Origin: Nitrospirota bacterium
Lineage (GTDB): Bacteria; Nitrospirota; Nitrospiria; JACQCE01
Assembly (NCBI GenBank): GCA_016201765.1
Contig: JACQCE010000062.1
Span: forward strand, 11,419-75,418
Direction of reading: 5' to 3'
DNA: 64,000 bases
In this document: piece by piece, positions 1 through 64,000 of the stretch
Layout of the letters: every line of letters begins with the position of its first letter
Position numbering within the stretch: the first letter of the stretch is position 1
Notes under the pieces: generated by a model
Databases searched by the model: none
Told to the model about the DNA's origin: nothing
Seen by the model: the letters and a program-made list of their open reading frames with translations, nothing else
Made by a program: the position numbers and the translations under genes

Positions 1-176
1 GCATTTTCTTCCGCCGTTTTTTGATCACTCGTGACATCGCAATGAGTCCCCCGTGCCGTTGCTTAAGAACGGGGGCCATTGTAGCGACTTTGCCCGGATT
101 TGGCAAGCCGGCTTCATTCGATGGGAGCCCCTCCCCGCTTCTTGACCCTTCATGACGCGGCTTCTATAATGCACCG

Positions 177-731
177 ATGGCACACCGGCCCTTCCCTCAA
201 CCCTGCCCGGGTGGTCGATTCCTTCGTCGGACAATCGTCCTGGTGGCGATGCTCTCCCTCGCCGGCGCCTCTCTCGCCTGCGCAGGCGCAAAAAAAACAT
301 TGTCGGATCAAATGCAGTGGACCGCGCGTATCGACCGCGCCATCATGGAACTGCAAACGCAACTGGCGAAATGCGACCGCCGCGGCATCGTCTCCCTGCT
401 CGCGCCGCCGCTGTCCGAGGATCAAACCTTTGCGCGCAACGTGGACGCCTTATGCGAGCGGGCCTCCGCCATCCGTCCCGAACTCACCGTCGAACGGTTG
501 TGGCTGAAAACCGCCGACACCGTTCGGGCCGATGTGCAGTGGACGTTGCGCGCGACTCTTGCCTCCACGGCCGGCACTCCCACGCCGACACCCGACCGGC
601 AGGGGGGGACCTCGACCATGGTCATGGGCACGGCCCATTTCACCCTTGTGGGCAAGGAATCGCCGCGGGTGACGGCCATTGACGGCGACAATCCCTTCGC
701 CCCTCAATTAGACCAATCCCTGCTCCCCTGA
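177..731 (+). CDS. hypothetical secreted protein (N-terminal signal peptide with RR n-region)
   Basis: Intact 184-aa ORF. Hydrophobic N-terminus RFLRRTIVLVAMLSLAGASLACAGA. No recognisable catalytic motifs. Confidence 0.4.
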   Translation: MAHRPFPQPCPGGRFLRRTIVLVAMLSLAGASLACAGAKKTLSDQMQWTARIDRAIMELQTQLAKCDRRGIVSLLAPPLSEDQTFARNVDALCERASAIRPELTVERLWLKTADTVRADVQWTLRATLASTAGTPTPTPDRQGGTSTMVMGTAHFTLVGKESPRVTAIDGDNPFAPQLDQSLLP

Positions 732-738
732 TGCGCCC

Positions 739-2433
739 ATGACGCCCCGCAGACCGACAACGGAGCACACGCGCATCCAGCACCGACACATCGATTTTCT
801 GGTCATCGGCCGCGGCATCGCCGGTCTGCGGGCCGCCATCGAACTGGCCTCGCGGGGCACCGTGCTCGTGGTCAGCAAACGGCCGGCGGATGAGCCCTGG
901 CGCCGTTCTCCCCTCCCCCGCCTGATCGATCAGGGCAGCAGCGAGTATGCGCAAGGGGGAATCGCCGCGGCGCTGGGGGGCGACGACAGCGCGGCGCGAC
1001 ACTATCGCGACACGATTCTGGCCGGCCGTGGTCTCTGTTCCCCCAAGGCCGTTGATGTGTTGGTGACGGACGGCCTCCGGCGCGTGAAAGAACTCATCCG
1101 CTGGGGCGTCCCGTTCGCCAGAACCGGTCGCACGCTGCACTTCGCCCGCGAATCCGCCCACAGTCGGCGGCGGATCCTCCATGCCCGCGGAGACGCCACG
1201 GGGGAAGCCATCCTCCAGTCGCTCCTCCACCGGCTCCGCCAATGTCCGACGGTCCGCTTCTTCAATCACCATTTCACCATTGATCTCCTGGTGAACGACG
1301 GCCGGTGCTCGGGCGCGCTGGTACAGGACGAATCGGACGGCGCCCTGATCGCCATCTCGGCCAAGGCGGTCATCCTCGCCACCGGCGGCGCCGGCCAGCT
1401 CTACACGCGCACCACCAACCCGACCGTCTGCACCGGCGACGGCATGGCCATGGCCTACCGGGCCGGCGCCACACTGTGCGATCTGGAGTTTGTGCAGTTC
1501 CATCCGACGGCGCTCGCCATGGAAACGGCGCCGGCCTTTCTCATCACCGAAGCGATCCGGGGGGAGGGGGCCGTGCTGTTGAATGCGCCGGGCCGGCAGC
1601 GGGGCGGGCGGCGGTTCCTGTTCGATTACCATCGGGCCGGAGAACTCGCCCCCCGCGATCTGGTCGCGCGGGCGATCTGGCTGGAGATGGCGCGCAGCCG
1701 ACGGCCCTGCGTCTGGCTGGATGCCACCCATTTTGATCCTGACTACCTGCGCGGCCGCTTTCCCACCGTCTATGCCGCCTGCCTGCGCTACGGCGCGGAC
1801 ATGACCAAGGAGGCGATTCCGGTCAGTCCGGCCGCTCATTTTTTCATGGGGGGCGTCGTGACCGACACCAACGGAGCGTCGACCATCCCCGGGTTGTACG
1901 CCGCCGGCGAGGTCGCCTGCAGCGGCGTGCACGGCGCCAACCGCCTGGCCAGCAACTCGCTGCTGGAAGGGCTGGTCTTCGGCTGGCGCTCAGCGCGCTC
2001 GGCCCTGGCGCGGTGCGGCCGGCTCCAACCGGCGCGGCCATCGGTCCAACGGAGGCTGGCCGCCGCCGCGATCGACCGGGTGAACGCGTCGGGTTCCGTG
2101 CCGTCCCCCGAACGGCTGTCCGCCATGCGGCGGGAACTTCAGGCCCTGATGTGGCGGCAGGTGGGCGTGATCAGAACGGAAACCTCGCTGGAGCAGGCCA
2201 TGGCCGGGATCGACAGGCTTCAGGCACACGCAGCGGGCACACCACACGACCGGCCCGGCTTGGAACTGCGGAACTTGCTGGAACTCGGCGCATTGGTCGC
2301 CCGGTCCGCCTGGCAACGGCGCGGCAGCATCGGTTCTCACTATCGGTCGGACTATCCAACCAAGGGCCGCGGGTGGAGGCGCCACCACACCGTGCGGAGC
2401 CCCACCGGCTCAACCGGCGGGGCGGAGTCCTGA
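739..2433 (+). CDS. nadB: L-aspartate oxidase
   Basis: FAD-binding GxGxAG (VIGRGIAGL). Conserved flavoprotein motifs GGIAAALG, RHYRDT, TGDGMAMAYRAGA, FVQFHPTAL and EAIRGEGA, typical of the NadB/SdhA family. Length 564 aa. Confidence 0.85.
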   Translation: MTPRRPTTEHTRIQHRHIDFLVIGRGIAGLRAAIELASRGTVLVVSKRPADEPWRRSPLPRLIDQGSSEYAQGGIAAALGGDDSAARHYRDTILAGRGLCSPKAVDVLVTDGLRRVKELIRWGVPFARTGRTLHFARESAHSRRRILHARGDATGEAILQSLLHRLRQCPTVRFFNHHFTIDLLVNDGRCSGALVQDESDGALIAISAKAVILATGGAGQLYTRTTNPTVCTGDGMAMAYRAGATLCDLEFVQFHPTALAMETAPAFLITEAIRGEGAVLLNAPGRQRGGRRFLFDYHRAGELAPRDLVARAIWLEMARSRRPCVWLDATHFDPDYLRGRFPTVYAACLRYGADMTKEAIPVSPAAHFFMGGVVTDTNGASTIPGLYAAGEVACSGVHGANRLASNSLLEGLVFGWRSARSALARCGRLQPARPSVQRRLAAAAIDRVNASGSVPSPERLSAMRRELQALMWRQVGVIRTETSLEQAMAGIDRLQAHAAGTPHDRPGLELRNLLELGALVARSAWQRRGSIGSHYRSDYPTKGRGWRRHHTVRSPTGSTGGAES

Positions 2434-2502
2434 GCGAGTCCACGGCCGTACGGCCGTGACGAGCCGAAGGGTCGCGCGAAACAAACTGGTTGGTACCTAG
2501 GG

Positions 2503-3225
2503 TTAGGGTGACGCAAGGATGGGACGCACCGGCGCATTCGTCAACAGAATGGCGCCGTCCGGAGTGATGACGCGCCGCACCGGACGCGAGACCGCGGCAG
2601 GCGACCGGCGCAGATAATCCCGATAATAGGTCAACACACGCTGCACATATTGGCGGGTTTCTTCGATCGCCGGAATACCGCCCGCGGCCTCAACCCGCAA
2701 CGCTCCGGCGTTGTAGGCGGCGACCGCCAGCGGAATGTTTCCGTCAAACCGGTCGAGCAGATCACGAAGATGGCGGACGCCGCCGAGAATATTGGCGGCC
2801 GGGTCGAATGGATCCTCCACCGCCAGCAGTTCCGCAGTCGCCGGCATCAGCTGCATGAGTCCCTGGGCGCCGGCCGGGGAAACGGCATAGGCGTCGAAAT
2901 CCGATTCCGCCTTGATGACGGCCTTGATCAAGCCGGCTTCAATCTCATACTGACGGGCCGCTTCCGCCACCAAACGGTTCAGGGTGCGCGGTGAAACGGT
3001 GGAGGAAGGAAACGCGCTCCTCAGCCGCGAGGAATCGGCGGGTCGCAATGGACGGAACCGGGGGTCGGTCGGCACGTTGGTAAAATGCACCACCCCCTGC
3101 GCGTCAACAAAATGGTAGACGTCGGAGGCGGCCACGGCCGGCGAGGACCACAACCAGCCCGCCCCTCCCAGCACGCCCCCCGCCACGCAGGCGAAGAGTC
3201 CACGCATCACCCGGCTGCGCTGCAT
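2503..3225 (-). CDS. lytic transglycosylase (SLT domain) with signal peptide
   Basis: SLT catalytic motif ES...GAQGLMQLMPATA...AYNAG. N-terminal signal sequence. Confidence 0.75.
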   Translation of the reverse strand: MQRSRVMRGLFACVAGGVLGGAGWLWSSPAVAASDVYHFVDAQGVVHFTNVPTDPRFRPLRPADSSRLRSAFPSSTVSPRTLNRLVAEAARQYEIEAGLIKAVIKAESDFDAYAVSPAGAQGLMQLMPATAELLAVEDPFDPAANILGGVRHLRDLLDRFDGNIPLAVAAYNAGALRVEAAGGIPAIEETRQYVQRVLTYYRDYLRRSPAAVSRPVRRVITPDGAILLTNAPVRPILASP

Positions 3226-3283
3226 GGGCTGAGAATAGCAACGAAAACAGCGCTTGTCAAACGGGGAAAAGAGACTAAAAAAT

Positions 3284-3370
3284 GGTGGCTAGGTCGCTAG
3301 GTGGTTAGGTGGCAAGGAGAACAAAAACGGTTTTCCTAGCTACCCAGCTACCTCACTACCCAGCCACCTT
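3284..3370. repeat. imperfect palindromic array of degenerate 8-bp units (GGTGGCTAGGT family), copy 1
   Basis: Left arm ggtggctaggtcgctaggtggttaggtggcaagg. AT-rich centre. Right arm tagctacccagctacctcactacccagccacc is approximately its reverse complement. Nested inside an outer inverted repeat CTTGTCAAACGG / AAATTGACAAG. Confidence 0.55.
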
Positions 3371-3382
3371 GTTACGCAGAAA

Positions 3383-3412
3383 TTGACAAGTCTGTTTGAA
3401 AACTTTTATACT
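3383..3412 (+). promoter_or_regulatory. sigma70-like promoter (TTGACA-N18-TATACT) for hsp20-clpB
   Basis: TTGACA at 3383-3388 and TATACT at 3407-3412, about 75 nt upstream of the hsp20 start, directly after the palindromic element. Confidence 0.35.
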
Positions 3413-3487
3413 TTTTTCAAAAGGATATCAACTCGAACACCCACCGGCACACCCCGGGGCTCACCGGGGTCAGCAAGGGGATGAGGC

Positions 3488-3934
3488 ATGGGACGCGGAC
3501 CGTCAGACCCGTTTCGGGATCTCTTGTCGCTGCAAGAGCGCATGAATCAGTTGTTCGAGGAGAGCGCCCGGCGGAGCGGACTGCGACCGCACGTTGATGA
3601 ATGGGCCCCGCTGGTCGACATTCTGGACACCGATGACGCCATTATTTTGACCGCGGAAGTCCCGGGACTGGAGATCGGCGACATTACCCTTGAAGTGACC
3701 AATCACTATCTGACACTCCGCGGCGAACGTCTCTTCCCGCACAGCGACGGCAACGTCCACTACCACCAGCTGGAACGCGCATACGGAAAATTTGAACGGC
3801 TGTTCCATCTGCCCGAGGAAGTCGATCAGGGCCGGATCAACGCGACGCTGCGCGACGGCGTGCTGGAAATCGCGCTGCCCAAGCAACCGTCCCAACGCGC
3901 CTACACGATCCCCGTGCAGTCGCCGGAACCGTAG
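3488..3934 (+). CDS. small heat shock protein, Hsp20/alpha-crystallin family
   Basis: Alpha-crystallin domain motifs (VDILDTDDAIILTAEVPGL...GVLEIALPK). 148 aa. RBS GGGGATGAGG precedes the ATG. Confidence 0.85.
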   Translation: MGRGPSDPFRDLLSLQERMNQLFEESARRSGLRPHVDEWAPLVDILDTDDAIILTAEVPGLEIGDITLEVTNHYLTLRGERLFPHSDGNVHYHQLERAYGKFERLFHLPEEVDQGRINATLRDGVLEIALPKQPSQRAYTIPVQSPEP

Positions 3935-3961
3935 CCGCATCGCCGCAATCCAACCGGCACC

Positions 3962-6610
3962 ATGCGCCCCGACCAGCTCACCGTCAAAGCCCAGGAAGCA
4001 CTGCAGAGCGCCCAACAGACCGCCGAGCGCCGGGGGCATCAACAACTTGACGTCGAGCATCTTCTTCTGGCGCTCGTCCAGCAGCGTGACGGCCTGATCC
4101 CTCCCCTGCTCAAGAAGTTGGGCGTTGTTCCGGAATCGCTCGCCGCCCAATTGGAACAGTCACTTGAGCGCGTTCCCGGTGTCTCCGGCGCAGCCGCACC
4201 ATTGTCGGCGGCCCCCCGGTTGACGACCCTCTTCAGCCAGGCGGAGCGCGAAGCGGATCAGCTCAAGGATGACTACATCAGCACCGAACACCTGCTGCTG
4301 GCGGCGATGGAGAGCGGCGGAGCGGCGGACGCGCTGTTGAAGGAACAGGGCGTGACGAGGGACCGGCTGCTCAAAACACTGGCGGAGCTGCGCGGCTCGC
4401 AACGGGTGACCGATCAGAATCCGGAAGACAAGTACCAGGCGCTGGAACGGTACGGCCGGGACCTGACGGCGCTCGCCCGCCGGGGCAAACTCGATCCGGT
4501 CATTGGACGCGATGAAGAAATCCGCCGGGTCATTCAAGTCCTCTCCCGCCGGACGAAGAACAATCCGGTTCTCATCGGCGAGCCCGGCGTGGGGAAAACC
4601 GCCATCGCGGAGGGGCTGGCACAACGGGTGGTGGCCGGCGACGTGCCGGAAGGGCTCAAAGACCGGCGCGTGGTCGCGCTCGACATGGGCGCGCTGCTGG
4701 CCGGCGCCAAGTTCCGCGGCGAATTCGAAGAACGGTTCAAGGCCGTCATCAAGGAGGTCGTCGATTCGCAGGGGCAGGTGATCCTTTTCATCGACGAACT
4801 CCACACGCTGATCGGCGCGGGGGCCGCCGAAGGCGCCATCGACGCCTCCAACATGATCAAACCGGCCCTGGCGCGCGGCGAACTCCGCTGCGTGGGCGCC
4901 ACGACGCTGAACGAATACCGGCTGCACATCGAAAAGGACGCCGCCCTCGAACGGCGCTTCCAGCCCGTGCTGGTGAAGGAGCCCGACGTCGAGGAGACGA
5001 TCTCGATCCTCCGCGGGCTGAAGGAGCGGTATGAAGTCCACCACGGCGTGCGCATTCACGACGCCGCGCTGATCGCGGCCGCCACGCTGTCCCATCGCTA
5101 CATCTCCGACCGGTTCCTGCCCGACAAGGCCATCGATCTCATTGATGAAGCCGCCGCCAAGCTCCGGATGGAAATCGACAGCATGCCGTCGGAGTTGGAC
5201 GAAATCGAACGGCGCATCCGTCAATTGGAAATCGAGCGGCAGGCGATGACCAAGGAAACCGCGGCCTACGCCAAGGAACGGCTCGCCAAACTGGCCCAGG
5301 AACTGGGCGATCTGCAGGAGCGCTCCACACGGCTGAAGCTGCAATGGCAGCGGGAAAAAGAGGCCATCCAGGCCATTCGTGAACTGAAAAGCCGGATCGA
5401 ACAGACCAAAACCGCGGCGGAGCGGGCCGAGCGGGAGGCGGATCTGGCCAAGGCCGCCGAATTGCGCTACGGCCGCCTGACGGAGCTGGCCAAGGAATTG
5501 GAGATGAAAAATCGCCACCTGCAGGAGTTGCAAAAGGACCAGCGCCTGTTGAAGGAGGAGGTGGACGCCGAGGATATCGCGAAGATCGTCTCCAAATGGA
5601 CGGGCGTGCAGGTCTCGCGGTTGCTGGAAGGCGATCTGCAGAAGCTCATTCACATGGAAGAGCGGTTAAAAGCCCGGGTCGTGGGACAGGACGAGGCCGT
5701 CTCGGCGGTCTCCACCGCGGTCCGCAGGGCCCGGGCCGGGCTGCAGGATCCAAACCGGCCGCTGGGCTCATTCCTCTTTCTCGGCCCGACCGGCGTGGGC
5801 AAGACCGAACTGGCCCGCGCGCTGGCCGAATTTCTCTTCGATCATGAGCAGGCGATGATCCGGATTGACATGTCCGAATACATGGAGAAGCACGCGGTGG
5901 CGCGGCTCATCGGCTCCCCGCCGGGCTACGTGGGATTCGAAGAAGGGGGCCAGCTCACCGAAGCCGTGCGCCGCAAGCCCTACTCGGTGATTCTGTTCGA
6001 TGAGATCGAAAAAGCCCACCCGGACGTCTTTAATCTACTGCTGCAAGTCCTGGATGACGGCCGGCTGACCGACAGCCACGGCCGGACGGTCAACTTCAAG
6101 AACACCGTCATCATCATGACGTCGAACATCGCCAGCCAGGACATCCAGGAGCTGTCGGGCCGCGACGAGGCCGCGCTGCGCGCCAAGGTCATGGCGGCGC
6201 TGCGGGTCAACTTCCGCCCGGAGTTTCTCAACCGGATCGATGACATGATCATCTTCCACACGCTGGCGCCCGAGCAACTCCGCGCCATTGTCGAGATCCA
6301 GCTCCAGCGCGTCCGCAAGCAACTGGAGGAGAAACAGATCCGCCTGCAGTTGACCGACGCCGCCAAGGACGTGCTGGCGCGCGAAGGGTACGATCCGGTC
6401 TTCGGCGCCAGACCGCTCAAACGGGTCATTCAACGCGACCTGCTCAATCCCCTCTCCATCCGCCTGCTGGACGGCACGGTCAAGGAGGGCGACACCGTCT
6501 CGATAGACGTGAAGAACGGGGCGCTGCAGTTCATCTCCGGCGCCTCGCCCGCGTCACCGTCCCGCACATCGCCGCGAACCGCGCGCACATCGGCCCAGAC
6601 ATCGGATTGA
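3962..6610 (+). CDS. clpB: ATP-dependent chaperone ClpB
   Basis: Two AAA+ modules with Walker A GEPGVGKT and GPTGVGKT, a long coiled-coil middle domain, and an N-terminal Clp_N repeat. 882 aa. Only 27 nt downstream of hsp20. Confidence 0.95.
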
Positions 6611-6620
6611 CACGCACGCC

Positions 6621-6660
6621 GCGCCTGTGCTAATCACTGAACAGGCGCGAGCCGTTTTGC
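6621..6660 (+). terminator. putative hairpin terminator after clpB
   Basis: Stem GCGCCTGT / ACAGGCGC with a 12-nt loop, followed by a weak T-run (gagccgttttg). Confidence 0.3.
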
Positions 6661-6760
6661 AGATTTCATCCGTCATTCGATCGCAGGAACGCGACTTCTC
6701 GCACCGGCAAGACACGACACATCACAACCGTCACGCACCAATTCCCATCGCCACGACGCC

Positions 6761-7399
6761 ATGGCCACACTTCATATTATCCTGATCAGTGATGATCATG
6801 CGTTGATCCAGGGCGTGCGCGACCGTTTTGGTCATGCGGCCAAGGTCACCGTCCTGCACCGGTTGAAGCACCGCCTGCCCAAAACGACACCGCAGGAAGG
6901 ATCCGTTCTGTTTCTGATCGAAACATTGCACGCATCCGCACCCAGGCTGGCGAAATTGCTCCGCGCGGCTCACGGCGGGACCCCACCCTACATCGTCATC
7001 GGGACGGCCGCTCAATTGATCCGGGCCTGTGACCGGTTGCGATCGCTGCCGGCTGACGGCGGCCAGGAGGCCCTGGGGATGCCCATCGGCGCGTTAAATG
7101 GCGCACATGGGAATGGATCAGGCGGAAACGCCGCGGAGAAATTCTTTCACTCAAACGAGTTAGATTTGTCGCTTGGCGATTTTATGGAACGGAAATTTCA
7201 TGAATTTGTCAGAAAAATCAAACTCAGCGGCGGCAAAAATCTCTTTCAACTGCTGCGCCACGAATTTGAAAAACCCCTGATCACGCTCACGTTGAAGGAA
7301 ACCAAACATAATCAGGTGCAAGCCGCTGAATTACTGGGCATGAACCGCAACACACTCAGAAAAAAAATCAAAGAACTGAAAATTCCGGTCAAACGATAA
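6761..7399 (+). CDS. Fis-family HTH domain protein (atypical receiver-like N-terminus)
   Basis: C-terminal Fis/NtrC-type HTH (QVQAAELLGMNRNTLRKKIKELKI). N-terminus ILISDDHALIQGV resembles a receiver-domain start. Confidence 0.5.
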   Translation: MATLHIILISDDHALIQGVRDRFGHAAKVTVLHRLKHRLPKTTPQEGSVLFLIETLHASAPRLAKLLRAAHGGTPPYIVIGTAAQLIRACDRLRSLPADGGQEALGMPIGALNGAHGNGSGGNAAEKFFHSNELDLSLGDFMERKFHEFVRKIKLSGGKNLFQLLRHEFEKPLITLTLKETKHNQVQAAELLGMNRNTLRKKIKELKIPVKR

Positions 7400-7409
7400 C
7401 TCTTTTCTC

Positions 7410-7438
7410 TTGACTTCACCCAAACCGGCTGCTATCCT
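7410..7438 (+). promoter_or_regulatory. sigma70-like promoter TTGACT-N17-TATCCT upstream of HU
   Basis: Hexamers at 7410-7415 and 7433-7438. Confidence 0.4.
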
Positions 7439-7524
7439 ACGGCGGTCTTTCCGGCAATTACCGACGATGTAAACTCCGGTATTCATACAACGCCACACGA
7501 TTTTTATTGTCAAAGGATGCCCCC

Positions 7525-7797
7525 ATGACAAAAGCCGAATTAGTCAAACGCATTGCTTCTTCCGCCTCCATTCCCGATGTCACCGCCGCCAAGGCGCTCA
7601 CCGCCACGCTCGAAGGCATCACCGGGGCGCTCAAGCGCGGACAAAAAGTGGCACTGGTCGGTTTTGGCACGTTTTCCGTGGCCAAACGGCAGGCTAGGAA
7701 CGGGCGCAACCCCAGAACAGGCCAATCGATCAACATTCCGGCCGCCCGCGTCCCCCGTTTCAGCCCTGGCAAAGACCTCAAAAGCGCCATCCGGTAG
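7525..7797 (+). CDS. DNA-binding protein HU/IHF family
   Basis: MTKAELVKRIA...GFGTFSVAKRQARNGRNPRTGQSINIPAARVPRFSPGK is the classic HU beta-arm signature. ATG at 7525 is preceded by AAGGA. The ORF-track start at 7507 is a TTG. Confidence 0.85.
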   Translation: MTKAELVKRIASSASIPDVTAAKALTATLEGITGALKRGQKVALVGFGTFSVAKRQARNGRNPRTGQSINIPAARVPRFSPGKDLKSAIR

Positions 7798-7862
7798 CTT
7801 TTTTCTCTTCCGGTCGGGCCTGCAGCAGCCCGCCTCCAGCCCCGTCGTAAGCCGTGCCTTGC

Positions 7863-7892
7863 TTGACAAGCGGAAGAACTTTCGGCTAGGAT
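7863..7892 (+). promoter_or_regulatory. sigma70-like promoter TTGACA-N17-TAGGAT
   Basis: Hexamers at 7863-7868 and 7887-7892. It would drive the about 250-nt structured leader and tRNA-Val. Confidence 0.35.
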
Positions 7893-8150
7893 TTCGGCGA
7901 CATCCAACAGGTTGAAATGCTTCATTGTTGGATGCGCATGGCCGCTCAAAAAGCTCCAGCATCTGCCGATAGACAGCAGCGCGGCAGCCTGGGTTCTTTG
8001 AGCAGATCGGGCAGCGTCAATGCACAATCTGCTCAAAAAGCCCCGGATGCGAGGCCGCAGGGAGCGAAGCAACCGGAGTGTACTGTGTCGTACATGAGGA
8101 TTGCTGAGCGACCGAGCACGACGCAGGCGGGGATTTTTCAGCAGATTGTC

Positions 8151-8225
8151 AGGCGCGTAGCTCAGGGGTAGAGCGCTACCTTGACACGGTAGAGGTCGGC
8201 GGTTCGAGACCGCCCGTGCCTACCA
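8151..8225 (+). tRNA. tRNA-Val (anticodon GAC), CCA encoded
   Basis: Cloverleaf by eye. Acceptor AGGCGCG/CGTGCCT. D-arm AGCTCAGGGGTAGAGC. Anticodon stem CTACC/GGTAG with loop TTGACAC. T-arm GGCGG-TTCGAGA-CCGCC. Discriminator A plus CCA. Confidence 0.9.
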
Positions 8226-8396
8226 GGTTTCGTTTACGGCACTGCCCGCAGTACCAGGGCATCACATGGAGGAAGAGTCAGCGCACAGACCGTTCAGGCG
8301 CTTCGAAGGCGCGCTTGAGGCATTCAGCCGGCAGCCCGACAACGCCCCCGTCTCACGCAGCCTCTCAGTACTCGACTCATCGTGCGATCGTCCATC

Positions 8397-10385
8397 ATGT
8401 CATCAACCCGCCAGGGCTCATCAGATCACGCCCAGGATCAAATCAGCATCACGCTCAACGACCACGGGGCGACCCAGACGCTGACCTGCCCCCGGGGGAT
8501 CACGGGCACCGACCTCCTCTCCCGCGCCGCCGGAAAAACCGGGACGCCATCCGCCCCATTTGCCCCCTTTGCCATGAAAGTCAACGGCGAGTTGAAGGAT
8601 CTGCCCACACCATTGATACAGAACGCCACGGTGGAATGGCTGACGTTCGACTCCCCGGAGGGCAAGGAAGTCTACCGTCACAGTTCGGCCCATCTGCTGG
8701 CCCAGGCCGTCAAACGCCTGTTTCCCGGGGCCAAGCTGGCCATCGGCCCGCCGATCGAAGAGGGCTTCTACTACGACATCGACTACGAGCGCCCCTTCAC
8801 GCCGGACGATCTCGCCAAACTGGAGGCGGCCATCAATGATGTGATTCAGGCCGACCTGCCCATCACGCGGCACGAACTGCCCAGCGCCAAAGCGGTGGAA
8901 TTCTTCACCCAACGGCAGGAACCCTACAAGGTGGAGTTGATCCGGGATTTTCAGGTGCCGACGGTCAGCTACTATGAGCAGGGTGATTTTATCGACCTGT
9001 GCGAAGGCCCTCACCTGCCCAGCACCGGCCGGATGGGCGCCATCAAACTCCTCTCGGTGGCCGGCGCCTACTGGCGGGGCGACGAAAAGAAGCCGATGCT
9101 GCAGCGGATCTACGGCACCTCCTTCCCCACGGCGGACGCGCTGCAGGCGCATCTGACCAGGCTTGAGCAGCTCAAACAGCGCGATCACCGCAAGCTGGGG
9201 CGCGAACTGGACCTGTTCAGCATCCAGGAGACGATCGGGCCGGGGCTGATCCTCTGGCACCCGAAGGGCGCGGCAATCCGGCAGCAAATAGAAGCCTTCT
9301 GGAAGCGGCTGCACGAGGAGCACGGCTATCAATTCGTCTACACCCCGCACGTCGCCCGACTCGATTTGTGGAAGACGAGCGGCCACGTGGACTTTTACCG
9401 CGAGAACATGTTCCCGCCGATGGAGATCGAAGGGGCCGATTACGAATTGAAGCCGATGAACTGCCCGTTCCATCTGCTGATCTATCAGTCCCATCTGCGC
9501 AGCTACCGGGACCTGCCGATCCGTTTTGCCGAGCTGGGCACGGTCTATCGGTTCGAACGGTCCGGCGTGCTGCACGGCCTGCTGCGGGTGCGCGGCTTCA
9601 CCCAGGATGACGCGCACATCTTCTGCCGGCCCGACCAGGTGGAGGAGGAGATCAGCCGCGTGCTCGAATTGACGACCACGCTGCTCGGCGCGTTTGGTTT
9701 CCACGACTACGACATTTATCTCTCGACCAGGCCGGAGCACTACGTCGGGACGCTGGAGCACTGGGAAGCGGCCACCTCCGCCCTCTCGACCGCGTTGACC
9801 CGGCGGAGACTGGCCTATCAGATCGACCCCGGCGAAGGCGTCTTCTACGGCCCCAAAATCGACATCAAGGTCAAGGACCTGTTCGGCCGGGCGTGGCAAT
9901 GCGCCACGGTGCAGGTTGATTTCAATCTCCCCGAGCGGTTCACGCTGGCCTACCGGGGCGAGGACAGCCGGGAACACGCGCCGATCATGATCCACCGCGC
10001 GCTCATGGGCTCGCTGGAGCGCTTTTTCGGCATTCTGATCGAGCACTACGGCGGCGCCTTCCCCACCTGGCTGGCCCCCGTGCAGGCCATGGTCATCCCC
10101 ATCAGCGAAGCGCAGGCCGCCTACGCCGAGTCGATCGCCGAGCGACTCCGGGCCCGGCAGATCCGGGTTGAGATAGACCGGCGGAATGAGAAAATGGGGT
10201 TGAAGATTCGCGAGGCGCAACTGCAAAAAATTCCCTATATGATTGTGGTCGGCGGCCGGGAGCAGGAACAACAGACCGTCTCGCTCCGTTTACGCAGCGG
10301 CGAACAGATCGCCGCCTTGTCCGTCGATGCGTTGCTCGACCGCCTCTCACGCGAGATCGCGGAACGCGGACCGTCGACCGCCTGA
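8397..10385 (+). CDS. thrS: threonine--tRNA ligase
   Basis: TGS and second additional domains, class II core motifs (HRALMGSLERF, FRPEF-like), anticodon-binding C-terminus. About 660 aa. Start at ATG 8397 is preferred over GTG 8382. Confidence 0.9.
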   Translation: MSSTRQGSSDHAQDQISITLNDHGATQTLTCPRGITGTDLLSRAAGKTGTPSAPFAPFAMKVNGELKDLPTPLIQNATVEWLTFDSPEGKEVYRHSSAHLLAQAVKRLFPGAKLAIGPPIEEGFYYDIDYERPFTPDDLAKLEAAINDVIQADLPITRHELPSAKAVEFFTQRQEPYKVELIRDFQVPTVSYYEQGDFIDLCEGPHLPSTGRMGAIKLLSVAGAYWRGDEKKPMLQRIYGTSFPTADALQAHLTRLEQLKQRDHRKLGRELDLFSIQETIGPGLILWHPKGAAIRQQIEAFWKRLHEEHGYQFVYTPHVARLDLWKTSGHVDFYRENMFPPMEIEGADYELKPMNCPFHLLIYQSHLRSYRDLPIRFAELGTVYRFERSGVLHGLLRVRGFTQDDAHIFCRPDQVEEEISRVLELTTTLLGAFGFHDYDIYLSTRPEHYVGTLEHWEAATSALSTALTRRRLAYQIDPGEGVFYGPKIDIKVKDLFGRAWQCATVQVDFNLPERFTLAYRGEDSREHAPIMIHRALMGSLERFFGILIEHYGGAFPTWLAPVQAMVIPISEAQAAYAESIAERLRARQIRVEIDRRNEKMGLKIREAQLQKIPYMIVVGGREQEQQTVSLRLRSGEQIAALSVDALLDRLSREIAERGPSTA

Positions 10386-10414
10386 CCCCATCCCTCACAC
10401 GAAAGGAGCCGCGT

Positions 10415-11074
10415 ATCGCCACAAAACCACGAGTCAACAGGGAGATCAAGACCGACAAAATCCGCGTGATCAGCTCGAAGAACGAGCAATTGGGCGTCCT
10501 GCTCGTTCCCGAGGCGTTGCGCCTGGCGGAAGCGGAGGGGCTTGATCTGGTCGAAGTTGCGCCCACGGCCGCGCCGCCGGTCTGCCGTATCATGGATTAC
10601 GGCAAATACAAGTATGAGCAAACCAAGAAACAGCACGCGGCCAAGCTCCACCAACGCGGCACCCAGCTCAAGGAGGTGAAATTCCGCCCCTTCACGAGCC
10701 AGCATGACGTGGATTACAAGCTCCGCCATGCCATCGACTTTCTGGCCGACGGCCACAAGGTCAAGCTGACCGTCATGTTTCGGGGACGGGAGCTCGCGCA
10801 CCAGGAGGCGGGGCACGCGCTCCTTGACCGGCTGAAGACCGCGCTGGCGGATGTCTGCACGCCGGACCATCCGGCCCGGACGGAAGGACGGAATATGATG
10901 ATCATCGTGTCGCCGAAGGCGCAGGCCGTCGGCAAGCGCAAGACGGCGGCAAAACCCAAAAAAGCGGCGGCATCAGGCGCGGTGAAAAAATCGCCGACGC
11001 CGGCCGAGGCACCCGCAGCCGTCGCACCCGCGCCACCCGCGGGTCCGGCGAGCGAAACGACAAAGGACGCATAA
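10415..11074 (+). CDS. infC: translation initiation factor IF-3, probable non-canonical AUC start
   Basis: Strong similarity to the IF-3 N- and C-domains (PPVCRIMDYGKYKYEQ, KEVKFRP, VKLTVMFRGRE). The conserved N-terminal residues (NREIKTDKIRVI) lie upstream of the first ATG at 10466, in frame. ATC at 10415 lies 6 nt after a GGAG sequence. Confidence 0.75.
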   Translation: MATKPRVNREIKTDKIRVISSKNEQLGVLLVPEALRLAEAEGLDLVEVAPTAAPPVCRIMDYGKYKYEQTKKQHAAKLHQRGTQLKEVKFRPFTSQHDVDYKLRHAIDFLADGHKVKLTVMFRGRELAHQEAGHALLDRLKTALADVCTPDHPARTEGRNMMIIVSPKAQAVGKRKTAAKPKKAAASGAVKKSPTPAEAPAAVAPAPPAGPASETTKDA

Positions 11075-11283
11075 TGGCACGCACCAAACTGAAAACACAC
11101 CGGGGGGCGGCAAAACGCTTTCGAATCTCAGGCACGGGGAAGGTCGTCAGCACCCCGGCCGGCCGCCGCCATCTCATGACGGACAAGCGGCGGAACCGCA
11201 AGCGGTCGCTCCGGGGCAATGAGCCGATTTCGGCGGCCAATCAATCGGCGATCCACAAACTCCTGCCGTACGGGGTCAGATAA
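11074..11283 (+). CDS. rpmI: 50S ribosomal protein L35
   Basis: MARTKLKTHRGAAKRFRISGTGKV is the L35 signature. Overlaps the infC stop (TAATG). Confidence 0.9.
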   Translation: MARTKLKTHRGAAKRFRISGTGKVVSTPAGRRHLMTDKRRNRKRSLRGNEPISAANQSAIHKLLPYGVR

Positions 11284-11288
11284 AGTAA

Positions 11289-11376
11289 AGGGGCAAGGGG
11301 CAAGTAGCAAGGGGCAAGAAGAACCATTTACAAATTTTTACAGTCTCCTTGCCCCATGACCCTTGACCCATGACCC
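11289..11376. repeat. palindromic array of GGGGCAAG octamers (left arm) and CTTGCCCC/CTTGACCC units (right arm)
   Basis: aggggcaaggggcaagtagcaaggggcaag ... ccttgccccatgacccttgacccatgaccc, in the rpmI-rplT intergenic region. Confidence 0.5.
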
Positions 11377-11430
11377 TGTCATTTATTATAGTTGGCCTTC
11401 ACAAATTCAGGTTTGAAATTGAGGTAAACC

Positions 11431-11823
11431 ATGCCACGAGCTAAAGGCGGGCCGAAAACCCGTGTGCGCAGACGAAAACGGCTGAAACTGGCCAAAGGGT
11501 ATTACGGCGCCAAGAGCAAACTGTTTCGAACTGCCACCGAGCAGGTCGATAAAGGACGCCAATACGCCTATCGCGACCGGCGGGCCCGCAAACGGACGTT
11601 CCGGAGCCTCTGGATTGCCCGGATCAACGCCGCCCTCGCGCCGGAAGGGCTCTCCTACAGCCGGTTCATCGCCGGGCTGAAAACGGCGGGCATTGGTTTG
11701 GATCGCAAGAGCCTGGCGCAACTGGCCGCCGACGATCCCTCCGCCTTCTCGGCGATCGTCAGCCGCGTGAAGACGGTCCTGCCGGCCGGCGGGAAGTCCG
11801 CGCCGCTGGCCGCAGCCGGTTAA
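11431..11823 (+). CDS. rplT: 50S ribosomal protein L20
   Basis: [20 protein letters not shown]...[24 protein letters not shown] is the L20 signature. About 12-aa C-terminal extension relative to the E. coli protein. Confidence 0.9.
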
Positions 11824-13489
11824 GATCCAGCTCCCACGCCACGCAGGGCATCGTAATCTTCCACCGCTCCAATACCGCGGGGTGGAGTTCGCCGATCCAT
11901 CCCGCGGCCTGTTCGCCGATTCGAATCACGCCGACCCGGCCCTCCAAAAACGACGGATGAACCGCCGGTTCGAGGCGGTAGGCCGCGCCGGCCTCCAACA
12001 TCAACAGCTCCAACGAGGAATGCAGTTCTGAAAAAGCCGCCGACGGCGCGGCGAGCATCGCCGCCAGGCGCAGATCGGTCCGACTCTTCCGGCTGTTGCC
12101 GCCCTCTTCAATGACCGTCGCCACCTCCCCGACCTCGAACATTTTGTGGGGATAGAAGGCGTGGCCTGAGGCCGCCTCAACCCGCAAGAGTGAAGGCAGC
12201 AACCATGGCCGCAGCACGGCATACTGCAATGACAGCGGATTCTCCAGTTCCACCATCGGCGGCTCCGCGCCCATCTTCTCCGCCAGATCGCTGTGCGAGG
12301 AGAGAATATTGGTCATCACTTCCTGAAACCCCAGCCCGATCATCCACCGGCGGACCTGTTCCTCCAGCCGCGTCTCCGGCGACAGCCCGCCCACGGTGAA
12401 GGTGGCCGGCAGTTCCGGCGTCAGCCGGTCGTAGCCGCGCTGCATGGCAATGTCCTCGATGAGATCGACCGGGTGCATCAGATCGCCCCGATAGGGCGGC
12501 GGCGTCGCCGTCCAGCGGCCGGAGGCGGCCGTGACACGGTGGCCGGCCTGCCGCAGCGCGCGCGCAATCTCGCCATCCGCAAGCCGCTCTCCCAGCACCG
12601 CGTCCACCTCGGCGCGCCGGACCGTCATCGATCTGGAAATGTCATGCGGCATCACCACCCGACGGCCGTAGGGCGTCGTCCTGGGATAGACGATCTCGAC
12701 CGGTTCGATCGTCGCGCCCCGGTCGGCCAGATTCTGGGCGAGAAGATTTACCAGCAGACTGACCAGGCGAAGATCGGTCCCCGTGACTTCAATCAATACA
12801 TGTTTATCTCCCGGTCGCACCTCGCCCACTTCCCGGCTGTTGACGATCGGCGGCAGGGAGAGCGGCCGCCCCTTGGCATCGGTGAGCAACGGCACCAGGG
12901 AGGAGCCGCGGAGCAAATGGCCGTACTCGCGTCCCTTCGGATGTTCATCCAGGATCGCTTCAAGCGTCAGCGGCTGGTCCATCCCCAGCGGCGTGAAGAC
13001 CGCCGCCGTCGGCTCGACCGCCGTGTACGTGAGCGGAAACGTCAACGGGTCGAGCCGGTAGTAGCCGATCGAGAGCGCCCGCCGCTTCTGGCCGAAAATT
13101 TCCGCCAGTTTTTCCTGCGTCTGGATGAGCTGATCGAGAAGCGATTGATTGATGTTGCTGTTCCGCGCAACACAGGCGCCCAGAAACGGCCGGATGGGCG
13201 TCACCGGTGCAAGCACTCGAATCTGTCGGAGGACCCGCCTCCCCATCCGACCCGGCAACCCGCGTACCGGTTTCCCGTCATGCAGCCGGATCTGCCTGGC
13301 GATCCCCTCCGCGCACCACCAGTCGGGCCGGTTGCTGTCGTTCAGTTCGATCTTGAGTTCGTCGCCGTCGGCGCCGACCTCCTTGAGCTCCCCTTTCACC
13401 AGCGGCAGCAGCCCCTCGAGGACATCAATCGGAATCGCCCGGCCTGCCAGCCGGGCCAGTTCACGCCGTCGGATCGTAATCGTCGGCAT
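11759..13489 (-). CDS. pheT: phenylalanine--tRNA ligase beta subunit, archaeal/eukaryal type
   Basis: 576 aa (bacterial PheT is about 800 aa). N-terminus [16 protein letters not shown] resembles archaeal PheT starts. B3/4 and B5-like core. Start overlaps the pheS stop (ATGA). Confidence 0.8.
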
Positions 13490-13492
13490 CGG

Positions 13493-15097
13493 TCAGGCGC
13501 CCGGGCCCGTCTCCCCCGTCTCAATCGACACCGACGGAGGGCGAAGCGTGCGAAGGAATTCCAGATCGGTGGCGAAGAGATCACGGATGTCGTGCAGCCC
13601 CATCGCCACCATCGCCATCCGGTCCAGGCCCAATCCCCACGCGATCACCGGCACCGTCACCCCCATGGGGGTGGTGACCTCGGGCCGGAAAAGGCCGGCG
13701 CCGCCCAGCTCCATCCAGCCCAGCTTGGGGTGGCGGACGTGCAGCTCGACCGACGGTTCGGTGAAGGGGAAATAGGCCGGAAGGAATTTGATCTCGTCCG
13801 CCCGGGCCAGTTCAACGGCAAACAGCTTCAGCAGGCCGAGCAGCGTCCGGAAGGTGATCGTCGGATCGAGCACGATGCCTTCTATTTGGAAAAAATCGGG
13901 CGCGTGCGTGGCGTCGACCTGATCGTACCTGAAGCAACGCGTGATCGAAAAATATTTGCCCGGCACGCGGGGGCCGCCGGCCAGCGTCCGGGCCGAGACC
14001 GCCGTGCCCTGGCTGCGCAGAATCATCTGTCGGGCGCGGGCCCGATCGAAGGCGTACCGCCAGCCGGTCGATGCCCCGCCCCCGCCCCGCTCGTGCGTCA
14101 CCGCCACCCGTTCCAAGAGCGCCGGATCGATGTCATCCGCCGGCGCCAATCCCTTGGCGAAATAGACGTCGTGAATGTCGCGGGCGGGGTGAAACTGGGG
14201 CATGAAAAGCGCATCCATGTTCCAGAACTCGCTTTCCACCAGCGGCCCGCGCATCTCCTGAAAGCCCATCGACACCAGCTTGGCCTGCACCTCGCCCAGA
14301 AACTGCCGATAGGGATGGACGCGGCCGGCGCCGATCCGGGGCGGCTTCAAATCGATGTGGAACTTTCGAAAGCGCTTCCCCTTCCACGACCCGTCCTTGA
14401 GCATCTCCGGCGTCAGCTGGGAGACTTCCCCCGCGGCCGACTCGGCGGGGAGGCGCTGGACTAACTCGCGCCCCAGGTCGGTCAGGGCAAACCGTTTTGA
14501 CACCTTTTCATGAAGCTTGATAATTCCTCTCGTTTTCCATCTCTTCTCAATAAAATCTTCAAGAATAGTTTTATGATTTTCCGTGAGTGTTTCCTCACCA
14601 ACCGGAGTGGCGGAAGCGGCCAGCAGCCCAATGAGACCGGTCATGCCCTGTTCGCCGATCACTTGTGACGGCAGGCCGACGCCCGCCAACTCCAGCACCC
14701 CTCCCTGCCCGATCCGGGCCACGCCATGCTGCTTGAGGTTGCCGACCGCCGTGCTCACCTCCAACTGGTCCAATCCCAGCCGCTCGCGCAGGTCCGGGAT
14801 CAACAGACGCGTGCCGGCCTGAAGCGCCTGAACGATCCGCTGTTCCGGAATCAGTTCCGTGGCATAGCGCCGCCCCAGTTCGGTCAACGAGACGAACTTC
14901 GATGTCCGATCCTGTTCAACGCACAGGACTTCCTTCGACAGCAGCCAGCCAAATGCCATCGAGAGGCGCGATTCATCCAGACCGGTTCGTTGGGCCAGTT
15001 GATGATCCCAGGCCGCCGGCTCATCGCGAAACACGGCCAGGACCGTCCGCTCCAGCGGGTGCAGTCCGAACAGCAGTTGCTCGATGGATTGGGACAC
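13493..15097 (-). CDS. pheS: phenylalanine--tRNA ligase alpha subunit, archaeal/eukaryal type (long N-terminal winged-helix extension)
   Basis: 534 aa versus about 340 aa for bacterial PheS. Class II core with motif 3 GLGLDRMAMVAMGLHDIRDLF. About 200-aa N-terminal extension. Confidence 0.8.
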   Translation of the reverse strand: MSQSIEQLLFGLHPLERTVLAVFRDEPAAWDHQLAQRTGLDESRLSMAFGWLLSKEVLCVEQDRTSKFVSLTELGRRYATELIPEQRIVQALQAGTRLLIPDLRERLGLDQLEVSTAVGNLKQHGVARIGQGGVLELAGVGLPSQVIGEQGMTGLIGLLAASATPVGEETLTENHKTILEDFIEKRWKTRGIIKLHEKVSKRFALTDLGRELVQRLPAESAAGEVSQLTPEMLKDGSWKGKRFRKFHIDLKPPRIGAGRVHPYRQFLGEVQAKLVSMGFQEMRGPLVESEFWNMDALFMPQFHPARDIHDVYFAKGLAPADDIDPALLERVAVTHERGGGGASTGWRYAFDRARARQMILRSQGTAVSARTLAGGPRVPGKYFSITRCFRYDQVDATHAPDFFQIEGIVLDPTITFRTLLGLLKLFAVELARADEIKFLPAYFPFTEPSVELHVRHPKLGWMELGGAGLFRPEVTTPMGVTVPVIAWGLGLDRMAMVAMGLHDIRDLFATDLEFLRTLRPPSVSIETGETGPGA

Positions 15098-15110
15098 GGA
15101 AGGAAACGCG

Positions 15111-15839
15111 TTACCGACCCGCCGCCTCGCGCATCTGGCGGATGGTCTCTGTGTAATTGTTGCTGCCGAAGATCGCCGAGCCGGCCACGAAGATCGTCGC
15201 CCCGGCTTCGGCCAGGAGTTTGACGTTGTCCGGTTTCACGCCGCCGTCGACCTCCAGCTCGACCGACAGTCCCCGCGCATCGATGATGGCGCGCGCCTGC
15301 CGGACCTTCTCCAGCGCCTGCGGAATGAACCGCTGGCCGCCGAACCCCGGATTGACCGACATAATCAGCAGCAAGTCGGCTTCGGAGAGCATTGGCTCAA
15401 CCAGATTCAGGGGCGTGGAGGGATTGAGCGTCACGCCCGCCTTGACGCCCCGCTCCTTGATCATCTGGAGCGTCCGGTGCAGATGGGGACACGTTTCCAC
15501 ATGGACGGTCAAATAGGTGCTCCCGGCGTCGGCAAACTCCGGGATCAGCCGCTCCGGCTCGACGATCATCAGATGCACGTCGAGCGGCAGCCGCGTCGAC
15601 TTCCGGGCCGCTTCGACCACCACCGGCCCGACGGTCAGGTTCGGCACGAACCGGCCGTCCATCACGTCAATGTGGATCAGATCGGCGCCGGCCGCCTCCA
15701 CCGCCTGGATCTCGTCCGCCAGCCTAGAGAAATCGGCCGAGAGGATCGACGGGGCAATGCGTACGGGCCGAACCGGCCGCGGCGAGTGTGACGAGCCGGG
15801 CTTCCCAGGCTTCCCAAGCTTTGATGACGACGCGCTCAT
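15111..15839 (-). CDS. rpe: ribulose-phosphate 3-epimerase
   Basis: PSILSADF...HIDVMDGRFVPN...HLMI...GVTLNPSTP...MSVNPGFGGQ...VDGG are the Rpe signatures. Start at the internal ATG (MSASSSK) that overlaps the rsmB stop (ATGA). Confidence 0.9.
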   Translation of the reverse strand: MSASSSKLGKPGKPGSSHSPRPVRPVRIAPSILSADFSRLADEIQAVEAAGADLIHIDVMDGRFVPNLTVGPVVVEAARKSTRLPLDVHLMIVEPERLIPEFADAGSTYLTVHVETCPHLHRTLQMIKERGVKAGVTLNPSTPLNLVEPMLSEADLLLIMSVNPGFGGQRFIPQALEKVRQARAIIDARGLSVELEVDGGVKPDNVKLLAEAGATIFVAGSAIFGSNNYTETIRQMREAAGR

Positions 15840-17311
15840 GATTCCCTCCCCTTGACCAGCCTGGCGGCGAAAAAGCCGTCCATCCGCTCGCCTTTCAGCA
15901 CGGTGGAAAGATAGCCCTCCTGGGTCAGCAGCGTGGCCGCCGAGTCGGGCAGCAACGGCCGGGGATGCTCCAGCCGGAACGTCCGCTGCCGCTCCAGAAA
16001 TGCCTCGACCACCGACTGATTTTCCTCGGGCTCGGTCGAGCAGGTGCTGTAGACCAGGACGCCGCCCGGCTTGAGCAACGGCGCGATATTCGACAGGATC
16101 GCCAGCGCCGTCCGGGCCGAGTCGTGAATCGACCGGGCCGTCTTGATCCACTTCCCCTCCGGATGGCGGCGCAACACGCCGAGGCCTGAACAGGGCGCAT
16201 CGACCAAAATACGGTCGAACTTCATCCCCTCGGCCGTCGGCAGCCGCTTGGCCGCATCGGCCGCCATGGTCCGGATGATGGTCACGCCCAGCCGCCGGTT
16301 GTTCGCCTCCACCACCGCCAGCCGTTCGGGATTTCGGTCGACGGCCAGCACCGAGCCGCGGTTGTCCATCAACTCGGCCATCTCGGTCGCCTTGCCGCCC
16401 GGCGCCGCGCAGGCGTCGAGCGCCGTGTCACCGGGTTTCGGCGCCAGCAGCAACGGCACCAATTGCGACGCTTCATCCTGCACGTAGAACCAGCCCGAGG
16501 CGTAGCCGGGCAGGCCGGTCACCGCCCCGTCATGCTCGACATGAAGGCCGGCCGGGGCATGGGCGCAGCGCGTCGACGCAATGCCCTCCTCCTGCAGGAT
16601 GCGTTGATAGTCGGCCACGCCGAGCTTGAGCCGGTTGACGCGGATCGTCAGCGGCGCGGGCTCGTTGTTCGCCCGGCAGAGCGCGATCGTCCGCTGCGAC
16701 CCGTAGCGTTTGAGCCAGCGCCTGACCAGCCAGGTCGGATGGGAATAGTTGACCGAGATGTGCTCGATCGGCTGTTGCAGGAGATCCGGCAGCGTCCATT
16801 CGTGCCGGCGGATGATCAGGTTCCGCAACAGGGCGTTCACCAGCGGCGCGCTCTTGGCGCCCAGCCGCGCCTTGGTCAACTCCACCGACTGGTCGACCGC
16901 CGCGTAGTCAGGCACCCGCTTGAGCCAGAGCAACTGGTAGGCGCCCAACCGCAGAATCTGCTTGAGGACCGCCTGACGGGTATACGGCGTCTGATGCGCC
17001 ACCTGCTGCAGCCCCCAATCGAGAAAAAGCCGATGGCGCAAGACGCCATTGACCAGTTCATGGAGCAGGGCGCGGTCATCGGATGACAGAGGGGATGACA
17101 GAGGGGATGACAGAGGGGATGACAGGGGGGATGAGAGCGGGGTGGCGCCCTGCCGGGCCGCCTGATCGATCGCCTGCTGCGCGGTCGTCTTGCCCGTGTC
17201 GATTGCGAGCAACGCGGTGACGGCCGCCTGCCGGGCCGGCGTGCCGCGATACGTTGCCGACGGGCTTTTTTTTGAGACACGCGTTGCGGTCATGGCAGCG
17301 GATCTCCGCAC
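15836..17311 (-). CDS. rsmB: 16S rRNA (cytosine967-C5)-methyltransferase RsmB/Sun
   Basis: N-terminal NusB-like domain. C-terminal SAM-dependent methyltransferase with PCSGLGV and DAPCSG-type motifs. Contains a (PLSS)5 repeat. Confidence 0.85.
   Translation of the reverse strand: MRRSAAMTATRVSKKSPSATYRGTPARQAAVTALLAIDTGKTTAQQAIDQAARQGATPLSSPLSSPLSSPLSSPLSSDDRALLHELVNGVLRHRLFLDWGLQQVAHQTPYTRQAVLKQILRLGAYQLLWLKRVPDYAAVDQSVELTKARLGAKSAPLVNALLRNLIIRRHEWTLPDLLQQPIEHISVNYSHPTWLVRRWLKRYGSQRTIALCRANNEPAPLTIRVNRLKLGVADYQRILQEEGIASTRCAHAPAGLHVEHDGAVTGLPGYASGWFYVQDEASQLVPLLLAPKPGDTALDACAAPGGKATEMAELMDNRGSVLAVDRNPERLAVVEANNRRLGVTIIRTMAADAAKRLPTAEGMKFDRILVDAPCSGLGVLRRHPEGKWIKTARSIHDSARTALAILSNIAPLLKPGGVLVYSTCSTEPEENQSVVEAFLERQRTFRLEHPRPLLPDSAATLLTQEGYLSTVLKGERMDGFFAARLVKGRES
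17081..17140. repeat. 12-bp tandem repeat (GGATGACAGAGG x3 plus 2 degenerate copies) inside rsmB
   Basis: Five head-to-tail units. Encodes PLSSPLSSPLSSPLSSPLSS on the minus strand. Confidence 0.8.
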
Positions 17312-17317
17312 TCGTCC

Positions 17318-18322
17318 TCAGACACGGGCGGGCTCACCGAGCATCGATCTCACCTTGACCGGGTGGCCGGCCAGAAATTCCGCCGCCGTCATCCGCCGGC
17401 GGTCGGGAATCTGCAACTCCTGAATCGTCACCCAATCGCGGCCGGTCGCCACGTCGATTCCGCCCGTCCCGCCGTGTCCGGCTGGATGCACCGCCGCGAT
17501 CATCCCCGGCGGCCATTGCCCCGCGCCGCGCGGCGTCACCGAGGCCCGCCAGATCCGCCACGGCTGCTCAGCGTAACTGGTCCAGGCCCCCGGCCAGGGA
17601 TCGGTGCCACGCACCAGATTCACAATCTCGCGCGCCGGACGGTCCCAGAAAATCTGCCCGTCGTTTTTATTCATAAGCGGCGCCATTGTCGCACGGGCAT
17701 GCTCCTGCGGCGTCGCCGCGACGGCCCCTCGCGCCCAAGCGTCGATCGTGTCGACCAGCAGCGAGGCGCCGACGCGCGACAGTCGGTCGGCCAGTTCCCC
17801 TGCCCGCTCATCCGGTTTGATATCCACCGCCTGCTGCATCAGCATCGGCCCCGTATCCATCCCCTCGTCCATCAGGATCGTGGTGATGCCGGTCCGTTCC
17901 TCTCCGCGAATGATCGCCCATTGAATCGGCGCCGCGCCCCGATAGGCCGGCAGCAGCGACGCATGAACATTGACGCAGCCTTTGGGCGGAATCTCCAGGA
18001 TGGCCTTGGGGAGAATCTGTCCGAACGCCACGACGACGATCAGGTCGGGCCGCTGCGCCCGGATCTGCTCAACCGCCTCGGGCGCCCTCACCCGCTCCGG
18101 CTGCCAGACCGGAATCCCCAGCCGCACCGCCGCGTCTTTCACCGGCGGGGACGCAACCGCCTGGCCGCGCCCTTTTGGCCGGTCAGGCGCCGTTACCACG
18201 CCGATCAATTCAAAACCGGTGGCGAGCTGTTCATCAACCCCGCCCGCCCGACGAATCGGGCGGGCCAGGGCCTCCAGACTCGGCACGGCGAACGCCGGCG
18301 TTCCCATGAAGAGCACACGCAT
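17318..18322 (-). CDS. fmt: methionyl-tRNA formyltransferase
   Basis: MRVLFMGTPAFAVPSL...formyl-transferase N-domain (HASLLPAYRGAAPIQWAI) and C-terminal domain. Confidence 0.9.
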   Translation of the reverse strand: MRVLFMGTPAFAVPSLEALARPIRRAGGVDEQLATGFELIGVVTAPDRPKGRGQAVASPPVKDAAVRLGIPVWQPERVRAPEAVEQIRAQRPDLIVVVAFGQILPKAILEIPPKGCVNVHASLLPAYRGAAPIQWAIIRGEERTGITTILMDEGMDTGPMLMQQAVDIKPDERAGELADRLSRVGASLLVDTIDAWARGAVAATPQEHARATMAPLMNKNDGQIFWDRPAREIVNLVRGTDPWPGAWTSYAEQPWRIWRASVTPRGAGQWPPGMIAAVHPAGHGGTGGIDVATGRDWVTIQELQIPDRRRMTAAEFLAGHPVKVRSMLGEPARV

Positions 18323-18366
18323 TGCATCCGTCGATAGGAGTGGACGATCAGCCGCCGCGCGGTGCG

Positions 18367-18933
18367 TCACAACGCGCCGGCTGATTCCTCCCGTTCATCA
18401 TGATCATGATCGCACGTGTGATCATGCACGTGCGTCGTCCGCATCCGCTTGCGATGGCGGCGCAGAAACATGTTCCGTTTCAAACTGCTGATCCGATCGA
18501 TCAACAACCGGCCGTTGAGATGATCAGTTTCATGCTGAAAGAGCCGGGCCAGCAACCCCTCCCCCTCCAGCGTCACCACCTTCCTCGTGCGATCCATCCC
18601 CTGGATCTTCACCCAGTTGGCCCGGCTGACCACCACCCGGTAATCGGGCACGCTCAAGCAACCCTCATCATCCGACTGGGCGCCGCGTCGCTCCAGAATC
18701 ACCGGATTGATGAGCGCCTGGGGTTGCCGCGCGCCGTCCGTGTGGCCGATGTCGTAGACGAACAACCGCAGCGGCACGCCGATCTGCGGCGCGGCCAGAC
18801 CGATGCCCGGCGCGTCATACATCGTCTCGATCATATCCTCAATGAGCCGGTCGATCTCGGCGTCCACGCGCTCGACCGGCCTGGCCGGTTGCCGAAGCAC
18901 CGCCTCGGGAAACTCAACAATGGGTCGTATCAT
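18367..18933 (-). CDS. def: peptide deformylase with His/Asp-rich C-terminal tail
   Basis: GIGLAAPQIG, EGCLSVP and HETDHLNG metal-binding motifs. C-terminal tail HVHDHTCDHDHDE. Confidence 0.9.
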   Translation of the reverse strand: MIRPIVEFPEAVLRQPARPVERVDAEIDRLIEDMIETMYDAPGIGLAAPQIGVPLRLFVYDIGHTDGARQPQALINPVILERRGAQSDDEGCLSVPDYRVVVSRANWVKIQGMDRTRKVVTLEGEGLLARLFQHETDHLNGRLLIDRISSLKRNMFLRRHRKRMRTTHVHDHTCDHDHDEREESAGAL

Positions 18934-19030
18934 GTGACTGGTGGCTTGATGTTTGCACTCATCCCACACCGCGCAGCGTCGACATTCTGACACGCTTCCC
19001 GGCCAAAATCAACCGACTCAGATACAAGAG

Positions 19031-19148
19031 AAGGTGGCTTGGTGGTAAGGTCGCTGGGTAGCCAGGGAGAGATCATTGGAGCGCTGGGTGGCGCCCATGA
19101 TCACGGAGTTCCCCAGCCACCTAACCACCCAGCCACCGAGCTACCTTC
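19031..19148. repeat. palindromic array of degenerate 8-bp units (GGTGGCTAGGT family), copy 2
   Basis: aaggtggcttggtggtaaggtcgctgggtagccaggg ... ccccagccacctaaccacccagccaccgagctacctt. Directly upstream of the tRNA-fMet promoter. Confidence 0.55.
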
Positions 19149-19157
19149 TTACTTTCC

Positions 19158-19187
19158 TTGACACCATCAAGATCGCTCTGCTAGCAT
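19158..19187 (+). promoter_or_regulatory. sigma70-like promoter TTGACA-N18-TAGCAT for the split tRNA-fMet
   Basis: -10 hexamer ends 6 nt before tRNA position 1 (19193). Confidence 0.45.
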
Positions 19188-19226
19188 GCGGTCGCGGGGT
19201 GGAGCAGCCTGGTAGCTCGTCGGGCT

Positions 19227-19890
19227 CAATTCCGCGAGAACAACGTGGAAACCAAACTCAAGGGAGATATCGCAGAGCAGGCGGCCACTCTTCAAGCCCT
19301 GAAGCGTGGATGGGGAGTGCTCAAGCCCGTGGGGGACCGGTTGCCGTATGACCTGGTCCTCGATGTGGCGGGAGTCCTCGTCAAAGCGCAGGTCAAGTCT
19401 GCCTGGCTTGATGAGTCTTCTCAGAATCATGTCATCGACAATCGTCGCACCAAAACGAACCGTCGCGTCATGATTCGAGAGACCTATCAGCCCGAGGATT
19501 TTGACTTTGCGCTGGCTTACCTGCCTGAGTTAGATCTGTTTTATGTCTTCCCGGTCGAGGTTTTCATTGGCTACGGCAGTGAAATCCATTTGGTCGAAGC
19601 CGACAAGCGGCAGCGGAAGCCCCGGTCTTCAGGCTATCGCAACGCTTGGGAGTTGATCTCGCAATGGGCTGCGCAGAAGGAAACTTCTGTGCGATATCCT
19701 GTCAAATTCGGGGAAGCCGGTGATTCGGTAATCCCGAGCCAAGCGCTGGCAGCCGCAAGGCCGCTGGCGAAGGTGTAGAGACTTAATGGCAGGCACCCTC
19801 CGGTTCGGCCGAGGGTGAAGAGAAAGTCCAGACTGCAAACTGGTCCATCGTAGCGAACGCGGGCCAGGCAGCGAAAGCTGTAGCGGTACG
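19227..19890 (+). mobile_element. 664-bp intron in the anticodon loop of tRNA-fMet (probable group I intron), carrying a homing-endonuclease-like ORF
   Basis: The boundary 5' exon ...U | intron ... G | C 3' exon is the only placement consistent with the group I rule (U before the 5' splice site, terminal G of the intron). The 3' portion contains a GNRA hairpin (CAGCGAAAGCUG). The Synechocystis tRNA-fMet group I intron encoding I-Ssp6803I is a precedent. Confidence 0.65.
19245..19778 (+). CDS. intron-encoded PD-(D/E)XK-fold nuclease (putative homing endonuclease, I-Ssp6803I-like)
   Basis: 177-aa ORF entirely inside the intron. GTG start. Motif E(QAA)...PYDLVLDVAGVLVKAQVK fits a restriction-endonuclease-like D...(E/Q)xK core. 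Confidence 0.6.
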   Translation: METKLKGDIAEQAATLQALKRGWGVLKPVGDRLPYDLVLDVAGVLVKAQVKSAWLDESSQNHVIDNRRTKTNRRVMIRETYQPEDFDFALAYLPELDLFYVFPVEVFIGYGSEIHLVEADKRQRKPRSSGYRNAWELISQWAAQKETSVRYPVKFGEAGDSVIPSQALAAARPLAKV

Positions 19891-19934
19891 CATAACCCGA
19901 AGGTCAGAGGTTCAAATCCTCTCCCCGCAACAAT

Positions 19935-19970
19935 AAGGGCCAGGAGAAGTTTCCTGGCCCTTATTATTTC
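19935..19970 (+). terminator. rho-independent terminator after tRNA-fMet exon 2
   Basis: Stem AAGGGCCAGGA / TCCTGGCCCTT (11 bp) with a 6-nt loop, followed by ATTATTT. Confidence 0.6.
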
Positions 19971-20142
19971 ACCAGTTACGATTTACAACACTTCGCATGA
20001 CTGCACACCCGAGCACTCGCCGTTATCCGCATCTCAATTGACAAGCCTCGTTTCTCTGGTATCTTAAAAATACGTCGGCCATGCGGGCGGAACAGGACTG
20101 CCGGTCGCCGGGTCATCGACGAGACGATCAAAGGAAGGTGGC

Positions 20143-20676
20143 ATGGCCGGTCAGTCCCGCCCATCGATCAGCAACGCCCATTTGAACGCCTTCGTGCAGC
20201 CGGCCATTCATGTGCTCGCCACCATGGTCGGCATCGCGGCCCAGGCCGGCCCGCCCCGGAAACATTCGGCCATCACGGACGCGGAAGCCGTGACGGTGAT
20301 GATCGGGATCAAAGGCGACTATACCGGGACCATCCTGTTCCGATTCAGCGAGCGGCTGGCCTGCCGGATCGTCAAAAATCTGATCAGCCCCGACCGGGAG
20401 ATCGAGGAGCTCAACAGCGACGTGCAGGATGCGCTCGGAGAACTGGCCAACGTCATTGTGGGAAACGCGACCGGCCATCTCGATGCGCTCGGCATTCAAG
20501 CCCTGATGACCCCTCCCATTATTACCATGGGCACAAACGTGAAATTTGTGTTTCCTGAGACTGACGAACTCGTGGTCGTACCGCTGGCCACGCAGGACGG
20601 AGAAATCGAGATGAACGTGGCCTTTGCGATGCAGGGGCCGCCAATGGCCGATGATGAACGACGCCACCCCCGCTGA
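20143..20676 (+). CDS. cheX: chemotaxis phosphatase CheX/CheC-like protein
   Basis: CheX-family fold signature (GIKGDYTGTILFRFSERLACRIV...ELANVIVGNA). 177 aa. RBS AGGAAGGTGG. Confidence 0.7.
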   Translation: MAGQSRPSISNAHLNAFVQPAIHVLATMVGIAAQAGPPRKHSAITDAEAVTVMIGIKGDYTGTILFRFSERLACRIVKNLISPDREIEELNSDVQDALGELANVIVGNATGHLDALGIQALMTPPIITMGTNVKFVFPETDELVVVPLATQDGEIEMNVAFAMQGPPMADDERRHPR

Positions 20677-20724
20677 GGGGATGCGCATGATCGCGCGCGC
20701 CGTACGTCCGGGGGGAGGAAGGAG

Positions 20725-21105
20725 ATGGAGATGAAGAAGAGAGCGCTCGTCGTTGATGATTCCGGCATGATGCGGCAGATGATCCGGACGCTGCTGGAAA
20801 AGAACGGCGTGGAGGTGGTCGGCGCCGCCGAAAACGGCAAACAGGCGGTCGAACTTTACACCGAGCTCAAGCCGGATTTCGTCACAATGGACATGATCAT
20901 GCCCCAGCAAAGCGGCCTGCAAACCCTGAAACAGATCAGGCAGCAGGACCCCCGGGCCGTCGTCATCATGATCAGCTCCCTCTCGGCCGAGGATTCCGCG
21001 GCCGTCTGCACCGAAGTGGGGGCCAGCGGGTACATCGTCAAGCCGTTTACCGAGGAGCAGGTCCTCGCCGTGCTGAACGAAGTTGTCGGGCCCGGATTCG
21101 GATGA
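20725..21105 (+). CDS. CheY-like single-domain response regulator
   Basis: Receiver domain with the DD pair (VVDDSGMMR), phospho-acceptor D (VTMDMIMP), T/S (ISSLS) and K (VKPF). Confidence 0.8.
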   Translation: MEMKKRALVVDDSGMMRQMIRTLLEKNGVEVVGAAENGKQAVELYTELKPDFVTMDMIMPQQSGLQTLKQIRQQDPRAVVIMISSLSAEDSAAVCTEVGASGYIVKPFTEEQVLAVLNEVVGPGFG

Positions 21106-21117
21106 GGATATAGGGGC

Positions 21118-22695
21118 TCATGCAGGAAAGAGGCGGTTCTTCAACTGCTCCAGCAGTTGCTTCGCCTTGGCGCTGGAGGGATCCCACCGCAGCGCCTCTT
21201 CGAACCTGACCAACGCCTTGCCCAGTGCCTTCGCCTGAAGATAGACCACCCCCAGCACAATATGGTAGTCCGCATTTGCCGGTTCCAGCTCGATGGCACG
21301 TTTCAGTTCGGCCTCGGCATCCTCCCGATGGTTCGGCACGGTCGCCAGCGCCTGGCCGAGCAGGGCGTGATAGCGCGCTTTTGAATCGTCCTGTTGCACG
21401 GCCGCCTCAAGGCTGGCGATCGCCTCCTTCACATTGCCGGCCAGGAGCGCCGCTTCTCCCCGTCTGCCCAACTCTTCGGCCGTCTGCCGCGATCTCAGAC
21501 TGGCCTCGCCCGCCCTGGCCTGCGCCCGCGTCCGCCATTGTGACGGTTGCGCCTCGTCATAGTCGCTCCGGGACGGTTCACGGCTGAGGATGTCGTAGGC
21601 CTCGGTCAGCCGGTCAAAGAGGACCACCAGCATCGGATGAACCGCTTCCATGCCGGGCTCATGGTGGCGGTCGGGGTGATAGGCCTTGGCCAGACGGAAA
21701 TAGGCCTTCTTGATCTCCATCGGCGAGGCGCCCCGGCCCACGCCAAGGATTTCATAGCGGTCCTTCCCTTCCAGCGCTTCATAGGCAAGCGTGATGGCGG
21801 AGGGGCTGGTGTCCACCTTTTCCGCGGCGAACCCTTCGAACAGTTTCACCCGGCCGGTTTCCTCATCTTCCTCCGTTTCCCCTGCGATCGCCTCCGTGAT
21901 GAAGGCTTCCAGCTCCAGTTGGAATCGCTTTTGAGAATCCTCGGTGTGCTCTTCAAATTCGTCCGTGGTCTTGGCCCGGATGATGCCGATGGCCAGCAGA
22001 AAATAGAGCAACTGCATGGCATGGAGGGTCGGAAGGGGCGATGAGCAGATCAGATCGCGAATGGTCCGGGCGCCGTTGATCATCAACAACAATTCCCGTT
22101 CAGGAGGGGTCACCGCAATCGCCTGGAACAAATCGCGGGGCTCGACGCTCATCCCCAGGGCCGTCTCAAACGGCGGGAGAAGTTTGGAAAGCCGTGCGAA
22201 ATCGTTGATGTTGCGAATACCCTCGTAGATCAGGGCGCCGGAGCTCATGCGAAGCGCGATCACTTCGTCGGCGGGCAGCTTCTGTTCCTCAAAGCGATAT
22301 TCCCCGTCCAGCCAGGTGAAGAGGCTGAGGATGATCCCCTTGACCTGCGTGGTGACGGCCTGGAACAGTTCCTTCGGCGTCAGGAACCCCTGCTCGACCA
22401 GGATCGCCCCCTGCCGCTTCTTCGACTCTTTCATCAAGCGGATGGAGGTTTCGTACTGGACATACGAAATCCTGTTTTCCTTGAGCAGCATCGATCCCAG
22501 CCGATCATCTTCATACTGGGATGATGCAAAGACCATGTCGCCGTTTTTGACGTAGATGCACTTGGTCTGATCGTTGCGGGTGACCGTGAGAATGCCGGTG
22601 GCCTGGCCGTGCTGCAACGCGCGCAACACGGCCGGCAGCGGCGTTTCACCCAGTCGACCGGTCAGCGGAATATCCCGCTTCACGGTCTCGTCCAT
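21118..22695 (-). CDS. DUF4388-like N-terminal domain / J-domain / TPR-repeat protein
   Basis: J domain with HPD (DRYEILGV...KKAYFRLAKAYHPDRH). C-terminal TPR repeats. N-terminal about 140 aa resembles DUF4388. Confidence 0.65.
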   Translation of the reverse strand: MDETVKRDIPLTGRLGETPLPAVLRALQHGQATGILTVTRNDQTKCIYVKNGDMVFASSQYEDDRLGSMLLKENRISYVQYETSIRLMKESKKRQGAILVEQGFLTPKELFQAVTTQVKGIILSLFTWLDGEYRFEEQKLPADEVIALRMSSGALIYEGIRNINDFARLSKLLPPFETALGMSVEPRDLFQAIAVTPPERELLLMINGARTIRDLICSSPLPTLHAMQLLYFLLAIGIIRAKTTDEFEEHTEDSQKRFQLELEAFITEAIAGETEEDEETGRVKLFEGFAAEKVDTSPSAITLAYEALEGKDRYEILGVGRGASPMEIKKAYFRLAKAYHPDRHHEPGMEAVHPMLVVLFDRLTEAYDILSREPSRSDYDEAQPSQWRTRAQARAGEASLRSRQTAEELGRRGEAALLAGNVKEAIASLEAAVQQDDSKARYHALLGQALATVPNHREDAEAELKRAIELEPANADYHIVLGVVYLQAKALGKALVRFEEALRWDPSSAKAKQLLEQLKNRLFPA

Positions 22696-22852
22696 TCGAC
22701 GATTCTGATCGCCATGCTCTTCGCGTCTCCTTTATCTTGTAAATCATAATAGAGATCGGGTGGGTATGCAAGCCGGCGCTTCCTCTCGCCGTCTGAGCGG
22801 CGACGGGCGCCGTTGCATTTCCATCCGGTCTGACATCCCATCGGCCGGGTCG

Positions 22853-23070
22853 GTGACCATGAGCGGAACCAGACCAAGTACCGTGCGCTGGCAAATTCTA
22901 GGTCTGTCGTTCGTGATCAGCGTGGTCACCTACGTGGATCGAGTGAACCCCGTACCACGGCTTCACAGCCGTGGCATCGGGGATAACTCTTCGGGCTGAC
23001 CACATCCTTCCTCCCCGCCTTGACAGGCGAGGCTTCCTTCGTGGTACGGGGTGAACATTGCCGTCGCCGG
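22853..23070 (+). pseudogene. truncated 5' fragment of an MFS transporter gene (paralogous to the 26032 MFS start), interrupted by a 102-bp insertion
   Basis: Nucleotide and protein match (TRPSTVRWQILGLSFVISVVTYVDRVN | IAVAG) to MDPQQPSRIRWQIVGLLFVISVVTYVDRVNIAVAG of the intact MFS. The reading frame diverges and terminates shortly afterwards. Confidence 0.55.
22949..23050. mobile_element. MITE-like 102-bp insertion with 11-12-bp terminal inverted repeats and a 6-bp direct duplication (GTGAAC)
   Basis: CCCGTACCACGG ... CGTGGTACGGG. Flanked by GTGAAC on both sides. Splits the VDRVN|IAVAG coding sequence of the MFS fragment. Confidence 0.4.
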
Positions 23071-23371
23071 CACGATCAAGGTCCTGAGACCGGCATTGAT
23101 CGAGCTTTTTCAAGAGCGTCAGTCGGGCTCGATAATATCTTAAACCCGGAAAGCGAGCGCAGTCCCCGCCTTCGCCTCGAACAAATGTGAGAGGTCATGT
23201 CCGATGTTGGTACCACTAACACCTCGGGGGGCAAGTGAACGAAGCTCACAAGGCCCCTTTCCACTCGGGCCGCAGAATCCCCGCCTTTGCCCCGAATCTT
23301 CGATTCTTAGTACAAACCTAGGCGGGGTTCTTCAACTTTCAGTGGAAAACATCTCCGGGGGAATTTTTCAC

Positions 23372-23400
23372 TTGACTCCGGCCGCCTGGAGCGCTATAAA
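23372..23400 (+). promoter_or_regulatory. sigma70-like promoter TTGACT-N17-TATAAA upstream of ADH-fusion paralog A
   Basis: Consensus-like hexamers. Leaves an about 255-nt leader before the ATG at 23662. Confidence 0.4.
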
Positions 23401-23661
23401 GGGGCCATTCCAGCGGCTTGAGGGGGCGAAGCCTGCGGGGACGCACGACAGGCGGTTCGCTCCCATGCCCGCATTAGTTTGTCAGCTTCTTCCGCGTTTT
23501 TTTCACTACACAAGAGGGCCAACGCACGTCTCAGGGCTGTGTCAAGGAGCTCTGATGGCTGGCGGCTTCTTTTCTCCTCAGCCTTCCCGTGGCGATCCGG
23601 GCGCCGACGGGGCCCAGCCCGAACCACACGCACGTACATTCCACCAACGCTGGAGGTTCCC

Positions 23662-25842
23662 ATGATGCCCTCACTCGTCCGCCATTGGCCCGTGTCGTCG
23701 CACAATCTGAAAAAAATCGCGTTCCTGCTGCTGCTCGGCGCGTCGGTTGCCGTCATCAGCATCCTCGTGCCGTCCAATGTCAGCCCCACGGTGTCGCCCT
23801 TGCACGGACAGACCCAGGAACTCGCGGGTTGGATGATCCAGGCCGTGGCCCAGTATGATCGCGAACGGCACACCCTGCTCAAACGGCAGATCGGGCAACT
23901 CGCCCGACAGATCAACCAATTCACGCAGAACCGGACCGGCCGTTTGCAGGAACAGTTCGGCCAGGCGATCGTGCAGACCCATCAGCGGATTCGCGCCGAA
24001 TGGATGCACCTGCGGGCCGAACGGGCGGCCACGGCACGAGCGTTGGATCAGATCATCGACACCCGATCGGCGCAATGGCAGGAGCAGTTGGGCAGGACCA
24101 TCGTGACCACCGCGCAGCGCGTTCCGGAGGGCGGCGCCGCCTTTCAGGCGGCGCTGCAGAAGAACGTGGCGCACCTGAGGCGGGTCGCGGAGCGAGCCGC
24201 CGCCCGGCTGAGCGATCAACTGGACGAATTGACACGCCAGCAGGCTGATTTTCCAAGTCTCATCGCCCTGCTCTACAAGGAGGCAATCGCCTCCGCCGGC
24301 CGATCCGCCCGGATGTTCGACGAAGGGCACCTGGCATGGGCGACCCGGGTCCATGCCGAGCTGGACCAGCAGGTCAAGTGGCAACGGCCGTCCGACGCCT
24401 ATGCGCAACTGGAGCTGGCGGCCAGATCGGCCTTGACCGGACCGGCCGGTGCCGGCGGCTTTATCGAATTCGGCCTCCCGGCGCTCGCGGGGCTGGTCTT
24501 CGTCATGGCGTGGTGCGGCACAACCCTGCGGAAGGACACGGACGCCGCCATGAACCGGAAAATCATCGGCCCCACGAAACCGCTCCTCCGGGAGCACGAT
24601 CGATCGGACGCCGAGGCGGACACCATGCGGCAACCCGTTCTCCTGTTTAGCTGGCCCAAAGAGGTCGTCTTCGGCGTCAACGTCTCGGCGACCATCGGGC
24701 GGTACGCCGCCAAGGATCGCGTTCACAAAGCGCTGCTGATCACCGACCGCAACCTCCACGACCGCGGCCTGCTGGAACCGCTGAAGGCGTCATGCTCCGG
24801 CGCCGGGATCGGGTGGACCGTCTACGACGAGGTCGCGCACGAGGCGCCCGACACGAACATCAGCAAGGCCTGCGAGACGTGCCGTCACACGGCGGCGGAT
24901 TTGATCGTCGCGGTCGGCGGCGGCAGCGTGATCGACACGGCGAAGGCGGTCGGGATTCTCGTCACCAACGGCGGCCGGCTCCAGGACTATGAGGGCCTGG
25001 ACAAGGTCCCCTCCCCGCCGCCGCATTTCTACGCCGTGCCGACCACCGCCGGTTGCGGCAGCGAAACCAGCCAATTCTGCGTCGCGCTGGATACCGCGCA
25101 CAAGCGGAAACTGGAGATCATCAGCCGCCGCGTCATCCCGCAGATGATCTTCATCGACCCGGCGTTGATGCTCACCATGTCCCCGGAGCTGACGGCCGGC
25201 AGCGGGATCGATGCGCTGACGAACGCGATCGAAGCCTATTGCTCCACCTGGGCCAGCCCGCTGACCGACACCCTGGCCTTGCACGCCATTCGGCTGATCG
25301 CGGGCGCGTTGCGCGTGGCCGTGTCCAACGGCGCCAACCTCGAAGCGCGCCGGCAAATGGCGGTGGCGGCGTTCGAAGCCGGCCTGGCGTTCAACAACGC
25401 CCAGTGCGGGGCGGCCCACGCCTTGGGCCACCCGATCGCCGGGCTGTTGAACGTGCCGGAGCGGCTGAGCGAAGGCATCCTCCTGCCGCATGTTATGCGC
25501 TACAATCTGCGCGCGGGCATGGCCCCCCGTCTGGCGGAGGTGGCCGGCGCCCTGGGCGAGCGGGTGGAGGACCTCGACCCGCAGGCCGCGGCGGAACGGG
25601 CCGTCATCGCCGTGCAGTGGCTGTTGTCGGATATCGGACTCCCCGCCACCCTGGACAAGATCGGCGTGGCCAAGGAGGCCATCCCGGAACTGACCCGGCA
25701 GGCGGCGCAGGACACCTTTCTGCGGACAAACCCGCGCACGTTGCACGCGCAAGAGATCGAACACCTCTATCTCCGCGCCTTTGAGGAACAAGCATGGAGA
25801 GCCTACGCCTCAGTGAACCGATGGGATGAGACGGTGCACTGA
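23662..25842 (+). CDS. membrane-anchored fusion protein: N-terminal TM / about 270-aa helical domain / TM / C-terminal iron-containing alcohol dehydrogenase (Fe-ADH family), paralog A
   Basis: C-terminal about 390 aa with Fe-ADH motifs GGGSVIDTAKAVG, VPTTAGCGSETS, GIDALTNAIEAYCS, CGAAHALGHPIAG. Hydrophobic segments near the N-terminus and at GFIEFGLPALAGLVFVMAWCG. RBS GGAGG 5 nt before ATG 23662. Confidence 0.8.
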   Translation: MMPSLVRHWPVSSHNLKKIAFLLLLGASVAVISILVPSNVSPTVSPLHGQTQELAGWMIQAVAQYDRERHTLLKRQIGQLARQINQFTQNRTGRLQEQFGQAIVQTHQRIRAEWMHLRAERAATARALDQIIDTRSAQWQEQLGRTIVTTAQRVPEGGAAFQAALQKNVAHLRRVAERAAARLSDQLDELTRQQADFPSLIALLYKEAIASAGRSARMFDEGHLAWATRVHAELDQQVKWQRPSDAYAQLELAARSALTGPAGAGGFIEFGLPALAGLVFVMAWCGTTLRKDTDAAMNRKIIGPTKPLLREHDRSDAEADTMRQPVLLFSWPKEVVFGVNVSATIGRYAAKDRVHKALLITDRNLHDRGLLEPLKASCSGAGIGWTVYDEVAHEAPDTNISKACETCRHTAADLIVAVGGGSVIDTAKAVGILVTNGGRLQDYEGLDKVPSPPPHFYAVPTTAGCGSETSQFCVALDTAHKRKLEIISRRVIPQMIFIDPALMLTMSPELTAGSGIDALTNAIEAYCSTWASPLTDTLALHAIRLIAGALRVAVSNGANLEARRQMAVAAFEAGLAFNNAQCGAAHALGHPIAGLLNVPERLSEGILLPHVMRYNLRAGMAPRLAEVAGALGERVEDLDPQAAAERAVIAVQWLLSDIGLPATLDKIGVAKEAIPELTRQAAQDTFLRTNPRTLHAQEIEHLYLRAFEEQAWRAYASVNRWDETVH

Positions 25843-26031
25843 CACACGCCCCCCGGCACATCAACCGGTTTCAGGGCCCGCGAGGGAAGGCTTGCCTCGT
25901 CGAGTCCCCCCGCGCAAACATGAGCGGTCAGGGCGCTGAGGGAAATTCTCGGTCTCATCGGCCCAATCTGCTTGTGTTCCCCCCATTGCTTTTCCCTCCC
26001 CCCTGACATACCATCGGCGGAGCCTTCCGCC

Positions 26032-27318
26032 ATGGATCCGCAACAACCAAGCCGCATCCGCTGGCAAATCGTGGGATTGTTGTTCGTGATCAGCGTGGTG
26101 ACCTACGTGGATCGCGTCAATATCGCCGTCGCCGGCAAGCTCATGATGCCGGAGTTCGGCCTGTCGGCCGTGCAGATGGGGACGGTCTTCTCGTCATTCG
26201 TCCTGGGCTATGCGCTTTTTCAAATCCCCGGCGGCTGGATGGGCGATCGATGGGGCGCCCGGCTGGTGCTCGCGGCGGCGGTGCTCTGGTGGTCGCTCTT
26301 CACCGTCCTCACGGCCGCCGCAGCTCATCCATTGTTGTCGTCGACGATCGGCGCGCTGGGCGCCCTGCTCGCGGTGCGGTTTCTCATCGGCGTGGGCGAA
26401 GCGGCGGCACTGCCCAACTTCAACCGGACGGTGGCCGACTGGCTCGCGCCGTCGGAACGGGGCGTGGGCATGGGCATCTCGATCGGCGGGATCGGTTTCG
26501 GCTCCGCGATCACGCCGCCGCTCGTCGCCTGGCTGATGACGCGCTACGGATGGCCCGTCGCCTTCTATGTAACGGGCGGGATCGGCCTGCTGGTAGCGGC
26601 AATCTGGTATGGACTGGCCCGGGACCGCCCGCATGAACATCCACGCGTCAACAGGGCCGAACTTGACTGGATCACCCAGGCGGCGCCCGCCGCGCCGGCC
26701 ACCGACTCGCCGTCGCCGCCATTCGGCGCGCTGCTGAAGCGGCCATCGGTCTGGTTTCTCACGCTCAGTTATACGATGCTCGGGTATATCGCGTATATCT
26801 ACCTCTCCTGGTTTTTTCTCTATCTGGTCAACGTCCGCCACTTTACCGTCCTGCAGGGCTCGTTCTGGGCCGCCGGCCCGTTTCTCGCCATGGCGGTGGG
26901 CTGCCCGGCCGGCGGATGGCTCAGCGATCGACTCACGGCCCATTATGGCCATCGGATTGGACGGGCCGGCGTCGGCGGGTCGGGACTGGTGCTCACCGCC
27001 GGCTTCATCTACAGCGGCGCCGGCGTCGATGATCCCTATGCGGCCATCATTCTGCTCTCGCTGGGGGCGGGCATACTCTATGCCACGGCGGGCGCCTACT
27101 GGGCGAGCACGATCGATCTGTCTCCGCATCATGCCGGCGCGCTGTCCGGTCTGATGAACATGGGCGCCAATCTCGGCGGCGTCGTCTCACCAACCCTGAC
27201 GCCGCTCATCGGTGAACGATGGGGCTGGCCGGTCGCCCTGACCGTCGCGGCCGGTGTGGCGTTGATCGGGGGTTTGCTGTGGCTGGGTGTGACAGATCAT
27301 GAAGAACGATCGGCCTGA
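26032..27318 (+). CDS. MFS transporter
   Basis: 12 predicted TM helices. MFS loop motif GxLaDRxGaR (GGWMGDRWGARL). Alternative upstream start at 25972. Confidence 0.75.
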   Translation: MDPQQPSRIRWQIVGLLFVISVVTYVDRVNIAVAGKLMMPEFGLSAVQMGTVFSSFVLGYALFQIPGGWMGDRWGARLVLAAAVLWWSLFTVLTAAAAHPLLSSTIGALGALLAVRFLIGVGEAAALPNFNRTVADWLAPSERGVGMGISIGGIGFGSAITPPLVAWLMTRYGWPVAFYVTGGIGLLVAAIWYGLARDRPHEHPRVNRAELDWITQAAPAAPATDSPSPPFGALLKRPSVWFLTLSYTMLGYIAYIYLSWFFLYLVNVRHFTVLQGSFWAAGPFLAMAVGCPAGGWLSDRLTAHYGHRIGRAGVGGSGLVLTAGFIYSGAGVDDPYAAIILLSLGAGILYATAGAYWASTIDLSPHHAGALSGLMNMGANLGGVVSPTLTPLIGERWGWPVALTVAAGVALIGGLLWLGVTDHEERSA

Positions 27319-27435
27319 CCTCCAAATCGGCCTCATACGGACGGAAGGATCAGCATATCAAGTGCTTGCAGGCCACCACCCGCCAGCCAAATTATCCGCC
27401 CAGTTGCAGATGACCGGCATCGGATCGGAATAGAT

Positions 27436-27590
27436 ATTCGAACCGGGTAGTGGGTCAGTTTGATGGATTCCACCGTGGCAAAAATGGGGACACGTCCCAA
27501 TTTCGTTGCGTGCCGTGCGTCGCACGAGGACATTGGGACGTGTCCCCATTTTTGAGCCGGTTGCGGTGAAACTGACCCACTACCTCGAAC
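27436..27590. repeat. about 155-bp nested perfect/near-perfect palindrome
   Basis: Outer arms TCGAACCGGGTAGTGGGTCAGTTT / AAACTGACCCACTACCTCGAACC. Inner arms AAAAATGGGGACACGTCCCAATTTCG / ATTGGGACGTGTCCCCATTTTT. Central GTGCGTCGCAC palindrome. Confidence 0.8.
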
Positions 27591-27598
27591 CGATTGTA

Positions 27599-27627
27599 CT
27601 TGACATTATTTCCGAAGAGGCGTATAA
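27599..27627 (+). promoter_or_regulatory. sigma70-like promoter TTGACA-N17-TATAAG upstream of ADH-fusion paralog B
   Basis: Immediately after the 155-bp palindrome. About 345-nt leader. Confidence 0.4.
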
Positions 27628-27972
27628 GTCGAGTATCAACAGTTGAAAAACGGGCCGTGGTGTTGTGTTGCGGCGCCCGGCTCGCAGCAGGATCATTTCC
27701 CCTCGTTTTATCTGCACTACTTCCAGCAACGGAAGGTTCAGTGTGGCCCGGAGCCGAAAGGATGCGCTCCGAAGGCTTGGCATTTTCTTTTTCCGCCCGT
27801 CTGTTGTTGAAGAATCACGCCTTTACAGGCTGGGATTCTTCGACATGAGTGGAGAAAGGCTCCTTGGTATCCGCTCGCTGACCCCGCCTTCAGAGGGCGG
27901 GGATTGCGCTCGCTATGCATGTTCGCCGCACATGCCCTCCGGGCGTGTGCACACCAACGGAGGTGCCGAGCC

Positions 27973-30159
27973 ATGAACCGGACACATCACATCATGCGGC
28001 CGATCGGATCCAGCGGGCGGCGTCTGCTCCTGCCCGCAAACCTTGTTGCAATCTGCGTGATCGGGCTGCTGGCCCCGCAGGCCGCACCGGCTGCACCAAC
28101 ACCGACTCACGACCAGCTTCAGCAGCGGCTCGGCCAGACCATCGTCATGGTGGCCCGGCACGATCAAGCGCTCCTGGACCGACAGGTGGAGCAGATGACC
28201 CGGCTGATGCGGGGAAGCACACGGTTCCAGCAGGGCCAGGCCGGGCGGATAGAGGAAAGTCTCGGGCTCGCCATCATCAAGACGGCGGGCTCGATTCAGG
28301 AGGAGCAGTCCGCTCTGAAGAGTCGCATGATCCTTATTGGCCGTGAGCTTGATCTGCTGTCGGAAGATTCCGCGGCCGGCCGTCAGACACAACTGGGGTG
28401 GGCGGTTCGCACGGCCGCGCAACGCGCGCCACAAGGCGGCGCGGCCTTTCAGGCCGCGCTGGGGAAGGAGATCACCCGGCTGGAACAGGTCCGGCAACGC
28501 ACGACCATCCGCCTGCAGGATGAGCTGCGCGCTCTGAAACGCCTGGACGCCGACTTTGCCCAAACCATTCCGCAACGTTACCAGAAGGCCATGGAGTCCA
28601 CCCGCCTGACGGTTCTCATGGCGGATGACTCCACTGTCGTCTGGACCGACCGACAACTCCAGGAATTGTCCCATCAGGTGCTGCAGCAACAATCTTCACA
28701 AGTCTATGCGCAACTGGCCGGCCTCACGCGGGCGGCCCTGACCGCGCCGGCCGGCGTCGGCGGGTTCATCGAATACGGCCTGGCCGCCATGACCGGAGCG
28801 ATGGCCGTCATGGTGTGGTTCGGCCTATCGACCAGAAAGGAGAGAGCCCCGTTGCCCGTCAATCCCACAGACGAGGCCGTGTCATCACTGCGCCGCTGGA
28901 GCATGCAAGGCGGCTCGGGGAACGGGGGCAACAGCCACGAGGCGAATATCCTGTCCCAGCTCGTCACATTCTTCAGCTGGCCCAGGGAGATCGTCTTCGG
29001 CAACAACGTGATCGGAACCATCGGGCGGTATGCCGAGAGGGAACGGATCAAGAGGGCGTTGGTGATCACGTCCCGGGACCTTCATCACCATGGCCTGCTC
29101 GAACCGCTGAAGGCATCCTTGTCGCACAGCGGGATTGCGTTCCGCGTCTACGACCACGTCGAGCACGACGTGCCCGACGTGGTCATCGCCAATGCCGGCA
29201 AAGAGTACCAACGAATGGCCACCGATCTGATTGTCGCAGTCGGCGGTGGGAGCGTCATTGACACGGCGAAAGCGGTGGGGATCCTTGCCACCAACGGTGG
29301 CCTCATCCAAGACTACGAAGGCTTGGACACCATCCCATCACCGCTGCCCCATTTTTTCGCCGTGCCCACCACCGCCGGCTGCGGCAGCGAAACGAGCCAG
29401 TTCTGCGTCGTGCTGGATACCGCGCACAAACGGAAACTGGAGATCGTCAGCCGTCTGGTCATTCCGCAGATGATCTTCATCGATCCGACGCTGATGGTCA
29501 GCATGCCGCGCGAACTGACGGCCGGCAGCGGAATCGATGCGTTAAGCAACGCGATCGAAGCCTACTGCTCCACGTGGGCCAGCCCCCTGACCGACACCCT
29601 GGCGCTGGACGCCGTCAGGCTGATCTCGGAGTCGTTGCGCACGGCCGTGGCCGACGGCAGCAATCTCGAAGCCCGGCGCCAGATGGCCGTGGCCGCATTT
29701 GAAGCCGGCCTGGCGTTCAACAACGCGCAGTGCGGAGCGGCGCACGCCCTGGGCCATCCGGTGGCCGGTCTGTTCAACGTGCCGGAGCGGGTGAGCGAAG
29801 CCATCTTGCTGCCGCATGTCATGCGGTACAACCTGGAAACCAACATGGCCAGGATGGCGCAACTGGCCGTGGCCATGGGGGAGTCGGTGGAAGGTCTCAC
29901 CCAACAGGAAGCGGCCGAGCAGGCGATCTCCGCCGTGCAATGGCTGCTGCTGGATATCGGTCTTCCAGCGACTTTTGACAAGCTTGGTGTCGCCAATGAC
30001 GCCATCCCCGAACTCGCCCGGCAAGCCGCGCAGGATTTCTTTCTGCGGACGAATCCTCGAACGCTCACCCGGGGGGAGATCGAGCAACTGTACCACCAAG
30101 CGTTTCAAAAGTTCGGCAGAGATACGGTGCATCGCAAAACCGCCGGCGTCATCCTGTGA
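27973..30159 (+). CDS. membrane-anchored TM / helical-domain / TM / Fe-ADH fusion protein, paralog B
   Basis: Same architecture and motifs as paralog A (about 60-80% identity in the ADH part). Shared N-domain motif AAQRxPxGGAAFQAAL and the TM segment GGFIEYGLAAMTGAMAVMVW. Confidence 0.8.
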   Translation: MNRTHHIMRPIGSSGRRLLLPANLVAICVIGLLAPQAAPAAPTPTHDQLQQRLGQTIVMVARHDQALLDRQVEQMTRLMRGSTRFQQGQAGRIEESLGLAIIKTAGSIQEEQSALKSRMILIGRELDLLSEDSAAGRQTQLGWAVRTAAQRAPQGGAAFQAALGKEITRLEQVRQRTTIRLQDELRALKRLDADFAQTIPQRYQKAMESTRLTVLMADDSTVVWTDRQLQELSHQVLQQQSSQVYAQLAGLTRAALTAPAGVGGFIEYGLAAMTGAMAVMVWFGLSTRKERAPLPVNPTDEAVSSLRRWSMQGGSGNGGNSHEANILSQLVTFFSWPREIVFGNNVIGTIGRYAERERIKRALVITSRDLHHHGLLEPLKASLSHSGIAFRVYDHVEHDVPDVVIANAGKEYQRMATDLIVAVGGGSVIDTAKAVGILATNGGLIQDYEGLDTIPSPLPHFFAVPTTAGCGSETSQFCVVLDTAHKRKLEIVSRLVIPQMIFIDPTLMVSMPRELTAGSGIDALSNAIEAYCSTWASPLTDTLALDAVRLISESLRTAVADGSNLEARRQMAVAAFEAGLAFNNAQCGAAHALGHPVAGLFNVPERVSEAILLPHVMRYNLETNMARMAQLAVAMGESVEGLTQQEAAEQAISAVQWLLLDIGLPATFDKLGVANDAIPELARQAAQDFFLRTNPRTLTRGEIEQLYHQAFQKFGRDTVHRKTAGVIL

Positions 30160-30369
30160 ACGGGCTCCATGACTGACCGGCCGCACGCTCCCCGGTCGCC
30201 GGTTACTTGATGTGGGGACCCGTGCGGAAAGAGCGAGGAAAGGTCCTCCGATGCCCCCACACCCCAAGCCACCGTTCATGTCCCATTGGCCACCGTAGCC
30301 CTTGATTCTTTCTTAGCCCGTGCGGAGAGATTTCGGAATCCAGCCGCCTGATCGACTCGAGTCTTCGCC

Positions 30370-31428
30370 TCATACTCGCACCTCTTTCCAGAGGGCCGCC
30401 ACAAGCGCATCAAACTGATGCCGATCCCCATGCAGCAGTGCGGGACGGAGTTGGAATTGTGTCTGATCCTGCATGCCGAGTCCCACGTCCCGCGCGTGCT
30501 TGATCTGCCGCTGCTCCCACACGCCGATCTTGCTCACACCTTCCCATTTGTTAAAGTGCTTGATCAACGCGAGGCCCGTCACATCGGCGGCGATCCGGTC
30601 GCCGCTGGCCATGATCAGGTTGGTCTTCTCCGACGGTCCCTCCCACGGGCCGTCAGCGACCATAATCGTCGTCGCATCGACGATGTTGAGGATCGGATGG
30701 ACGGCCAGGTTCAGTTCGGCAATCACTTCTTCCCACTTCGCCGGATTGACGCGATACGGCCGGTGGCGCGGATGGGTCACGCCGACCAGATTCTTCAGGC
30801 AGATCGAATAGACGGCGTTCCGGTGGGTTTTGACCACCGGCACATTCACGAACAGATCGGCCTCATAGACCGGCCTGGCAATGTGAATACTCGGCGTCAG
30901 CCAGGCGCCGGGCGGCTTCAACTCGATCCACTCCGCGTCATCAAAATCGATGACCTCGGCCCCCGCCTCCCGCGCGGCCCGGGCAATGCCCGTCCGTTCA
31001 AGATTCTTGCTCGTCGGCAATCTCATCATCGCGGACATATCGCCCACGATCACGCGCTTGGCGCCCGCCTCCCTGAACAATCGGACGACGCTGCGCACCG
31101 CCTCCGGATTGGTCGTGGCCGGCGGCGGCTCGCCCGACAGGACATTGGGTTTGACCAGGACGGTTTTGCCCCGGACGGACAGGCGATCCAAGCCGCCGAT
31201 CAGCTTGACCGCTTCGCGGACCATGTGGTCGACATCTTCTCCGCGCACGACGCTGACGAGCACCTTGCCGTCCTTGATAAACGGATTGGGCGGCGGGCGT
31301 CTCCAGACGCCGACATCACCCTTTGGGGAGAACAGCGAACGGAACAATCCGAATGGATTCATGCCGAGGAGGAATGCGGGCGTCAGCAGCCCGAAGCGGT
31401 GGAGCATCTCCCGGCGCGAGGGAGCCAT
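30370..31428 (-). CDS. Tat-signal exported protein, DUF362-like (assignment tentative)
   Basis: SRREMLHRFGLL twin-arginine motif. 352 aa. Family assignment by recollection only. Confidence 0.4.
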   Translation of the reverse strand: MAPSRREMLHRFGLLTPAFLLGMNPFGLFRSLFSPKGDVGVWRRPPPNPFIKDGKVLVSVVRGEDVDHMVREAVKLIGGLDRLSVRGKTVLVKPNVLSGEPPPATTNPEAVRSVVRLFREAGAKRVIVGDMSAMMRLPTSKNLERTGIARAAREAGAEVIDFDDAEWIELKPPGAWLTPSIHIARPVYEADLFVNVPVVKTHRNAVYSICLKNLVGVTHPRHRPYRVNPAKWEEVIAELNLAVHPILNIVDATTIMVADGPWEGPSEKTNLIMASGDRIAADVTGLALIKHFNKWEGVSKIGVWEQRQIKHARDVGLGMQDQTQFQLRPALLHGDRHQFDALVAALWKEVRV

Positions 31429-31436
31429 CGCCGCTG

Positions 31437-31829
31437 TTACGCTCGATTGGAGCGGGGCCGCTCGATCAACTCAATCTCGTATTTGTCCGGGGCGTCGATA
31501 AAACAGAACCGGCCGCCGGATGACGACGTCGTCGGACCATCGGTGAGGGGAATGCCCTTGGCCTTCAATTGAGCGATCGTCCGATCCAGATTGTCCACTT
31601 CGAACGCCAGATGAACCAGATCCTCCGGCACCTGCACGGCGCCGCTGGCCGGAAACGAGCAGAGCTCGATTTCTTCGTCACTATTGGGCACGCGCAGAAA
31701 GGCCAGTTCCGATCCGCGCGGCGAGCGATGGCGCTCCGTCACCTCCAGCCCCAGGACGTCCCGATAGAACCGGATCGTTTCATCGAGATTGTTCACCCGC
31801 ATCCGGGTATGGAGTAACTTCGTAATCAC
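31437..31829 (-). CDS. VOC/glyoxalase-fold protein
   Basis: HTRMRVNNLDETIRFYRDVLGLEV...HLAFEV is the typical glyoxalase I-like pattern. 130 aa. Confidence 0.65.
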   Translation of the reverse strand: MITKLLHTRMRVNNLDETIRFYRDVLGLEVTERHRSPRGSELAFLRVPNSDEEIELCSFPASGAVQVPEDLVHLAFEVDNLDRTIAQLKAKGIPLTDGPTTSSSGGRFCFIDAPDKYEIELIERPRSNRA

Positions 31830-31869
31830 GAGGCGGAGCCTAGCGCGATGTTCGGTATCCTGTCAAGAG

Positions 31870-31989
31870 AAGGTAGCTAGGTCGTCAGGTAGCCAGGTGG
31901 CTAGACAAACAAATCAGTATTTCCCCGAGTGACCTAGCCACCTTTGCAGTTCCCAGCTCTACCTAGCCACCTAGTTACCCAGCCACCTT
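31870..31989. repeat. palindromic array of degenerate 8-bp units (GGTGGCTAGGT family), copy 3
   Basis: aaggtagctaggtcgtcaggtagccaggtggctag ... acctagccacctttgcagttcccagctctacctagccacctagttacccagccacctt. Shares its 5' end (AGAGAAGGTrGCT) with copy 2. Confidence 0.55.
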
Positions 31990-32000
31990 TTTTCCCTCTA

Positions 32001-32029
32001 TTGACTTCCTCCAAAACGACCGATAGGAT
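32001..32029 (+). promoter_or_regulatory. sigma70-like promoter TTGACT-N17-TAGGAT
   Basis: Directly after repeat copy 3. The -10 overlaps the first ATG of the ubiC-like ORF, so either the promoter or that start codon is misassigned. Confidence 0.3.
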
Positions 32030-32627
32030 GCCGATTGTGACGGTTCCATCGTCGAGCGTGCCGCCGATTGACCGCCTGCTCTCCTCGGTCAAATGGCTGA
32101 ATCCTGAGGAGTTTCTCTCCGGCGGAGGAGGTTTGCCCGCCCCCCTGTGGCGCGCCCTCCTCCTGACCGACGGATCAACGACCCTGTTTCTTCAGGCACT
32201 CTGCCGGACAACCATCACGCTGGAGATGATTGATCAACGGACGGCCCCCCTGCCGCCGCCGCTGACCGGCTTGCTGAAGATCGAACCGAACCGGCCGGTG
32301 CTGCAACGGCATGTCTGGCTGACCGACGGCCGCCGCCGGCTGGCCCTCGGCTATGCCCTCATTTCGCTCGAACAGCTCAGTCCCACGCTTCGGGAGCAAC
32401 TGGTCGCGGGCACGCGCCCCATCGGCCTGCTGGCCGATGAAGCGGGACGGTCGCTGCGCGATCAGTTGCAGGTGGGCAGTCTGACCGATGCCGGACTGGC
32501 CCGACAGTTCGGCGTCACGGCCGATACCTTCTGGTGCCGCCGCTATCGATTAAGAATTCCCGACGCCATGACGGCCGCCATCATCGAAATCTTCTCCCCC
32601 GTGTTGGATCACCTGCCGTCTCCGTGA
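32028..32627 (+). CDS. chorismate lyase (UbiC)-like protein, start uncertain
   Basis: LWRALLLTDGSTTLFLQAL resembles the UbiC DWLLLEDSMTKRFEQ region. Lies directly upstream of ubiA. Confidence 0.45.
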   Translation: MPIVTVPSSSVPPIDRLLSSVKWLNPEEFLSGGGGLPAPLWRALLLTDGSTTLFLQALCRTTITLEMIDQRTAPLPPPLTGLLKIEPNRPVLQRHVWLTDGRRRLALGYALISLEQLSPTLREQLVAGTRPIGLLADEAGRSLRDQLQVGSLTDAGLARQFGVTADTFWCRRYRLRIPDAMTAAIIEIFSPVLDHLPSP

Positions 32628-32655
32628 GCGGCCGTCAGATCAGTCCTTTCTCCGC

Positions 32656-33540
32656 ATGAGCCGTGTGGCCGACAAGCTGATCGCCTTGGCCGAGCTGATC
32701 CGCCTGGAAAAACCCTACGGCGCGCTGCTGCTGCTCTGGCCCTCTCTCTGGGCCTTGATGATCGCCGGCGAAGGGCGTCCGCCGGTGTGGGTGGTCGCGC
32801 TCTTCTGTCTGGGCGCCTGGGTGATGCGCAGCGCCGGCTGCGCGATGAACGATCTGGCCGACCGCCGGATCGACGCGCAGGTGGCGCGCACGAAGAGCCG
32901 GCCGCTGCCGTCGGGCCGCCTGACGCCGGCCGACGCCGTCGGCGTGATCGCCGTGCTGCTCCTCGCGGCCGCCTGGATCGTCTGGCAACTGCCGCCGCTC
33001 ACCCGCTGGCTGAGCCTGCCCGGCGTCCTGCTGGCCGCGGGCTATCCGTTGACCAAGCGTTTTTTCCCCGCCCCCCAATTCGTCATGGGCGTCGCCTTCG
33101 GGTGGGGCGTGCCGATGGCCTGGTCGGCCGTGCGCGGAAACCTCGACCCGACCGCCTGGCTGCTTTTCTTCGCCACGGTCTGCTGGGCCGCCGCCTATGA
33201 CACGATCTATGCGCTCATGGATGTGGCCGACGACAGCCGGCTGGGCGTCCACTCGACCGCCCGCCTCTTCGGCCGGCAGAGCTGGCTGGCCGTCATTGGA
33301 TTGGAGCTCGCCATGCTGGTGCTGCTCGTCTGGGCCGGCCGCCGGGCCGATCTGCATCTGCTCTATTTTTCGTCGCTGGGGGCCGCCGGCCTCCTCTTCC
33401 TTTACCAGCTGTCGCATGTTAAAATGCAGCCCGATCGTGAGACGGCGTTTCGTCTCTTTCGCGCGCACGTCGGTGTGGGATTGGTGATTCTACTCGGTAT
33501 TGAGTTGGACTACGCCCTGATTCCAATGATCATCCGTTAA
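32656..33540 (+). CDS. ubiA: 4-hydroxybenzoate polyprenyltransferase
   Basis: UbiA prenyltransferase motifs NDLADRRIDAQVARTKSRPLPSG and YDTIYALMD. 9 TM helices. Confidence 0.85.
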   Translation: MSRVADKLIALAELIRLEKPYGALLLLWPSLWALMIAGEGRPPVWVVALFCLGAWVMRSAGCAMNDLADRRIDAQVARTKSRPLPSGRLTPADAVGVIAVLLLAAAWIVWQLPPLTRWLSLPGVLLAAGYPLTKRFFPAPQFVMGVAFGWGVPMAWSAVRGNLDPTAWLLFFATVCWAAAYDTIYALMDVADDSRLGVHSTARLFGRQSWLAVIGLELAMLVLLVWAGRRADLHLLYFSSLGAAGLLFLYQLSHVKMQPDRETAFRLFRAHVGVGLVILLGIELDYALIPMIIR

Positions 33541-33554
33541 CCCGTTGCCCTCCG

Positions 33555-34388
33555 TTGCCACACCACCGCCTCGTTCGATCGCTTGTGCTGCTCTCGGCCG
33601 TCATCCTGCCCTCCCTGTTCGGCGGTCCGGCGGGCTGTCAGCGACCCGCCGCCGCCCCGGGCATGGTCTGGATCCCCGGAGGCCCCTTCACCATGGGCAC
33701 CGATGAGACGGACGCGGAAGGGCGGGCACTGGAGTTCGGCCTGACCAAGCCGTGGTTTGAAGACGAGCATCCCACGCATACGGTCAACCTGCCCGGCTTT
33801 TATCTGGACCGTAATGAAGTGACCAACGCCGATTTTGCCGCCTATGTGGCTGCCACCGGCGCAAGGGTCCCGGGAACCTGGAAAGCCGCCACCTATCCCG
33901 GCGGCGAGTCGAACATGCCGGTGGCCAGCGTGAACTGGTACCAGGCGAATGACTATTGCGCCTGGGCGAAGAAACGGCTGCCGACCGAGGCGGAATGGGA
34001 GAAGGCGGCCCGGGGCACCGACGGACGACTCTATCCCTGGGGCAACGACTTCTCGCTCGACAAGGCGAATCTCATGTCCGGCTCGGTGCAGCCGGTGGGC
34101 CTGTTTGCGCGCGAGCCGAGCCCCTACGGCGTGAACGATCTGGTCGGCAACGTCTGGGAATGGACGGCGGACTGGTATCTGCCCTATCCGGGATCGACCG
34201 CCGCCTCAAAAGATTTCGGCCAGAAATTCAAAGTGGTGCGCGGCAAGTCCTGGACCAAGGGCTTCGGCCATCAGGAGAAGGCGGAGGTGAGCCAGATCAT
34301 CGCCCATGAAGCGCGCGGCGGCTTTCGGCTCTATTTCGATCCGGTTTTCGGATTCAACGACCTGGGGGTCAGATGCGCAAAATCTTAA
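33555..34388 (+). CDS. periplasmic FGE/SUMF1-fold (formylglycine-generating-enzyme family) protein 1, lacks the catalytic Cys pair
   Basis: FGE-sulfatase domain motifs (WIPGG.FTMG, HTVNLPGFYLDRNEVTN, RLPTEAEWEKAARG, NVWEWTADWY, GFRCA). Signal peptide. No CxxxxC near the C-terminus. Confidence 0.7.
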   Translation: MPHHRLVRSLVLLSAVILPSLFGGPAGCQRPAAAPGMVWIPGGPFTMGTDETDAEGRALEFGLTKPWFEDEHPTHTVNLPGFYLDRNEVTNADFAAYVAATGARVPGTWKAATYPGGESNMPVASVNWYQANDYCAWAKKRLPTEAEWEKAARGTDGRLYPWGNDFSLDKANLMSGSVQPVGLFAREPSPYGVNDLVGNVWEWTADWYLPYPGSTAASKDFGQKFKVVRGKSWTKGFGHQEKAEVSQIIAHEARGGFRLYFDPVFGFNDLGVRCAKS

Positions 34389-35470
34389 TCATGGCCGCAA
34401 GCATGCTTTACCTCGCGGCTGCGGCCAACGGGCAAACAACGGTGGCTCGGGGCGTGGGGGCATCGGAGGACCCTTCTTCGCTTGTGCCACACGGGCCCCC
34501 ACATTTAATGAAGCCCGCCTGCCGCCAGTGCCACATTGATGGGAAGAAACCCGTGGCCGATTACTCAAGCAATCCCGAATGCCGGGAATGCCATCTGCCT
34601 GACGGCAGAGCCTCCGGGCCGCCGACCGCCCCGGCCATTGCGGCGCCGGTTGCCGCCGGCGCGAATCCGCCGCATGCCGCGACCTCGGTCCAGTCTGGGG
34701 AGACGATCATCACGCAGAAAATGGTCTCCATCCCGGCCGGGCCGTTCTGGATGGGCAACAACGGCCGGGGCGCCGACGGTCCCGGCGACGAGGATGAACA
34801 GCCCCTGCATCAGGTCACGGTTGAGGCCTATTCAATGGACGTCTATGAAACCACCAATGCGATGTTCAAAGAGTTCGTCGACGCCGTCAACTATGCGACA
34901 CCCAAACTGTGGAAGAACGGCGTCTATCCAAGCGGCAAGGCCAACCATCCGGTCACGTACGTGTCATGGTTTGATGCGGAGGAATTCTGCCGGTGGGCCG
35001 GCAAGCGGCTGCCGACCGAGGCGGAATGGGAAAAGGCCGCCCGCAGCCCGGACAAACGGATCTTCCCCTGGGGGAATCAATTCGATCCGATGAAGGCCAA
35101 CACGCCGCAATACTGGATGGCCATCCATCAGAATGACACGGCTGATACCATGCCTGTCGGCAGTTTTGAGGCCGGGAAAAGCCCCTATGGCCTCTACGAC
35201 ATGTCGGGCAACGTCTATGAATGGGTCAATGATTGGTACACCCAGTATCCGGGCAACCGGTTTCCCAACGATCATTACGGCGCGAAGAACAAGATCGTCC
35301 GCGGGGGGTCGTGGTACGACTGCCTCTCCTACGGCTGCGGCTTGAGTTCCCCCACCTATAACCGCAGCCGGTTCAACCCAGACATCCGCAACAAGGGATT
35401 CGGATTCCGCTGTGCAAAATCCGCCCACGGACGCGCCAAATCCACAACCGGACAGCGAGGCGAGCCATGA
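34373..35470 (+). CDS. diheme cytochrome c fused to FGE/SUMF1-fold domain, retains C-x4-C (DCLSYGC)
   Basis: Two CXXCH motifs (CRQCH, CRECH) in the first 80 aa after a signal peptide. C-terminal FGE fold with the Cys pair positioned as in the catalytic Cys pair of human FGE (C-x4-C). Confidence 0.7.
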   Translation: MRKILIMAASMLYLAAAANGQTTVARGVGASEDPSSLVPHGPPHLMKPACRQCHIDGKKPVADYSSNPECRECHLPDGRASGPPTAPAIAAPVAAGANPPHAATSVQSGETIITQKMVSIPAGPFWMGNNGRGADGPGDEDEQPLHQVTVEAYSMDVYETTNAMFKEFVDAVNYATPKLWKNGVYPSGKANHPVTYVSWFDAEEFCRWAGKRLPTEAEWEKAARSPDKRIFPWGNQFDPMKANTPQYWMAIHQNDTADTMPVGSFEAGKSPYGLYDMSGNVYEWVNDWYTQYPGNRFPNDHYGAKNKIVRGGSWYDCLSYGCGLSSPTYNRSRFNPDIRNKGFGFRCAKSAHGRAKSTTGQRGEP

Positions 35471-36294
35471 AACAATGGTCATTGTTCACGTGGGCCGCGC
35501 TCGCGGCGCTGCTCGTGCTATCGGCTGCCTGCCAGAAACCGCCCCACGGCATGGTGCTCATTCCGGCCGGGGAGTTCATCATGGGCACGGACGAAGTGGA
35601 TACGGACAAGATCGGGCTCGGATACGGCATCGTCAAGCCCTGGTTCGACGACGAACATCCGAAGCGGCGGTTCTCCCTTCCCGCCTATTACATCGACCAA
35701 TACGAGATTACCAACGAGCAATACCAGGCGTTTCTGGTGGAGAGCAATCGCCGTCCGCCCCGGTACTGGCCCAACAATCAGTATCCGGCCGGCAAGGATC
35801 GCCATCCGGTGACGTGGATCACCTGGGAGGATGCCGACGCCTATTGCCGGAGGGCCGGCAAACTGTTGCCGACAGAGGCGCAGTGGGAGAAAGCGGCCCG
35901 GGGGCCCAACGGCCTGATCTATCCCTGGGGCAATGACTTTGATCCGGCCAAGGCGAACGTCGGCGGCTCAGCCGGCGGCACCAAACCGATCGGCAGCATC
36001 GAAGCGGGCAAGAGTCCGTACGGCGTGTACGACATGACCGGCAACGTCTGGGAATGGACGGCCGATTGGTATGAGCCCTACCCCGGCGCGCAATTCACCG
36101 CCGGGTTCTACGAGGATAAACTGGGGCACCGGTACAAGGTGATCCGTGGCCTCTCCTGGTCGCCGATCGGCCACTATGACGCCGAAGACGCCAAGGCGGT
36201 CATGCGCCACTACGCACGGGCGTCCTACCGGTTGTTTTACTATCCGAACGACGGGCTGGAGGATCTGGGGTTCCGATGCGTCAAACCGGCATAA
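35467..36294 (+). CDS. periplasmic FGE/SUMF1-fold lipoprotein 3, lacks the Cys pair
   Basis: Lipoprotein-like signal (LVLSAAC). FGE-fold motifs. ATGA overlap with the upstream gene. Its last about 100 nt are duplicated at 38017..38119. Confidence 0.7.
   Translation: MKQWSLFTWAALAALLVLSAACQKPPHGMVLIPAGEFIMGTDEVDTDKIGLGYGIVKPWFDDEHPKRRFSLPAYYIDQYEITNEQYQAFLVESNRRPPRYWPNNQYPAGKDRHPVTWITWEDADAYCRRAGKLLPTEAQWEKAARGPNGLIYPWGNDFDPAKANVGGSAGGTKPIGSIEAGKSPYGVYDMTGNVWEWTADWYEPYPGAQFTAGFYEDKLGHRYKVIRGLSWSPIGHYDAEDAKAVMRHYARASYRLFYYPNDGLEDLGFRCVKPA
36188..36291 (+). repeat. 103-bp direct repeat, copy 1 (3' end of FGE-fold gene 3); copy 2 at 38017..38119
   Basis: About 97% identity between the copies. 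They bracket the low-GC segment 36292..38016. Confidence 0.85.
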
Positions 36295-36316
36295 TAGTCC
36301 CAAGAACCTCGGTTCC

Positions 36317-36345
36317 TTGAATCTTAAAGGTATTTCTCCTATAAT
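36317..36345 (+). promoter_or_regulatory. sigma70 promoter TTGAAT-N17-TATAAT inside the low-GC cassette
   Basis: Perfect -10 hexamer. Near-palindrome AAGAACCTCGGTTCCTT overlaps the -35. Confidence 0.5.
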
Positions 36346-36418
36346 TTCATCATTCTAAGTCTTTGTGGCCTTATTATCTCGGCCGGTGTTGATCCATGTA
36401 CACGTCAAGGAGGCTGGT

Positions 36419-38014
36419 ATGGAGTCCTCCCTTCAAGCTGCAAAGCCAAACTTCCTGATTGTCATTGGCGTGCTCACCGCTATCGTATGCGTTGCAACAT
36501 CGGCAACCTGTGCAACAGGCATCATTTCTGACGTTCCAGAAGCCAAAAATCTTCTCATCCAAGCAAGCCATATCGCCGCAAAAATTAATGACAAATGGCA
36601 TATTAATGAACAACATGCCCTGGAACGAATTGCCCTCGCCCAGATCAATATTCAGGCACTTGAAGATGCTTTCAACACACTGTCGCTCATCAAAGAGGGA
36701 GACAAAGATCAGATATTGATCGCGATTGCTAAAGCTCAAACCCAAATAGGTGACGTCAAGGCCGCTCAACAAACAGCCAAAATGTTTAGATCAGGAATCA
36801 ACCAAAGCCATGCTCTGGCGGCAATCGCCGCCGCACAAGCACAATCTGCAAACGTCGATGCTGCACTAAAAACCGCATCCCTCATTGATCCTAAGACATC
36901 AGGGTATGAAATAGCCTACCAACAAATTTCTCGAGCCCAAATAGCAGACGGCAATCTAGACAGCGCACTAGTGACGGCCTCCCCCATTATGGACATCACG
37001 CCCTATGCTTTATGGGGCGCCATGAACGACCTCGTCTCAATTGGGAATCTGGATAGTGCCCGTCAATTAGCATCAAAAATCCCTGACCCATATCAGAAAG
37101 GATATGCCCTTGAAGGGTTGGTCGTGGCGCAGCTTCAAACAGGAGACATTCAGGGAGCGTTACACACTGCCGCCTCCATTGAAGCCGGCCATCCTCAAGC
37201 AAGCGCGCTCAAAGCCATTGCCGATAAACAGTTGAAAACTGGAGACAGCTCGGCTGCCCGACACACCCTCCAAGACGCCATTCAAGCGACAACACGCATT
37301 ACTAATAGCGGTGATATTGCCAAATCGGACATCTTGTGGCGTATTGCCGCCACTCAAGCGGCCGCTGGCGATCTCAATGGGGCAAAAGTGACCGCCGCTG
37401 CCATTAAAACCGAAGCCCATAAAGCCTTCGCCTTTCACGATATTGCCAGAGCACAGATTGCTCGCGGCGATATCGAGGGCGCACGAAAAACGATCAAGCA
37501 GATTGCAGAAGAACCGATCAGCCAATCCAATACTCGCTCCGTCGCTGAGCTAGACATTGCCGGTGCTCAGGTCAAGGCTGGCCATCTTTCCGACGCAAAG
37601 GCAACTGTCGACAGCCTAAACAAAGAGTATCGACAGACCGGGCTGGGTACAATTGCCAGGGTGCAGGCTGAGACAGGGGATTTCACTGGAGCCATGGAAA
37701 CTGTTGCCGCGATCAAAGACACCGACGTCAAATCTTCTACACTGCATGAAATCGCCCAAGCACAAACAAATGCAGGGGATTTTAAAGGTGCCGTGCAAAC
37801 AGTCGCCTTGATTCCAGATCAAGAACCGCAATGGCAGAAATTCGACACCCTGCGTGACATTTCTCGCGCTAGAGTAAAGACAACAAACGCAAAAGAGGTT
37901 CTTGCTTGGGCGAATACGATTACAAATCCGCTGGAGCATTCGGCCGCTTTACTCGGCATCGCCGAGGGCTTAATAAAAGAAAACCACTCACTGCCCCATA
38001 TCACTGCCCCATAA
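36419..38014 (+). CDS. secreted/lipoprotein-like protein with about 12 tandem 33-aa alpha-helical (HEAT / PBS-lyase-like) repeats, encoded on a low-GC cassette
   Basis: Repeat consensus IAxAQxxxGDxxxAxxTAxxI. N-terminal hydrophobic signal FLIVIGVLTAIVCVATSATC. Strong RBS AAGGAGG. GC clearly lower than the flanks. Confidence 0.7.
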   Translation: MESSLQAAKPNFLIVIGVLTAIVCVATSATCATGIISDVPEAKNLLIQASHIAAKINDKWHINEQHALERIALAQINIQALEDAFNTLSLIKEGDKDQILIAIAKAQTQIGDVKAAQQTAKMFRSGINQSHALAAIAAAQAQSANVDAALKTASLIDPKTSGYEIAYQQISRAQIADGNLDSALVTASPIMDITPYALWGAMNDLVSIGNLDSARQLASKIPDPYQKGYALEGLVVAQLQTGDIQGALHTAASIEAGHPQASALKAIADKQLKTGDSSAARHTLQDAIQATTRITNSGDIAKSDILWRIAATQAAAGDLNGAKVTAAAIKTEAHKAFAFHDIARAQIARGDIEGARKTIKQIAEEPISQSNTRSVAELDIAGAQVKAGHLSDAKATVDSLNKEYRQTGLGTIARVQAETGDFTGAMETVAAIKDTDVKSSTLHEIAQAQTNAGDFKGAVQTVALIPDQEPQWQKFDTLRDISRARVKTTNAKEVLAWANTITNPLEHSAALLGIAEGLIKENHSLPHITAP

Positions 38015-38016
38015 AT

Positions 38017-38119
38017 AACGCCAAGGCGGTCATGCGCCACTACGCACGGGCATCCTACCGGTTGTTTTACTATCCGAACGACGGGCTGGAGGATCTGGGG
38101 TTCCGGTGCGTCAAACCGG
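38017..38119 (+). pseudogene. orphan duplicated 3' end of FGE-fold gene 3 (direct repeat copy 2)
   Basis: Encodes ...AKAVMRHYARASYRLFYYPNDGLEDLGFRCVKPV with no upstream gene body. Confidence 0.7.
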
Positions 38120-38125
38120 TATAGC

Positions 38126-38250
38126 AGTGACGAGTGTCGAGTGACAAGTGGCAAAAATGAAAATGCCGAATTTCGAATAAAGATCGCCTAACAATACTTC
38201 TACTCGACACTTGTCACTCGTCACTTATCACTATCACTCATCACTCGCCA
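38126..38250. repeat. palindromic array of GTGACGAGTG-type units
   Basis: gtgacgagtgtcgagtgacaagtggc ... AT-rich centre ... ctcgacacttgtcactcgtcacttatcactatcactcatcactcgccac. Confidence 0.55.
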
Positions 38251-38454
38251 CTATTCCTTCTTCCCCGTCGTATCAATCTTCAACCACGCGCTGATCGGAC
38301 AGTAGGCCGTCACGGCCGTCAGCAGGCCGGCAACCCCCACAATCCCGAAGACCACCTTCCAGACCAGTTGATCGGTGGCAAAAAACAGCGCCAGACAGAG
38401 AAATCCAACCCCGAAGCGAAAGATCCGGTCCACCATGCCGACGTTCTGCTTCAT
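38251..38454 (-). CDS. small membrane protein, DUF2892 (YgaP-like) family
   Basis: Two TM helices with the RIFRFGVGFLCLAL...AYCP pattern typical of DUF2892. Confidence 0.45.
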   Translation of the reverse strand: MKQNVGMVDRIFRFGVGFLCLALFFATDQLVWKVVFGIVGVAGLLTAVTAYCPISAWLKIDTTGKKE

Positions 38455-38520
38455 GACGACACCTCTGCGACCTTCGTCATTGCTGGAGAGCGGACTTGAA
38501 CCCACCCCTACGGCACAGGG

Positions 38521-39300
38521 CTATTCCTTCGTCGGGGGCTCGATCGTCTTGTCGGAGCGAAGCGTGCTCAGATAGGCGGTGATGGCCAGCGCCTCGTCAT
38601 CGGAGAGGCCGAAGTTTGGCATTTTCGTATCGCGCTTGATCGACTGCGGCGCCTTGATCCACCGGTAGACCCACCAGGGATTCAACCGGATGCCCGACCG
38701 GCTCAGATCGGGCCCCACATGGCCGCCCTTCTCATCGATGGCATGGCAGGAGGAGCAGACAAATTTTGACCGATAGAGATGCGCTCCCTTCTCCTCAAGC
38801 GCCTTCAACTGATCCGGTTTGTAGTCGGCCAGGCTGATCTTGGCGGTGACCTGGGCGGCATGCCGTTCCGTGCTCAACGGCTTGCTGAAATCGACCTTGC
38901 CCGCCTCATTCTTCTGCAGCGTGCGGACATAGGCCACGATCGACCAGCGCTCCTCGTCCGACAGCGTGTATTTGAACGTGGGCATGATCGCCGGCACCCA
39001 GTTGTCCTCGGGCTTGGTGTCCTTCTCTTCCACGATATCCCGGCTGAGCGTGGCGTAGATTTCCTCGTTCGTCTGGGGGCCGATGTACTCTTCCCTCGAG
39101 TCGGTCAAATCGCGGGGATGCGGGTCCAGGAATTTGGCGTTGAAGCCGTCACCCTTCCCCTTCGGCCCGTGGCAATGAATGCAGTAGTACTGGAAGAGCT
39201 CCCGCCCCTTCGTCACATGCGGATCCTGAAAAAAGCTGCATCCGCCAACCCCCACCATAATCGCCAGCACGGCGACCGCCCATCCGATCAGCTGTTTCAT
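38521..39300 (-). CDS. diheme cytochrome c
   Basis: Two CXXCH motifs (CIHCH, CSSCH). Signal peptide. Confidence 0.8.
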   Translation of the reverse strand: MKQLIGWAVAVLAIMVGVGGCSFFQDPHVTKGRELFQYYCIHCHGPKGKGDGFNAKFLDPHPRDLTDSREEYIGPQTNEEIYATLSRDIVEEKDTKPEDNWVPAIMPTFKYTLSDEERWSIVAYVRTLQKNEAGKVDFSKPLSTERHAAQVTAKISLADYKPDQLKALEEKGAHLYRSKFVCSSCHAIDEKGGHVGPDLSRSGIRLNPWWVYRWIKAPQSIKRDTKMPNFGLSDDEALAITAYLSTLRSDKTIEPPTKE

Positions 39301-39593
39301 GGCGTTGATCCCTTCTTCTTCGATCCGGTCTCTTTTGAACCGGTTTTTTCCAGGTCCGCCACGGCGGCCTCGGCCAGACCGATGATCCGTTCCATCTGAC
39401 GGATCCGCTCCTCCGGTGTCACGGCGGGCCCCAGTATCACCGGCTCGGGGCCCTGTTCCGCTTCGGATTCTTCGACCCCCTCAATGACGACCTTCTTGTG
39501 CACCGGCAACGCCAGCCAGCCACCGAGGATCACCACCACGCAGACGGTGATAAAGACGGTCAGAAACAATCCCTGATCTTTCGGCGGCTGCAC
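39297..39593 (-). CDS. small membrane protein, function unknown
   Basis: 98 aa. One TM helix. Stop/start overlap with its neighbours in the operon. Confidence 0.35.
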   Translation of the reverse strand: MQPPKDQGLFLTVFITVCVVVILGGWLALPVHKKVVIEGVEESEAEQGPEPVILGPAVTPEERIRQMERIIGLAEAAVADLEKTGSKETGSKKKGSTP

Positions 39594-39596
39594 GCG

Positions 39597-40676
39597 TCAC
39601 TCCCGAAACATGATGGCCCGGACCGTGAGGATGACGATCGACGTCATCACCACCACCCAGGAAGTCAGGGCGATCGGCCGTTTGAAAATGTTCCGCTCTG
39701 GGCTCCGGTCGATGAACGGCAACGCCGCCAGGAGCAGCAGGAAGAGCGTAGGGAGCAGAATAGCTCCAAGGAACTCGCCAAACTCGCCGGAGAAGAGGAA
39801 CGCCAGCGCCGGATCCCTGAGCAATTGGAACAGGAACAGGAAATACCATTCCGGTTCCGGGTTCAGTCCGGAGGCGACCGGACTGGCCTCCTCCAGCATT
39901 TCGTGCGGCCATCGAACGGCCAGCGTGCAGACGATGACGAACACCAGCCCCATGACCACAATATCCTTCCAGACCTGCGTCGGGAAGAAGTATTCCATCT
40001 TCTCCTTGAGCTCTTTCGTGGTGCCTCGAAACGGGCCCGCCGGACCGGCTTTTCGAAACAGAAAAATATGCAGACCGGCCACCGCCATCAACGCGGCGGG
40101 CAGGATCATGATGTGGATCACAAAAAAGCGGCTCAGCGTCTGGGCCCCAGGCACGGGACCGCCCCGAAGGAAGCGCCCCAGGAAATCACCGAGGATCGGC
40201 GCCTTGTCGACGATCTCAATGCCGATCACCGTGGCCCAGTAGGACCGCTGGTCCCACGGCAGCAGATAGCCGGTAAATCCGAAGCCGATGACGATCAGGA
40301 ACAACAGGAGGCCGGCCAGCCAGACCATCTCGCGCGGTTTCTTGTAGGCGCCCCAGAGATAGACCTGGGAGATGTGCATGATCAGCACCGCCACCATGGC
40401 GGACGATCCCCACAGGTGATAGCTGAGGATGAACCAGCCGAAGTCGACCTTTTCGATGATGTATTTGGTGCTTTCCCAGGCGTGATCGGCGGTGGGGGCG
40501 TAATAGAACATCAACAGCAGGCCGGTGACCGCCTGCATGATGAAGATGAACAAGAGCGCCGACCCGAAGACGTAGGCGTAGCGGGCGCCGCCGGCCATCG
40601 GCTCGTTGAGCATCTTGGCCTGGAGGCCCTTCAGGTCGATCCGTTCGTCAATCCATCGATAGACAGCCTCAAACAT
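39597..40676 (-). CDS. cytochrome b (bc1/b6f complex cytochrome b subunit)
   Basis: Heme-ligand and Qo-site motifs (YYAPTADHAWESTKYI, LPWDQRSYWAT/PEW-like, HIMILP). 8 TM helices. Start at the internal ATG (MFEAVYRW), 2 nt after the Rieske stop. Confidence 0.8.
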   Translation of the reverse strand: MFEAVYRWIDERIDLKGLQAKMLNEPMAGGARYAYVFGSALLFIFIMQAVTGLLLMFYYAPTADHAWESTKYIIEKVDFGWFILSYHLWGSSAMVAVLIMHISQVYLWGAYKKPREMVWLAGLLLFLIVIGFGFTGYLLPWDQRSYWATVIGIEIVDKAPILGDFLGRFLRGGPVPGAQTLSRFFVIHIMILPAALMAVAGLHIFLFRKAGPAGPFRGTTKELKEKMEYFFPTQVWKDIVVMGLVFVIVCTLAVRWPHEMLEEASPVASGLNPEPEWYFLFLFQLLRDPALAFLFSGEFGEFLGAILLPTLFLLLLAALPFIDRSPERNIFKRPIALTSWVVVMTSIVILTVRAIMFRE

Positions 40677-40678
40677 AA

Positions 40679-41617
40679 CTAGGCGATCCGGACCTGTTCG
40701 GCCTTGCCGGCCTTGAACTCCATGTCGATGATTTCCACCTCGCCGCTGCCGGAAATTTTCAACGGGAGCACGTCGAGGCGGCGCGGCGCGGGACCATCCA
40801 ACACCGTGCCGCTTGGATCGAAGACGCTCAAATGACAGGGACAGACGAAAACCTGGCCAAACCGCTTGTGTTTCCGCCAGCGAAAGGCGCAGCCCAGATG
40901 CGTGCACTTGCCGGAGAGCACGGCGATGTCCGCGTCCTTCTTGTTGACCCAGATCAGGGTGCCCTTGTCATCACGGAATTCATGATCGCCGTTCGGATAG
41001 ATTTTGTCCCTCAATTCCGGCGTCAATTTGATCACCCAGTGGGATTTCTCGTAGTGCCGGGTGATGTATCCTTCGAGAACCGTTTTCTGGAATTTAAAGA
41101 GCTTGGGCACCCCGGGCTCCTGCCCCATGGCGTTGATCGCGCCCAGTTTGATCCAGAGGTTGGTGAACGGTTGATACAGCGGATAGATCAGATAGCGCAC
41201 CACCGGGAACACCAGGGGCAGCGCCAACATGGCGCCGATCACGTTTGTAAACCGGGTGAAAAACTGCCGGCGGGACAGGTCCTTCTCGAGCACGGGCAGC
41301 GGCACCAGCACCCCGCCGGGAGTCACCTGATCGAGATTGCGCTCCAGATGGGGAATCTCCACATCGTGGATCGTGACGAAATCGTCGCGCCGAAACGGCG
41401 CGGACGCCGCCGCAAGGGCGCCGGAGGCGCACGTCAACCGAACCTCCCGCTCGGTGCAGCCGGCGATGAGACCGTCGATCGCCACGACCGATTCCCGGCC
41501 GTCGGCCTTGATCACCAGATGGCTGACGGACTTGGCAATCGGATCGGCGATGACGTACGAGACTTCGCCGACCTCCCGATCGGTGCAGATGACTTTGGCT
41601 GTGATCCTGGGCTGCAT
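40679..41617 (-). CDS. Rieske [2Fe-2S] protein with about 110-aa N-terminal extension
   Basis: CTHLGC...CPCH Rieske boxes. Preceded by a TM helix and an extra N-terminal domain. Confidence 0.8.
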   Translation of the reverse strand: MQPRITAKVICTDREVGEVSYVIADPIAKSVSHLVIKADGRESVVAIDGLIAGCTEREVRLTCASGALAAASAPFRRDDFVTIHDVEIPHLERNLDQVTPGGVLVPLPVLEKDLSRRQFFTRFTNVIGAMLALPLVFPVVRYLIYPLYQPFTNLWIKLGAINAMGQEPGVPKLFKFQKTVLEGYITRHYEKSHWVIKLTPELRDKIYPNGDHEFRDDKGTLIWVNKKDADIAVLSGKCTHLGCAFRWRKHKRFGQVFVCPCHLSVFDPSGTVLDGPAPRRLDVLPLKISGSGEVEIIDMEFKAGKAEQVRIA

Positions 41618-41632
41618 CCCGTCACCGCACCA

Positions 41633-42493
41633 TTACTTGACAGAATAGCCCGGCGGGAAGACCGGCTGGGGGGTATCCGCGGCCGTATTTTTGAGCGTCA
41701 GCAGGAACGTGACAAGGGCGTGCAGTTCTTCTTCGCTCATGACTTCGGCAAATTTCTCCGGCATCTTGTCCTTCCCCTCCGCCTGTTTTTCAAATCCCTT
41801 GGCATGCCAGGCTTTGGGGTGGAAGACCTTGTCCTTGAGCTGCGCCTCGGTGGCCAGGTTGCCGATGTTCTCAAGAATGGGCCCGCGCTTTTTGCTCTTC
41901 TTGCCGCCGATCTGGTGGCAGTTGTAGCATTCGTGATCCTGGAACACCAGTTTGCCCCGCTCGACCGGATCCATGCCGGAGAGATTGGCGGCGGGCGCCG
42001 AGGCGGGCTTCGCCGGGGCGGAGGCCTCAACCGATCCGACCTCCAAATGGGCGCCGGCGGCCTGCAACTGGTTCAGCTTGGCCGCCAGCTCATCCGCCTT
42101 GGCTGAGAGCTCTTTCGTCCGTTGCATCAAGGAGGCGGTTTGTTCATCGCTTAGACGATATTTGACGGTTTTCCTCGCGATGCCGGCGACTTCAATCTTC
42201 GAATCAAATTGGGGCAGCAGGGTGCCGGCGGTCACCAGAATCGCCGAACAAATCAGGTAAAACACGATAATGCCGAGCCCGGCCTTCCAGCCCATGAGCG
42301 GCGTGGGCGATGGCGCGTCAAGCGCGACAAAAATGATCAATCCCAGCACCGCATAACTGACATACATCCATTGAAAAATCCTGGGAAAGCCCAACGATCC
42401 GCTGACAAACCACAACGCCACGGCGGCGACCACCGCGGCCACGAGCTTCCAGCGGATAATCTGCATCCAGCTTTTGGGTGCGTGTGCGCTCAT
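41633..42493 (-). CDS. membrane-anchored monoheme cytochrome c
   Basis: C-terminal CYNCH. N-terminal TM segments. ATGA overlap with the upstream bd-like gene. Confidence 0.7.
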   Translation of the reverse strand: MSAHAPKSWMQIIRWKLVAAVVAAVALWFVSGSLGFPRIFQWMYVSYAVLGLIIFVALDAPSPTPLMGWKAGLGIIVFYLICSAILVTAGTLLPQFDSKIEVAGIARKTVKYRLSDEQTASLMQRTKELSAKADELAAKLNQLQAAGAHLEVGSVEASAPAKPASAPAANLSGMDPVERGKLVFQDHECYNCHQIGGKKSKKRGPILENIGNLATEAQLKDKVFHPKAWHAKGFEKQAEGKDKMPEKFAEVMSEEELHALVTFLLTLKNTAADTPQPVFPPGYSVK

Positions 42494-44406
42494 GATTGCG
42501 CCCCCTTCTTCGCCGTATGCCCGGCTCCGAGCGCCAGCCAGATCGCCAGGCTGACCACCGCGAAGAAAATGACCGCCAAGATCGTAATCACCACGGCTGA
42601 ATAGCCCAACGTCGGCGTAAAGTTGTTCGGGCTCAAATCCGGGAGAACATCGTAGATGTGAAAATATTTTCTCAGCGAGGAACGGATCACACCCATCAAT
42701 CCCATCGTCCAGATTGCGCCGAAGGCCAGAAAGATCAACGCAAACTGCGAGGAAAAGTCGATTTTGCCCCATCGGATCGTGCCGCGTTTGATCGCCCGTG
42801 TGTACAGGATGAAGCTCACCAGAATCATCAACACCATCAGCCCCACGGCGGTCAGTTTGGCCGGCATCAACGCCAGAAAATCCCAGTTCGACGGCAGCGA
42901 CAGAAACGCTTCATTCTCGTCGGTCAGCGAGGAGACGGCCCCCACAAACGCGTGCGGCGTCATCCAGGTGGCGTTCCCGAGCAGCAGGATCAGGAAGGCG
43001 CATTTGATCACCAGTTCACGACGGCGCAGGCCGAACCGCTCGAGCGCCAGCAGCAACTGCGCCAACAACCGGACGGGCAGCACCAACAGACTGCGGCCCG
43101 GCGACGACGACGAACCGCGCGTCATCGCATTGGACGAACTGGCAATGAGCACCGCCAGGGGGAAGAGGAGGAGCAGCAACGACAAGCCCAGCCCCTCGTG
43201 GGCATGCAAGGAGAAGACGTAGAAAATCGATCCGAGGAGCGCGCCCTGCCCGACCAGAAACGCGATCCCTGCGCCCCACTGCCCGTTGTACATCTGCCCC
43301 AGCCCCGGGACGATAGCCGACAACACACCCGCGACAAGTTTCTGGGACACCGCAGTGGAATAATCCGGGATCTCAATCCGTTTCAGACTCATCCAGATGT
43401 AATAGGCGCTTGCCAGAAAAATCAGGCCGATCATCCCCCCTTGCATGATGAAAAACATCGAGAGTTGGTCGGCCATCATGTACGGACCGATCGAAGCGTC
43501 ATAATCATAGAATTCGGCGGCGTACACATACCCCATCAACGGCAACACCAGCAACGCGCTGATCCCGATGAAGTTGCCGACGAACCCCATCCAGTCGTAG
43601 TAGGCGCGTTCTTCATCCGTCTTGGAGAACATGTACATGTACGCGGCAATCAATCCGGTGATAAACCCGCCGAATGTGACATTGCCGGCCAGACGGTGGA
43701 AGTTCATCGGCATCCAGCTGAAGTTGTTCATCTTGTCCCAGAGCGTCGCCGTCGTCTCGATAAAGTCCCGAAGGTTCATGGTCATCCCCTCGGGGGCCTT
43801 GACCGGCGTATTCATAAACGACGTGGGACCATCGATCGCGAACAACGTCACGATCCCGATCACATTGAGCAGCACCCCGATGGCCAGGTGGCGGCCCTTC
43901 TTGTCGCCCTGCAGTCCATCCCATGTGTACCAGTAGAAATACAGGACCAACGTCTCGAGGATAAACAACAGGGGATAGCCGATGCCCATGATCAGAAAGA
44001 AGTGATTGAACAACCAGCCGGTGAAATCGGGATAAAGGGTCACCAGCGCCAGCAGGAAGAAGCCCCCCGTCAGGGCGGTCATGCTGTAGAGGATGGCCGT
44101 GATCTTCGTGACTTCCTTGGCGAGCCGGTCGTATTTCGGATCATGGCTCCGCACCCCCAGCCATTCCGAGATCACCACGAAAATCGGCGCCCCAAGAACA
44201 AACGCGGCAAACAGAATATGGAGCTGGGCCAGCGCCCAGACCGCCACCCGATTGCCCACATACGGGAAATGCGCGGGCTTGAGGATTTCAATCGTTTGGG
44301 CCAGCACCGACGGGGCGACCAGCGCCACCAAGATGGCGCAGGCAGTCAGCACAACCATTGCTCGCCCCCAGCCCGAATGGCGGGATGTCCGCATTCCAGC
44401 TCTCAT
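42490..44406 (-). CDS. cytochrome bd-like oxidase subunit I (CydA-like) membrane protein, no cydB partner
   Basis: 14 TM helices. N-terminal similarity to CydA (LHILFAAFVLG vs YHFLFVPLTLG; IGYPLLFILETLVLYFYWYTW vs [23 protein letters not shown]). Confidence 0.65.
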   Translation of the reverse strand: MRAGMRTSRHSGWGRAMVVLTACAILVALVAPSVLAQTIEILKPAHFPYVGNRVAVWALAQLHILFAAFVLGAPIFVVISEWLGVRSHDPKYDRLAKEVTKITAILYSMTALTGGFFLLALVTLYPDFTGWLFNHFFLIMGIGYPLLFILETLVLYFYWYTWDGLQGDKKGRHLAIGVLLNVIGIVTLFAIDGPTSFMNTPVKAPEGMTMNLRDFIETTATLWDKMNNFSWMPMNFHRLAGNVTFGGFITGLIAAYMYMFSKTDEERAYYDWMGFVGNFIGISALLVLPLMGYVYAAEFYDYDASIGPYMMADQLSMFFIMQGGMIGLIFLASAYYIWMSLKRIEIPDYSTAVSQKLVAGVLSAIVPGLGQMYNGQWGAGIAFLVGQGALLGSIFYVFSLHAHEGLGLSLLLLLFPLAVLIASSSNAMTRGSSSSPGRSLLVLPVRLLAQLLLALERFGLRRRELVIKCAFLILLLGNATWMTPHAFVGAVSSLTDENEAFLSLPSNWDFLALMPAKLTAVGLMVLMILVSFILYTRAIKRGTIRWGKIDFSSQFALIFLAFGAIWTMGLMGVIRSSLRKYFHIYDVLPDLSPNNFTPTLGYSAVVITILAVIFFAVVSLAIWLALGAGHTAKKGAQS

Positions 44407-44411
44407 GTCCG

Positions 44412-44930
44412 TCACTGTGCCGGCGGTGGGACGTACTCTTTGCTGTGATCGGCCGGTTGCCCTCCATGTGCGAAGGTATTCTCGTAGGCCATCACCTTCC
44501 AGCGTTGTTCCTCGGTCAATTTGGTCTTCCACGCCTTCATCTTGGTGTTCGGCACCCCTTCGGAAATTCTCCAGAACCAGAAGCTGTCGGAGAAGTGTTT
44601 CATGTTCTCACCCACGCGGAAATCGCGGGCCCCGCGCTTCTTGGGCTTGCCGTCCCGGCCGTGGCAGCTGGCGCAGTTGACGTCCACGTCGAGTTTGCCT
44701 TCAAAAATATCTTTGCCTTCCGCCACAATCTTGGGATCCATCCACCACCCGTCCGGCATGTGCTTGTCGGCATATTCGGCGGGCACCGGCGGGAAGACCA
44801 CCGGGTTTTCCCCGCCCCCCTCGCCGCACCCGAAGATGAATAATAAAGACATGACCGACAGCCCCGCCGCCACTCGACCCATCTGCACTCGCCCCATCCG
44901 ATCCGACTCCTTTCTGTGCCGTGTCACCAA
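44412..44930 (-). CDS. monoheme cytochrome c lipoprotein
   Basis: CASCH motif. Signal with lipobox-like LLFIFGC. Confidence 0.7.
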   Translation of the reverse strand: MVTRHRKESDRMGRVQMGRVAAGLSVMSLLFIFGCGEGGGENPVVFPPVPAEYADKHMPDGWWMDPKIVAEGKDIFEGKLDVDVNCASCHGRDGKPKKRGARDFRVGENMKHFSDSFWFWRISEGVPNTKMKAWKTKLTEEQRWKVMAYENTFAHGGQPADHSKEYVPPPAQ

Positions 44931-45001
44931 TGCGCCCCGTTTGCCGGGAAACGCATCAAGCTGTTATCGCCTCATCCTCAGGAAAAACCGCGCAGTCCCC
45001 A

Positions 45002-45538
45002 TCAGGCCCGGCGCTTTTTCAGCGACCGTCCCCCCTTCGCCCGGCCGGCGCGCGATCGGGCATACAACGCCACCGACACGCCGGCAAGCACGGCCAGCAC
45101 CGCACCGCCCCCCCACCAGAACTGATTCACGCTCTGCCCGCCGGGTTGAGCTGCCGGCGCGGCTGCGGCCCCGAAACTTACCTCCATCCGCCGTTCAGTT
45201 GACTTATCCTGTGGATTAAATTCGGCCGAGATCCGTTTGGTGTCATCGCCAGTGGAGACCTCAATCGGTTCGCCCAGATCGGTGTCATGAACATGGAGGG
45301 TCGATTCATAGTAGCCCTGCCGGTCGGTAAACGCCGTGGCGCCCTCTCCCAAGCGCGTTGCGCTGATGATCACACGGGCGTCGGCGACCGGCTTGCCCTG
45401 GGCGTCCCTGACAGTGCCGTAGATGGTCAACCGATGATCGACCTCGTGCATCGCCAGCGCCACTGAGCCATCCCATGCCCCACCCCCGAGCATCGCTCCC
45501 AACAGCAGCAGCACCCGCCAGATCCGCCGGCGGTTCAT
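45002..45538 (-). CDS. secreted protein with carboxypeptidase-regulatory-like beta-sandwich domain and C-terminal TM anchor
   Basis: TIYGTVRDAQGKPVADARV is CarbopepD_reg-like. Signal peptide. C-terminal hydrophobic helix followed by basic residues. Confidence 0.45.
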   Translation of the reverse strand: MNRRRIWRVLLLLGAMLGGGAWDGSVALAMHEVDHRLTIYGTVRDAQGKPVADARVIISATRLGEGATAFTDRQGYYESTLHVHDTDLGEPIEVSTGDDTKRISAEFNPQDKSTERRMEVSFGAAAAPAAQPGGQSVNQFWWGGGAVLAVLAGVSVALYARSRAGRAKGGRSLKKRRA

Positions 45539-45727
45539 TCGGCCTCTTGCGCCGTTGTTTTTCCCCAGCACAGCGCACACACCATAGAACCGTCGATCAA
45601 CAGAGGCCGCATCCGATACCGATATAAAACCAAATCTTTCTGCCGAATAAGGCCACACTTATAGCATAGGGGGTCTGTAATGTCAACAAAAAATGGGCGT
45701 CGCCACAACCTCGAAACTCTCGTCAAA

Positions 45728-46645
45728 TCATGGGGCCGCCGACCAGTCAACCACGATCTGAATTTCATCCTGACGGACCGGTTGCGCGGGGGGGGGAGAG
45801 GCCTGTATTGTGGTGGTCTTATCTTCTGAAAGGGCGACCAGCACCAGCTCGGATGATACGAGGCCGCCGGCATCACACTGCCGGAGGAGCGCCATCCCCC
45901 GGTTGAAGACCACCAGTCGGACGCTGCTCTCCTGATCCGCCCTTCCGCTTTCTCCGCCGCCATTCACACCCATCCGAATCTGCAGCCGACGGGGTCGAGC
46001 AACGGCCAGGGTCGTTGTCACGATCGACAATGTTCGTTGTCCCTCGGTCGTCAGCACCGCCTTGTCCGACATAAACAGGAATGATGCCGCCAGTTGCAGC
46101 ACCAGTCCGTCGGCAAGGGAACGCATAGTCACATGACCGGCCTCGATGGCATCATGAAGTGCGGTCGCCAGTCGTTGTGCACCCCCTCCCCTGTCAGCCC
46201 CCCCTTCCTGCGGCCTCCCTTTTGGGTGACCGGTTCCGTCCGGGGGCTGCGATGCCGAAGAGGGTGAATGCGGCGGCTCGCTCTCATCAAGCTTGAGGAG
46301 CAACTCCTCCCGTTCAGCCGTCACGGCGCGGAGTTGCTGAGAGAGGGCTTCCTGGGCCAGGCCCTGATCGGCGGTTTGGGCCTCGAGTTCGGTCACCCGG
46401 GCCTTCAGGCTGTCGTTGGTTTGTCGCTGTTCCATGACGGCGGCCTGCAGTTGAACCGCCTGCCGCCGTTGGGCGGCGGCCTCCGCCTCCGCCTGCCCCG
46501 CGCGATCGCGGTATTGATCGCGTTCGTGCAGCGTGCGGGCATGGATCTCCGTGCTGACCCCGCAGCCGGAAACCGTCAAACACAGGCAGGTCATCCCTAT
46601 GGCTAGAGACGATTGTATGGTCTGAATGGAGGGAACGCCCGACAC
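45728..46645 (-). CDS. lipoprotein with coiled-coil region and OmpA/MotB-like C-terminal domain (tentative)
   Basis: Lipobox LTVSGC. Long EA/Q-rich coiled coil. Weak C-terminal OmpA-like pattern. Confidence 0.4.
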   Translation of the reverse strand: MSGVPSIQTIQSSLAIGMTCLCLTVSGCGVSTEIHARTLHERDQYRDRAGQAEAEAAAQRRQAVQLQAAVMEQRQTNDSLKARVTELEAQTADQGLAQEALSQQLRAVTAEREELLLKLDESEPPHSPSSASQPPDGTGHPKGRPQEGGADRGGGAQRLATALHDAIEAGHVTMRSLADGLVLQLAASFLFMSDKAVLTTEGQRTLSIVTTTLAVARPRRLQIRMGVNGGGESGRADQESSVRLVVFNRGMALLRQCDAGGLVSSELVLVALSEDKTTTIQASPPPAQPVRQDEIQIVVDWSAAP

Positions 46646-46713
46646 CCGGTCACCCTAGCATGATCGGTCGTCTCTTTTCATGGATGGGGCGATCATGCCC
46701 CCCGGCGGGTTCG

Positions 46714-47487
46714 TCAGGCTTGCTGATTGCCGAGCGCGCTTTCTTCCACTTGCGATTGGTCGCGAAGTTCCTTGGATAGACTGATCACCCGATTGGCATA
46801 AGAAACCGGAAGGGTTCTGCATTCGGCCAGCCATTCGGACACGCGGGTTGGACCGTAATTGTAGGCGGTCAACGCCGTCTTCATATCGCCGAACTGCTGG
46901 ACGAGCTGTGAGAGATACCCCAATCCCAGCCTGAGATTGATGACCGGGTCAAACAGGGTCTCCTCCCCGCTCCAGCGCACCCGGACACCGGACGCCGACC
47001 ATTCGCGCACCATCGCCTCGGCCGTGGTCGGGGACAACTGCATCAACCCGACCGCGCCTTGCTCGGATCTGGACCAATTAAACACTGAGCTTTCCGTGGC
47101 GATCAAGGCCATGACGAGGGCCGGTTGAAATCCGTAACGCTGGCTTTCATAGTAAAGCGACTCCGCCAGCTGCCGTTTCTGGGGCAGGGTCAGACCGGTT
47201 CGATAATCGGCCAGCCATTGATGGACCGTTCCAATATCAACGGCCTGGTATTCCCCGGATGCGCCAATGGCCTGCTCTGAACTCTCCCGCACAGCTTCCA
47301 CATCCGCCACAACCACTGGCGGAAATGGAGTCACTTCGGTCAGTTCGGTGGAGGGTGCCAATTCGCCCCCAATCACGGCTCCCCCATGGTAGAGACCCAT
47401 AGCAAGGAGAGCCACCCCCCCGAAACTGAGGAGAACATTTTTACGCGTGATCAGGCCCTTCAGACAGCCCGCCCAGCTGTGAACCAT
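46714..47487 (-). CDS. lytic transglycosylase (SLT domain)
   Basis: ES...GAVGLMQLSPTTA...AYNYG is the SLT motif. Confidence 0.75.
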   Translation of the reverse strand: MVHSWAGCLKGLITRKNVLLSFGGVALLAMGLYHGGAVIGGELAPSTELTEVTPFPPVVVADVEAVRESSEQAIGASGEYQAVDIGTVHQWLADYRTGLTLPQKRQLAESLYYESQRYGFQPALVMALIATESSVFNWSRSEQGAVGLMQLSPTTAEAMVREWSASGVRVRWSGEETLFDPVINLRLGLGYLSQLVQQFGDMKTALTAYNYGPTRVSEWLAECRTLPVSYANRVISLSKELRDQSQVEESALGNQQA

Positions 47488-47643
47488 ACCGCCCCCCTTC
47501 TTCCCCGTGTCTCCCCCGAGACACGGGCCTATCCACGAACGGGGACCATCCTACCGGAGCGGAATTCCAATTGTCAACCCTTGAAAATCCCCCCTCAAGA
47601 CCACTCAAAATCCCTTCAAATAAAAAAACCATAATACATTGAT

Positions 47644-49065
47644 TTAATTAGTGAAATACTTCATATCTGGCAGCAGATCCCTGAGCGGAGACGGAGTGAT
47701 ATAACTTTCTATTTCATCCCCCCTCCTTATATATAGGAGCTCCCCTTCCTTCTTACCAAGCCTGACCACCACCGGTTGTATGGTGGAATTATCACCACTA
47801 AATAGTGTGATTACGATCGCGCCGGTGGTTAAACCAAGTTTCGGCCATGCCGAGGCGGTGCTCCCTGCAATTTTCTCCACCTTGGCCAGCCAGAGCTCCT
47901 TCAGAAACTTCTGCAGCGACTCCTCGGCCTCTTTTGAAAGGGGTTGCCCGTTCGACATCCAGGCTTCGCCCCCCCCCTTCACAAGCTGGTAGCGCCCTGC
48001 CGGTTGCTCAACCACAAGACGTTGCACCCCCTCCGGCCTGATCTGCGCCACCCGCTTATCCTGCAGATCAAACACCGTTCGTTCAAACTGCAGGACGGTC
48101 TGTCGATCCACCTGGTAGAGCGGCGCCTCCGGAGTGGTCACGGCGTAAGCCGCCTCCTCGCTCAACGGGAAAAAAAGACGAACCGAGGTCGAATGCTCCC
48201 CCCCCCGCATGACGATCTCCACTTTCGGCCGCTTGAATCCGGCCAGTTTCTCCGCCTTCCCTGTATCCAGTATCGCCGAGGCGCGAAGCGAACTGATCTG
48301 CTTGAGCAGCGCGTCGACCGCCTGATCATCCGCGGCCGCCCGGACGGGCGTCACCAACGACCACCCGGTGATAGGACCCGCCGTCTTGCCCGCGGCCGCG
48401 TGCCGCTCCAGCCGGATCACGGGAGGGGATTGACCGGGATACCGGAGTTCCAATGCCGTGACACTCCCCGCGGCCATATCGAACAGCTCCTTCTTTCTCA
48501 AATCATAGAGCGTCTTCGTCGCCGCCTCTCTGACCTCAATCGGCGCCAGCCAGACGGGCCCCTCACGACCGGCCTCCGCCGCCGGCCACACACGCACATA
48601 CACGGATGACCCGACCGGACTCTTATCGCCGACATCGAGCCGGCGCTCCCCCCCGCCGATGGTGATCTTCAGGATCACCGGCGCGGGATCCAAACCATAG
48701 GGCCCCAAGGCGGTCGGGTTGTCTTCGATCACGCGCAATCGTCTGGCACGAGTCACCTGCAGCAGCAGGGATCGTACCGCCTCCTGATCGGCAACGGTCG
48801 CAACGGGAGACAGAATCTGCCAGGCGCCGGCCTGATCCTTCGTCAGCGCAATCGTCGTGTCGGACGTCTTCAATTCCAGGGCCGTTGCGGCGGTAGGATC
48901 AAACGCCAGCAGCAGGTCCGCCTGTCCCGGCGCATCACCTGTCGTCCGCTCACGGGGCAGATCCACGAGCCGCAAATAGGCGACCAAACCCAGCAGCACG
49001 CCGACCCACAGCAGCAACATGCGCCACCGGCGCCACCATGCCGCTCTACCAGCCGGATTGGCCAT
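47644..49065 (-). CDS. DUF4340-domain protein (accessory protein of GldG-type ABC systems)
   Basis: Signal anchor. Repetitive beta-rich domains. Sits downstream of the gldG-like gene in the same operon. Confidence 0.5.
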   Translation of the reverse strand: MANPAGRAAWWRRWRMLLLWVGVLLGLVAYLRLVDLPRERTTGDAPGQADLLLAFDPTAATALELKTSDTTIALTKDQAGAWQILSPVATVADQEAVRSLLLQVTRARRLRVIEDNPTALGPYGLDPAPVILKITIGGGERRLDVGDKSPVGSSVYVRVWPAAEAGREGPVWLAPIEVREAATKTLYDLRKKELFDMAAGSVTALELRYPGQSPPVIRLERHAAAGKTAGPITGWSLVTPVRAAADDQAVDALLKQISSLRASAILDTGKAEKLAGFKRPKVEIVMRGGEHSTSVRLFFPLSEEAAYAVTTPEAPLYQVDRQTVLQFERTVFDLQDKRVAQIRPEGVQRLVVEQPAGRYQLVKGGGEAWMSNGQPLSKEAEESLQKFLKELWLAKVEKIAGSTASAWPKLGLTTGAIVITLFSGDNSTIQPVVVRLGKKEGELLYIRRGDEIESYITPSPLRDLLPDMKYFTN

Positions 49066-49093
49066 CAGGAATACGCCCTTCGCCGAACAAAGT

Positions 49094-50686
49094 CTATAAT
49101 CGCCGCCGCCATTGCCATGCGACCAATCCCGCCAGCAAGGCCGCGCCGGGCATGACCACCACGGACACCCAGAAGAAGATCCCTTCCTGTTCATCGCTCA
49201 GGATGAGAGGACTCGCATTGGCTTCCTTGGGCCGGATCGAAATGGCCTCTTCATCAGCCCCCAGCCAGTTGATGACATTGAGCAGGAGATCGCCGTTGCC
49301 ATACAAACGAAAGAACCCATTGGTGGCAAAATCAGAGTCGCCAAACACCACCAGACGGGCCGCGCTGGACGGCGTGGACGCGGCGGGCGCCGGCGGCGGC
49401 TGTCCCTGTTGGGGAGGGGCCGTTTGCACCGCCAGGGCAAGAACCAGCGGCCCCTTGAGGTCCCTCAAACGGTCAAACTCGACCTGCTGGTTTTTCAGAT
49501 CGGTTTCCCCCCAGCTTTTGTCGCTGGTCGTCACCAGGTTCTCATGCGAAAAGGTACTCGCCTTCGCCGCGTCGAACCGGAGGCTTCGGACCGCCGGAAA
49601 TGCGGTGTTCAGCGAAAACTCCCTGGTCACCACATGCGTTTTGGAATAAGTGCGTGCCACCACCATCTCCAACCCCGCCCCGAACAGGCTGATGGAGGTT
49701 TCAATCACCAAATCCTGATCCAGCGTCACGCCCCAGTCGGCCAGCAGCGGTTCGATGCCCGTGGCCGTCAACGGATCGGCCAGGACCAGCAACCGCCCCC
49801 CCTTGTTCAGATAACCCCGCACCGCCTCCATCTCCTGAGGCGCCATGAATTTGGTCGCCCCGCCGATCACGAGCGCGGTGATCTTCTCCGGGACCGATCC
49901 CTGCTGCGCCAGCGACAGGCCGACGACCTCATACCCCTCCCGCTCAAGGCCCTCCTTCACGGCTGAAAAACCGGACTGGCCCGCGTCATCGAGGGCGTGC
50001 TCGCCGTGCCCCTCCAGAAAGGCAATCCGTTTTTTCTCCGTGCGCAGGACGCGAATCAAGGCATTGGTAAAGAGTTGTTCACGGTTGTCGAGATCCTCCG
50101 GGCCCAACAGGCGCACACGGCTCTCCTGTCCGCCGCTCTCGAACACCACCGTGTCGTACTGGGTCACCCCGTACTGTTTGGCGACGGCCGGCCGTTTTTC
50201 GGGATCGACATAGATGACCGTCAGCCGCCGCGTGTACTGTTGATAGCTGTCGACCAATGCATGGAGCACCCCCTTGGTCGGCCCGAGGTCCTGCACAAAC
50301 AGCGTCACGGTCACGTCGCGGTCAAGCCCCTTCAGAATTTTGACCGTCTGCGGCGACAGCGAAAATTGACCCGACCCGGACAAATCCCAGCGGAGATTGT
50401 GACGCACCGCCAGCACATTCACCAGCACGATCACCGCGAGAAAGACCAGCAGCAACAGTCCGCCATGCAATCCCAGGCGGGCCGCCCGCCCGAACGCCGC
50501 GGCTCGAATCACCTGGAAATGCGCCGTCACATACGCCGCCAGGCACGCCACCGCCAACAATTCCAGCGCACCGCTCACGAGGGGGCGTTGCGGCCAGAAC
50601 AGATCAACACCCACCCCCCCGACGGCAACGATCAACCCGATCGCGCCCGCCCAGCGCGTCCACCCTCCGCCGCCCGCTACCGCCAT
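49094..50686 (-). CDS. GldG-like ABC-transporter auxiliary component
   Basis: Two TM helices flanking a large periplasmic domain, typical of the Gldg family. Operon with ABC-2 permease and ATPase genes. Confidence 0.6.
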   Translation of the reverse strand: MAVAGGGGWTRWAGAIGLIVAVGGVGVDLFWPQRPLVSGALELLAVACLAAYVTAHFQVIRAAAFGRAARLGLHGGLLLLVFLAVIVLVNVLAVRHNLRWDLSGSGQFSLSPQTVKILKGLDRDVTVTLFVQDLGPTKGVLHALVDSYQQYTRRLTVIYVDPEKRPAVAKQYGVTQYDTVVFESGGQESRVRLLGPEDLDNREQLFTNALIRVLRTEKKRIAFLEGHGEHALDDAGQSGFSAVKEGLEREGYEVVGLSLAQQGSVPEKITALVIGGATKFMAPQEMEAVRGYLNKGGRLLVLADPLTATGIEPLLADWGVTLDQDLVIETSISLFGAGLEMVVARTYSKTHVVTREFSLNTAFPAVRSLRFDAAKASTFSHENLVTTSDKSWGETDLKNQQVEFDRLRDLKGPLVLALAVQTAPPQQGQPPPAPAASTPSSAARLVVFGDSDFATNGFFRLYGNGDLLLNVINWLGADEEAISIRPKEANASPLILSDEQEGIFFWVSVVVMPGAALLAGLVAWQWRRRL

Positions 50687-51447
50687 CGCTGGGACTCCAC
50701 AACGCGATGCGCCAGAAACAGGCTGACCGCGATCAATCCCAACAGGTAGACGACATCCTTCGTGTCGATCAATCCGGCCAGAAAATTATTCAAGTGTTCC
50801 AGCAGCGACAGATACGTCAGCAACGGGCCCGTCTGGGTATCGGCCGTCACGGCCCCCACCCAGCCCAGGAGCCACATCACAATCAGGAGGGAAAAACTGA
50901 TGATGGCGGCGATCATCTGGTTTTCGGTGAGCGCCGAGGCCAGCAGCCCGACGGCCAGGAACACGGCGCCCACGAGGAACAGGCCGAGGTAGCCGGAGAA
51001 CACCGGCCACCAGACGACGGGACCGAACCGGCCGAGCAGCAGCGGCATGTAGAGCGTCAACCCGAGCATGACGCCGTACAACGCCAGCACGGCGAGATAT
51101 TTCCCGAGAATGAGCTGTGCGACGGTCACCGGAGAGGTCAACAGCAGTTCGCTGGTCTTTTGCTTCCGCTCCTCCGCGATCAACCGCATCGTGAGAAGCG
51201 GCACGATCAGCAATAGAATAACGCTGAAATTGCGCAGCGACGGCGCCAGAATCATCTCATTGATGTTCAATTGCGGCGCCATTTGCTGCATCCGGAGCAT
51301 CATCCGGGTTTGCACGCTGGCTGCAATCACAATGGTATAAAACAAATAGCCCGTCACCAGCAGGAACATCGCCACGCAGACGGCGGCGATGGGGGAGACC
51401 AGGAGGGAGCGCAATTCCCTCGCACACACAGCCAGCAGCTTGCTCAT
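50677..51447 (-). CDS. ABC-2 family permease (GldF-like)
   Basis: 6 TM helices. Overlaps its neighbours. Confidence 0.7.
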   Translation of the reverse strand: MSKLLAVCARELRSLLVSPIAAVCVAMFLLVTGYLFYTIVIAASVQTRMMLRMQQMAPQLNINEMILAPSLRNFSVILLLIVPLLTMRLIAEERKQKTSELLLTSPVTVAQLILGKYLAVLALYGVMLGLTLYMPLLLGRFGPVVWWPVFSGYLGLFLVGAVFLAVGLLASALTENQMIAAIISFSLLIVMWLLGWVGAVTADTQTGPLLTYLSLLEHLNNFLAGLIDTKDVVYLLGLIAVSLFLAHRVVESQRWR

Positions 51448-52553
51448 TCCGTGTCCTTTGACTGTTGGGCAAATTGCGCCGACCCACGCGGGGGGGAGGC
51501 ATCGTTCAGACCGGCGGCCGGGACGTCATCGAGCCGATCCGGGCGGGCCGGCGCATCGGTCGTCAACTGCAGGAACACCTCTTCCAGCGACATCGCCATC
51601 GCGGACAACTCCACCAGTCCGCCATCGGCGCCGACAATGAGACGGGCCGCCGCCTCCCGCACGTCACGACCCTGTTCGCAATCGATCAGCCACACCGTCG
51701 CGCCGTCATCACGAACCGCGCCCGCCGGCGCCTCCGGCAACACCGCCAGCACGCCGGGCAGTCCGGCCACCGCCGTACGCAACGCTTCAGTCGGGCGGCG
51801 CAGGGCGATCTTCACCTGTTCCGACCCGCGCAGTTGCGCCGCCAGCCGCTCCGGCGTATCCACCGCCACCACCCGTCCCTTGTGAATAATGACCACCCGC
51901 TGGCAGATGGCCGTCGCTTCGGGAAGGATGTGCGTGCTGAGAATCACCGTGTGCGCGCCGGCCAGCGTCTTGATGAGCTCCCGGATCTCGATGATCTGCT
52001 TGGGATCCAGGCCGCCGGTCGGTTCATCGAGAATCAACACGGGCGGATCATGAATCAACGCCTGCGCCAGTCCCACGCGCTGCCGGTACCCACGCGACAG
52101 GTTGCCGATCAGGCGGCCGCGAACCTGTCCCAGCGCGCAGCGCTCCACCGCCACATCGACCGACCGGCGGAGCCCGCCGCGAGCCACCCCCTTGATCCGG
52201 GCCACGTACCGCAGATACTCCGTCACGGTCATCTCCGGATAGAGTGGCAGGGTCTCCGGCAAATATCCGATCCGCTGCTTGACCTCGAGGGGGGATTCAT
52301 CGATATCGTATCCGGCCACGCGCGCATGGCCGGAGGTGGCCGGCAACGCGCCGGTGAGGATCCGCATCGTGGTCGTCTTGCCCGCGCCGTTCGGCCCCAG
52401 AAACGCCAGCACCTCACCCGGCTCAACCCGGAAGGTCACGGCCTCGATGGCGGTCAGGGACCCGTATCGCTTGGTCAACTGGTCAACTTCGATCATCGTC
52501 GGTATCGTCCGTGGAGCCGTCGAGGAATCTGTGTATGTGCCCACCGGCGTCAT
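51444..52553 (-). CDS. ABC transporter ATP-binding protein (GldA-like) with C-terminal extension, start uncertain
   Basis: Walker A GPNGAGKTT, signature LSRGYRQRV, Walker B ILDEPTGGLD. Alternative start at 52496 (MIEVDQLTKRYG). Confidence 0.8.
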   Translation of the reverse strand: MTPVGTYTDSSTAPRTIPTMIEVDQLTKRYGSLTAIEAVTFRVEPGEVLAFLGPNGAGKTTTMRILTGALPATSGHARVAGYDIDESPLEVKQRIGYLPETLPLYPEMTVTEYLRYVARIKGVARGGLRRSVDVAVERCALGQVRGRLIGNLSRGYRQRVGLAQALIHDPPVLILDEPTGGLDPKQIIEIRELIKTLAGAHTVILSTHILPEATAICQRVVIIHKGRVVAVDTPERLAAQLRGSEQVKIALRRPTEALRTAVAGLPGVLAVLPEAPAGAVRDDGATVWLIDCEQGRDVREAAARLIVGADGGLVELSAMAMSLEEVFLQLTTDAPARPDRLDDVPAAGLNDASPPRGSAQFAQQSKDTE

Positions 52554-52712
52554 GCGTCCCGCTCAACACGCTTGTCATGACCGCCTCGTTCTCCCGCCCT
52601 TTAAAACAGAGAGGGGAAGCCATCCCGGCTTCCCCCCTCGCCTCACTCAACTGTCAAACGCCTTGAATCATCGCATCCGGCGCAACACCATCACCGGACT
52701 GCACGGCGATCG

Positions 52713-53162
52713 TTATTTCTCGCCGCCGAGGCTGCGCTCGTAGAGGATCGCCTTCCAACCCTCTTCTTCCGTGATCACCGATCCCACGACCGGAATCATG
52801 GCCGTGCCCGCGCTGCCGTTCTTGAGCACCCACATCATCTCGCCGGCTGTTTTGGCCTTGTCAAACGCCGGATTGCTGAAATTGCGCGGCGACGGATCAA
52901 GACCGGTGGCCGCCGGGCCGTCTCCCTTGCCAGCCATGCCGTGACAGGTAAAGCAGGTGCCCTTGCCCTCAAAAATGGCCTTGCCTTCAGCCAGCGCCGC
53001 AGCATTGCCCTGAAAGGGATTCTTCGCCTTCTTGGCATCCGCGAGCTGATCCGCAGGTACGCGAGAGGCCAACGGATCCTTTTCCGCCGAGATGGCGACA
53101 GCCGCGCCCATGACGGCAATGACGACCAACACTGCGCTTGCTTTGATCACGTGCTTGACCAT
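52713..53162 (-). CDS. monoheme cytochrome c
   Basis: CFTCH motif. Signal peptide. 150 aa from the internal ATG. Confidence 0.7.
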   Translation of the reverse strand: MVKHVIKASAVLVVIAVMGAAVAISAEKDPLASRVPADQLADAKKAKNPFQGNAAALAEGKAIFEGKGTCFTCHGMAGKGDGPAATGLDPSPRNFSNPAFDKAKTAGEMMWVLKNGSAGTAMIPVVGSVITEEEGWKAILYERSLGGEK

Positions 53163-53489
53163 GGTTCTGTACCCTCCACTGTGAGTGATAGTCTTGCTTG
53201 TTGCGTTCCCTTGCTTGCCCCTGCTTGGAGACTGCGCCGACTCTTTCGACGCCATGTTTGTCAGGCTGAGCGCGTCCTCCCCCACTGCTGCGACCCGCTC
53301 ATCCCTCCCTTCTGATCCGTGGGTTGGTGCGGGTTGCCCCCGCCGCGCACCGCCTGCTTCGACCCTACGTATCAGACGCTGATGCCGCCGCATTTATTCA
53401 GCCCGCCAGCGCCGTTCCAATCAAAGGGAATATCAAATCTGTTGCAAACCGCGGCATAATAACGGATTGTCACCATGATGTCAAGCCGA

Positions 53490-54326
53490 TCAGACCTCTT
53501 CCAGCATCCGGCACAACCACCGGCCCAGCAGCGCCATCGCCCGGCTGCTCCGGCGGCCGAGGCTCCACAACGCCGGCAGTTGCGCCGGCCTGGCCGCCGC
53601 CGCAAAACCGCTTTTCCAAATTGAAAACGAGCCGTCCGGACGCAAAAAACGCTCCGGCGGTATGTCCAACGCCTCGTCAAGCGGATCCAAAATCACCCGG
53701 GCGGCGACCACGGGAATTCCCGCGGCCATGGCCGCTTCTGCAACGGCCCCGCTTTCCATATCGACCGCCAGCCCGGTCGTCCGCACGGCCAGCGCCCGTT
53801 TTTCATCCACGGCGCCGGCCAGATGATCGACCGTCACCAGAACCCCCGTGCGCGCCGTCATCCCGCACGCGTCCGCAGCGCGAAGCGCCACCCCGCACAA
53901 CCCCCGATCGGCCGGCGGCCCGATGGTCCGGACACCATCGAACCGGCCCCCCTCCACCCGCGCCCAGCAATCGCCGATCACGACCGCGCCCGACGGCAAT
54001 GACGGGTGAAGACCGCCGGAGACCCCGATGGAAATCACCCCCAGGCATCCTTCCTCCTGCCTCCAATGCTCCAACAGATGGACAACAGCCCCGTGCGCCC
54101 GCTTCGGCCCGATGCCGGTCTGCACCACCATCACCCGGTGGTTCCCCGCCCGTCCCCCGAAGAGCGGCGCCGCATCAGCGTCCCCGGCCCGAGTCAACCC
54201 CAGCGGACGCATGAGCGGATGCCGTTCATGCGCAGTGGCCACGCAGACAAGCCACCCGCCTATTGTGGGAGTGCCGGCCGCCGTCACCGTCAGACTCCAA
54301 GCATGGCATTGCAAGTCATCGGGCAT
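53490..54326 (-). CDS. hpnG: PNP/UDP-phosphorylase-family nucleosidase, probably the hopanoid-associated HpnG
   Basis: Phosphorylase-family motifs (VVQTGIG, GVSGGL, VDMESGAVA). Immediately downstream of shc. Confidence 0.55.
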   Translation of the reverse strand: MPDDLQCHAWSLTVTAAGTPTIGGWLVCVATAHERHPLMRPLGLTRAGDADAAPLFGGRAGNHRVMVVQTGIGPKRAHGAVVHLLEHWRQEEGCLGVISIGVSGGLHPSLPSGAVVIGDCWARVEGGRFDGVRTIGPPADRGLCGVALRAADACGMTARTGVLVTVDHLAGAVDEKRALAVRTTGLAVDMESGAVAEAAMAAGIPVVAARVILDPLDEALDIPPERFLRPDGSFSIWKSGFAAAARPAQLPALWSLGRRSSRAMALLGRWLCRMLEEV

Positions 54327-54395
54327 GTCATGAGGGGAAGGATGGATGAAGCAACCACGTGACAGCAGGGCCGCACGACCACCCCGGAGGAGACG

Positions 54396-56633
54396 TCAGC
54401 GGGAGGAAGCAGTCGAATGGGCGGAACCGACCCGATAGAAACCGGAGAGCCGGTGTTGATCACGAATGGCCGCCGTGACCATCTGTCCGCCGCCGCTGAG
54501 ATTGCCATAGAGGGCCAGGGCCCACAACGGAAAATATTTGCAGTACATGTGATACCGCAGATAAAACACGCGCGGGAAACCGGTGCCTGTAAACGCCCGC
54601 TCCTCCCACGCGCCATCCGGCTGCTGATGGCGCAGCAAGTAGTCCACCCCGGCCCTCACCGCCGGATGATTGACCTCGCCCGCGTGCAGCAGACCCATCA
54701 CCGCCCAGGCCGTTTGCGATGCGGTGCTTGGCCCGACGCCCGCAAGGGCGGGATTGGCGTAGGACTCGCACGTCTCCCCCCATCCGCCGTCTTCGTTCTG
54801 CACCGAGATGAGCCACCCCGCCGCACGGCGGATATACGGCTGATCCATCTCTTCATGGATCATGCGCAAGCCCGCCAGAGCCGACCAGGTGCCGTAAATA
54901 TAATTGACGCCCCACCGGCCGTACCATGCCCCGGTGGTTTCCTGATTGGCCTTTAAAAAGGCGATCCCGCGGGCCGCCGGCGGGTAGGTCACGTCAAACC
55001 CCAGGACGCCCATGGCTTCCAATGCGCGGCCGGTCAGATCGGCCGTGCTCGGATCAAGCAACGCGCCGTGGTCGGCAAACGGAATATGATTGAGGATGAG
55101 TTTGTTGTTGTCGGCGTCGAACGAGCCCCAGCCGCCGTCCCGGCCCTGCATCGCCAGCAACCACCGGAATCCGCGCAGCATCTCCCGCCGCTTCCATTCC
55201 TCATCGGGCAGGATCACCTTGCCCAGCGCCATGAGCACCACGGCGGTGTCATCGATATCGGGATAAAATTCGTTTTCAAACTGGAAATACCACCCGCCCG
55301 GCTGCGCGTGGGGGCGGTGCGCCTGCCAATCGCCGGTCCGGCGGATCTGTTTGTTCAGCATCCATTCCGACGCCTTGACCAACGCCGGGTGATCGCGATC
55401 GAACCCGGCTTCGACCAGCGTGTTGATCGTCAGGCAGGTGTCCCAGATGGGGGAATGGCAGGGCTGCAGATGCAGCCGGTGCTCGTCGCTGCTCTCCAGC
55501 TCCTCGATCTCGCCCAGCGCCTTGCTCACGAGGGGATCATTCACCGAACGCCCCAGCGACAGCGACGCCACCACCGAATTGGCCATGGCCGGATAGATCG
55601 CGCCCAGGCCGCCGGATCCCCGCATGTGCTCGACCATCCAGTCCGCGGCCCGCCCCATCGCGCGGCAGCGGAGCCCCTTCAGATGATGCCGGTCATACCA
55701 GCGTAACAGGGAATCGACGAGCAGGAACACATTCCGCCACGTCACCCAGCGCCGGTCGCGCTTGAGCCGGATCGACTCCCTGGGCTGCAGGAACAGTTCA
55801 TCAATCGCCGCGGACGGCGGCGCCGGGCGCAGGGGCCGGTGGGCGTACATGATCAGCAGCGGCACCATCACGGTGCGGGACCAGTAGGACACCGAAAAAA
55901 TATTGAAGTAGAACCACCGGGGCAGCAGGATCAATTCCACCGGCATGACCGGAATCGCCCGCCAGGTGAACTGGCCGAACAACGCCAGCGCAATCCGGGT
56001 GAAGACATTGACCTCCCCGGCCCCGCCATGGGCGAGAATCCACCTGCGCGCGTTCGCCATGAAGGGTTCGTCGGCCGCCACCCCGCACAGCTTCAGGGCG
56101 AAATAGGCCTTGACCGTCGCGCTGATATTGCCGGGACCGTCGTGAAAAATATTCCACGACCCGTCAGGCGATTGACTTTCGATCAAATAGCGCACCGCTT
56201 TTTTCTCACGCAACGGATCGACCTTGCCGATGAAGCGGCGCAGCATCAGGTATTCGGACGTCAGCGTGGAATCGGCTTCCAACTCGCCGGCCCAGTAGCC
56301 GCCGGACGGGTTCTGCACCGTCAGTAGATAAGCGGCCGCCCGGTTGACGGCGTCATCCAGCCGGCCGGCCGAACGGGCGTGGTCCTCGCCGGTTGATCGA
56401 ACCTCGCGAAGCTCGAACCCCTCCGGTCCCCCGTCCCGTTCATTGACCGCGCGTTCGCGGCCTTCCCGGCCGTTTCGCCCGCTCCGATGACCGCGCGCCG
56501 GCGTGTTCCCGATCCACGAGGACATTCTGGACCAGAGCGCCTTCAACGGCCGCCTGCTCGGCGGGGCGGAAGAGGAACGAAGTTGTTCACCGGGAGTCTG
56601 CTGCACGCGGGGACCCGTCAGGTCAGATTCCAT
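54396..56633 (-). CDS. shc: squalene-hopene cyclase
   Basis: QW repeats. Motifs DGGWG, DGSW and catalytic DxDDTA-like. Start chosen at MESDLT, overlapping the hpnH stop by about 17 nt. An alternative start exists at 56525. Confidence 0.85.
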   Translation of the reverse strand: MESDLTGPRVQQTPGEQLRSSSAPPSRRPLKALWSRMSSWIGNTPARGHRSGRNGREGRERAVNERDGGPEGFELREVRSTGEDHARSAGRLDDAVNRAAAYLLTVQNPSGGYWAGELEADSTLTSEYLMLRRFIGKVDPLREKKAVRYLIESQSPDGSWNIFHDGPGNISATVKAYFALKLCGVAADEPFMANARRWILAHGGAGEVNVFTRIALALFGQFTWRAIPVMPVELILLPRWFYFNIFSVSYWSRTVMVPLLIMYAHRPLRPAPPSAAIDELFLQPRESIRLKRDRRWVTWRNVFLLVDSLLRWYDRHHLKGLRCRAMGRAADWMVEHMRGSGGLGAIYPAMANSVVASLSLGRSVNDPLVSKALGEIEELESSDEHRLHLQPCHSPIWDTCLTINTLVEAGFDRDHPALVKASEWMLNKQIRRTGDWQAHRPHAQPGGWYFQFENEFYPDIDDTAVVLMALGKVILPDEEWKRREMLRGFRWLLAMQGRDGGWGSFDADNNKLILNHIPFADHGALLDPSTADLTGRALEAMGVLGFDVTYPPAARGIAFLKANQETTGAWYGRWGVNYIYGTWSALAGLRMIHEEMDQPYIRRAAGWLISVQNEDGGWGETCESYANPALAGVGPSTASQTAWAVMGLLHAGEVNHPAVRAGVDYLLRHQQPDGAWEERAFTGTGFPRVFYLRYHMYCKYFPLWALALYGNLSGGGQMVTAAIRDQHRLSGFYRVGSAHSTASSR

Positions 56634-57676
56634 TTGAGCATGACCATCGCATCGCGCATGCTGCCGCCGGTTTCGCGCATGACGGTCGGCTCCACGCTGC
56701 AGTGCATCATGCAATTGGCACACCGGGGATCCTCCCGGCGCTCGAATTTTTCCCAATCCGTCTGGGCCATCAATTCCTCATAGCTGTTGTAGTGGCGGTC
56801 GGTGATCAGATAACAGGGCCCCTTCCACCCCTTGGGGTTGACGGTGGGATTGCCCCACGGCGTGCAGTCAAAGTGCCGTTCCCCGCGCAGGAACTCCAGA
56901 TACAACGGGGTATTCATGAAACGAAACCGCTTGCTCCATCCCGACAACCGGCGGAATTTGTCGTAAATGCCCTGGCGGTCCAGAAAAATATCATCATGGA
57001 TGGCCTGATAGGCGTAGCCCGGCGCGATCAACATGCCGTCGACACCGGCCGCGGTCAGTTCCTTGCACAGCCCCTCGATCTCGGCCATGTCGGTCTCTTT
57101 GTAAACGGTGGTGTTGGTGATCACCCGGAACCCCTGCGCCTTGGCCGTCTTGATCGCCGTCAGATCGATCTGATAGAGCCCCTTCCGTCCACGGGTCACG
57201 TCGTGCGTCTGTTCGAGACCGTCCATCGACACATTGATGGTGAAATAGGGGCTCTTGGGGAACTTCGGCAGAAACTTTTCCAACCCGATGGCGTTCGTGC
57301 ACAGATAGAGGTGCCGTTTGCGATCGACGATGCCATTCACCAGCCCGACGATATCGGGGTAGATCAGCGGTTCGCCGCCGCAGACCGACACGATCGGGGA
57401 ATCGCAGCTGTCAACCGCGCCCAGACATTCCTCCAGCGTCATTTTTTCCCGGATCGTCTCCTTGTACTCCCGGATGCGGCCGCAGCCGTCACACGCCAGA
57501 TTGCACGCGTGCAGCGGTTCGAGCATCAGCACCAGGGGGAAGCGCTTCCGCCCCTTGAGCCGGTTTTTAACCAGATGTTTGGTGATCGACCACGTCAACT
57601 GAATCGGAAACCGCATGTGCCACGCTTTCTGCCCGAACCGTGCCCGTCGGGCGCTGCTGTTGATGATGAAGGTCAC
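56618..57676 (-). CDS. hpnH: hopanoid-associated radical SAM protein HpnH
   Basis: CNLACDGC radical-SAM cluster motif. Conserved HpnH C-terminus. Confidence 0.8.
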   Translation of the reverse strand: MTFIINSSARRARFGQKAWHMRFPIQLTWSITKHLVKNRLKGRKRFPLVLMLEPLHACNLACDGCGRIREYKETIREKMTLEECLGAVDSCDSPIVSVCGGEPLIYPDIVGLVNGIVDRKRHLYLCTNAIGLEKFLPKFPKSPYFTINVSMDGLEQTHDVTRGRKGLYQIDLTAIKTAKAQGFRVITNTTVYKETDMAEIEGLCKELTAAGVDGMLIAPGYAYQAIHDDIFLDRQGIYDKFRRLSGWSKRFRFMNTPLYLEFLRGERHFDCTPWGNPTVNPKGWKGPCYLITDRHYNSYEELMAQTDWEKFERREDPRCANCMMHCSVEPTVMRETGGSMRDAMVMLKWNLT

Positions 57677-57856
57677 TCAATGGGTGCCCCCCGCACGGAA
57701 CGCGCTGCACCACGCTCCGTCGGTCCATCGTGTTCACCGTGCGTGTTCACCGTGCCAACCACGCGTCAACTCTCTGAAATATAAGGGCTCATTATAAAGG
57801 AAGCCCCGGGGCTTGTCAATAAAGTCTCCAGTGTTTTCGATTTGGGAGCCGGTACC

Positions 57857-57885
57857 TTGACAAGACGGCGGGAAAAGATTATTAC
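57857..57885 (+). promoter_or_regulatory. sigma70-like promoter TTGACA-N17-TATTAC
   Basis: Upstream of the small membrane protein gene at 57952. Confidence 0.3.
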
Positions 57886-57951
57886 TGTACGCGGCATTGC
57901 TGAGCGCAATGCGATCAACACCATGTTCATAACGCGCACACCACACAGCTG

Positions 57952-58218
57952 ATGGCGGGCTTAAAAAAGGGGCCGGGGCTCTTCTTCCTTTTCGTGATCA
58001 TCGGGGGCTATCTGGGCGCGATCCTCGCCGAGATCCTCCGGCATGCGACGAGCAGCGGACCGCTCAGTGAGGCGTTCATCCGGACCATTCATCCCGGCAT
58101 CAGCCCCTTCACGCTGAATTTTGAGTTGTTCAACATCACCTTTGGGTTTTCATTCTCCCTGAACCTGCTCAGCGTGCTCGGCATCATCCTTGCGATCTAT
58201 CTCTATAAACAAGCGTAG
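57952..58218 (+). CDS. small membrane protein (DUF4321-like)
   Basis: Two TM helices. 88 aa. Confidence 0.45.
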   Translation: MAGLKKGPGLFFLFVIIGGYLGAILAEILRHATSSGPLSEAFIRTIHPGISPFTLNFELFNITFGFSFSLNLLSVLGIILAIYLYKQA

Positions 58219-58247
58219 ACTCGCCTCTTGTGTCCCTTCCCTAATCC

Positions 58248-60272
58248 TTACCCCGTCTTTTCTTCATTAATCCCTAATCCGCTTTCTCTCTCCAGCGCGC
58301 GTTCGGAGAGCGTGTTGATCCGGTCGCGCAGGCGCGCCGCTTCTTCAAACGCCAATCGTTGCGCCGCCTGCTTCATCTGCTCCCGCAGCGACTCGATAAG
58401 AGCGGGCAACTGTTCCGGGCTGACTTCTTCGGCGGGTTCGGCCGCGATCGGCACGGTTGAATAGTCGGCCTCATACGCCGCCAGGATCGGTCCCGGAATG
58501 TCCTTCGTGATCGAAGTCGGCGTGATGCCCTCCCGCCGGTTGTAGGCCTCCTGCACCGTCCGCCGGCGGTTCATCTCGCCGATGGCGTTGCGCATCGAGC
58601 CGGTCATCTTGTCCGCATAGAACAACACGGTGCCGTTCAGGTGGCGCGCCGCGCGGCCCGCCGTCTGGATCAGCGACGTCTCCGAGCGCAGATAGCCCTC
58701 CTTGTCGGCGTCCAGAATCGCCACCAGCGACACTTCGGGCAGGTCGAGCCCCTCCCGCAACAGATTGATCCCCACCAACACGTCGAATTTGCCCAGGCGG
58801 AGTTCGCGAATGATCTCCATCCGCTCCAGCGCGTCGATGTCGGAGTGCAGGTACCGCACCCGCACGCCCAGTTCGTGGTAGTACTCGGTCAGGTCCTCCG
58901 CCATCCGCTTGGTCAGCGTCGTCACCAGCACACGCTCCCCGTGTTCGGCCCGCCGGCGGATTTCATCGAGCAGATCATCCACCTGGCCCGTGGCCGGCCG
59001 CACCTCCACCCGTGGATCCAGCAACCCCGTGGGTCGGACGATCTGTTCCACCACGCGGCCGGCGGCGCGCCGCAACTCGTACCCGCCCGGCGTGGCCGAC
59101 ACCGCGATCACCTGGTGAATCATCCGTTCGAACTCGGCAAAGGTCAACGGCCGGTTATCGAACGCCGACGGCAGGCGGAAACCAAAATCGACCAGGTTGC
59201 GCTTGCGGGCGCGATCGCCCTCGGCCATCCCGCCGATCTGGGGAATCGTGGCGTGGCTCTCATCGATCACCAGGAGAAAATCCTTGGGAAAATAATCCAG
59301 CAGCGTGGGCGGCGGCTCGCCGGGCCGGCGGCCGCTGAGGTGACGGGAATAATTTTCGATCCCCTGGCAGTAGCCGATCTCGCGGATCATTTCCAGATCA
59401 AACCGCGTCCGTTGCTCGATCCGTTGCGCCTCCACAAGCCGGCCGGCCGCGGTAAACTCGGCGATCCGCGCCTCCAGTTCCGCTTCGATGCCCAGCCGCG
59501 CCCGCTCCATCCGTTCCGGCGAAATCACATAATGGCTGCCCGGATAGATCGCGACCTTGGACAACCGCCGCAGGACGACGCCGCGCAGCGGATCGAGTTC
59601 GGCCAGCGTCTCCACCCGGTCGCCGAACAGCTCGACCCGAATGCTCCGGCCCTCCTGCGAGGCGGGCACAATGTCGATCACGTCGCCGCGCGCGCGAAAG
59701 GCGCCGCGCTCAAGGGCGTCATCACTGCGCCGGTACTGGATCTCGACGAGCCGGGCGAGCAGTTCCCGCCGGCCGATCGTCATGCCCTCTTCAAGCGCGA
59801 TGAGCATCCCGTGGTAGGCTTCCGGCGACCCGAGGCCGTAAATGCAGGAGACCGACGCCACAATGATCACGTCGGTCCGTTCGAACAGCGCCGTCGTCGC
59901 CGCGTGCCGCATCCGGTCGATGGCGTCGTTGATCATCGTCTCCTTCGCAATGTAGGTGTCGGTCTGCGGCAGGTAGGCTTCCGGCTGGTAATAGTCGTAG
60001 TAACTGACGAAATAGTTGACGGCGTTGTGGGGGAAAAACCGCTGAAACTCGTGATAGAGCTGCGCGGCCAGGGTCTTGTTGTGCACCATGACCAGTGTCG
60101 GCTTCCGCACCCGGGCGATCACATTGGCGAGGGTGAAGGTCTTTCCGGAGCCGGTCACGCCCAGCAGCACCTGATCGCGACACCCTGATTGAATCCCCTC
60201 AACAAGGTGGTCTATAGCCGCGCCCTGATCACCGCGTGGCTCGAAGGATGCGGTCAGCTCAAAGGATGCCAT
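58248..60272 (-). CDS. uvrB: excinuclease ABC subunit B
   Basis: GVTGSGKTF Walker A, DESH box, beta-hairpin region, C-terminal UvrB/UvrC interaction motif. Confidence 0.95.
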
Positions 60273-60382
60273 GGGATCGATGGGCCGCAGGCCTCCCCGC
60301 CGCTAAAGACGCAGGGGATCACCAAAAACAGCCGTCCAACAACCTACAATATTTCAAGGGGTTCTGGCAACCTGTTTTTACC

Positions 60383-60412
60383 TTGACATCATCGAAATTC
60401 CGGGCGTATAGT
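60383..60412 (+). promoter_or_regulatory. sigma70-like promoter TTGACA-N18-TATAGT
   Basis: Implies that the GTG at 60411 cannot be the start of the downstream gene. Confidence 0.4.
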
Positions 60413-60476
60413 GCCACAACTTCGTCGTCGATATTTTCGGCGAGGAACGACCGGTCGAGACCGGGAGGGCGCGTAC

Positions 60477-62525
60477 GTGGACAGCGAGGCGTGGACTCAC
60501 TGGCGGGAGATCCAGGAAGGGATCGCCGCGGCCACCGGCCTGTCTGTGGTCACGTATGACGCCCACGGCCGGATTGCCCTTTCCGCCCCCGCCTGCGACC
60601 CCAGCCACGACCACCCCATTTGCGGGCTCCTCCAGCACCAGTACGGCCACGCCGCCTCCTGCCATGCCCATTGCGGCAAACAGCTTGCCGCTGCGGCCGA
60701 GCGACAGGAGCCGATCGCGTTTACCTGCTATGCGGGCCTGCAGGTTTTTGCCCTGCCGATCTTTCACAACACCACACACGACATCGTGCTGCTGGGCGGC
60801 AAGCGCTTCACCTCCTTCGAGTCGATTGTCAAATTGCGCGAACTGGCCGACCGGCTTCCCGGCGATCCGGCCCCGCTGCTGAATGAATTGCACCACGCCC
60901 GGTTGAAAGAATCCCCCCTCCTCGCGCAAACGACCGGCCTGCTTGAGAAAATCGGCCAGACGTTTTTTGAAAACATCAGCCTGCGGAACCGCTCCGAACT
61001 GAAACTCAGCCGCCTGCTGACCCTCCTGTCGCTCTTTGAAGAAATCCGTGATGAAGAGTCGCGCCGCCAGCTCTATGCGCTGGTGCTCAACGCCCTGGGC
61101 GTCCTGTTCAATATCCGCACCGCGGCCGTGCTGTCCGCCGCAGGCGGATCGGAGGCGACCGACGCCGCCGCGTTCGCCCCGGTCGAACTGTTCGGGGAGA
61201 AACGCGAGCTCCTGGCCCGCCTGCGGGTGAATACAACCGAAGGATTGTTCCGGCGGTTTTTGGACGATCCCAAACCGACCTCCTGCGAGGTCGTGTTTGA
61301 ACTGCTGAAAAGCGGCCTGCCCGACTCGATCAGTTTGGTGCACCTCTTTCCGTTGACGCGGACCACCCCCCCTGGCGCGATCCTCGCCCTCTTCGACACG
61401 CCCCTGACCCGCGATGACGTCGCCTTGCTGGGCAGTTTCTGCGCCCATTTTTCGCTGACGCTCGAAAACCACGCCCTGCACCAGCGGCTGGACCATCACC
61501 GTCAACATGTGGCCGCCCTGACCGCGGCCATCGACAAAATCGGCAAAACACTCGACGCGGCACAGCTCTGCGAGACCATCGTGAGCGAAATGACCCGCCT
61601 GGTCGGGGCGGAACAGGGCTCGCTGATGATGCTCGACGACGAGCAGCGCGCGCTGGTCATCAAGGCGATCACCGGCGTGAACCGGAAAATCGTCGAGCAG
61701 ATCCGGATCCGCCCCGGCGACGGCATCGCCGGGAAAGTCTTCGCCACCGGCGCGCCGCTCGTGGTGGCCGATCTTGAGACGGACGGCCGGGTCCAGCGGG
61801 AAAAACGCCCCCGCTACAAGACCAAGGCGTTCATCAGCCTGCCGATGAAGCTGGACGGCCGGACGATCGGCGTCCTCAATCTCGCCGACAAAACATCGGG
61901 CGCCGCGTTCGGCGAGGAGGAGATCAGCCTGCTCACCACGCTCGCCACCTGCGCCTCCGTGGCCATCGAGCGCGTCGAGTTTCAACAGCAGACGGAGGAG
62001 CTCAAACGCATCTCCATCACCGACCCGCTGACCGGATTCCTCAACCGCCGCTACTTTCATGAACGGCTGATTGAGGAGATCGAACGGTCCAAGCGGCACA
62101 ACACGGCCATGTCGCTCGCCATCATGGACCTGGACGACTTCAAGCTGCTCAACGACACCTACGGCCACCAGGCCGGCGACGAGGCGCTGAAGGCCATTGC
62201 GCGCTGCGTACACGGCTCGATCCGGGCGATCGATGTCGCGGCCCGCTACGGCGGCGAGGAGTTCACGGTCGTCCTGCCGCAAACCGGCAGAGCGGAGGCG
62301 CGCGGGATCGCCCAGCGCATTTGCGAAGAAGTGGCGGCCATGACGATCAGCCACCAGCTGCTGGAGGGCTATGAACGGTTGACCATCAGCATCGGCCTCG
62401 CCACCTACCCGGACGACGCCAAGACACCGGAGGAGTTGATCCGCTGCGCGGACACCGCGCTGTACAGGGCCAAAGACGAGGGGAAGAACCGGGTCGTCGC
62501 GTATGGGGAAGAGCAAAAAAGGTGA
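60477..62525 (+). CDS. PocR-like sensor / GAF / GGDEF diguanylate cyclase
   Basis: N-terminal Cys/His-rich PocR-like pattern (C...C...CHAHC...FTCYAGL.VFALPI). GAF region. GGDEF domain with RYGGEEF. GTG start at 60477 after GGGAGGG. Confidence 0.75.
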   Translation: MDSEAWTHWREIQEGIAAATGLSVVTYDAHGRIALSAPACDPSHDHPICGLLQHQYGHAASCHAHCGKQLAAAAERQEPIAFTCYAGLQVFALPIFHNTTHDIVLLGGKRFTSFESIVKLRELADRLPGDPAPLLNELHHARLKESPLLAQTTGLLEKIGQTFFENISLRNRSELKLSRLLTLLSLFEEIRDEESRRQLYALVLNALGVLFNIRTAAVLSAAGGSEATDAAAFAPVELFGEKRELLARLRVNTTEGLFRRFLDDPKPTSCEVVFELLKSGLPDSISLVHLFPLTRTTPPGAILALFDTPLTRDDVALLGSFCAHFSLTLENHALHQRLDHHRQHVAALTAAIDKIGKTLDAAQLCETIVSEMTRLVGAEQGSLMMLDDEQRALVIKAITGVNRKIVEQIRIRPGDGIAGKVFATGAPLVVADLETDGRVQREKRPRYKTKAFISLPMKLDGRTIGVLNLADKTSGAAFGEEEISLLTTLATCASVAIERVEFQQQTEELKRISITDPLTGFLNRRYFHERLIEEIERSKRHNTAMSLAIMDLDDFKLLNDTYGHQAGDEALKAIARCVHGSIRAIDVAARYGGEEFTVVLPQTGRAEARGIAQRICEEVAAMTISHQLLEGYERLTISIGLATYPDDAKTPEELIRCADTALYRAKDEGKNRVVAYGEEQKR

Positions 62526-62616
62526 TCGGGTGATTAGGTGATCAGGTTACGCGGTCATGCGGAAAAGAAATGGCAAGGGCCTCTCCTTCCCCCAGTCACC
62601 TCATTACCTGATCACC
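62521..62616. repeat. palindromic array of GGTGATYRGGT octamer units
   Basis: ggtgatcgggtgattaggtgatcaggt ... acctcattacctgatcaccc. The right arm lies within the last codons of ftsY. Confidence 0.5.
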
Positions 62617-63546
62617 CTCTTTACCCAACAACGCCTCCACAAACTGCTCCGCGTTAAAATCGACCAGATCCTCCGCCGATTCACCCACACCGATGCAGCG
62701 AATCGGCACGTTCAGTTCGTGCGCGATGGCCACGAGAATCCCGCCCTTCGCGGTGCCGTCCAGCTTGGTGACGACCACGCCCGTCACACCGACGGCCTCA
62801 TGAAAATATCTCGCCTGCGCCAGGCCGTTCTGTCCCACAGTCGCATCGAGCACCAGCAACCGTTCGTGCGGCGCCCCGGGCAGCGCCTTGCCGACCACGC
62901 GGACGATTTTTTTCAACTCCTCCATCAGGTTGGATTTGGTGTGCAGCCGGCCGGCCGTATCCAGACAGATCACGTCCGCGCCCCGGGCCACGCCGGCCTG
63001 CACGGTGTCGAACGCGACGGCGGCCGGATCGGCGCCCCCCTGCCTGGACGGCGGCTGGGCGATCACCTCCGCCCCGATCCGTGCTCCCCACACTTGCAGT
63101 TGTTCAACCGCCGCCGCCCGAAATGTGTCGGCCGCCCCCAACACCACACGACAGCCCGCGCGACGAAAACGCTCGGCCAGTTTGGCCGCCGTGGTCGTTT
63201 TGCCCGACCCGTTCACCCCCAGCAGCATGATGACATAGGGTTTCGCCGCGGTGATCTCCAGCGGCGACTGACAGGGCGCCAACCGCTCCAGCAACGCCGC
63301 CCGGACCGTCTCCATCGCCCGCCGATAGCCGGCTTCGCCGCGGGCCGGCGCCTCACCGAGCGTCGCGCGCACGCGGGCCATGATCGGATCGACGACGCCG
63401 ACGCCCAGATCCGCCCCCAGCAACAACGCCTCCACCGCCGCCAGATCGACCGGCGCCTCCGGGGCGCGGCCGATCAACCGCGCCAATCCCTCCGACAGCA
63501 GGCTGCGGCTCTTCTGCAGGCGTTGAAATACGCTGGACAGCTTCAT
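62596..63546 (-). CDS. ftsY: signal recognition particle receptor FtsY
   Basis: NG domain with GVNGSGKTTT, DTAGR and TKLDG motifs. Confidence 0.9.
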   Translation of the reverse strand: MKLSSVFQRLQKSRSLLSEGLARLIGRAPEAPVDLAAVEALLLGADLGVGVVDPIMARVRATLGEAPARGEAGYRRAMETVRAALLERLAPCQSPLEITAAKPYVIMLLGVNGSGKTTTAAKLAERFRRAGCRVVLGAADTFRAAAVEQLQVWGARIGAEVIAQPPSRQGGADPAAVAFDTVQAGVARGADVICLDTAGRLHTKSNLMEELKKIVRVVGKALPGAPHERLLVLDATVGQNGLAQARYFHEAVGVTGVVVTKLDGTAKGGILVAIAHELNVPIRCIGVGESAEDLVDFNAEQFVEALLGKEGDQVMR

Positions 63547-63950
63547 CGCGGGCGTCGCAGGCCGCCCGTCACCTGCGTCCGCAAGCGGCGCTCCATCCGG
63601 CTCATGCGGACGGCCTCTTTCTTCGATCGTTCATGGTCGTAGCCGAGCAGATGCAAGTACCCGTGGATCAGCAGCCGGCAACATTCAGCCTTCAGATTTG
63701 TGCCGGCCTCGCGCGCCTGCCGTCGCGCGGTGTCAAGGGAAATGACCACATCGCCCAGGACCAGCGGCGCCCCTTTGTGTCCTGGCGGCACGGCCGGAAA
63801 GGCCAGCACGTCGGTGGGGCGATCCATCTTACGGTGGGCACGATTGATCCGGCGCATGCGCCGGTCGTTCACGAACGTGAGACCGATGCCGGCGTCGGAT
63901 CGATGAGTCAAGGAGAAAAGCTTACGGAGCAACCGACGGTAAAACCGCAC
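63543..63950 (-). CDS. ybeY: rRNA maturation endoribonuclease YbeY
   Basis: HGYLHLLGYDH zinc-binding motif. The true start may lie upstream of the ORF-track start. Confidence 0.8.
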   Translation of the reverse strand: MRFYRRLLRKLFSLTHRSDAGIGLTFVNDRRMRRINRAHRKMDRPTDVLAFPAVPPGHKGAPLVLGDVVISLDTARRQAREAGTNLKAECCRLLIHGYLHLLGYDHERSKKEAVRMSRMERRLRTQVTGGLRRPR

Positions 63951-64000
63951 ATCAACCGGTACGCGACGCTGTCTATTGGCAATCTCGATAAAACTGCGAT

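Follow-up and report, generated by a model that had tools for sequence, protein, structure and literature searches.

A rare Nitrospirota protein family fuses a predicted two-transmembrane module to a divergent iron-type alcohol dehydrogenase fold

Iron-type alcohol dehydrogenases (Fe-ADHs) are textbook soluble metalloenzymes. What, then, is such a fold doing at the end of a membrane-anchored chain? The question is raised by two genes in a window of 64,000 nucleotides (the whole stretch of DNA that was analysed) from a Nitrospirota bacterium. Nitrospirota matter as a phylum in the nitrogen cycle, how they use organic substrates is poorly understood, and the carriers here are uncultured. A first-pass annotation had described the two genes as paralogous open reading frames (ORFs). 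Both ORFs were borne out, with lengths identical to those of the publicly available gene calls P0001 (726 aa) and P0003 (728 aa), and all of the motifs it had quoted (AAQRxPxGGAAFQAAL, GGFIE[FY]GL...VM.W, GGGSVIDTAKAVG, VPTTAGCGSETS and CGAAHALGHP) were found in both proteins.

23662..25842, + strand: ORF A, membrane-anchored Fe-ADH-like protein, 726 aa; the diverged extra copy
27973..30159, + strand: ORF B, membrane-anchored Fe-ADH-like protein, 728 aa; orthologue of the single-copy gene of related genomes

The proteins are indeed paralogues (57% identity across 693 aa). A single-copy orthologue (P0002) shares 75% identity with ORF B vs 56% with ORF A; ORF A carries GGAGG 5 nt before its ATG. 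Common to both is a hydrophobic anchor followed by a 216-aa all-helical domain, a second hydrophobic helix, a variable linker and a complete Fe-ADH fold. The proposed arrangement of transmembrane segment (TM), extracytoplasmic helical domain, second TM and cytoplasmic Fe-ADH fold is upheld as a prediction, the topology being derived from hydropathy and charge alone, and it is unusual.

Long ORFs of this kind might reflect mis-assembly or read-through of two genes, in which case the fusion would be unreal. Split database entries point in that direction: P0043 is accompanied by an upstream 294-aa ORF, and at 90% identity the 407-aa P0032 clusters with a 712-aa member. However, 39 full-length sequences from independent assemblies, of 698-750 aa, can be aligned over their whole length with no frame breaks, and both paralogues in the window show the full architecture. 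About 50 full-length clusters share the layout (the next score falls from 461 to 219 bits), and seven full-length loci were found among 185,579 GTDB species representatives. The clusters, the aligned sequences and the loci refute an artefactual fusion, to which we give almost no credence. P0043 was also rejected as an 'anchor-only' ADH variant; it is the 3' half of a gene that an in-frame stop has divided in two. All seven loci are from Nitrospirota, as is every named source of the family, and our literature search found no paper on a membrane-anchored Fe-ADH nor on this family in Nitrospira. The ORF A/B family is rare, uncharacterised and restricted to Nitrospirota, and consists of an N-terminal two-TM protein fused to a divergent branch of the group III (iron-type) ADHs.

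The N-terminal half was delimited as follows.

23716..23772, + strand: ORF A TM1 or signal-anchor, aa 19-37 (Kyte-Doolittle 19-residue mean 2.62; AF2 helix 13-35)
23797..24447, + strand: ORF A predicted periplasmic all-alpha domain, aa 46-262 (AF2, repeats, periodicity, fixed length)
24457..24525, + strand: ORF A TM2, aa 266-288, GFIEFGLPALAGLVFVMAWCGTT (hydropathy, conservation, charge)
ORF B: TM1, aa 16-35; periplasmic domain, aa 44-260; TM2, aa 264-286

The two membrane segments, already claimed for both proteins, are conserved as hydrophobic stretches across 39 homologues, and the distribution of Lys+Arg matches an N-in/loop-out/C-in topology (family-wide, 3.1 before TM1 vs 0.6 within 15 aa after it, and 3.3 within 15 aa after TM2 vs 1.8 before it). 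Hydropathy of TM2 is only moderate (mean 1.48; 1.46 in ORF A); the segment is the best-conserved section of the N-terminal half (54% identity), with G271, G277 and W284 of ORF A invariant and E269 at least 90% conserved. A candidate Tat export signal in ORF B (SGRRLLL) was rejected because its Arg pair is not kept in the closest relatives.

Between the membrane segments of ORF A, AF2 predicts helices at residues 47-89, 91-133, 135-153, 159-239 and 244-258, with block-mean pLDDT mostly 85-98. Three 44-aa repeats with a QE.LG..I motif occupy aa 46-177 (hhalign probability 86-94%), and an RVPEGGAAF motif lies at aa 150-166. Hydrophobic residues recur throughout the domain with a period of 3.67 (11/3) and no power at 3.50, and the length is fixed at 215-218 aa in 39/39 homologues despite 38% identity. 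The domain has no relative in Pfam (21 members, E <= 1), NCBIfam or PDB profiles, and the first ~330 aa of ORF A and ORF B give no Pfam match above threshold. Foldseek against the PDB returned only generic long coiled coils at insignificant scores (E >= 0.018), namely the Tm14 hairpin, Smc arms, EnvC, Vipp1 and Wzc, which are elongated coiled coils and membrane-shaping proteins. Known-domain identity was accordingly rejected, and with it the possibility, allowed for at the outset, that this is a known domain habitually fused to Fe-ADH. The weak Pfam matches to exchangeable apolipoproteins and other 11-mer repeat proteins (PF01442 and PF07464, E 5e-4 to 0.04) echo the construction of the repeats (44 = 4 x 11, 3.67-residue period), but PF01442 reaches 18 bits vs a cut-off of 90 in 2/21 members and shares only the 11-residue periodicity; unlike apolipoproteins, the domain is bacterial, predicted to be periplasmic and anchored at both ends. 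It is a new, rare module of defined length, without Pfam or NCBIfam annotation.

The C-terminal half was then compared with known enzymes.

24646..25782, + strand: ORF A Fe-ADH-fold domain, aa 329-707 (Pfam E-values 1e-44 to 1e-47); GGGS 419-422; D517, N521, H586, E600, R601; D362 at the NAD/NADP-discriminating position
ORF B: ADH fold, aa 334-711; D522, N526, H591, E605, R606; S367 in place of D362 of ORF A

Pfam PF00465 and PF25137 matched only at aa ~332-706 of ORF A (152 + 159 bits) and aa ~337-711 of ORF B (145 + 189 bits), against cut-offs of 31.3 and 27, and both halves of the fold are present. Solved PDB enzymes align at 225-283 bits over about 375 residues. The full-length match to the two Pfam models is shared with group III ADHs (DhaT/FucO/ADH2/Mdh; PDB 3BFJ, 1RRM, 3OWO and 8ZRL), as are the GGGS pyrophosphate loop, PTTAG.GSE, the first Asp and the third ligand His. 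The NAD-binding GGGS motif had rightly been called intact (49-50/50 family members), and D425 is invariant in the family.

The same had been said of the metal-ligand motifs, which proved wrong. We aligned D517/N521/H586/E600 of ORF A to the ligand tetrad of 1,3-propanediol oxidoreductase (PDB 3BFJ), D198/H202/H267/H281 in literature numbering. The Asp-His-His-His tetrad is absent from the family, which reads Asp/Glu-Asn-His-Glu/Gln plus Arg (n=50). More specifically, the second ligand His is Asn in 50/50 members (N521) and is kept in 70/70 of the next-best non-family Fe-ADHs; H586 is present in 50/50; the fourth ligand (position 600) is Glu or Gln (28/22); and the following Gly is an Arg (R601) invariant in 50/50 members vs Gly/Tyr outside the family. 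Judged from these alignments, the proteins belong to the Fe-ADH fold family and are not canonical iron enzymes, with 2/4 metal ligands replaced. They also differ from the known group III enzymes, which are soluble, in adding about 330 membrane and periplasmic residues in front.

The ADH half is the most constrained part of the protein (66.5% mean identity vs 38% for the N-domain). At the position of D362 (end of beta-2, NAD preference), Asp is found in 44/50 members and Ser in 6/50 including ORF B, and the cofactor preference of the paralogues may differ, with Asp362 in ORF A pointing to NAD and Ser367 followed by Arg in ORF B to possible NADP. This lineage-specific branch of the Fe-ADHs has two metal ligands replaced, has gained an invariant active-site Arg and is attached to the membrane behind an undescribed, predicted-periplasmic domain. 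If its ADH-like domain still catalyses, the fold would be shown working with a different metal or none; the rebuilt metal site could equally mean loss of catalysis.

The first-pass annotation had likened the architecture to a histidine-kinase sensor with a dehydrogenase as output. Under that model, as in a receptor cyclase or sensor kinase, a signal would bind the periplasmic helical domain and a change in TM2 would switch the cytoplasmic dehydrogenase. With the N-terminus inside, about 216 aa outside and a catalytic domain on the cytoplasmic C-terminal side, the predicted topology does resemble that of two-TM sensors (kinases, chemoreceptors, receptor cyclases), many sensor domains are likewise helical, and the conserved TM2 with its invariant Gly/Trp and conserved Glu would fit a transmitting element. 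The stretch between TM2 and the enzyme speaks against it.

24526..24645, + strand: ORF A cytoplasmic linker, aa 289-328 (pLDDT below 50 for residues 289-330)
ORF B: linker, aa 287-333

Family-wide, this linker is 31-46 aa long, 29% identical and rich in indels, and Pfam recognises neither HAMP nor PAS nor a signalling helix in it; nor is there a DHp domain of the kind found in two-TM sensors. The linker is predicted to be a tether and not a conformational relay, and its disorder and variable length argue against kinase-style transmembrane signalling. Moreover, the periplasmic domain matches no known sensor or ligand-binding fold and widely occurs without an output domain, and the ADH half also occurs without the N-domain. 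The Fe-ADH active site lies within one subunit, so that dimer rearrangement offers no obvious switch. No positive evidence was found for the sensor comparison, and we regard signalling across the membrane as unlikely.

A different route to signalling would make the membrane-held ADH-like domain a co-sensor similar to ErcA/YiaY of the Pseudomonas ped/exa ethanol-oxidation network, binding or turning over an alcohol, aldehyde or hydroxy-acid and informing a GGDEF, response-regulator or kinase partner in place of bulk catalysis. Among NCBIfam models, both proteins score best with NF041833, 'alcohol dehydrogenase-like regulatory protein ErcA' (349 bits for ORF A, 357 for ORF B), and ErcA/YiaY provides a precedent for the Fe-ADH fold in signalling. 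These scores lie about 200 bits under the cut-off of 550, however, and only about 40-50 bits over lactaldehyde reductase. In Pseudomonas, ErcA/YiaY teams with the kinase ErcS'/YiaZ and has no measurable share in bulk alcohol degradation (PMC12997753, PMC12551699). The soluble ErcA has a co-cistronic histidine kinase, whereas ORF A and ORF B have none nearby: their neighbours in the window encode DUF4388-DnaJ-TPR, MFS, DUF362, glyoxalase, CheX and receiver-domain proteins, with no kinase among these. In favour of a signalling context, the CheX and CheY-like receiver genes lie upstream in the window, the stand-alone P0042 has a response regulator on one side and, on the other, RsbU_N-GGDEF together with an HATPase_c_2 gene, and a GAF-GGDEF gene follows P0025; no signalling neighbour is conserved family-wide. 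Residue H281 of YiaY is reported as needed for signalling (PMC12997753), and its equivalent, placed through the alignment to H281 of DhaT and not through the YiaY sequence itself, is Glu/Gln in 50/50 members. A regulatory role is compatible with the ErcA model as best match (below cut-off) and with some GGDEF/response-regulator neighbours; the specific ErcA/YiaY-like reading is a doubtful one. If the domain does not catalyse, the family would add to ErcA/YiaY an independent second example of the Fe-ADH fold in sensing.

The distribution of the two halves bears on what the periplasmic domain may be for. An exhaustive profile search of 1.84 billion representatives with the N-domain gave only 34 matches. 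Its stand-alone form is a separate ~300-aa membrane protein, found for example at loci L089 and L092 where no ADH is present, and the stand-alone ADH half (~405 aa) bears the same Asn/Gln signature. Both halves are also found as independent proteins at unlinked loci, and at L088 they lie in one frame with a stop codon between them, just after TM2. On sequence grounds, the N-terminal and ADH halves are separable modules that associate. Wzz/Wzc polysaccharide co-polymerases and CapA/CapB offer a parallel, purely in architecture: two TMs flank a long periplasmic helical domain, an enzyme may follow TM2 in the cytoplasm, and fused, split, unlinked and domain-only forms occur.

By analogy, the protein could be an envelope module working from the inside out, its conserved function residing in the periplasmic hendecad-repeat domain, perhaps as an oligomeric stalk or a membrane-surface belt, and being coupled by the ADH-like domain to cytoplasmic NAD(P)H or a metabolite. 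Stand-alone N-domains outnumber the fusion in distinct 50%-identity representatives, the 11/3 periodicity runs through the entire domain, its length is fixed at only 38% identity, and the Foldseek matches are of elongated and membrane-shaping type. On the other hand, all of these fold matches are statistically insignificant, no Pfam family matched the 21 N-domains, with neither Wzz (PF02706) nor GNVR (PF13807) appearing at E <= 1, and conservation is stronger in the ADH half. Where the co-polymerases have a tyrosine kinase, the enzyme attached here has a dehydrogenase fold, and the surroundings hold no conserved genes for polysaccharides, the cell wall or secretion. We consider an envelope module of this kind rather improbable.

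Transporter genes lie beside part of the family, and the earlier claim of an MFS transporter between the two ORFs holds.

22859..23071, + strand: remnant of the 5' end of a second MFS gene, upstream of ORF A, reading MSGTRPSTVRWQILGLSFVISVVTYVDRVN ... VNIAVAG
25972..27318, + strand: MFS transporter of anion:cation-symporter (ACS) type (Pfam MFS_1 4e-66)

The real start of the MFS gene is probably the ATG at 26032. Its best NCBIfam model is TIGR00893 (D-galactonate transporter subfamily), at 244 bits under the cut-off of 395. The remnant, which is broken by a 106-nt element (22947-23052) bounded by 13-nt terminal inverted repeats, shows that the MFS and ADH genes were duplicated in tandem as a unit, after which the first MFS copy decayed. 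An ACS-type MFS gene directly precedes the ADH gene in the window, and the single-copy syntenic locus L086 has this order too. The MFS gene and ORF B are probably not one operon, because a 139-nt palindrome separates them and ORF B has its own promoter-like element. Four other family members adjoin a divergent DUF485+SSF (ActP/YjcH-type) pair; these loci share wider synteny and thus count as about one evolutionary observation. In all, 2/3 subclades adjoin carboxylate-type transporters (ACS-type MFS or DUF485+SSF), and the P0047 clade has no adjacent transporter, the neighbourhood not being conserved family-wide. That these transporters are of acetate/glycolate and sugar-acid types points to an uncharacterised component in the handling of organic acids.

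Taken as a whole, the data are best explained, tentatively and at somewhat under even confidence, by a membrane-tethered protein that binds NAD(P)(H) and serves as oxidoreductase or co-sensor for a small carboxylate. The helical domain is predicted to be periplasmic, with the N-terminus and the ADH fold in the cytoplasm, and the ADH fold to hang from TM2 by a flexible tether of 31-46 residues. At the inner face of the membrane, the ADH-like domain would bind NAD(P)(H) and act or report on a small hydroxy-/oxo-carboxylate or aldehyde imported by the neighbouring carboxylate-type transporter, and the invariant Arg would bind the substrate carboxylate or replace the lost metal charge. The periplasmic domain would be a structural module (oligomerisation, positioning, partner binding) and not an allosteric ligand sensor. 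A plain tether leaves the retention of a fixed-length 216-aa periplasmic domain unexplained.

Regulation of the two genes was examined in their upstream regions, for which consensus-like promoters and long leaders had been proposed.

23372..23400, + strand: ORF A promoter-like element, TTGACT (23372-23377), 17-nt spacer, TATAAA (23395-23400)
23450..23585, + strand: conserved block in the ORF A leader (covariance model R1, 113 bits)
27600..27628, + strand: ORF B promoter-like element, TTGACA, 17-nt spacer, TATAAG
27663..27805, + strand: conserved block in the ORF B leader (model R1, 151 bits)

The boxes lie where they had been placed, with leaders of about 255 nt (ORF A) and about 340 nt (ORF B). 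A generic sigma-70 scan of the window gave nothing above chance; it overlooks both elements because its -10 rule (T at position 6) excludes TATAAA and TATAAG. Rfam (E <= 1) returned nothing relevant, and a riboswitch or other known RNA in the leaders was rejected. The covariance model built from three leaders found no further copies in 20 related loci, and a metagenome pattern scan gave only two unrelated matches; with just three sequences and no further copies, RNA structure in the leader is unproven. A bolder reading, which we think quite improbable, would make the protein a new kind of single-chain trans-membrane device in which the periplasmic hendecad-repeat stalk or belt, fixed in length, is coupled mechanically or spatially to a metal-free, Arg-containing Fe-ADH fold sensing NAD(P)H or carboxylate, the conserved 145-nt leader being in addition an undescribed cis-regulatory RNA. 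If true, Nitrospirota would have a link between envelope or periplasmic state and cytoplasmic redox or organic-acid status. The leader blocks of ORF A, ORF B and L086 have a mean column identity of 72%, and those of ORF A and ORF B are 67% identical, similar to the N-domain coding DNA at 63.5%. The promoter-like elements of ORF A and ORF B also align with a counterpart upstream of the orthologue in L086, which shows conservation in another genome, and the pattern TTGAC-N18-TATAA occurs five times in the window vs 0.03 expected.

The window carries two intact open reading frames, each with a GGAGG box before its ATG.

23662..25842, forward strand: ORF A, membrane-anchored Fe-ADH-like fusion protein, 726 aa
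27973..30159, forward strand: ORF B, its paralogue, 728 aa

Public gene calls from a 'Nitrospirae bacterium' MAG (P0001 and P0003) match them exactly, and the two proteins are 57% identical across 693 residues. Pfam assigns Fe-ADH and ADH_Fe_C to the C-terminal halves only (aa ~332-706 in ORF A, ~337-711 in ORF B) and finds an MFS_1 transporter gene between the two genes, in agreement with the first-pass annotation, which had described a paralogous pair separated by such a transporter. The top NCBIfam match of the intervening MFS protein is the D-galactonate-type anion:cation-symporter subfamily. Gene content of the window is that of an ordinary chromosome (ClpB, ThrRS, Fmt, RsmB, UvrB, squalene-hopene cyclase and a cytochrome-bd-like protein).

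Profiling the spread of the fusion architecture revealed a narrow distribution. A search of 5.8 billion clusters recovered about 50 proteins that share this length and layout (698-750 aa; identities of 41-57%), and all named sources are Nitrospirae, Nitrospirota or Nitrospiria. Scores then drop from 461 to 219 bits, and below this gap lie ordinary Fe-ADHs, AdhE and hydroxyacid-oxoacid transhydrogenases. Among 185,579 species-representative genomes, the full-length fusion was found at only 7 loci, all from Nitrospirota, and the next-best loci in these genomes matched the ADH half only (~41% identity). The fusion architecture is real, rare and unannotated: a new combination of a divergent Fe-ADH branch with a rebuilt active site and a novel predicted periplasmic module.

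The ADH half aligns over the whole fold with PDB relatives (up to 283 bits), including methanol dehydrogenases, the 1,3-propanediol oxidoreductase DhaT, ADH2 and FucO. The metal ligands of DhaT, D198, H202, H267 and H281, align to D517, N521, H586 and E600 of ORF A.

Residues at active-site positions in 50 family members and the 70 next-best Fe-ADHs (ORF A numbering)
Position; family; next-best Fe-ADHs
517; Asp 39, Glu 11; Asp 70
521; Asn 50; His 70
586; His 50; His 70
600; Glu 28, Gln 22; mostly His or Gly
601; Arg 50; mostly Gly or Tyr
GGGS, D425; invariant; invariant

The metal-ligand motifs had initially been read as intact. Positions 521 (Asn in 50/50) and 600 (Glu 28, Gln 22) contradict this, the one part of the earlier observation that failed. 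Since the ADH half is the best-conserved region of the protein (66.5% mean identity), the metal site has been redesigned, in a family-specific way and under strong constraint, rather than decayed. With O/O/N/O donors it would favour a harder metal or none at all, and the invariant Arg beside the lost ligand could replace the charge of the metal or bind a carboxylate. At the NADP-discriminating residue of the fold, ORF A has Asp (D362, 24745-24747) and ORF B has Ser (S367, 29071-29073), and in ORF B, as in the five proteins closest to it, this Ser is followed by Arg; because of this difference the two proteins may differ in cofactor preference, A being predicted to favour NAD and B to accept NADP.

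Our tentative preference is for a membrane-tethered NAD(P)(H)-binding oxidoreductase: the substrate of the ADH half would be a small carboxylate-bearing compound, near its transporter, and the predicted periplasmic domain would be a structural or oligomerising module. The top NCBIfam model (349 and 357 bits) is ErcA, also called YiaY, the regulatory Fe-ADH of Pseudomonas and partner of the kinase ErcS'/YiaZ, which speaks for a similar co-sensor held at the membrane. However, these scores fall well under the 550 cut-off of the model, a partner kinase is missing, and the H281 equivalent is Glu or Gln (an equivalence drawn via the DhaT alignment); we regard a co-sensor as unlikely.

Topology was assessed from hydropathy and Lys/Arg flank counts over 39 aligned members. 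TM1 lies near residue 15-40 and is strongly hydrophobic; TM2, at ~266-288, is moderately hydrophobic and Gly/Ala-rich, with G271, G277 and W284 invariant and Glu269 conserved.

Mean Lys+Arg around the two segments
N-terminal tail: 3.1
15 residues past TM1: 0.6
15 residues ahead of TM2: 1.8
15 residues past TM2: 3.3

These counts agree with the predicted N-in, loop-out, C-in arrangement, the sole arrangement that places the NAD-binding fold in the cytoplasm. The proposed order of TM, periplasmic domain, TM and enzyme is a prediction that fits the averages over the 39 members. TM1 may be an uncleaved anchor in ORF A or a cleavable signal in ORF B, where APA-AP follows its hydrophobic core. Between TM2 and the ADH fold, Pfam detected no HAMP, PAS or signalling helix; AlphaFold2 gives linker residues 289-330 of ORF A a pLDDT below 50, and the linker varies across the family (31-46 residues, 29% identity, many indels).

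The N-domain between TM1 and TM2 is predicted by AlphaFold2 to be all-helical (helices 47-89, 91-133, 135-153, 159-239 and 244-258; block-mean pLDDT mostly 85-98). Residues 46-177 consist of three repeats of 44 residues that all open with Q-E-x-L-G-x-x-I and match each other at 86-94% probability in profile-profile comparison. Family-averaged hydrophobicity has one sharp period of 3.67 residues (11/3) throughout the domain and almost no power at 3.5, and domain length is held at 215-218 residues in 39/39 sequences despite a mere 38% identity. Pfam gave no consistent family (weak apolipoprotein matches in 2/21 members only), and neither NCBIfam models nor PDB sequences matched. In Foldseek against PDB the only matches were elongated coiled coils of a generic kind, all at E >= 0.018 (Tm14 chemoreceptor hairpin, Smc arms, XaxB, EnvC, Vipp1, Wzc). 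No known domain regularly fused to Fe-ADH was found in these comparisons, and the N-domain is a novel predicted periplasmic module. When 1.84 billion representatives were searched exhaustively with its HMM, just 34 matches came up, in three groups: the fusion proteins, ~13 complete stand-alone proteins of ~300 aa (anchor, helical domain, TM2 and short tail), and a few remote repeat proteins, among them P0149, which shares a GGFAEYG TM2 motif, the similar P0148, and P0144, with 22-residue QE.IG repeats. The motif QE.(L/I)G..I also occurs as 22-24-residue tandem repeats in the unrelated proteins P0144, P0146 and P0148; these comprise a phage tape-measure-like protein of 649 aa, a NACHT-like NTPase of 1244 aa and a secreted protein of 236 aa that is anchored at its C-terminus.

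The two modules also occur apart. Loci L089 and L092 carry the N-domain protein only, and tblastn over 8-11 kb detects no ADH there; at L090 and at the P0042 locus only the ADH-like protein is present, with the same Asn/Gln signature; and at L088 (7101-9362), in a related MAG, N-domain and ADH half lie in one frame with a stop codon just past TM2, which reflects a sequencing error or a natural break where the domains meet. Because fused, split and separate forms exist, this Rosetta-stone pattern says, at the level of sequence comparison, that each module is a functional unit and that both act together. The first-pass annotation had interpreted the layout as an allosteric transmembrane sensor; the architecture stands, but the sensor model, to which we give little credence, is weakened by the floppy linker and by the existence of stand-alone forms. 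An envelope module regulated from inside, to which Wzz/Wzc would be analogous in layout, seems distinctly improbable.

The related Nitrospiria MAG locus L086 is syntenic with the window and has a single fusion copy, 75% identical to ORF B and 56% to ORF A, in the order DnaJ-TPR (-), MFS (+), fusion (+), DUF362 (-), glyoxalase (-), chorismate lyase, UbiA, FGE-sulfatase. Upstream of ORF A lies a remnant:

22859-23071: 5' end (~36 codons) of a second MFS gene, ACS type
22947-22959 / 23040-23052: perfect 13-nt terminal inverted repeats of a 106-nt insert

The reading frame of the remnant breaks after ...YVDRVN and continues as VNIAVAG beyond the insert. This remnant shows that the MFS and fusion unit underwent tandem duplication, followed by decay of the first MFS gene and divergence of ORF A. 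The insert resembles a miniature inverted-repeat element, and on the reverse strand a weak Rfam match to HgcC, at 28 bits short of the cut-off, overlaps it.

In a different subclade, the fusion gene divergently adjoins a DUF485+SSF pair of ActP/YjcH type (P0016, P0018, P0025 and L011); these four loci count as roughly one independent observation because they share wider synteny. A third subclade, that of P0047, has no transporter near the fusion gene. Signalling genes beside some members include a GAF-GGDEF gene after P0025, a response regulator, RsbU_N-GGDEF and HATPase_c_2 flanking P0042, and, at 20143-22695 of the window, CheX and a single-domain CheY-like receiver (+) beside a minus-strand DUF4388 (PatA_N)-DnaJ-TPR protein. 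In L086, too, a DnaJ-TPR gene stands beside the MFS/ADH unit; none of the signalling neighbours is conserved across family loci.

Both genes have long leaders (~255 nt for ORF A, ~340 nt for ORF B) behind consensus-like promoters, as originally described, and the same TTGAC-TATAA element lies upstream of the L086 orthologue.

23372-23400, forward strand: promoter-like element of ORF A, TTGACT-17 nt-TATAAA
27446-27584: 139-nt nested palindrome, past the MFS stop codon and ahead of the promoter-like element of ORF B
27600-27628, forward strand: promoter-like element of ORF B, TTGACA-17 nt-TATAAG

TTGAC-N18-TATAA occurs 5 times in the 64-kb window (142, 23372 and 27600 on the forward strand; 45659 and 57792 on the reverse) against 0.03 expected from shuffles, which suggests a well-defined sigma-70-type promoter consensus of this genome with TATAA plus any base as -10; a generic promoter scan missed the element because of its -10 rule. 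A leader block of 136-148 nt is common to 23450-23585, 27663-27805 and L086 7800-7947, with 67% identity between A and B, comparable to N-domain coding DNA. RNAalifold predicts hairpins with some compensatory changes, a weak signal from three sequences only. The leaders had no match in Rfam, and neither other clades nor a metagenome scan gave further copies of the block. The palindrome (outer arms of 16 nt, 100% complementary; inner arms of 44 nt, 80%) may be a bidirectional terminator or other small mobile element, and miRNA-family matches to both its strands are spurious.

Other genes of the window are recorded here.

12293-14464 and 15084-15791, forward strand: ORFs of 723 and 235 aa with coding-like third-position GC and no Pfam match at the thresholds used
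33555-36294, forward strand: three consecutive FGE-sulfatase (formylglycine-generating-enzyme-like) genes
42490-44532, reverse strand: 680-aa protein whose match to cytochrome bd oxidase subunit I (81 bits) is confined to the first ~240 positions of the latter

FGE-sulfatase genes also flank the stand-alone N-domain gene at L089 and the orthologous locus L086. The 680-aa protein resembles the 'bd-like' oxidases described for Nitrospira.

Follow-up and report, generated by a model that had tools for sequence, protein, structure and literature searches.

The 64-kb window, that is the whole stretch of DNA analysed here, contains at positions 33555-36294 three overlapping genes on the same (+) strand, each encoding a protein with a full FGE-sulfatase domain (PF03781). 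This trio constitutes a conserved uncharacterised module of periplasmic FGE-fold proteins, and its middle gene, dhFGE (for diheme FGE-fold protein), shows conserved operon linkage with validated mpq genes for methyl-plastoquinone (mPQ) synthesis in Nitrospirota. On the basis of its domains and conserved motifs, the layout of the operon, synteny and a gene fusion, all of which were observed here, we consider the trio a candidate for the missing ring-hydroxylation step of the mPQ pathway. We put the probability that it is a cytochrome-c-wired periplasmic oxidase, which performs or assists C1 oxygenation, at roughly 35%.

mPQ has been reported from Nitrospirota alone, and its published pathway is described as a mosaic (PMC11874023). 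The MpqA, MpqC and MpqD/X proteins of Ca. Manganitrophus were validated by complementation (PMC11874023 / PMC12998194). Oxygen is added at a single step of the Nitrospirota pathway, C1 hydroxylation, to which no enzyme has been assigned (PMC11874023, PMC12998194): 'No clear ubiH homologs' were noted in one study (PMC11874023) and, in the words of the other, 'a candidate protein ... has not yet been identified' (PMC12998194). The dhFGE family is not mentioned in this literature on mPQ synthesis (PMC11874023, PMC12998194).

All three proteins of the trio are members of the FGE-sulfatase superfamily, as their PF03781 matches reach 174-199 bits (cutoff 23.3) and span positions 2-255 of the profile (Table 1). 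According to the sequence, FGE1 and dhFGE overlap by 16 nt and dhFGE and FGE3 by 4 nt (ATGA). The full-length domain matches and the overlaps bear out a preliminary description of this DNA, which had placed three FGE-fold paralogs in one operon and had assigned heme motifs and a C-x4-C pair to the middle gene only; indeed, the flanking FGE1 and FGE3 are devoid of both. Together with the two genes upstream, the trio forms a five-gene operon, mpqC-mpqA-FGE1-dhFGE-FGE3, in which gaps of 28 and 14 nt precede the two overlaps. Among the FGE-fold paralogs, dhFGE represents a monophyletic clade.

Table 1. Genes of the operon and sequence features of dhFGE (positions refer to the window)
Feature	Position	Strand	Remarks
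mpqC-like chorismate pyruvate-lyase, first operon gene	31944..32627	+	PF01947 E = 4.6e-15, 56 bits vs cutoff 22
mpqA/ubiA, 4-hydroxybenzoate polyprenyltransferase	32656..33540	+	TIGR01474 299 bits vs cutoff 275; PF01040 E = 5e-62
FGE1, Cys-less FGE-fold paralog, probable lipoprotein	33555..34388	+	277 aa; PF03781 E = 5e-51
dhFGE (diheme FGE-fold protein), presumed catalytic subunit	34373..35470	+	365 aa; PF03781 E = 1e-58, residues 115-349
dhFGE signal peptide, residues 1-21	34373..34435	+	read from sequence
Heme-binding motif 1, CRQCH, residues 50-54	34520..34534	+	invariant in alignment A1
Heme-binding motif 2, CRECH, residues 70-74	34580..34594	+	invariant in alignment A1
Pro/Ala-rich linker, heme module to FGE domain	34595..34714	+	variable across homologs; pLDDT < 50
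C-x4-C pair CLSYGC, residues 317-322, loop equivalent to FGE copper site	35321..35338	+	invariant
FGE3, second Cys-less FGE-fold paralog, probable lipoprotein	35467..36294	+	275 aa; PF03781 E = 4e-51

The dhFGE protein starts with a Sec-type signal peptide (MRKILIMAASMLYLAAAA, followed by NGQ), and both CXXCH motifs are located downstream of the cleavage site, which was judged by eye, as were all signal peptides and lipoboxes. Heme is predicted to be attached to these motifs, which are jointly kept in 110 out of 120 listed close homologs (50-92% identity), the remaining ten being short, N-terminally truncated gene calls, as well as in 112 out of 120 listed homologs of a sister family. The motif starts are 19-21 residues apart in nearly all members, leaving ~15 residues in between, and the six heme-motif residues represent the only invariant positions within the N-terminal 80 residues of the homologs. 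The linker that follows differs between homologs in both length and sequence. None of the curated cytochrome c models of Pfam matched the heme region at threshold; the best matches, Cytochrom_c3_2 and Cytochrome_C7, reached E = 0.006-0.007 and 17 bits as compared to a cutoff of 25. The two CXXCH motifs in an exported protein, outside the signal peptide, agree with the earlier notion of a fusion to a diheme cytochrome c.

Of the eight cysteines in dhFGE, four belong to the heme motifs, two to the conserved pair of the fold and two to the C-x4-C pair, which is embedded in the motif GGSWYDCLSYGC. The consensus GGSW[YF][DN]C[LM]xYGC is kept in 120/120 listed homologs at 50-92% identity, and heme motifs and Cys pair co-occur across about 240 listed homologs when the close and the sister family are taken together. 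The pair aligns residue for residue with both copper-ligand cysteines of the S. coelicolor FGE, while for human FGE phmmer and hhalign place it in two different registers, so that its previously suggested position at the FGE copper site is supported by the former enzyme and ambiguous for the latter. Judged from the former alignment, the pair may represent a copper site. In the AlphaFold model of dhFGE, pLDDT values of the core are mostly 85-96 (residues 111-220; overall mean 68), whereas the Cys loop (pLDDT < 50) and the heme module are of low confidence. Foldseek matched this model to FGE, CalU17, ToxD, EgtB and PvdO at probability 1.00, with CalU17, ToxD and FGE on top, which confirms the FGE fold.

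FGE1 and FGE3 contain three cysteines each. One is lipobox-like and directly follows the hydrophobic stretch of the signal peptide (C28 in FGE1, C22 in FGE3), and the other two form the conserved pair of the fold. Lipobox-like N-termini are also present in orthologs of FGE1, and both partners are probable lipoproteins, as far as can be told from their N-termini. A GH motif (residues 238-239 in FGE1; 220 and 235 in FGE3) is kept in 52/56 Cys-less paralogs, in the loop equivalent to the Cys loop of dhFGE. Because of this conserved motif and the lipobox cysteine, the Cys-less partners are more than degenerate copies. Orthologs of FGE3 follow downstream of dhFGE in 28/43 loci.

Synteny was analysed in 49 loci, that is 48 GTDB species loci plus the window. 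Genes mpqA and/or ubiD/mpqD are found on the same strand and at most 7 kb upstream of dhFGE in 32 of the 35 loci for which 3.5 kb or more of upstream sequence is available, and in 36 of the 39 loci with 1.5 kb or more. Homologs of mpqC lie upstream of mpqA in 21/35 related loci; the mpqC-like gene of the window matches the NCBIfam model cyano_chori_ly below its cutoff. At least four gene orders occur, including FGE-mpqA-ubiD-dhFGE-FGE in Manganitrophus, and in two loci (L001, L003) one stop/start base is common to the called ubiD and dhFGE genes. In an unbiased clustering of neighbours, every other family was confined to at most 12 of the 49 loci. Moreover, in one metagenomic contig full-length MpqA and mature dhFGE are joined in one ORF (P0083; L175 3876-5714), in which the last hydrophobic helix of MpqA takes the place of the dhFGE signal peptide and which is followed by a gene for a Cys-less FGE. 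Synteny inside one phylum is not fully independent evidence, and the fusion, taken as evidence, is a single metagenomic contig. The mpqC-mpqA genes upstream, the Nitrospirota-wide linkage and the fusion had been overlooked in the preliminary description.

Comparison with characterised FGE-fold systems reveals common features as well as clear differences. FGE/SUMF1 itself (copper-dependent; PDB 6MUJ, 6S07, 5SSZ) has the same fold as the dhFGE model (Foldseek E about 1e-14); dhFGE keeps its GGS...C-x4-C...R...GFRC segment and the conserved fold Cys pair, and its chemistry would likewise require O2 and two electrons. However, dhFGE carries an N-terminal diheme module, is periplasmic, is accompanied by two Cys-less lipoprotein paralogs and resides in a quinone operon; an additional residue precedes the first Cys, the loop behind the pair differs (GLSSPxYNRSRF), and no sulfatase substrate is present in the window around it. 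PvdO, like the trio, is a periplasmic FGE-fold protein; it does not act on a sulfatase but takes part in oxidising a small molecule at its aromatic dihydroxy ring during maturation of the pyoverdine chromophore. It lacks hemes and the Cys pair and belongs to another pathway. The trio proteins cannot be classed as PvdO, scoring 52-59 bits against the NCBIfam cutoff of 500. The top structural matches ToxD and CalU17 (PDB 7SPQ, 6VQP) stem from the toxoflavin and calicheamicin small-molecule clusters, but have no heme domain annotated in the matched entries and are about 31% identical to dhFGE; we know of no operon link between them and prenyltransferases. The best partial NCBIfam matches (about 110 bits) were obtained with the sulfoxide and selenoxide synthases EgtB, OvoA and SenA, which have a C-terminal FGE-like domain. 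These enzymes are cytoplasmic, whereas the trio proteins are secreted, and this assignment was also rejected: scores were 44-110 bits as compared to cutoffs of 360-420, and matches covered the C-terminal part of the profiles only, the DinB-like N-terminal domain being absent.

How could the trio act in mPQ synthesis? We envisage a periplasmic, membrane-attached redox module. dhFGE would be exported by Sec, its minimal N-terminal module would bear two c-type hemes, and its FGE-fold domain would present the invariant C-x4-C pair where FGE binds Cu(I). The Cys-less lipoproteins may tether dhFGE to the inner membrane on its outer side, or may be what binds the lipid substrate. Electrons would be exchanged between a periplasmic cytochrome c, the two hemes and the Cys-pair (copper) site. 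FGE needs O2 and two external electrons per turnover, and the hemes would supply the FGE-type O2-activating centre with these two electrons. The substrate would most likely be prenylated 4-hydroxybenzoate or the prenylphenol, as provided by MpqA (and MpqD), and the C1 oxygen would be installed by hydroxylation after decarboxylation, or by oxidative decarboxylation where the cluster lacks ubiD. Copper binding, complex formation, substrate and reaction are what we infer for the trio in this model; PvdO, ToxD and CalU17 provide precedents for FGE-fold proteins in small-molecule biosynthesis. An 'electron-transfer-coupled periplasmic oxidase', as suggested beforehand, still is the most economical reading and gains support from a monoheme cytochrome c gene located upstream in sister loci. 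The cytochrome bc complex and the bd-like oxidase encoded beside the operon, both of them users of quinol, likewise speak for a role of the trio in mPQ synthesis. More specifically, we tentatively suggest that the heme-fused FGE-fold enzyme and its lipoprotein paralogs may be the missing C1 oxygenase itself, fed by cytochrome c at the periplasmic face.

Several points argue against an mPQ role. A sister family that shares the architecture of dhFGE and, almost unchanged, its catalytic loop exists in Thermodesulfobacteriota, Nitrospinota and 'Deltaproteobacteria', where the context is [monoheme cytochrome c]-dhFGE-FGE(-FGE) with the monoheme gene immediately upstream. No ubiA or ubiD gene was found beside sister-family dhFGE in six Pfam-called loci and about 11 more retrieved by BLAST, and linkage of dhFGE to mpq genes is confined to the Nitrospirota clade. 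Since the module occurs in sister phyla without quinone genes and mPQ only in Nitrospirota, its ancestral function was not mPQ-specific. Nor was dhFGE found in all mPQ producers: Nitrospira and Leptospirillum also make mPQ, and no dhFGE was seen in named members of either genus within the 80 top-ranking genome loci and the 120 top-ranking proteins, the Nitrospira loci (L053-L069) containing only a heme-less, Cys-less FGE paralog. In addition, the substrate thiol serves as third copper ligand in the FGE mechanism and a phenol has no thiol, and we know of no periplasmic step in any quinone pathway. The main rival for C1 hydroxylation is a class A FAD monooxygenase encoded directly after the cluster in 6/49 loci, which is the conventional candidate. 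It belongs to a small family that is also present, in unrelated context, in sequences labelled Nitrospira and Manganitrophaceae. The class A flavin monooxygenases UbiH, UbiI, UbiF and PlqH perform the reaction proposed for dhFGE, i.e. C1 hydroxylation of a prenylphenol, but are unrelated to it in fold, cofactors and cellular compartment; in some bacteria, their genes are found in clusters together with ubiA and ubiD.

If the flavin monooxygenase were the real C1 hydroxylase, the trio might use the quinone pool rather than build it, acting as a quinol/phenol dehydrogenase at the membrane surface. The FGE-fold domain would bind the prenyl-quinol head group (mPQH2, or menaquinol in the sister phyla) and electrons would flow through the two hemes to a periplasmic cytochrome c. 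This scenario, which we regard as unlikely, accounts for the module in phyla without mPQ and for the frequent monoheme cytochrome c gene upstream, and lipoprotein partners suit an enzyme working at the membrane surface. Cytochrome bc complex and bd-like oxidase are quinol-using enzymes, and their genes adjoin the operon in the window as well as its counterparts at about 11 related loci. Furthermore, the periplasmic FGE-fold protein PvdO is called a dihydropyoverdine dehydrogenase in NCBIfam, and a flavin monooxygenase family would be at hand for the hydroxylation. However, a biosynthetic prenyltransferase or decarboxylase is an unusual partner for a respiratory enzyme, be it by gene neighbourhood, translational coupling or fusion. 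Neither a quinol-binding motif nor a membrane subunit was identified in the trio, and the small share of loci with the monooxygenase in the cluster, as well as its unrelated surroundings elsewhere, do not favour this division of labour.

It appears less probable still that dhFGE is a protein-directed FGE-like enzyme, which oxidises cysteines of a periplasmic or membrane protein to formylglycine or a disulfide, the cytochrome c giving or taking electrons and the mpq link being regulatory or historical. The alignment of the Cys pair with the two catalytic cysteines of S. coelicolor FGE, the closeness of the fold to FGE, CalU17 and ToxD, and the need of the FGE mechanism for a substrate thiol are in line with such an activity, and sister loci adjoin genes for outer-membrane biogenesis, namely LptD (L088, L170) and a SurA-like PPIase (L085, L169). 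Yet the sulfatase signature [CS]xP[SA]Rx4[TSG]G is absent from every ORF of 60 aa or more within the 64-kb window, confirming that no sulfatase gene is adjacent, and neither a sulfatase nor a candidate substrate gene is conserved among the neighbours in the 49 loci. All cysteines of FGE1 and FGE3 are already accounted for, no NCBIfam FGE-family equivalog is reached, and the mpq synteny and the MpqA fusion would be left unexplained.

The C-x4-C pair might also provide axial heme ligands (His/Cys) rather than bind copper, making dhFGE a low-potential heme enzyme of the TsdA/SoxAX/DsrJ type with a sulfur compound or another small molecule as substrate. We give this possibility a low probability, although no conserved distal His or Met is seen within the heme module in the homolog alignments, hemes and Cys pair co-occur in both families and are jointly absent from the paralogs, and genes for DsrE, TusA and rhodanese occur in the neighbourhood of one sister locus and of one locus with the flavin monooxygenase. 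Seven sister-family members have one CXXCH only and keep both cysteines, the pair coincides with the copper ligands of S. coelicolor FGE, and neighbour clustering in the 49 loci detected no conserved sulfur-metabolism genes near the Nitrospirota loci.

PorK, GldK and GldJ resemble FGE1 and FGE3 in being FGE-fold lipoproteins without catalytic cysteines, but the latter accompany a redox-active paralog, and assignment of the trio to these families was rejected (16-90 bits vs cutoffs of 350-458; no type IX secretion neighbours). It is highly improbable that the trio is a non-catalytic periplasmic scaffold of this kind with purely structural hemes and cysteines. In its favour, FGE1 and FGE3 are Cys-less lipoproteins, and there are weak matches to the NCBIfam models GldK and GldJ as well as matches to PorK in the PDB. 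Against it stand the GldK/GldJ scores (64-90 bits vs cutoff 350) and the lack of type IX secretion genes nearby, and the invariance of heme motifs and Cys pair in hundreds of homologs points to redox chemistry.

Taken together, our data delimit a large family that is currently labelled only 'formylglycine-generating enzyme family protein' in databases. The trio and the rival flavin monooxygenase provide a concrete gene set for the complementation assays already in use. We know of no settled answer as to how FGE itself is supplied with electrons in vivo, and the diheme-FGE fusion, which recurs across several phyla, suggests a route by which an FGE-type centre may receive them. High-potential quinones are used for dating the origin of aerobic metabolism. 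If the trio indeed acts as a periplasmic oxidase in mPQ synthesis, quinone biosynthesis would gain its first known periplasmic step, and dhFGE would be the first known FGE-type centre that has an electron supply of its own and works on a substrate without a thiol. Electrons for ring oxygenation would then be drawn from the cytochrome c pool and not from NAD(P)H, and a hydroxylase of this kind would be economical for chemolithoautotrophs because NAD(P)H costs them energy.

The three adjacent FGE-fold ORFs of the preliminary description lie on the chromosome of a Nitrospirota member (G+C of the window ~62%), exactly where that description placed them; a search with the PF03781 profile recovered each over its full length (see table). 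The ORFs indeed overlap at their starts and stops, that is by 16 nt (FGE1/dhFGE) and 4 nt (dhFGE/FGE3). The middle protein, dhFGE, comprises a Sec-type signal peptide, the heme motifs CRQCH (residues 50–54) and CRECH (70–74), a Pro/Ala-rich linker and an FGE domain with GGSWYDCLSYGC. A complete inventory of its cysteines yields four in the heme motifs, two matching the conserved pair of the fold, and the C-x4-C pair. FGE1 and FGE3 each possess the conserved fold pair, a single Cys right behind the hydrophobic stretch of the signal peptide and none besides, which leaves the middle protein as the only one with CXXCH motifs and a C-x4-C pair, as originally proposed. The closest homologs of dhFGE among the matches listed are from Nitrospiria and Manganitrophaceae genomes. 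Since the Cys-pair motif is kept in all 120 homologs listed (50–92% identity) and both heme motifs in 110 of them, the other 10 being truncated gene calls, the motif pattern is evidently not due to chance. An alignment of the homologs shows a variable N-terminus, in which the six heme-motif residues are the sole invariant positions.

Features of the operon and its surroundings in the window
Feature	Position	Strand	Remarks
Iron-type alcohol dehydrogenase protein, first paralog	23479-25842		
MFS transporter gene	25972-27318		between the two paralogs
Iron-type alcohol dehydrogenase protein, second paralog	27904-30159		
Chorismate pyruvate-lyase	31944-32627	+	first operon gene
4-Hydroxybenzoate polyprenyltransferase	32656-33540	+	TIGR01474 above cutoff
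FGE1	33555-34388	+	PF03781 full length, E = 5e-51
dhFGE	34373-35470	+	PF03781 full length, E = 1e-58; FGE domain residues 115-349
FGE3	35467-36294	+	PF03781 full length, E = 4e-51
111-nt direct repeat, first copy	36188-36298		
Promoter-like site	36317-36345		
Low-GC segment	36365-38014		G+C 0.50 vs 0.63 in the operon
111-nt direct repeat, second copy	38018-38128		
25-nt inverted repeat	38126-38150 / 38208-38232		
Respiratory cluster	38251-44532	-	adjoins operon

In FGE, the copper ligands sit in the segment bounded by the conserved GGS and R...GFRC motifs. The Cys pair of dhFGE is likewise placed between GGS and R...GFRC, and in a sequence alignment both residues match the pair of Streptomyces coelicolor FGE (copper-bound structure 6MUJ) exactly, with one residue inserted. 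The correspondence to the FGE cysteines that had been anticipated stood for the S. coelicolor enzyme; for human FGE its register is ambiguous, as phmmer and hhalign give different registers and MAFFT aligns neither Cys, making three registers overall. S. coelicolor FGE has just two Cys in this segment, whereas human FGE has a third five residues past the pair, which explains the disagreement and leaves the S. coelicolor comparison as the sole clean alignment of the pair. In an AlphaFold model of dhFGE, pLDDT values are <50 in the Cys loop (residues 304–333) and over most of the stretch that precedes the FGE domain, with the heme motifs at 60–66. Foldseek searches with this model retrieved CalU17, ToxD and FGE (E = 1e-14 to 1e-18). 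As the Cys loop and the surroundings of the heme motifs are of low confidence, the model confirms the FGE fold alone and not the Cys geometry. Taken together, the alignments support placement of the dhFGE pair in the same loop as the FGE copper ligands, and very probably at the same two positions. The description of the N-terminal part as a cytochrome c found no counterpart among curated models, none of which was reached by the heme segment (best a c3/c7-type, E = 0.006), and the homolog alignment revealed no conserved distal heme ligand within it.

The Cys-less partners, for their part, are not simply decayed copies. A GH motif occupies the loop equivalent to the Cys loop in 52 of 56 Cys-less paralogs, several arginines are kept as well, and most have a lipobox-like Cys behind the signal sequence. 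Neighbour-joining analysis grouped the heme-bearing proteins in a single clade, whereas those without the Cys pair fell into several.

The trio makes up the distal part of an operon of five genes, in which gaps of 28 nt and 14 nt separate lyase from prenyltransferase and prenyltransferase from FGE1, respectively. Upstream lie divergent genes; downstream follow a low-GC inserted gene and then, on the opposite strand, a cytochrome bc complex and a bd-like oxidase. No ubiD was found within the 64-kb window. A sulfatase signature is likewise absent from all ORFs of 60 aa or more in the window, which agrees with the earlier remark that no sulfatase gene is adjacent and led us to reject a role of the trio in sulfatase maturation. 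Membership in the EgtB, OvoA, PvdO or GldK families was also discarded, as the scores stayed below the curated cutoffs.

Several features surround the operon. The two copies of the direct repeat are 95% identical, duplicate the last ~37 codons of FGE3 and flank the low-GC segment, whose gene, equipped with a promoter-like site of its own, encodes a 549-aa TPR/FimV-like repeat protein; the inverted repeat follows the second copy. This arrangement resembles that of a foreign cassette which entered at the 3' end of FGE3 and duplicated its target. The respiratory cluster comprises genes for a YgaP-like membrane protein and for a diheme cytochrome c that is also close to the FGE cluster in ~11 related loci, a small ORF, and genes for cytochrome b, a Rieske protein, a further cytochrome c and the bd-like oxidase, a protein of 680 aa one domain of which resembles cytochrome bd subunit I. 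Both alcohol dehydrogenase paralogs carry an N-terminal extension of 350–390 residues without a Pfam match.

Methyl-plastoquinone (mPQ) has been described in aerobic Nitrospirota (Elling et al., PMC11874023). MpqC, MpqA and MpqD/X were validated, Ca. Manganitrophus versions included; Nitrospira and Leptospirillum are without mpqD/X, no clear ubiH homologs were noted, and the mpq genes were reported not to be colocalised save in one Leptospirillum cluster (PMC11874023). A later paper again names no candidate for the missing hydroxylase (PMC12998194). We found no mention of the heme-FGE family in the literature on FGE combined with quinone, UbiD, Manganitrophus, Nitrospira or cytochrome.

Scanning one genome per GTDB species, with neighbours mapped by tblastn, yielded 48 heme-FGE loci among the matches listed, all from Nitrospirota or unclassified bacteria. 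The prenyltransferase gene mpqA and/or ubiD (mpqD) is located on the same strand, at most 7 kb upstream of dhFGE, in 32 of the 35 loci whose upstream sequence extends over 3.5 kb or more, and in 36/39 when at least 1.5 kb suffices. An adjacent Cys-less paralog is present in 27/32 loci (at least 3.5 kb upstream plus 1.2 kb downstream sequence). Gene order varies in at least four ways, among them mpqC-mpqA-FGE-dhFGE-FGE, as in the window, mpqC-FGE-mpqA-ubiD-dhFGE(-FGE) and mpqA-ubiD-FGE-dhFGE-FGE. In the genes called for Manganitrophus and one other lineage, the ubiD stop and the heme-FGE start have one base in common. When the remaining neighbouring ORFs were clustered without bias, no further family exceeded 12 of 49 loci. 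In a single case, a metagenomic contig (L175, 3876-5714), one ORF of 612 residues (P0083) runs from full-length MpqA directly into mature heme-FGE, the last MpqA helix standing in place of the FGE signal peptide, and a Cys-less FGE gene then follows. UbiA-family structures comprise nine helices with the catalytic loops on the cytoplasmic side, and c-type hemes must be attached in the periplasm. On account of this helix number and loop orientation, the MpqA C-terminus would be periplasmic if the UbiA topology holds; a hydropathy count of its helices is too crude to place it there.

Apparently, heme-FGE does not occur in every mPQ producer: among the best 80 genome loci and 120 proteins, no heme-FGE came from a named Nitrospira or Leptospirillum. 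The Nitrospira loci (L053-L069) hold just a secreted FGE-fold protein of a distinct family, which lacks both the hemes and the Cys pair, has the loop RGGSWSDLPKYLLTYGRFKLPPETRNSYTGFRCAK and is unlinked to mpq. Beyond Nitrospirota, an exhaustive search of representatives returned mostly giant multi-FGE-domain proteins, and three divergent diheme members, which thereby revealed a sister family whose members carry the labels Thermodesulfobacteriota, Nitrospinota and 'Deltaproteobacteria'. Two CXXCH motifs occur in 112 of its 120 members listed and GGSW.[DN]C..Y.C in 120/120. Its context (family loci L085, L087-L101, L161, L169-L171) is [monoheme cytochrome c]-dhFGE-FGE(-FGE), the upstream cytochrome being frequent, and neither ubiA nor ubiD stands beside dhFGE in the loci examined. 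The most basal Nitrospirota locus, L050, has the same look. In Nitrospinota the family is located between lptD and alaS, in Thermodesulfobacteriota behind a SurA-like PPIase inside a multiheme cytochrome cluster, and L094 and L161 carry two tandem diheme-FGE genes before one Cys-less paralog. A metagenome scan with generic patterns gave ~14 diheme-type loci among 80 listed. The module is evidently older and wider than mPQ, and its persistence in the sister family without ubiA/ubiD limits the quinone reading.

We consider it likely (probability about 0.75) that the trio forms a heme- and Cys-dependent redox enzyme, that is a periplasmic, membrane-anchored module in which two c-hemes would connect the cytochrome c pool with the centre formed by the Cys pair, which probably holds Cu(I) as FGE does, and the Cys-less lipoproteins may anchor the module or present a lipid substrate. 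A functional tie of the Nitrospirota module to MpqA and mPQ is somewhat favoured: the operon structure, a linkage that has outlasted repeated rearrangement, the ubiD-dhFGE translational coupling and the MpqA fusion argue that it acts on the MpqA/MpqD product, and the sole unfilled reaction in the pathway is C1 oxygenation. That the module itself is the C1 hydroxylase or an oxidative decarboxylase is a tentative proposal, less likely than not. The foremost rival is a quinol or phenol dehydrogenase delivering to cytochrome c, with a flavin monooxygenase as hydroxylase. Indeed, directly after mpqA-ubiD-FGE-dhFGE-FGE in six loci (L041, L043, L044, L045, L047, L049), about 1.75 kb past dhFGE, lies a class A FAD monooxygenase distantly related to UbiH/Coq6 (TIGR01988, 111 bits vs a cutoff of 224), a conventional, unreported candidate for the mPQ C1 hydroxylase. 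Its family is small (86 proteins, E up to 1e-30), with labels including Manganitrophaceae, Nitrospiraceae and Nitrospira, and members elsewhere reside in an unrelated but conserved HAD hydrolase/monooxygenase/760-aa unknown context (L172-L174). Further rivals are an FGE-type protein-cysteine oxidase, a His/Cys-ligated heme enzyme and a PorK-like scaffold.

The FGE fold and superfamily are already known. Undescribed in the literature found are a diheme fusion accompanied by obligatory Cys-less lipoprotein paralogs, the distribution of diheme-FGE across several phyla, and a heme-FGE built into, and fused with, a quinone-biosynthetic operon. If the hydroxylase reading of the redox module is correct, the module would come closer to being a new type of quinone-biosynthetic enzyme.

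Follow-up and report, generated by a model that had tools for sequence, protein, structure and literature searches.

A single gene of foreign composition was found directly behind the third of three FGE-fold genes (FGE3) of an uncultured Nitrospirota bacterium, where it lies between two direct copies of the FGE3 3' end and both genes are intact. The best explanation, to which we assign a probability of about 0.5, is that this gene was inserted by Campbell-type integration of a small circular DNA and is now static. A preliminary description had read the locus as site-specific integration into the 3' end of FGE3; a genuine foreign insertion with a duplicated terminus and an intact target gene was borne out, but site specificity and mobility lack support. 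As it stands, this is an ordinary gene-gain event with which several mechanisms are still compatible.

Features of the locus

Positions refer to the window, that is, the whole 64-kb stretch of DNA that was analysed. The features are as follows.

33555–34388, + strand: FGE-fold gene 1 (PF03781; Pfam E = 5e-51), syntenic in relatives
34373–35470, + strand: FGE-fold gene 2 (PF03781; Pfam E = 1e-58), domain from residue 115
35467–36294, + strand: FGE-fold gene 3, the target (275 aa, intact; Pfam E = 4e-51)
36188–36298, + strand: left repeat copy, the functional FGE3 3' end including the stop codon
36302–36318, no strand: imperfect palindrome AAGAACCTCGGTTCCTT, overlapping the -35 hexamer, unique in the window
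36317–36345, + strand: sigma-70-like putative promoter TTGAAT-17-TATAAT, 10/12 consensus matches, in the AT-rich head of the insert
36407–36413, + strand: ribosome-binding site AAGGAGG, 5 nt 5' of the ATG at 36419, read directly
36419–38014, + strand: cargo gene, 531 aa, intact (translation, Pfam, structure model)
37988–38013, + strand: perfect 13-nt tandem duplication (TCACTGCCCCATA twice), read directly in the sequence
38018–38128, + strand: right repeat copy, a displaced FGE3 3' fragment in which the cargo gene frame is not kept
38126–38232, no strand: long hairpin, an inverted repeat with 25-bp arms of short repeated motifs, between convergent transcription units
38251–38454, - strand: YgaP-like membrane protein gene (Pfam PF11127; synteny)

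FGE-fold gene 2 may truly start at an ATG near 34508. Its N-terminal stretch overlaps a GC-rich repeated element, which gave no match in Rfam. An exact look-up of the FGE3 protein returned no record; its orthologues (94%, 81%, 80%, and 77% amino-acid identity) share the C-terminal end GFRCVKPA followed by the stop codon.

Direct repeat pair

The insert is bounded by a 111-nt direct repeat with 95% identity between copies and five differences, all of them transitions (left/right: G/A at 36222, A/G at 36276, C/T at 36290, A/G at 36294, and T/C at 36295). The repeat of about 103 nt with three mismatches reported previously was thus recovered as the first 103 nt of a somewhat longer one. A 34-mer derived from the repeat occurred exactly twice in the window and in 0 of 100 shuffles, and no other near-identical direct repeat of such length was present in the 64 kb. 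The last 107 nt of FGE3 constitute the left copy, and the repeat ends 0–4 nt past the FGE3 stop codon. On the other side, the cargo gene ends, stop codon included, within the 13-nt tandem duplication; the right copy follows 4 nt further, starting 3 nt after the cargo stop codon.

Polarisation of the differences against relatives assigned a single derived change to the left copy, the synonymous CGG>CGA, and three to the right copy, among them the nonsynonymous GCA>GTA and the altered stop TAA>TAG. This distribution fits a functional gene end on the left and a remnant on the right, and the right copy looks like an untranslated remnant in decay. Both copies carry the sequence states of the window's own lineage; neither corresponds to a divergent, element-borne gene end.

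Composition and expression signals of the insert

Between the two copies the GC content is 49.8%, compared with 62.2% for the window, making the insert the lowest-GC stretch of the window; the preliminary description had noted its visibly lower GC. The cargo gene has a GC3 of 0.476 against 0.782 ± 0.052 in 46 window genes (z = -5.9), together with the largest codon-usage distance in the window (z = +4.0).

The consensus promoter described earlier is present and is promoter-like by its consensus match; however, the region holds four promoter-like sites against 2.3 ± 1.5 expected from shuffles, which is no excess. The ribosome-binding site and the single gene behind it were recovered as described. 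The palindrome at the left junction had been proposed as part of the recombination site; it is imperfect, and we rejected it in that role, since its fold did not stand out from those of shuffles (z = -0.24). At the ends of the insert, no inverted-repeat pair was reported.

Downstream of the right copy, folding of the 38126–38232 hairpin gave z = -3.7 on the + strand and -5.3 on the - strand. It is probably a native bidirectional terminator that now serves the cargo gene too. Comparable motif-built hairpins are present in other intergenic regions of the window. The YgaP-like gene beyond it is the first native gene past FGE3 in all relatives.

Cargo protein

The cargo matched Pfam TPR_19 with 54.9 bits (cut-off 25), and its AlphaFold2 model (pLDDT 87) comprises 28 helices beyond an N-terminal helix. 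Foldseek returned TPR/PPR solenoids as best PDB matches, including the OGT TPR domain, Tom70, and designed PPR proteins. TPR-like alpha-solenoids consist of tandem helix-turn-helix repeats of about 34 aa each that form a superhelix. The protein is accordingly modelled as a TPR/PPR-like solenoid of about 14 helical hairpins preceded by an N-terminal hydrophobic helix; this result excludes the HEAT/PBS-lyase-like identity with about 12 repeats given previously. The N-terminal helix is predicted to be a signal peptide or membrane anchor, so that the protein would be exported or membrane-anchored.

Alignment with homologues showed that full length and architecture are kept. The closest homologue in the protein search has 33% amino-acid identity, and homologues occur in unrelated contexts, in contigs of about 51% GC, and without flanking repeats. 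NCBIfam yielded a single weak FimV C-terminal match, under cut-off, and neither PADLOC nor PHROGs yielded any match.

Empty sites in related contigs

All 12 related contigs (L002/L095, L085–L090, L091–L094, and L096), which represent at least five lineages with 76–90% nucleotide identity to the window (closest 87–90%), show the same synteny, have the segment only once, and lack the insert. The left and right window flanks both match L085, and the two matches share precisely the duplicated 107 nt (10722–10828). The repeat segment is 96% identical to that of the closest relatives, compared with about 87–91% for the whole gene. A metagenome search with a degenerate FGE3-terminus pattern found four contigs, each single-copy. 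The 12 empty contigs thus identify the insert as a horizontal acquisition specific to this lineage. The preliminary description had named an arrangement shared with relatives at native GC as the finding that would speak against insertion; every relative examined is empty, which is the opposite.

When 98 loci were each compared with themselves, no further duplicated FGE 3' end emerged; none was present in 80 FGE loci, and no other cargo or insertion at the FGE3 site was present in the 12 orthologous contigs. The repeats seen in L003 are intergenic REP-like elements.

Assembly support

Assembly artefact had also been raised as a possible source of the repeat. Both junctions were found at 100% identity in independent k=31 assemblies (Logan contigs) of three sibling sequencing runs. 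Contig L001 corresponds to window positions 36246–38047 and L097 to 48454–38076; each ends k-1 bases from a copy-specific SNP, which fits two distinct repeat copies in those samples.

Searches for mobility

Integrative elements such as prophages, ICEs, IMEs, and genomic islands carry a tyrosine or serine recombinase gene inside, usually beside one att site. Domain searches of the ORFs of the 64-kb window detected no integrase, transposase, or tyrosine/serine recombinase, in agreement with the earlier observation that no integrase is present; reverse transcriptase (RVT) and Avd domains and intI were likewise absent from the window. The sole gene of the insert encodes the TPR-like protein. As at att sites, the direct repeats include the 3' end of the target and FGE3 is intact, and the 12 related contigs provide what would be the unoccupied attB.

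The cassette DNA had no match in plasmid or phage collections and no relative in viral contigs, from which the promoter 29-mer was also absent. A second copy of the cassette was not found in the window, the orthologous contigs, or the collections searched. No ICE or IME sharing this att specificity was seen in the window, the 12 orthologous contigs, or the 80 FGE loci. These sequence searches thus revealed no related element and no other cargo at the site, and a homology search suggested earlier as a check gave nothing to support mobility. A site-specific mobile cassette is not demonstrated, and an integrase acting in trans explains the footprint no better than homologous or illegitimate recombination does.

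Insertion sequences, transposons, and MITEs are characterised by terminal inverted repeats, a target-site duplication of 2–14 bp, and a transposase or a family of copies. This class was rejected, given the lack of terminal inverted repeats, the 107–111-nt duplication, and the absence of a transposase in the window and of any other copy in the searches above.

Origin of the insert

Under Campbell-type integration, a foreign gene equipped with a promoter and a ribosome-binding site would have arrived directly behind FGE3 from a donor whose GC content was probably about 50%; this donor may itself have belonged to the Nitrospirota. A circular DNA of about 1.83 kb bearing the same segment of about 107 nt would have entered the chromosome by one crossover, leaving FGE3 complete with the left copy and placing the second copy beyond the insert, where it would be untranslated and decaying. 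RecA acting on about 100 nt of homology could have carried out this crossover, as could a site-specific recombinase whose gene lies outside the window. The islet appears static and retained today; transcription of the cargo would start at its own promoter or reach it by read-through of the FGE operon, and would end at the native hairpin. This reading draws on the unique repeat, the foreign composition, the empty sites, the reproduced junctions, the polarised differences, the full-length cargo with homologues that lack flanking repeats, and the footprint known from e14; circle, crossover type, donor, and expression are inferred. Against it, no circular form, integrase, or second integration event was observed, and no source is evident for the 1.83-kb circle with a host gene end that it requires. 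Since every model has to make the same pair of illegitimate joins, capturing the DNA directly at a break is about as parsimonious. Little about mechanism can be read from the tight boundaries either: later deletions, limited by selection on the two genes, could have trimmed a longer duplication.

Capture of linear foreign DNA by illegitimate recombination, followed by deletional trimming to the 107–111-nt duplication, is the first alternative, and we regard it as possible but rather unlikely. Staggered breaks, sister-chromatid breaks, or the junction of a tandem duplication, whether small or larger, would have let the DNA in, with neither a circle nor a homology-dependent crossover. It would make only the two novel joins, and make them directly; the difference at 5 of 111 positions implies time for deletional streamlining; a stop codon abuts each boundary, as expected where selection halts deletions; and the 13-nt tandem duplication at the right junction resembles the slippage footprint of illegitimate joins. 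However, clear microhomology is absent at both junctions and two coordinated breaks are required. Nor is bacterial end-joining or any transposase known to yield target duplications longer than 100 nt.

An att-flanked cassette without an integrase, either a remnant of a larger integrative element resembling a CIME (cis-mobilizable element) or a minimal unit moved in trans, is less favoured and in our view improbable. Here a tyrosine or serine recombinase would target the FGE3 3' end, and the element-borne copy would regenerate it. Direct repeats that run to the stop codon of a conserved gene and leave this gene intact are the hallmark of integrase-mediated insertion, with e14 at icd/icdC as the classic example (PMC13626634), and CIMEs lose their integration and transfer genes yet retain attL and attR (PMC5704250). 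The compactness of the unit, with its own promoter-like site, and the empty site in relatives agree with this picture. It is opposed by the lack of a recombinase in the 64 kb, by the absence of remnants of other element genes, and by the failure to find a second cassette or other cargo in the 12 orthologous contigs or 80 FGE loci. The lineage-own states of both copies are not those of a divergent element-borne version, the proposed palindromic site is not significant, and the cargo homologues lack flanking repeats. A specific form of this idea, a minimal mobile unit of promoter, one gene, and an att-like gene end of about 107 nt that is excised and reinserted at FGE3 as a 1.83-kb circle by a recombinase elsewhere, is doubtful. 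If true, it would be a chromosomal counterpart of integron cassettes or CIMEs in Nitrospirota, set apart by having a promoter of its own and by using the 3' end of a protein gene for attachment, and a cassette moved in trans would represent a very small class of mobile unit.

The insert would not be chromosomal at all if an assembler had merged an empty-site chromosome with a circle of about 1.83 kb (cassette plus one copy), or had merged strain variants. The source is a metagenome-assembled genome and both junctions by themselves fit a circle; moreover, the k=31 contigs break within the repeat, so that the SNP at repeat position 35 is not phased with that at position 89 across the 53-nt identical core between them. 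The two copies nevertheless differ at five positions and enter different flanks, alike in assemblies of separate runs, the derived changes are in keeping with one functional and one remnant copy, and a 1.8-kb circle would have no replication gene. We consider this explanation very unlikely.

Hardly any weight is given to an ancestral arrangement from which relatives lost the cassette by recombination between the repeats. Such recombination across about 100 nt restores a perfect empty site, and an empty site alone gives no direction; however, 12 empty contigs from at least five lineages imply many independent losses, the GC3 and codon usage of the cassette are strongly foreign, and states peculiar to the window's lineage occur in both copies.

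A diversity-generating retroelement (DGR), in which one copy would be the variable repeat in FGE3 and the other the template repeat, is suggested by a repeat of about 107 nt that exactly covers the 3' end of an FGE-fold gene, but is effectively refuted: the template would have A at one of five differences (right copy as template) or two of five (left copy as template), all being transitions, the window lacks a reverse transcriptase and Avd, relatives have no second copy, and the segment is more conserved than the gene, the opposite of hypervariation.

Whichever mechanism applies, the locus offers a clean, well-bounded gain of a single accessory gene in an uncultured Nitrospirota, with the empty site, both junctions, and the gene-end remnant visible. 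Loci of this kind help to calibrate how often long att-like duplications arise without a nearby integrase. It also cautions that a gene-end duplication is not always an integrase footprint and that a repeat at an FGE-fold end is not always a DGR.

Comparison with known systems

The same insertion footprint is known from e14 at icd/icdC in E. coli (PMC13626634). As for e14 and phage 21 at icd, the insertion lies at the 3' end of a protein gene that stays complete on one side, with a C-terminal pseudogene fragment (icdC) at the other end, and excision or recombination between the copies brings back a single gene (PMC13626634). Unlike this insert of 1.7 kb, which has one cargo gene, no recombinase, and copies of the lineage's own sequence, e14 is a prophage of about 15 kb with its own integrase and a divergent copy of the gene end.

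CIMEs are defined by the loss of integration and transfer genes with attL and attR kept (PMC5704250). The insert likewise has direct repeats at the end of its target gene and no integration or transfer genes, so that flanking repeats without a recombinase make it a CIME in form only. CIMEs are decayed ICEs or IMEs that can be mobilised by an element of matching att specificity, and they are recognised through a functional one of this kind; neither such an element nor decayed element genes were found here in the searches above.

DGRs have a reverse transcriptase, and usually Avd, close to the template repeat, and their variable repeat lies at the C-terminal end of a C-type-lectin or FGE-fold target and is hypervariable among close relatives. 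In the largest category of DGR targets, an FGE-sulfatase domain bears the variable repeat at its C-terminus (PMC5758913), and DGR changes fall at adenines of the template repeat (PMC3240598). The locus resembles these in having a repeat of about 100–130 nt over the 3' end of an FGE-sulfatase-fold gene (PMC5758913), and differs in lacking a reverse transcriptase, adenine-specific mismatches, and hypervariability.

The insert resembles an integron cassette in being one compact gene unit without its own recombinase, and differs in its flanks of FGE3 coding fragments, its own promoter-like site, and the absence of intI from the window. Usually, integron cassettes lack a promoter; they terminate in attC, an imperfect inverted repeat, and form arrays beside intI and attI. 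An integron gene cassette was rejected, the ORF being followed by an FGE3 fragment and no inverted-repeat pair flanking the insert.

Single-crossover (Campbell) integration, as with suicide plasmids, duplicates the homologous segment as direct repeats around the insert and keeps the gene intact when the gene's 3' end is part of that segment. Most known cases are laboratory constructs and plasmid integrations, in contrast to the natural 1.8-kb circle that we infer here; the process yields exactly the repeat-insert-repeat structure seen at FGE3.

Organization and composition of the FGE3 locus

The locus, from a Nitrospirota metagenome-assembled genome, consists of a tandem trio of FGE-sulfatase-fold genes, a 1.7-kb low-GC segment carrying a single cargo gene, and a repeat of the 3' end of the third FGE gene (FGE3), arranged as follows:

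33555-34388: FGE-sulfatase-fold gene 1 of the tandem set of three
34373-35470: FGE-sulfatase-fold gene 2 of the set
35467-36294 (+): FGE-sulfatase-fold gene 3 (FGE3)
36188-36298: left copy of the direct repeat
36317-36345: promoter-like site TTGAAT-17-TATAAT, between the copies
36407-36413: AAGGAGG, 5 nt 5' of the ATG
36419-38014 (+): cargo ORF, 531 aa, the sole ORF between the copies
38018-38128: right copy of the direct repeat
38126-38232: long hairpin directly 3' of the right copy

The repeat spans 111 nt with 95% identity, its copies differing at five sites (36222, 36276, 36290, 36294, and 36295). The preliminary description had counted three mismatches over the first 103 nt, which agrees with our alignment, and the promoter-like site, AAGGAGG, and single gene that it placed between the copies were all located. 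A 34-mer of the repeat occurred exactly twice in the window and in 0 of 100 shuffles, and no other repeats of similar length and identity were found elsewhere in the 64 kb. Starting 4 nt beyond the stop codon of the cargo gene, the right copy is in a different reading frame; read by itself, it would give ...GFRCVKPV and then a stop. The hairpin was more stable than shuffles on both strands (fold z = -3.7 and -5.3) and is followed by a convergent YgaP-like gene. The final codons and stop of the cargo form a perfect 13-nt tandem duplication (TCACTGCCCCATA twice, 37988-38013) ending 4 nt 5' of the right copy; with only one TCACTGCCCCATA, the ORF would stop at a TAA spanning the junction.

Compositional analysis confirmed the low GC content reported for the insert: no stretch of the window is lower in GC than the segment between the copies (49.8%, compared with 62.2% for the window). 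Cargo GC3 was 0.476 versus 0.782 ± 0.052 in 46 window genes (z = -5.9), and the codon-usage distance of the cargo from the pooled genes was the window maximum (z = +4.0).

Verification of the junctions

Since the repeat might have been an assembly artefact, we compared the window with Logan contigs (k=31) from sibling sequencing runs. Three contigs matched at 100% identity: L001 (SRR12113410; 36246-38047), covering the left junction, the entire cassette, and the right junction; L097 (SRR12113409; 48454-38076); and L098 (SRR12113389; 39499-38192). As they are reproduced in these contigs, both novel junctions are real. L001 starts and L097 stops at precisely 30 nt from the SNP that distinguishes the copies at repeat position 89, where a k=31 graph is expected to fork if the sample has two distinct repeat copies. 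The copies share a 53-nt identical core, and a 1.83-kb circle beside an empty chromosomal site, instead of the integrated structure, is very improbable.

Empty sites in related contigs

The nearest species-representative genome (L002; FGE3 81% amino-acid identity, region approximately 78% nucleotide identity) was collinear on either side, with the FGE3 stop followed directly by the YgaP-like gene. Closer relatives retrieved via the FGE3 protein, comprising four JGI metagenome and two Logan contigs (L085-L090; FGE3 94% identical at the protein level, 86-91% nucleotide identity), all showed FGE3, 90 bp, and the YgaP-like gene. Matches to the two flanks of the window overlapped in L085 by 107 nt (10722-10828), precisely the duplicated segment. 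Two contigs with more distant FGE3 proteins (80% and 77% amino-acid identity) and four retrieved with a degenerate DNA pattern (one of them counted together with L002) likewise carried a single copy of the segment and no insert. The site was thus empty in 12 of 12 related contigs representing at least five lineages, the opposite of an ancient arrangement with native GC shared by relatives, and 25-48 kb of the window was gene-for-gene syntenic with annotated relatives. The insertion is real, lineage-specific, and foreign in composition.

When the copy differences were polarised against the relatives, the left copy showed one derived change, the synonymous CGG>CGA, and the right copy three: GCG>GCA, GCA>GTA (Ala>Val), and TAA>TAG. 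On these few changes, the left copy looks like a functional gene terminus under selection and the right one like a leftover evolving neutrally. The states TTG and GGGG, common to both copies, set the lineage apart from L085; the duplicated DNA belongs to the lineage itself, and neither copy is a divergent version brought by a foreign element. The copies differ at 5 of 111 nt, compared with 4 differences between the 107 nt of the left copy and the closest relatives; although the numbers are small, they suggest that the insertion was not very recent. If so, little can be read about mechanism from its very tight boundaries (0-4 nt between the FGE3 stop and the end of the repeat, 3 nt between the cargo stop and the right copy). 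A longer original duplication could have been trimmed by deletions limited by selection on both genes.

Characteristics of the cargo protein

The cargo protein was identical to NCBI "hypothetical protein HY208_05360 [Nitrospirae bacterium]" (97.7-kb contig). A search of 5.8 billion protein clusters returned no close relative but itself, the next best match showing 33% identity. Its homologues lie on contigs of approximately 51% GC with different neighbours and no flanking repeats, consistent with acquisition from a donor of lower GC, which may have been another member of the Nitrospirota. Cargo and homologues align end to end, including a conserved C-terminal W...P...ALLGxAEGIL motif, indicating that the gene is complete.

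The protein had been described as HEAT/PBS-lyase-like; our analyses show TPR/PPR-like repeats instead, and the protein is not of the HEAT or PBS-lyase type. Pfam returned TPR_19 only, and NCBIfam, PADLOC, and PHROGs gave nothing specific. The AlphaFold2 model (pLDDT 87) opens with a hydrophobic helix at the N-terminus (residues 12-33), after which 28 helices form approximately 14 hairpins; its best PDB matches were TPR and PPR solenoids. The cargo is thus a TPR-like scaffold, probably exported or anchored in the membrane. In some metagenomic homologues (among P0013-P0037), cargo-type TPR-like repeats are fused to sigma-70, trypsin-like peptidase, or caspase (PF00656) domains, which hints at a partner-binding module in signalling or proteolysis.

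Other features of the window

A tRNA-fMet gene (19193-19932, +), not called by ARAGORN, is interrupted in the anticodon loop, between a 5' exon with the terminal sequence ...GGGCTCA (up to 19228) and a 3' exon beginning TAACCCGAAGG... at approximately 19892. A group I intron (Rfam RF00028, 57.5 bits, 19650-19842) accounts for the break, and its ORF (19245-19778) encodes a PD-(D/E)XK endonuclease domain (PF11645, E = 2e-49) of the I-Ssp6803I type, known from the cyanobacterial tRNA-fMet intron.

Long intergenic hairpins with arms composed of short degenerate motifs (e.g., GGTGGCTAGGT..., GAGTGACAAGTG...) occur at 3279-3370, 19040-19150, 27440-27590, and 38126-38245. The orthologous FGE3/YgaP spacer of relatives holds other motif-built hairpins (e.g., TTTCGATT repeats in L085), and these may be a fast-evolving terminator or REP-like family.

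An 82-nt GC-rich element containing the stem GTGGGGGC...GCCCCCAC and lacking an Rfam match is present twice in inverted orientation (30210-30291, -; 34423-34504, +; 83% identity). One copy is intergenic; the other falls within the presumed N-terminal extension of FGE-fold gene 2, suggesting that this gene truly starts at an ATG near 34508.

An MFS-transporter and Fe-alcohol-dehydrogenase module is segmentally duplicated (22873-30159). The paralogous ADH fusion genes at 23479-25842 and 27904-30159 share 68-72% nucleotide identity, and a 75-nt fragment (22873-22947) is 81% like the MFS N-terminus; the relatives L085 and L086 have a single module only.

Mobility signals and mechanism of insertion

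Pfam scans of essentially all sizeable ORFs of the window returned housekeeping and respiratory genes and no integrase, transposase, or reverse transcriptase, upholding the earlier statement on integrases. The cassette lacks terminal inverted repeats, and the junction palindrome proposed as a recombination site was imperfect and folded no better than shuffles (z = -0.24). No DNA matches to the cassette were found in plasmids or phages, no relatives in viral contigs, and no second duplicated FGE 3' end in a self-comparison of 98 loci. The repeats in L003, a related groundwater Nitrospirota contig, look like intergenic REP-like elements: four copies of an element of approximately 80-120 nt (core GCGAGCGAGAGGGGGAGGCTCCATCCGGCTTGGCCGGTGGAGGGGGCGACG) lie between successive genes downstream of its FGE gene (12570-12650, 14869-14989, 16237-16357, and 18915-19010).

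A Campbell-type single crossover between the chromosome and a circular DNA bearing the approximately 107-nt segment would give the observed structure, and we assign this model a probability of about 0.5; either RecA or a recombinase encoded elsewhere could have catalysed the crossover. Illegitimate direct capture of foreign DNA, followed by trimming through deletions, needs no more than the Campbell-type model, as each involves two novel joins, and we regard it as unlikely but a serious competitor. As a description, the "classic footprint" of integration into a gene's 3' end stands, whereas the evidence does not support a site-specific cassette mobilised in trans. A minimal unit of promoter plus gene, moved in trans, is improbable, and would be the sole reading to make the case notable. 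A diversity-generating retroelement (DGR) template/variable repeat pair was considered because FGE-fold C-termini are the commonest DGR targets (PMC5758913), and was rejected as it fails every defining feature: the window has no reverse transcriptase, the mismatches are not adenine-specific, and the segment is conserved more than the rest of FGE3.

A footprint like that behind FGE3 has been described in E. coli, where e14 sits at icd/icdC (PMC13626634), and remnants with flanking att sites but no integrase are termed CIMEs (PMC5704250); the insertion is a fresh instance of an already known kind of event.
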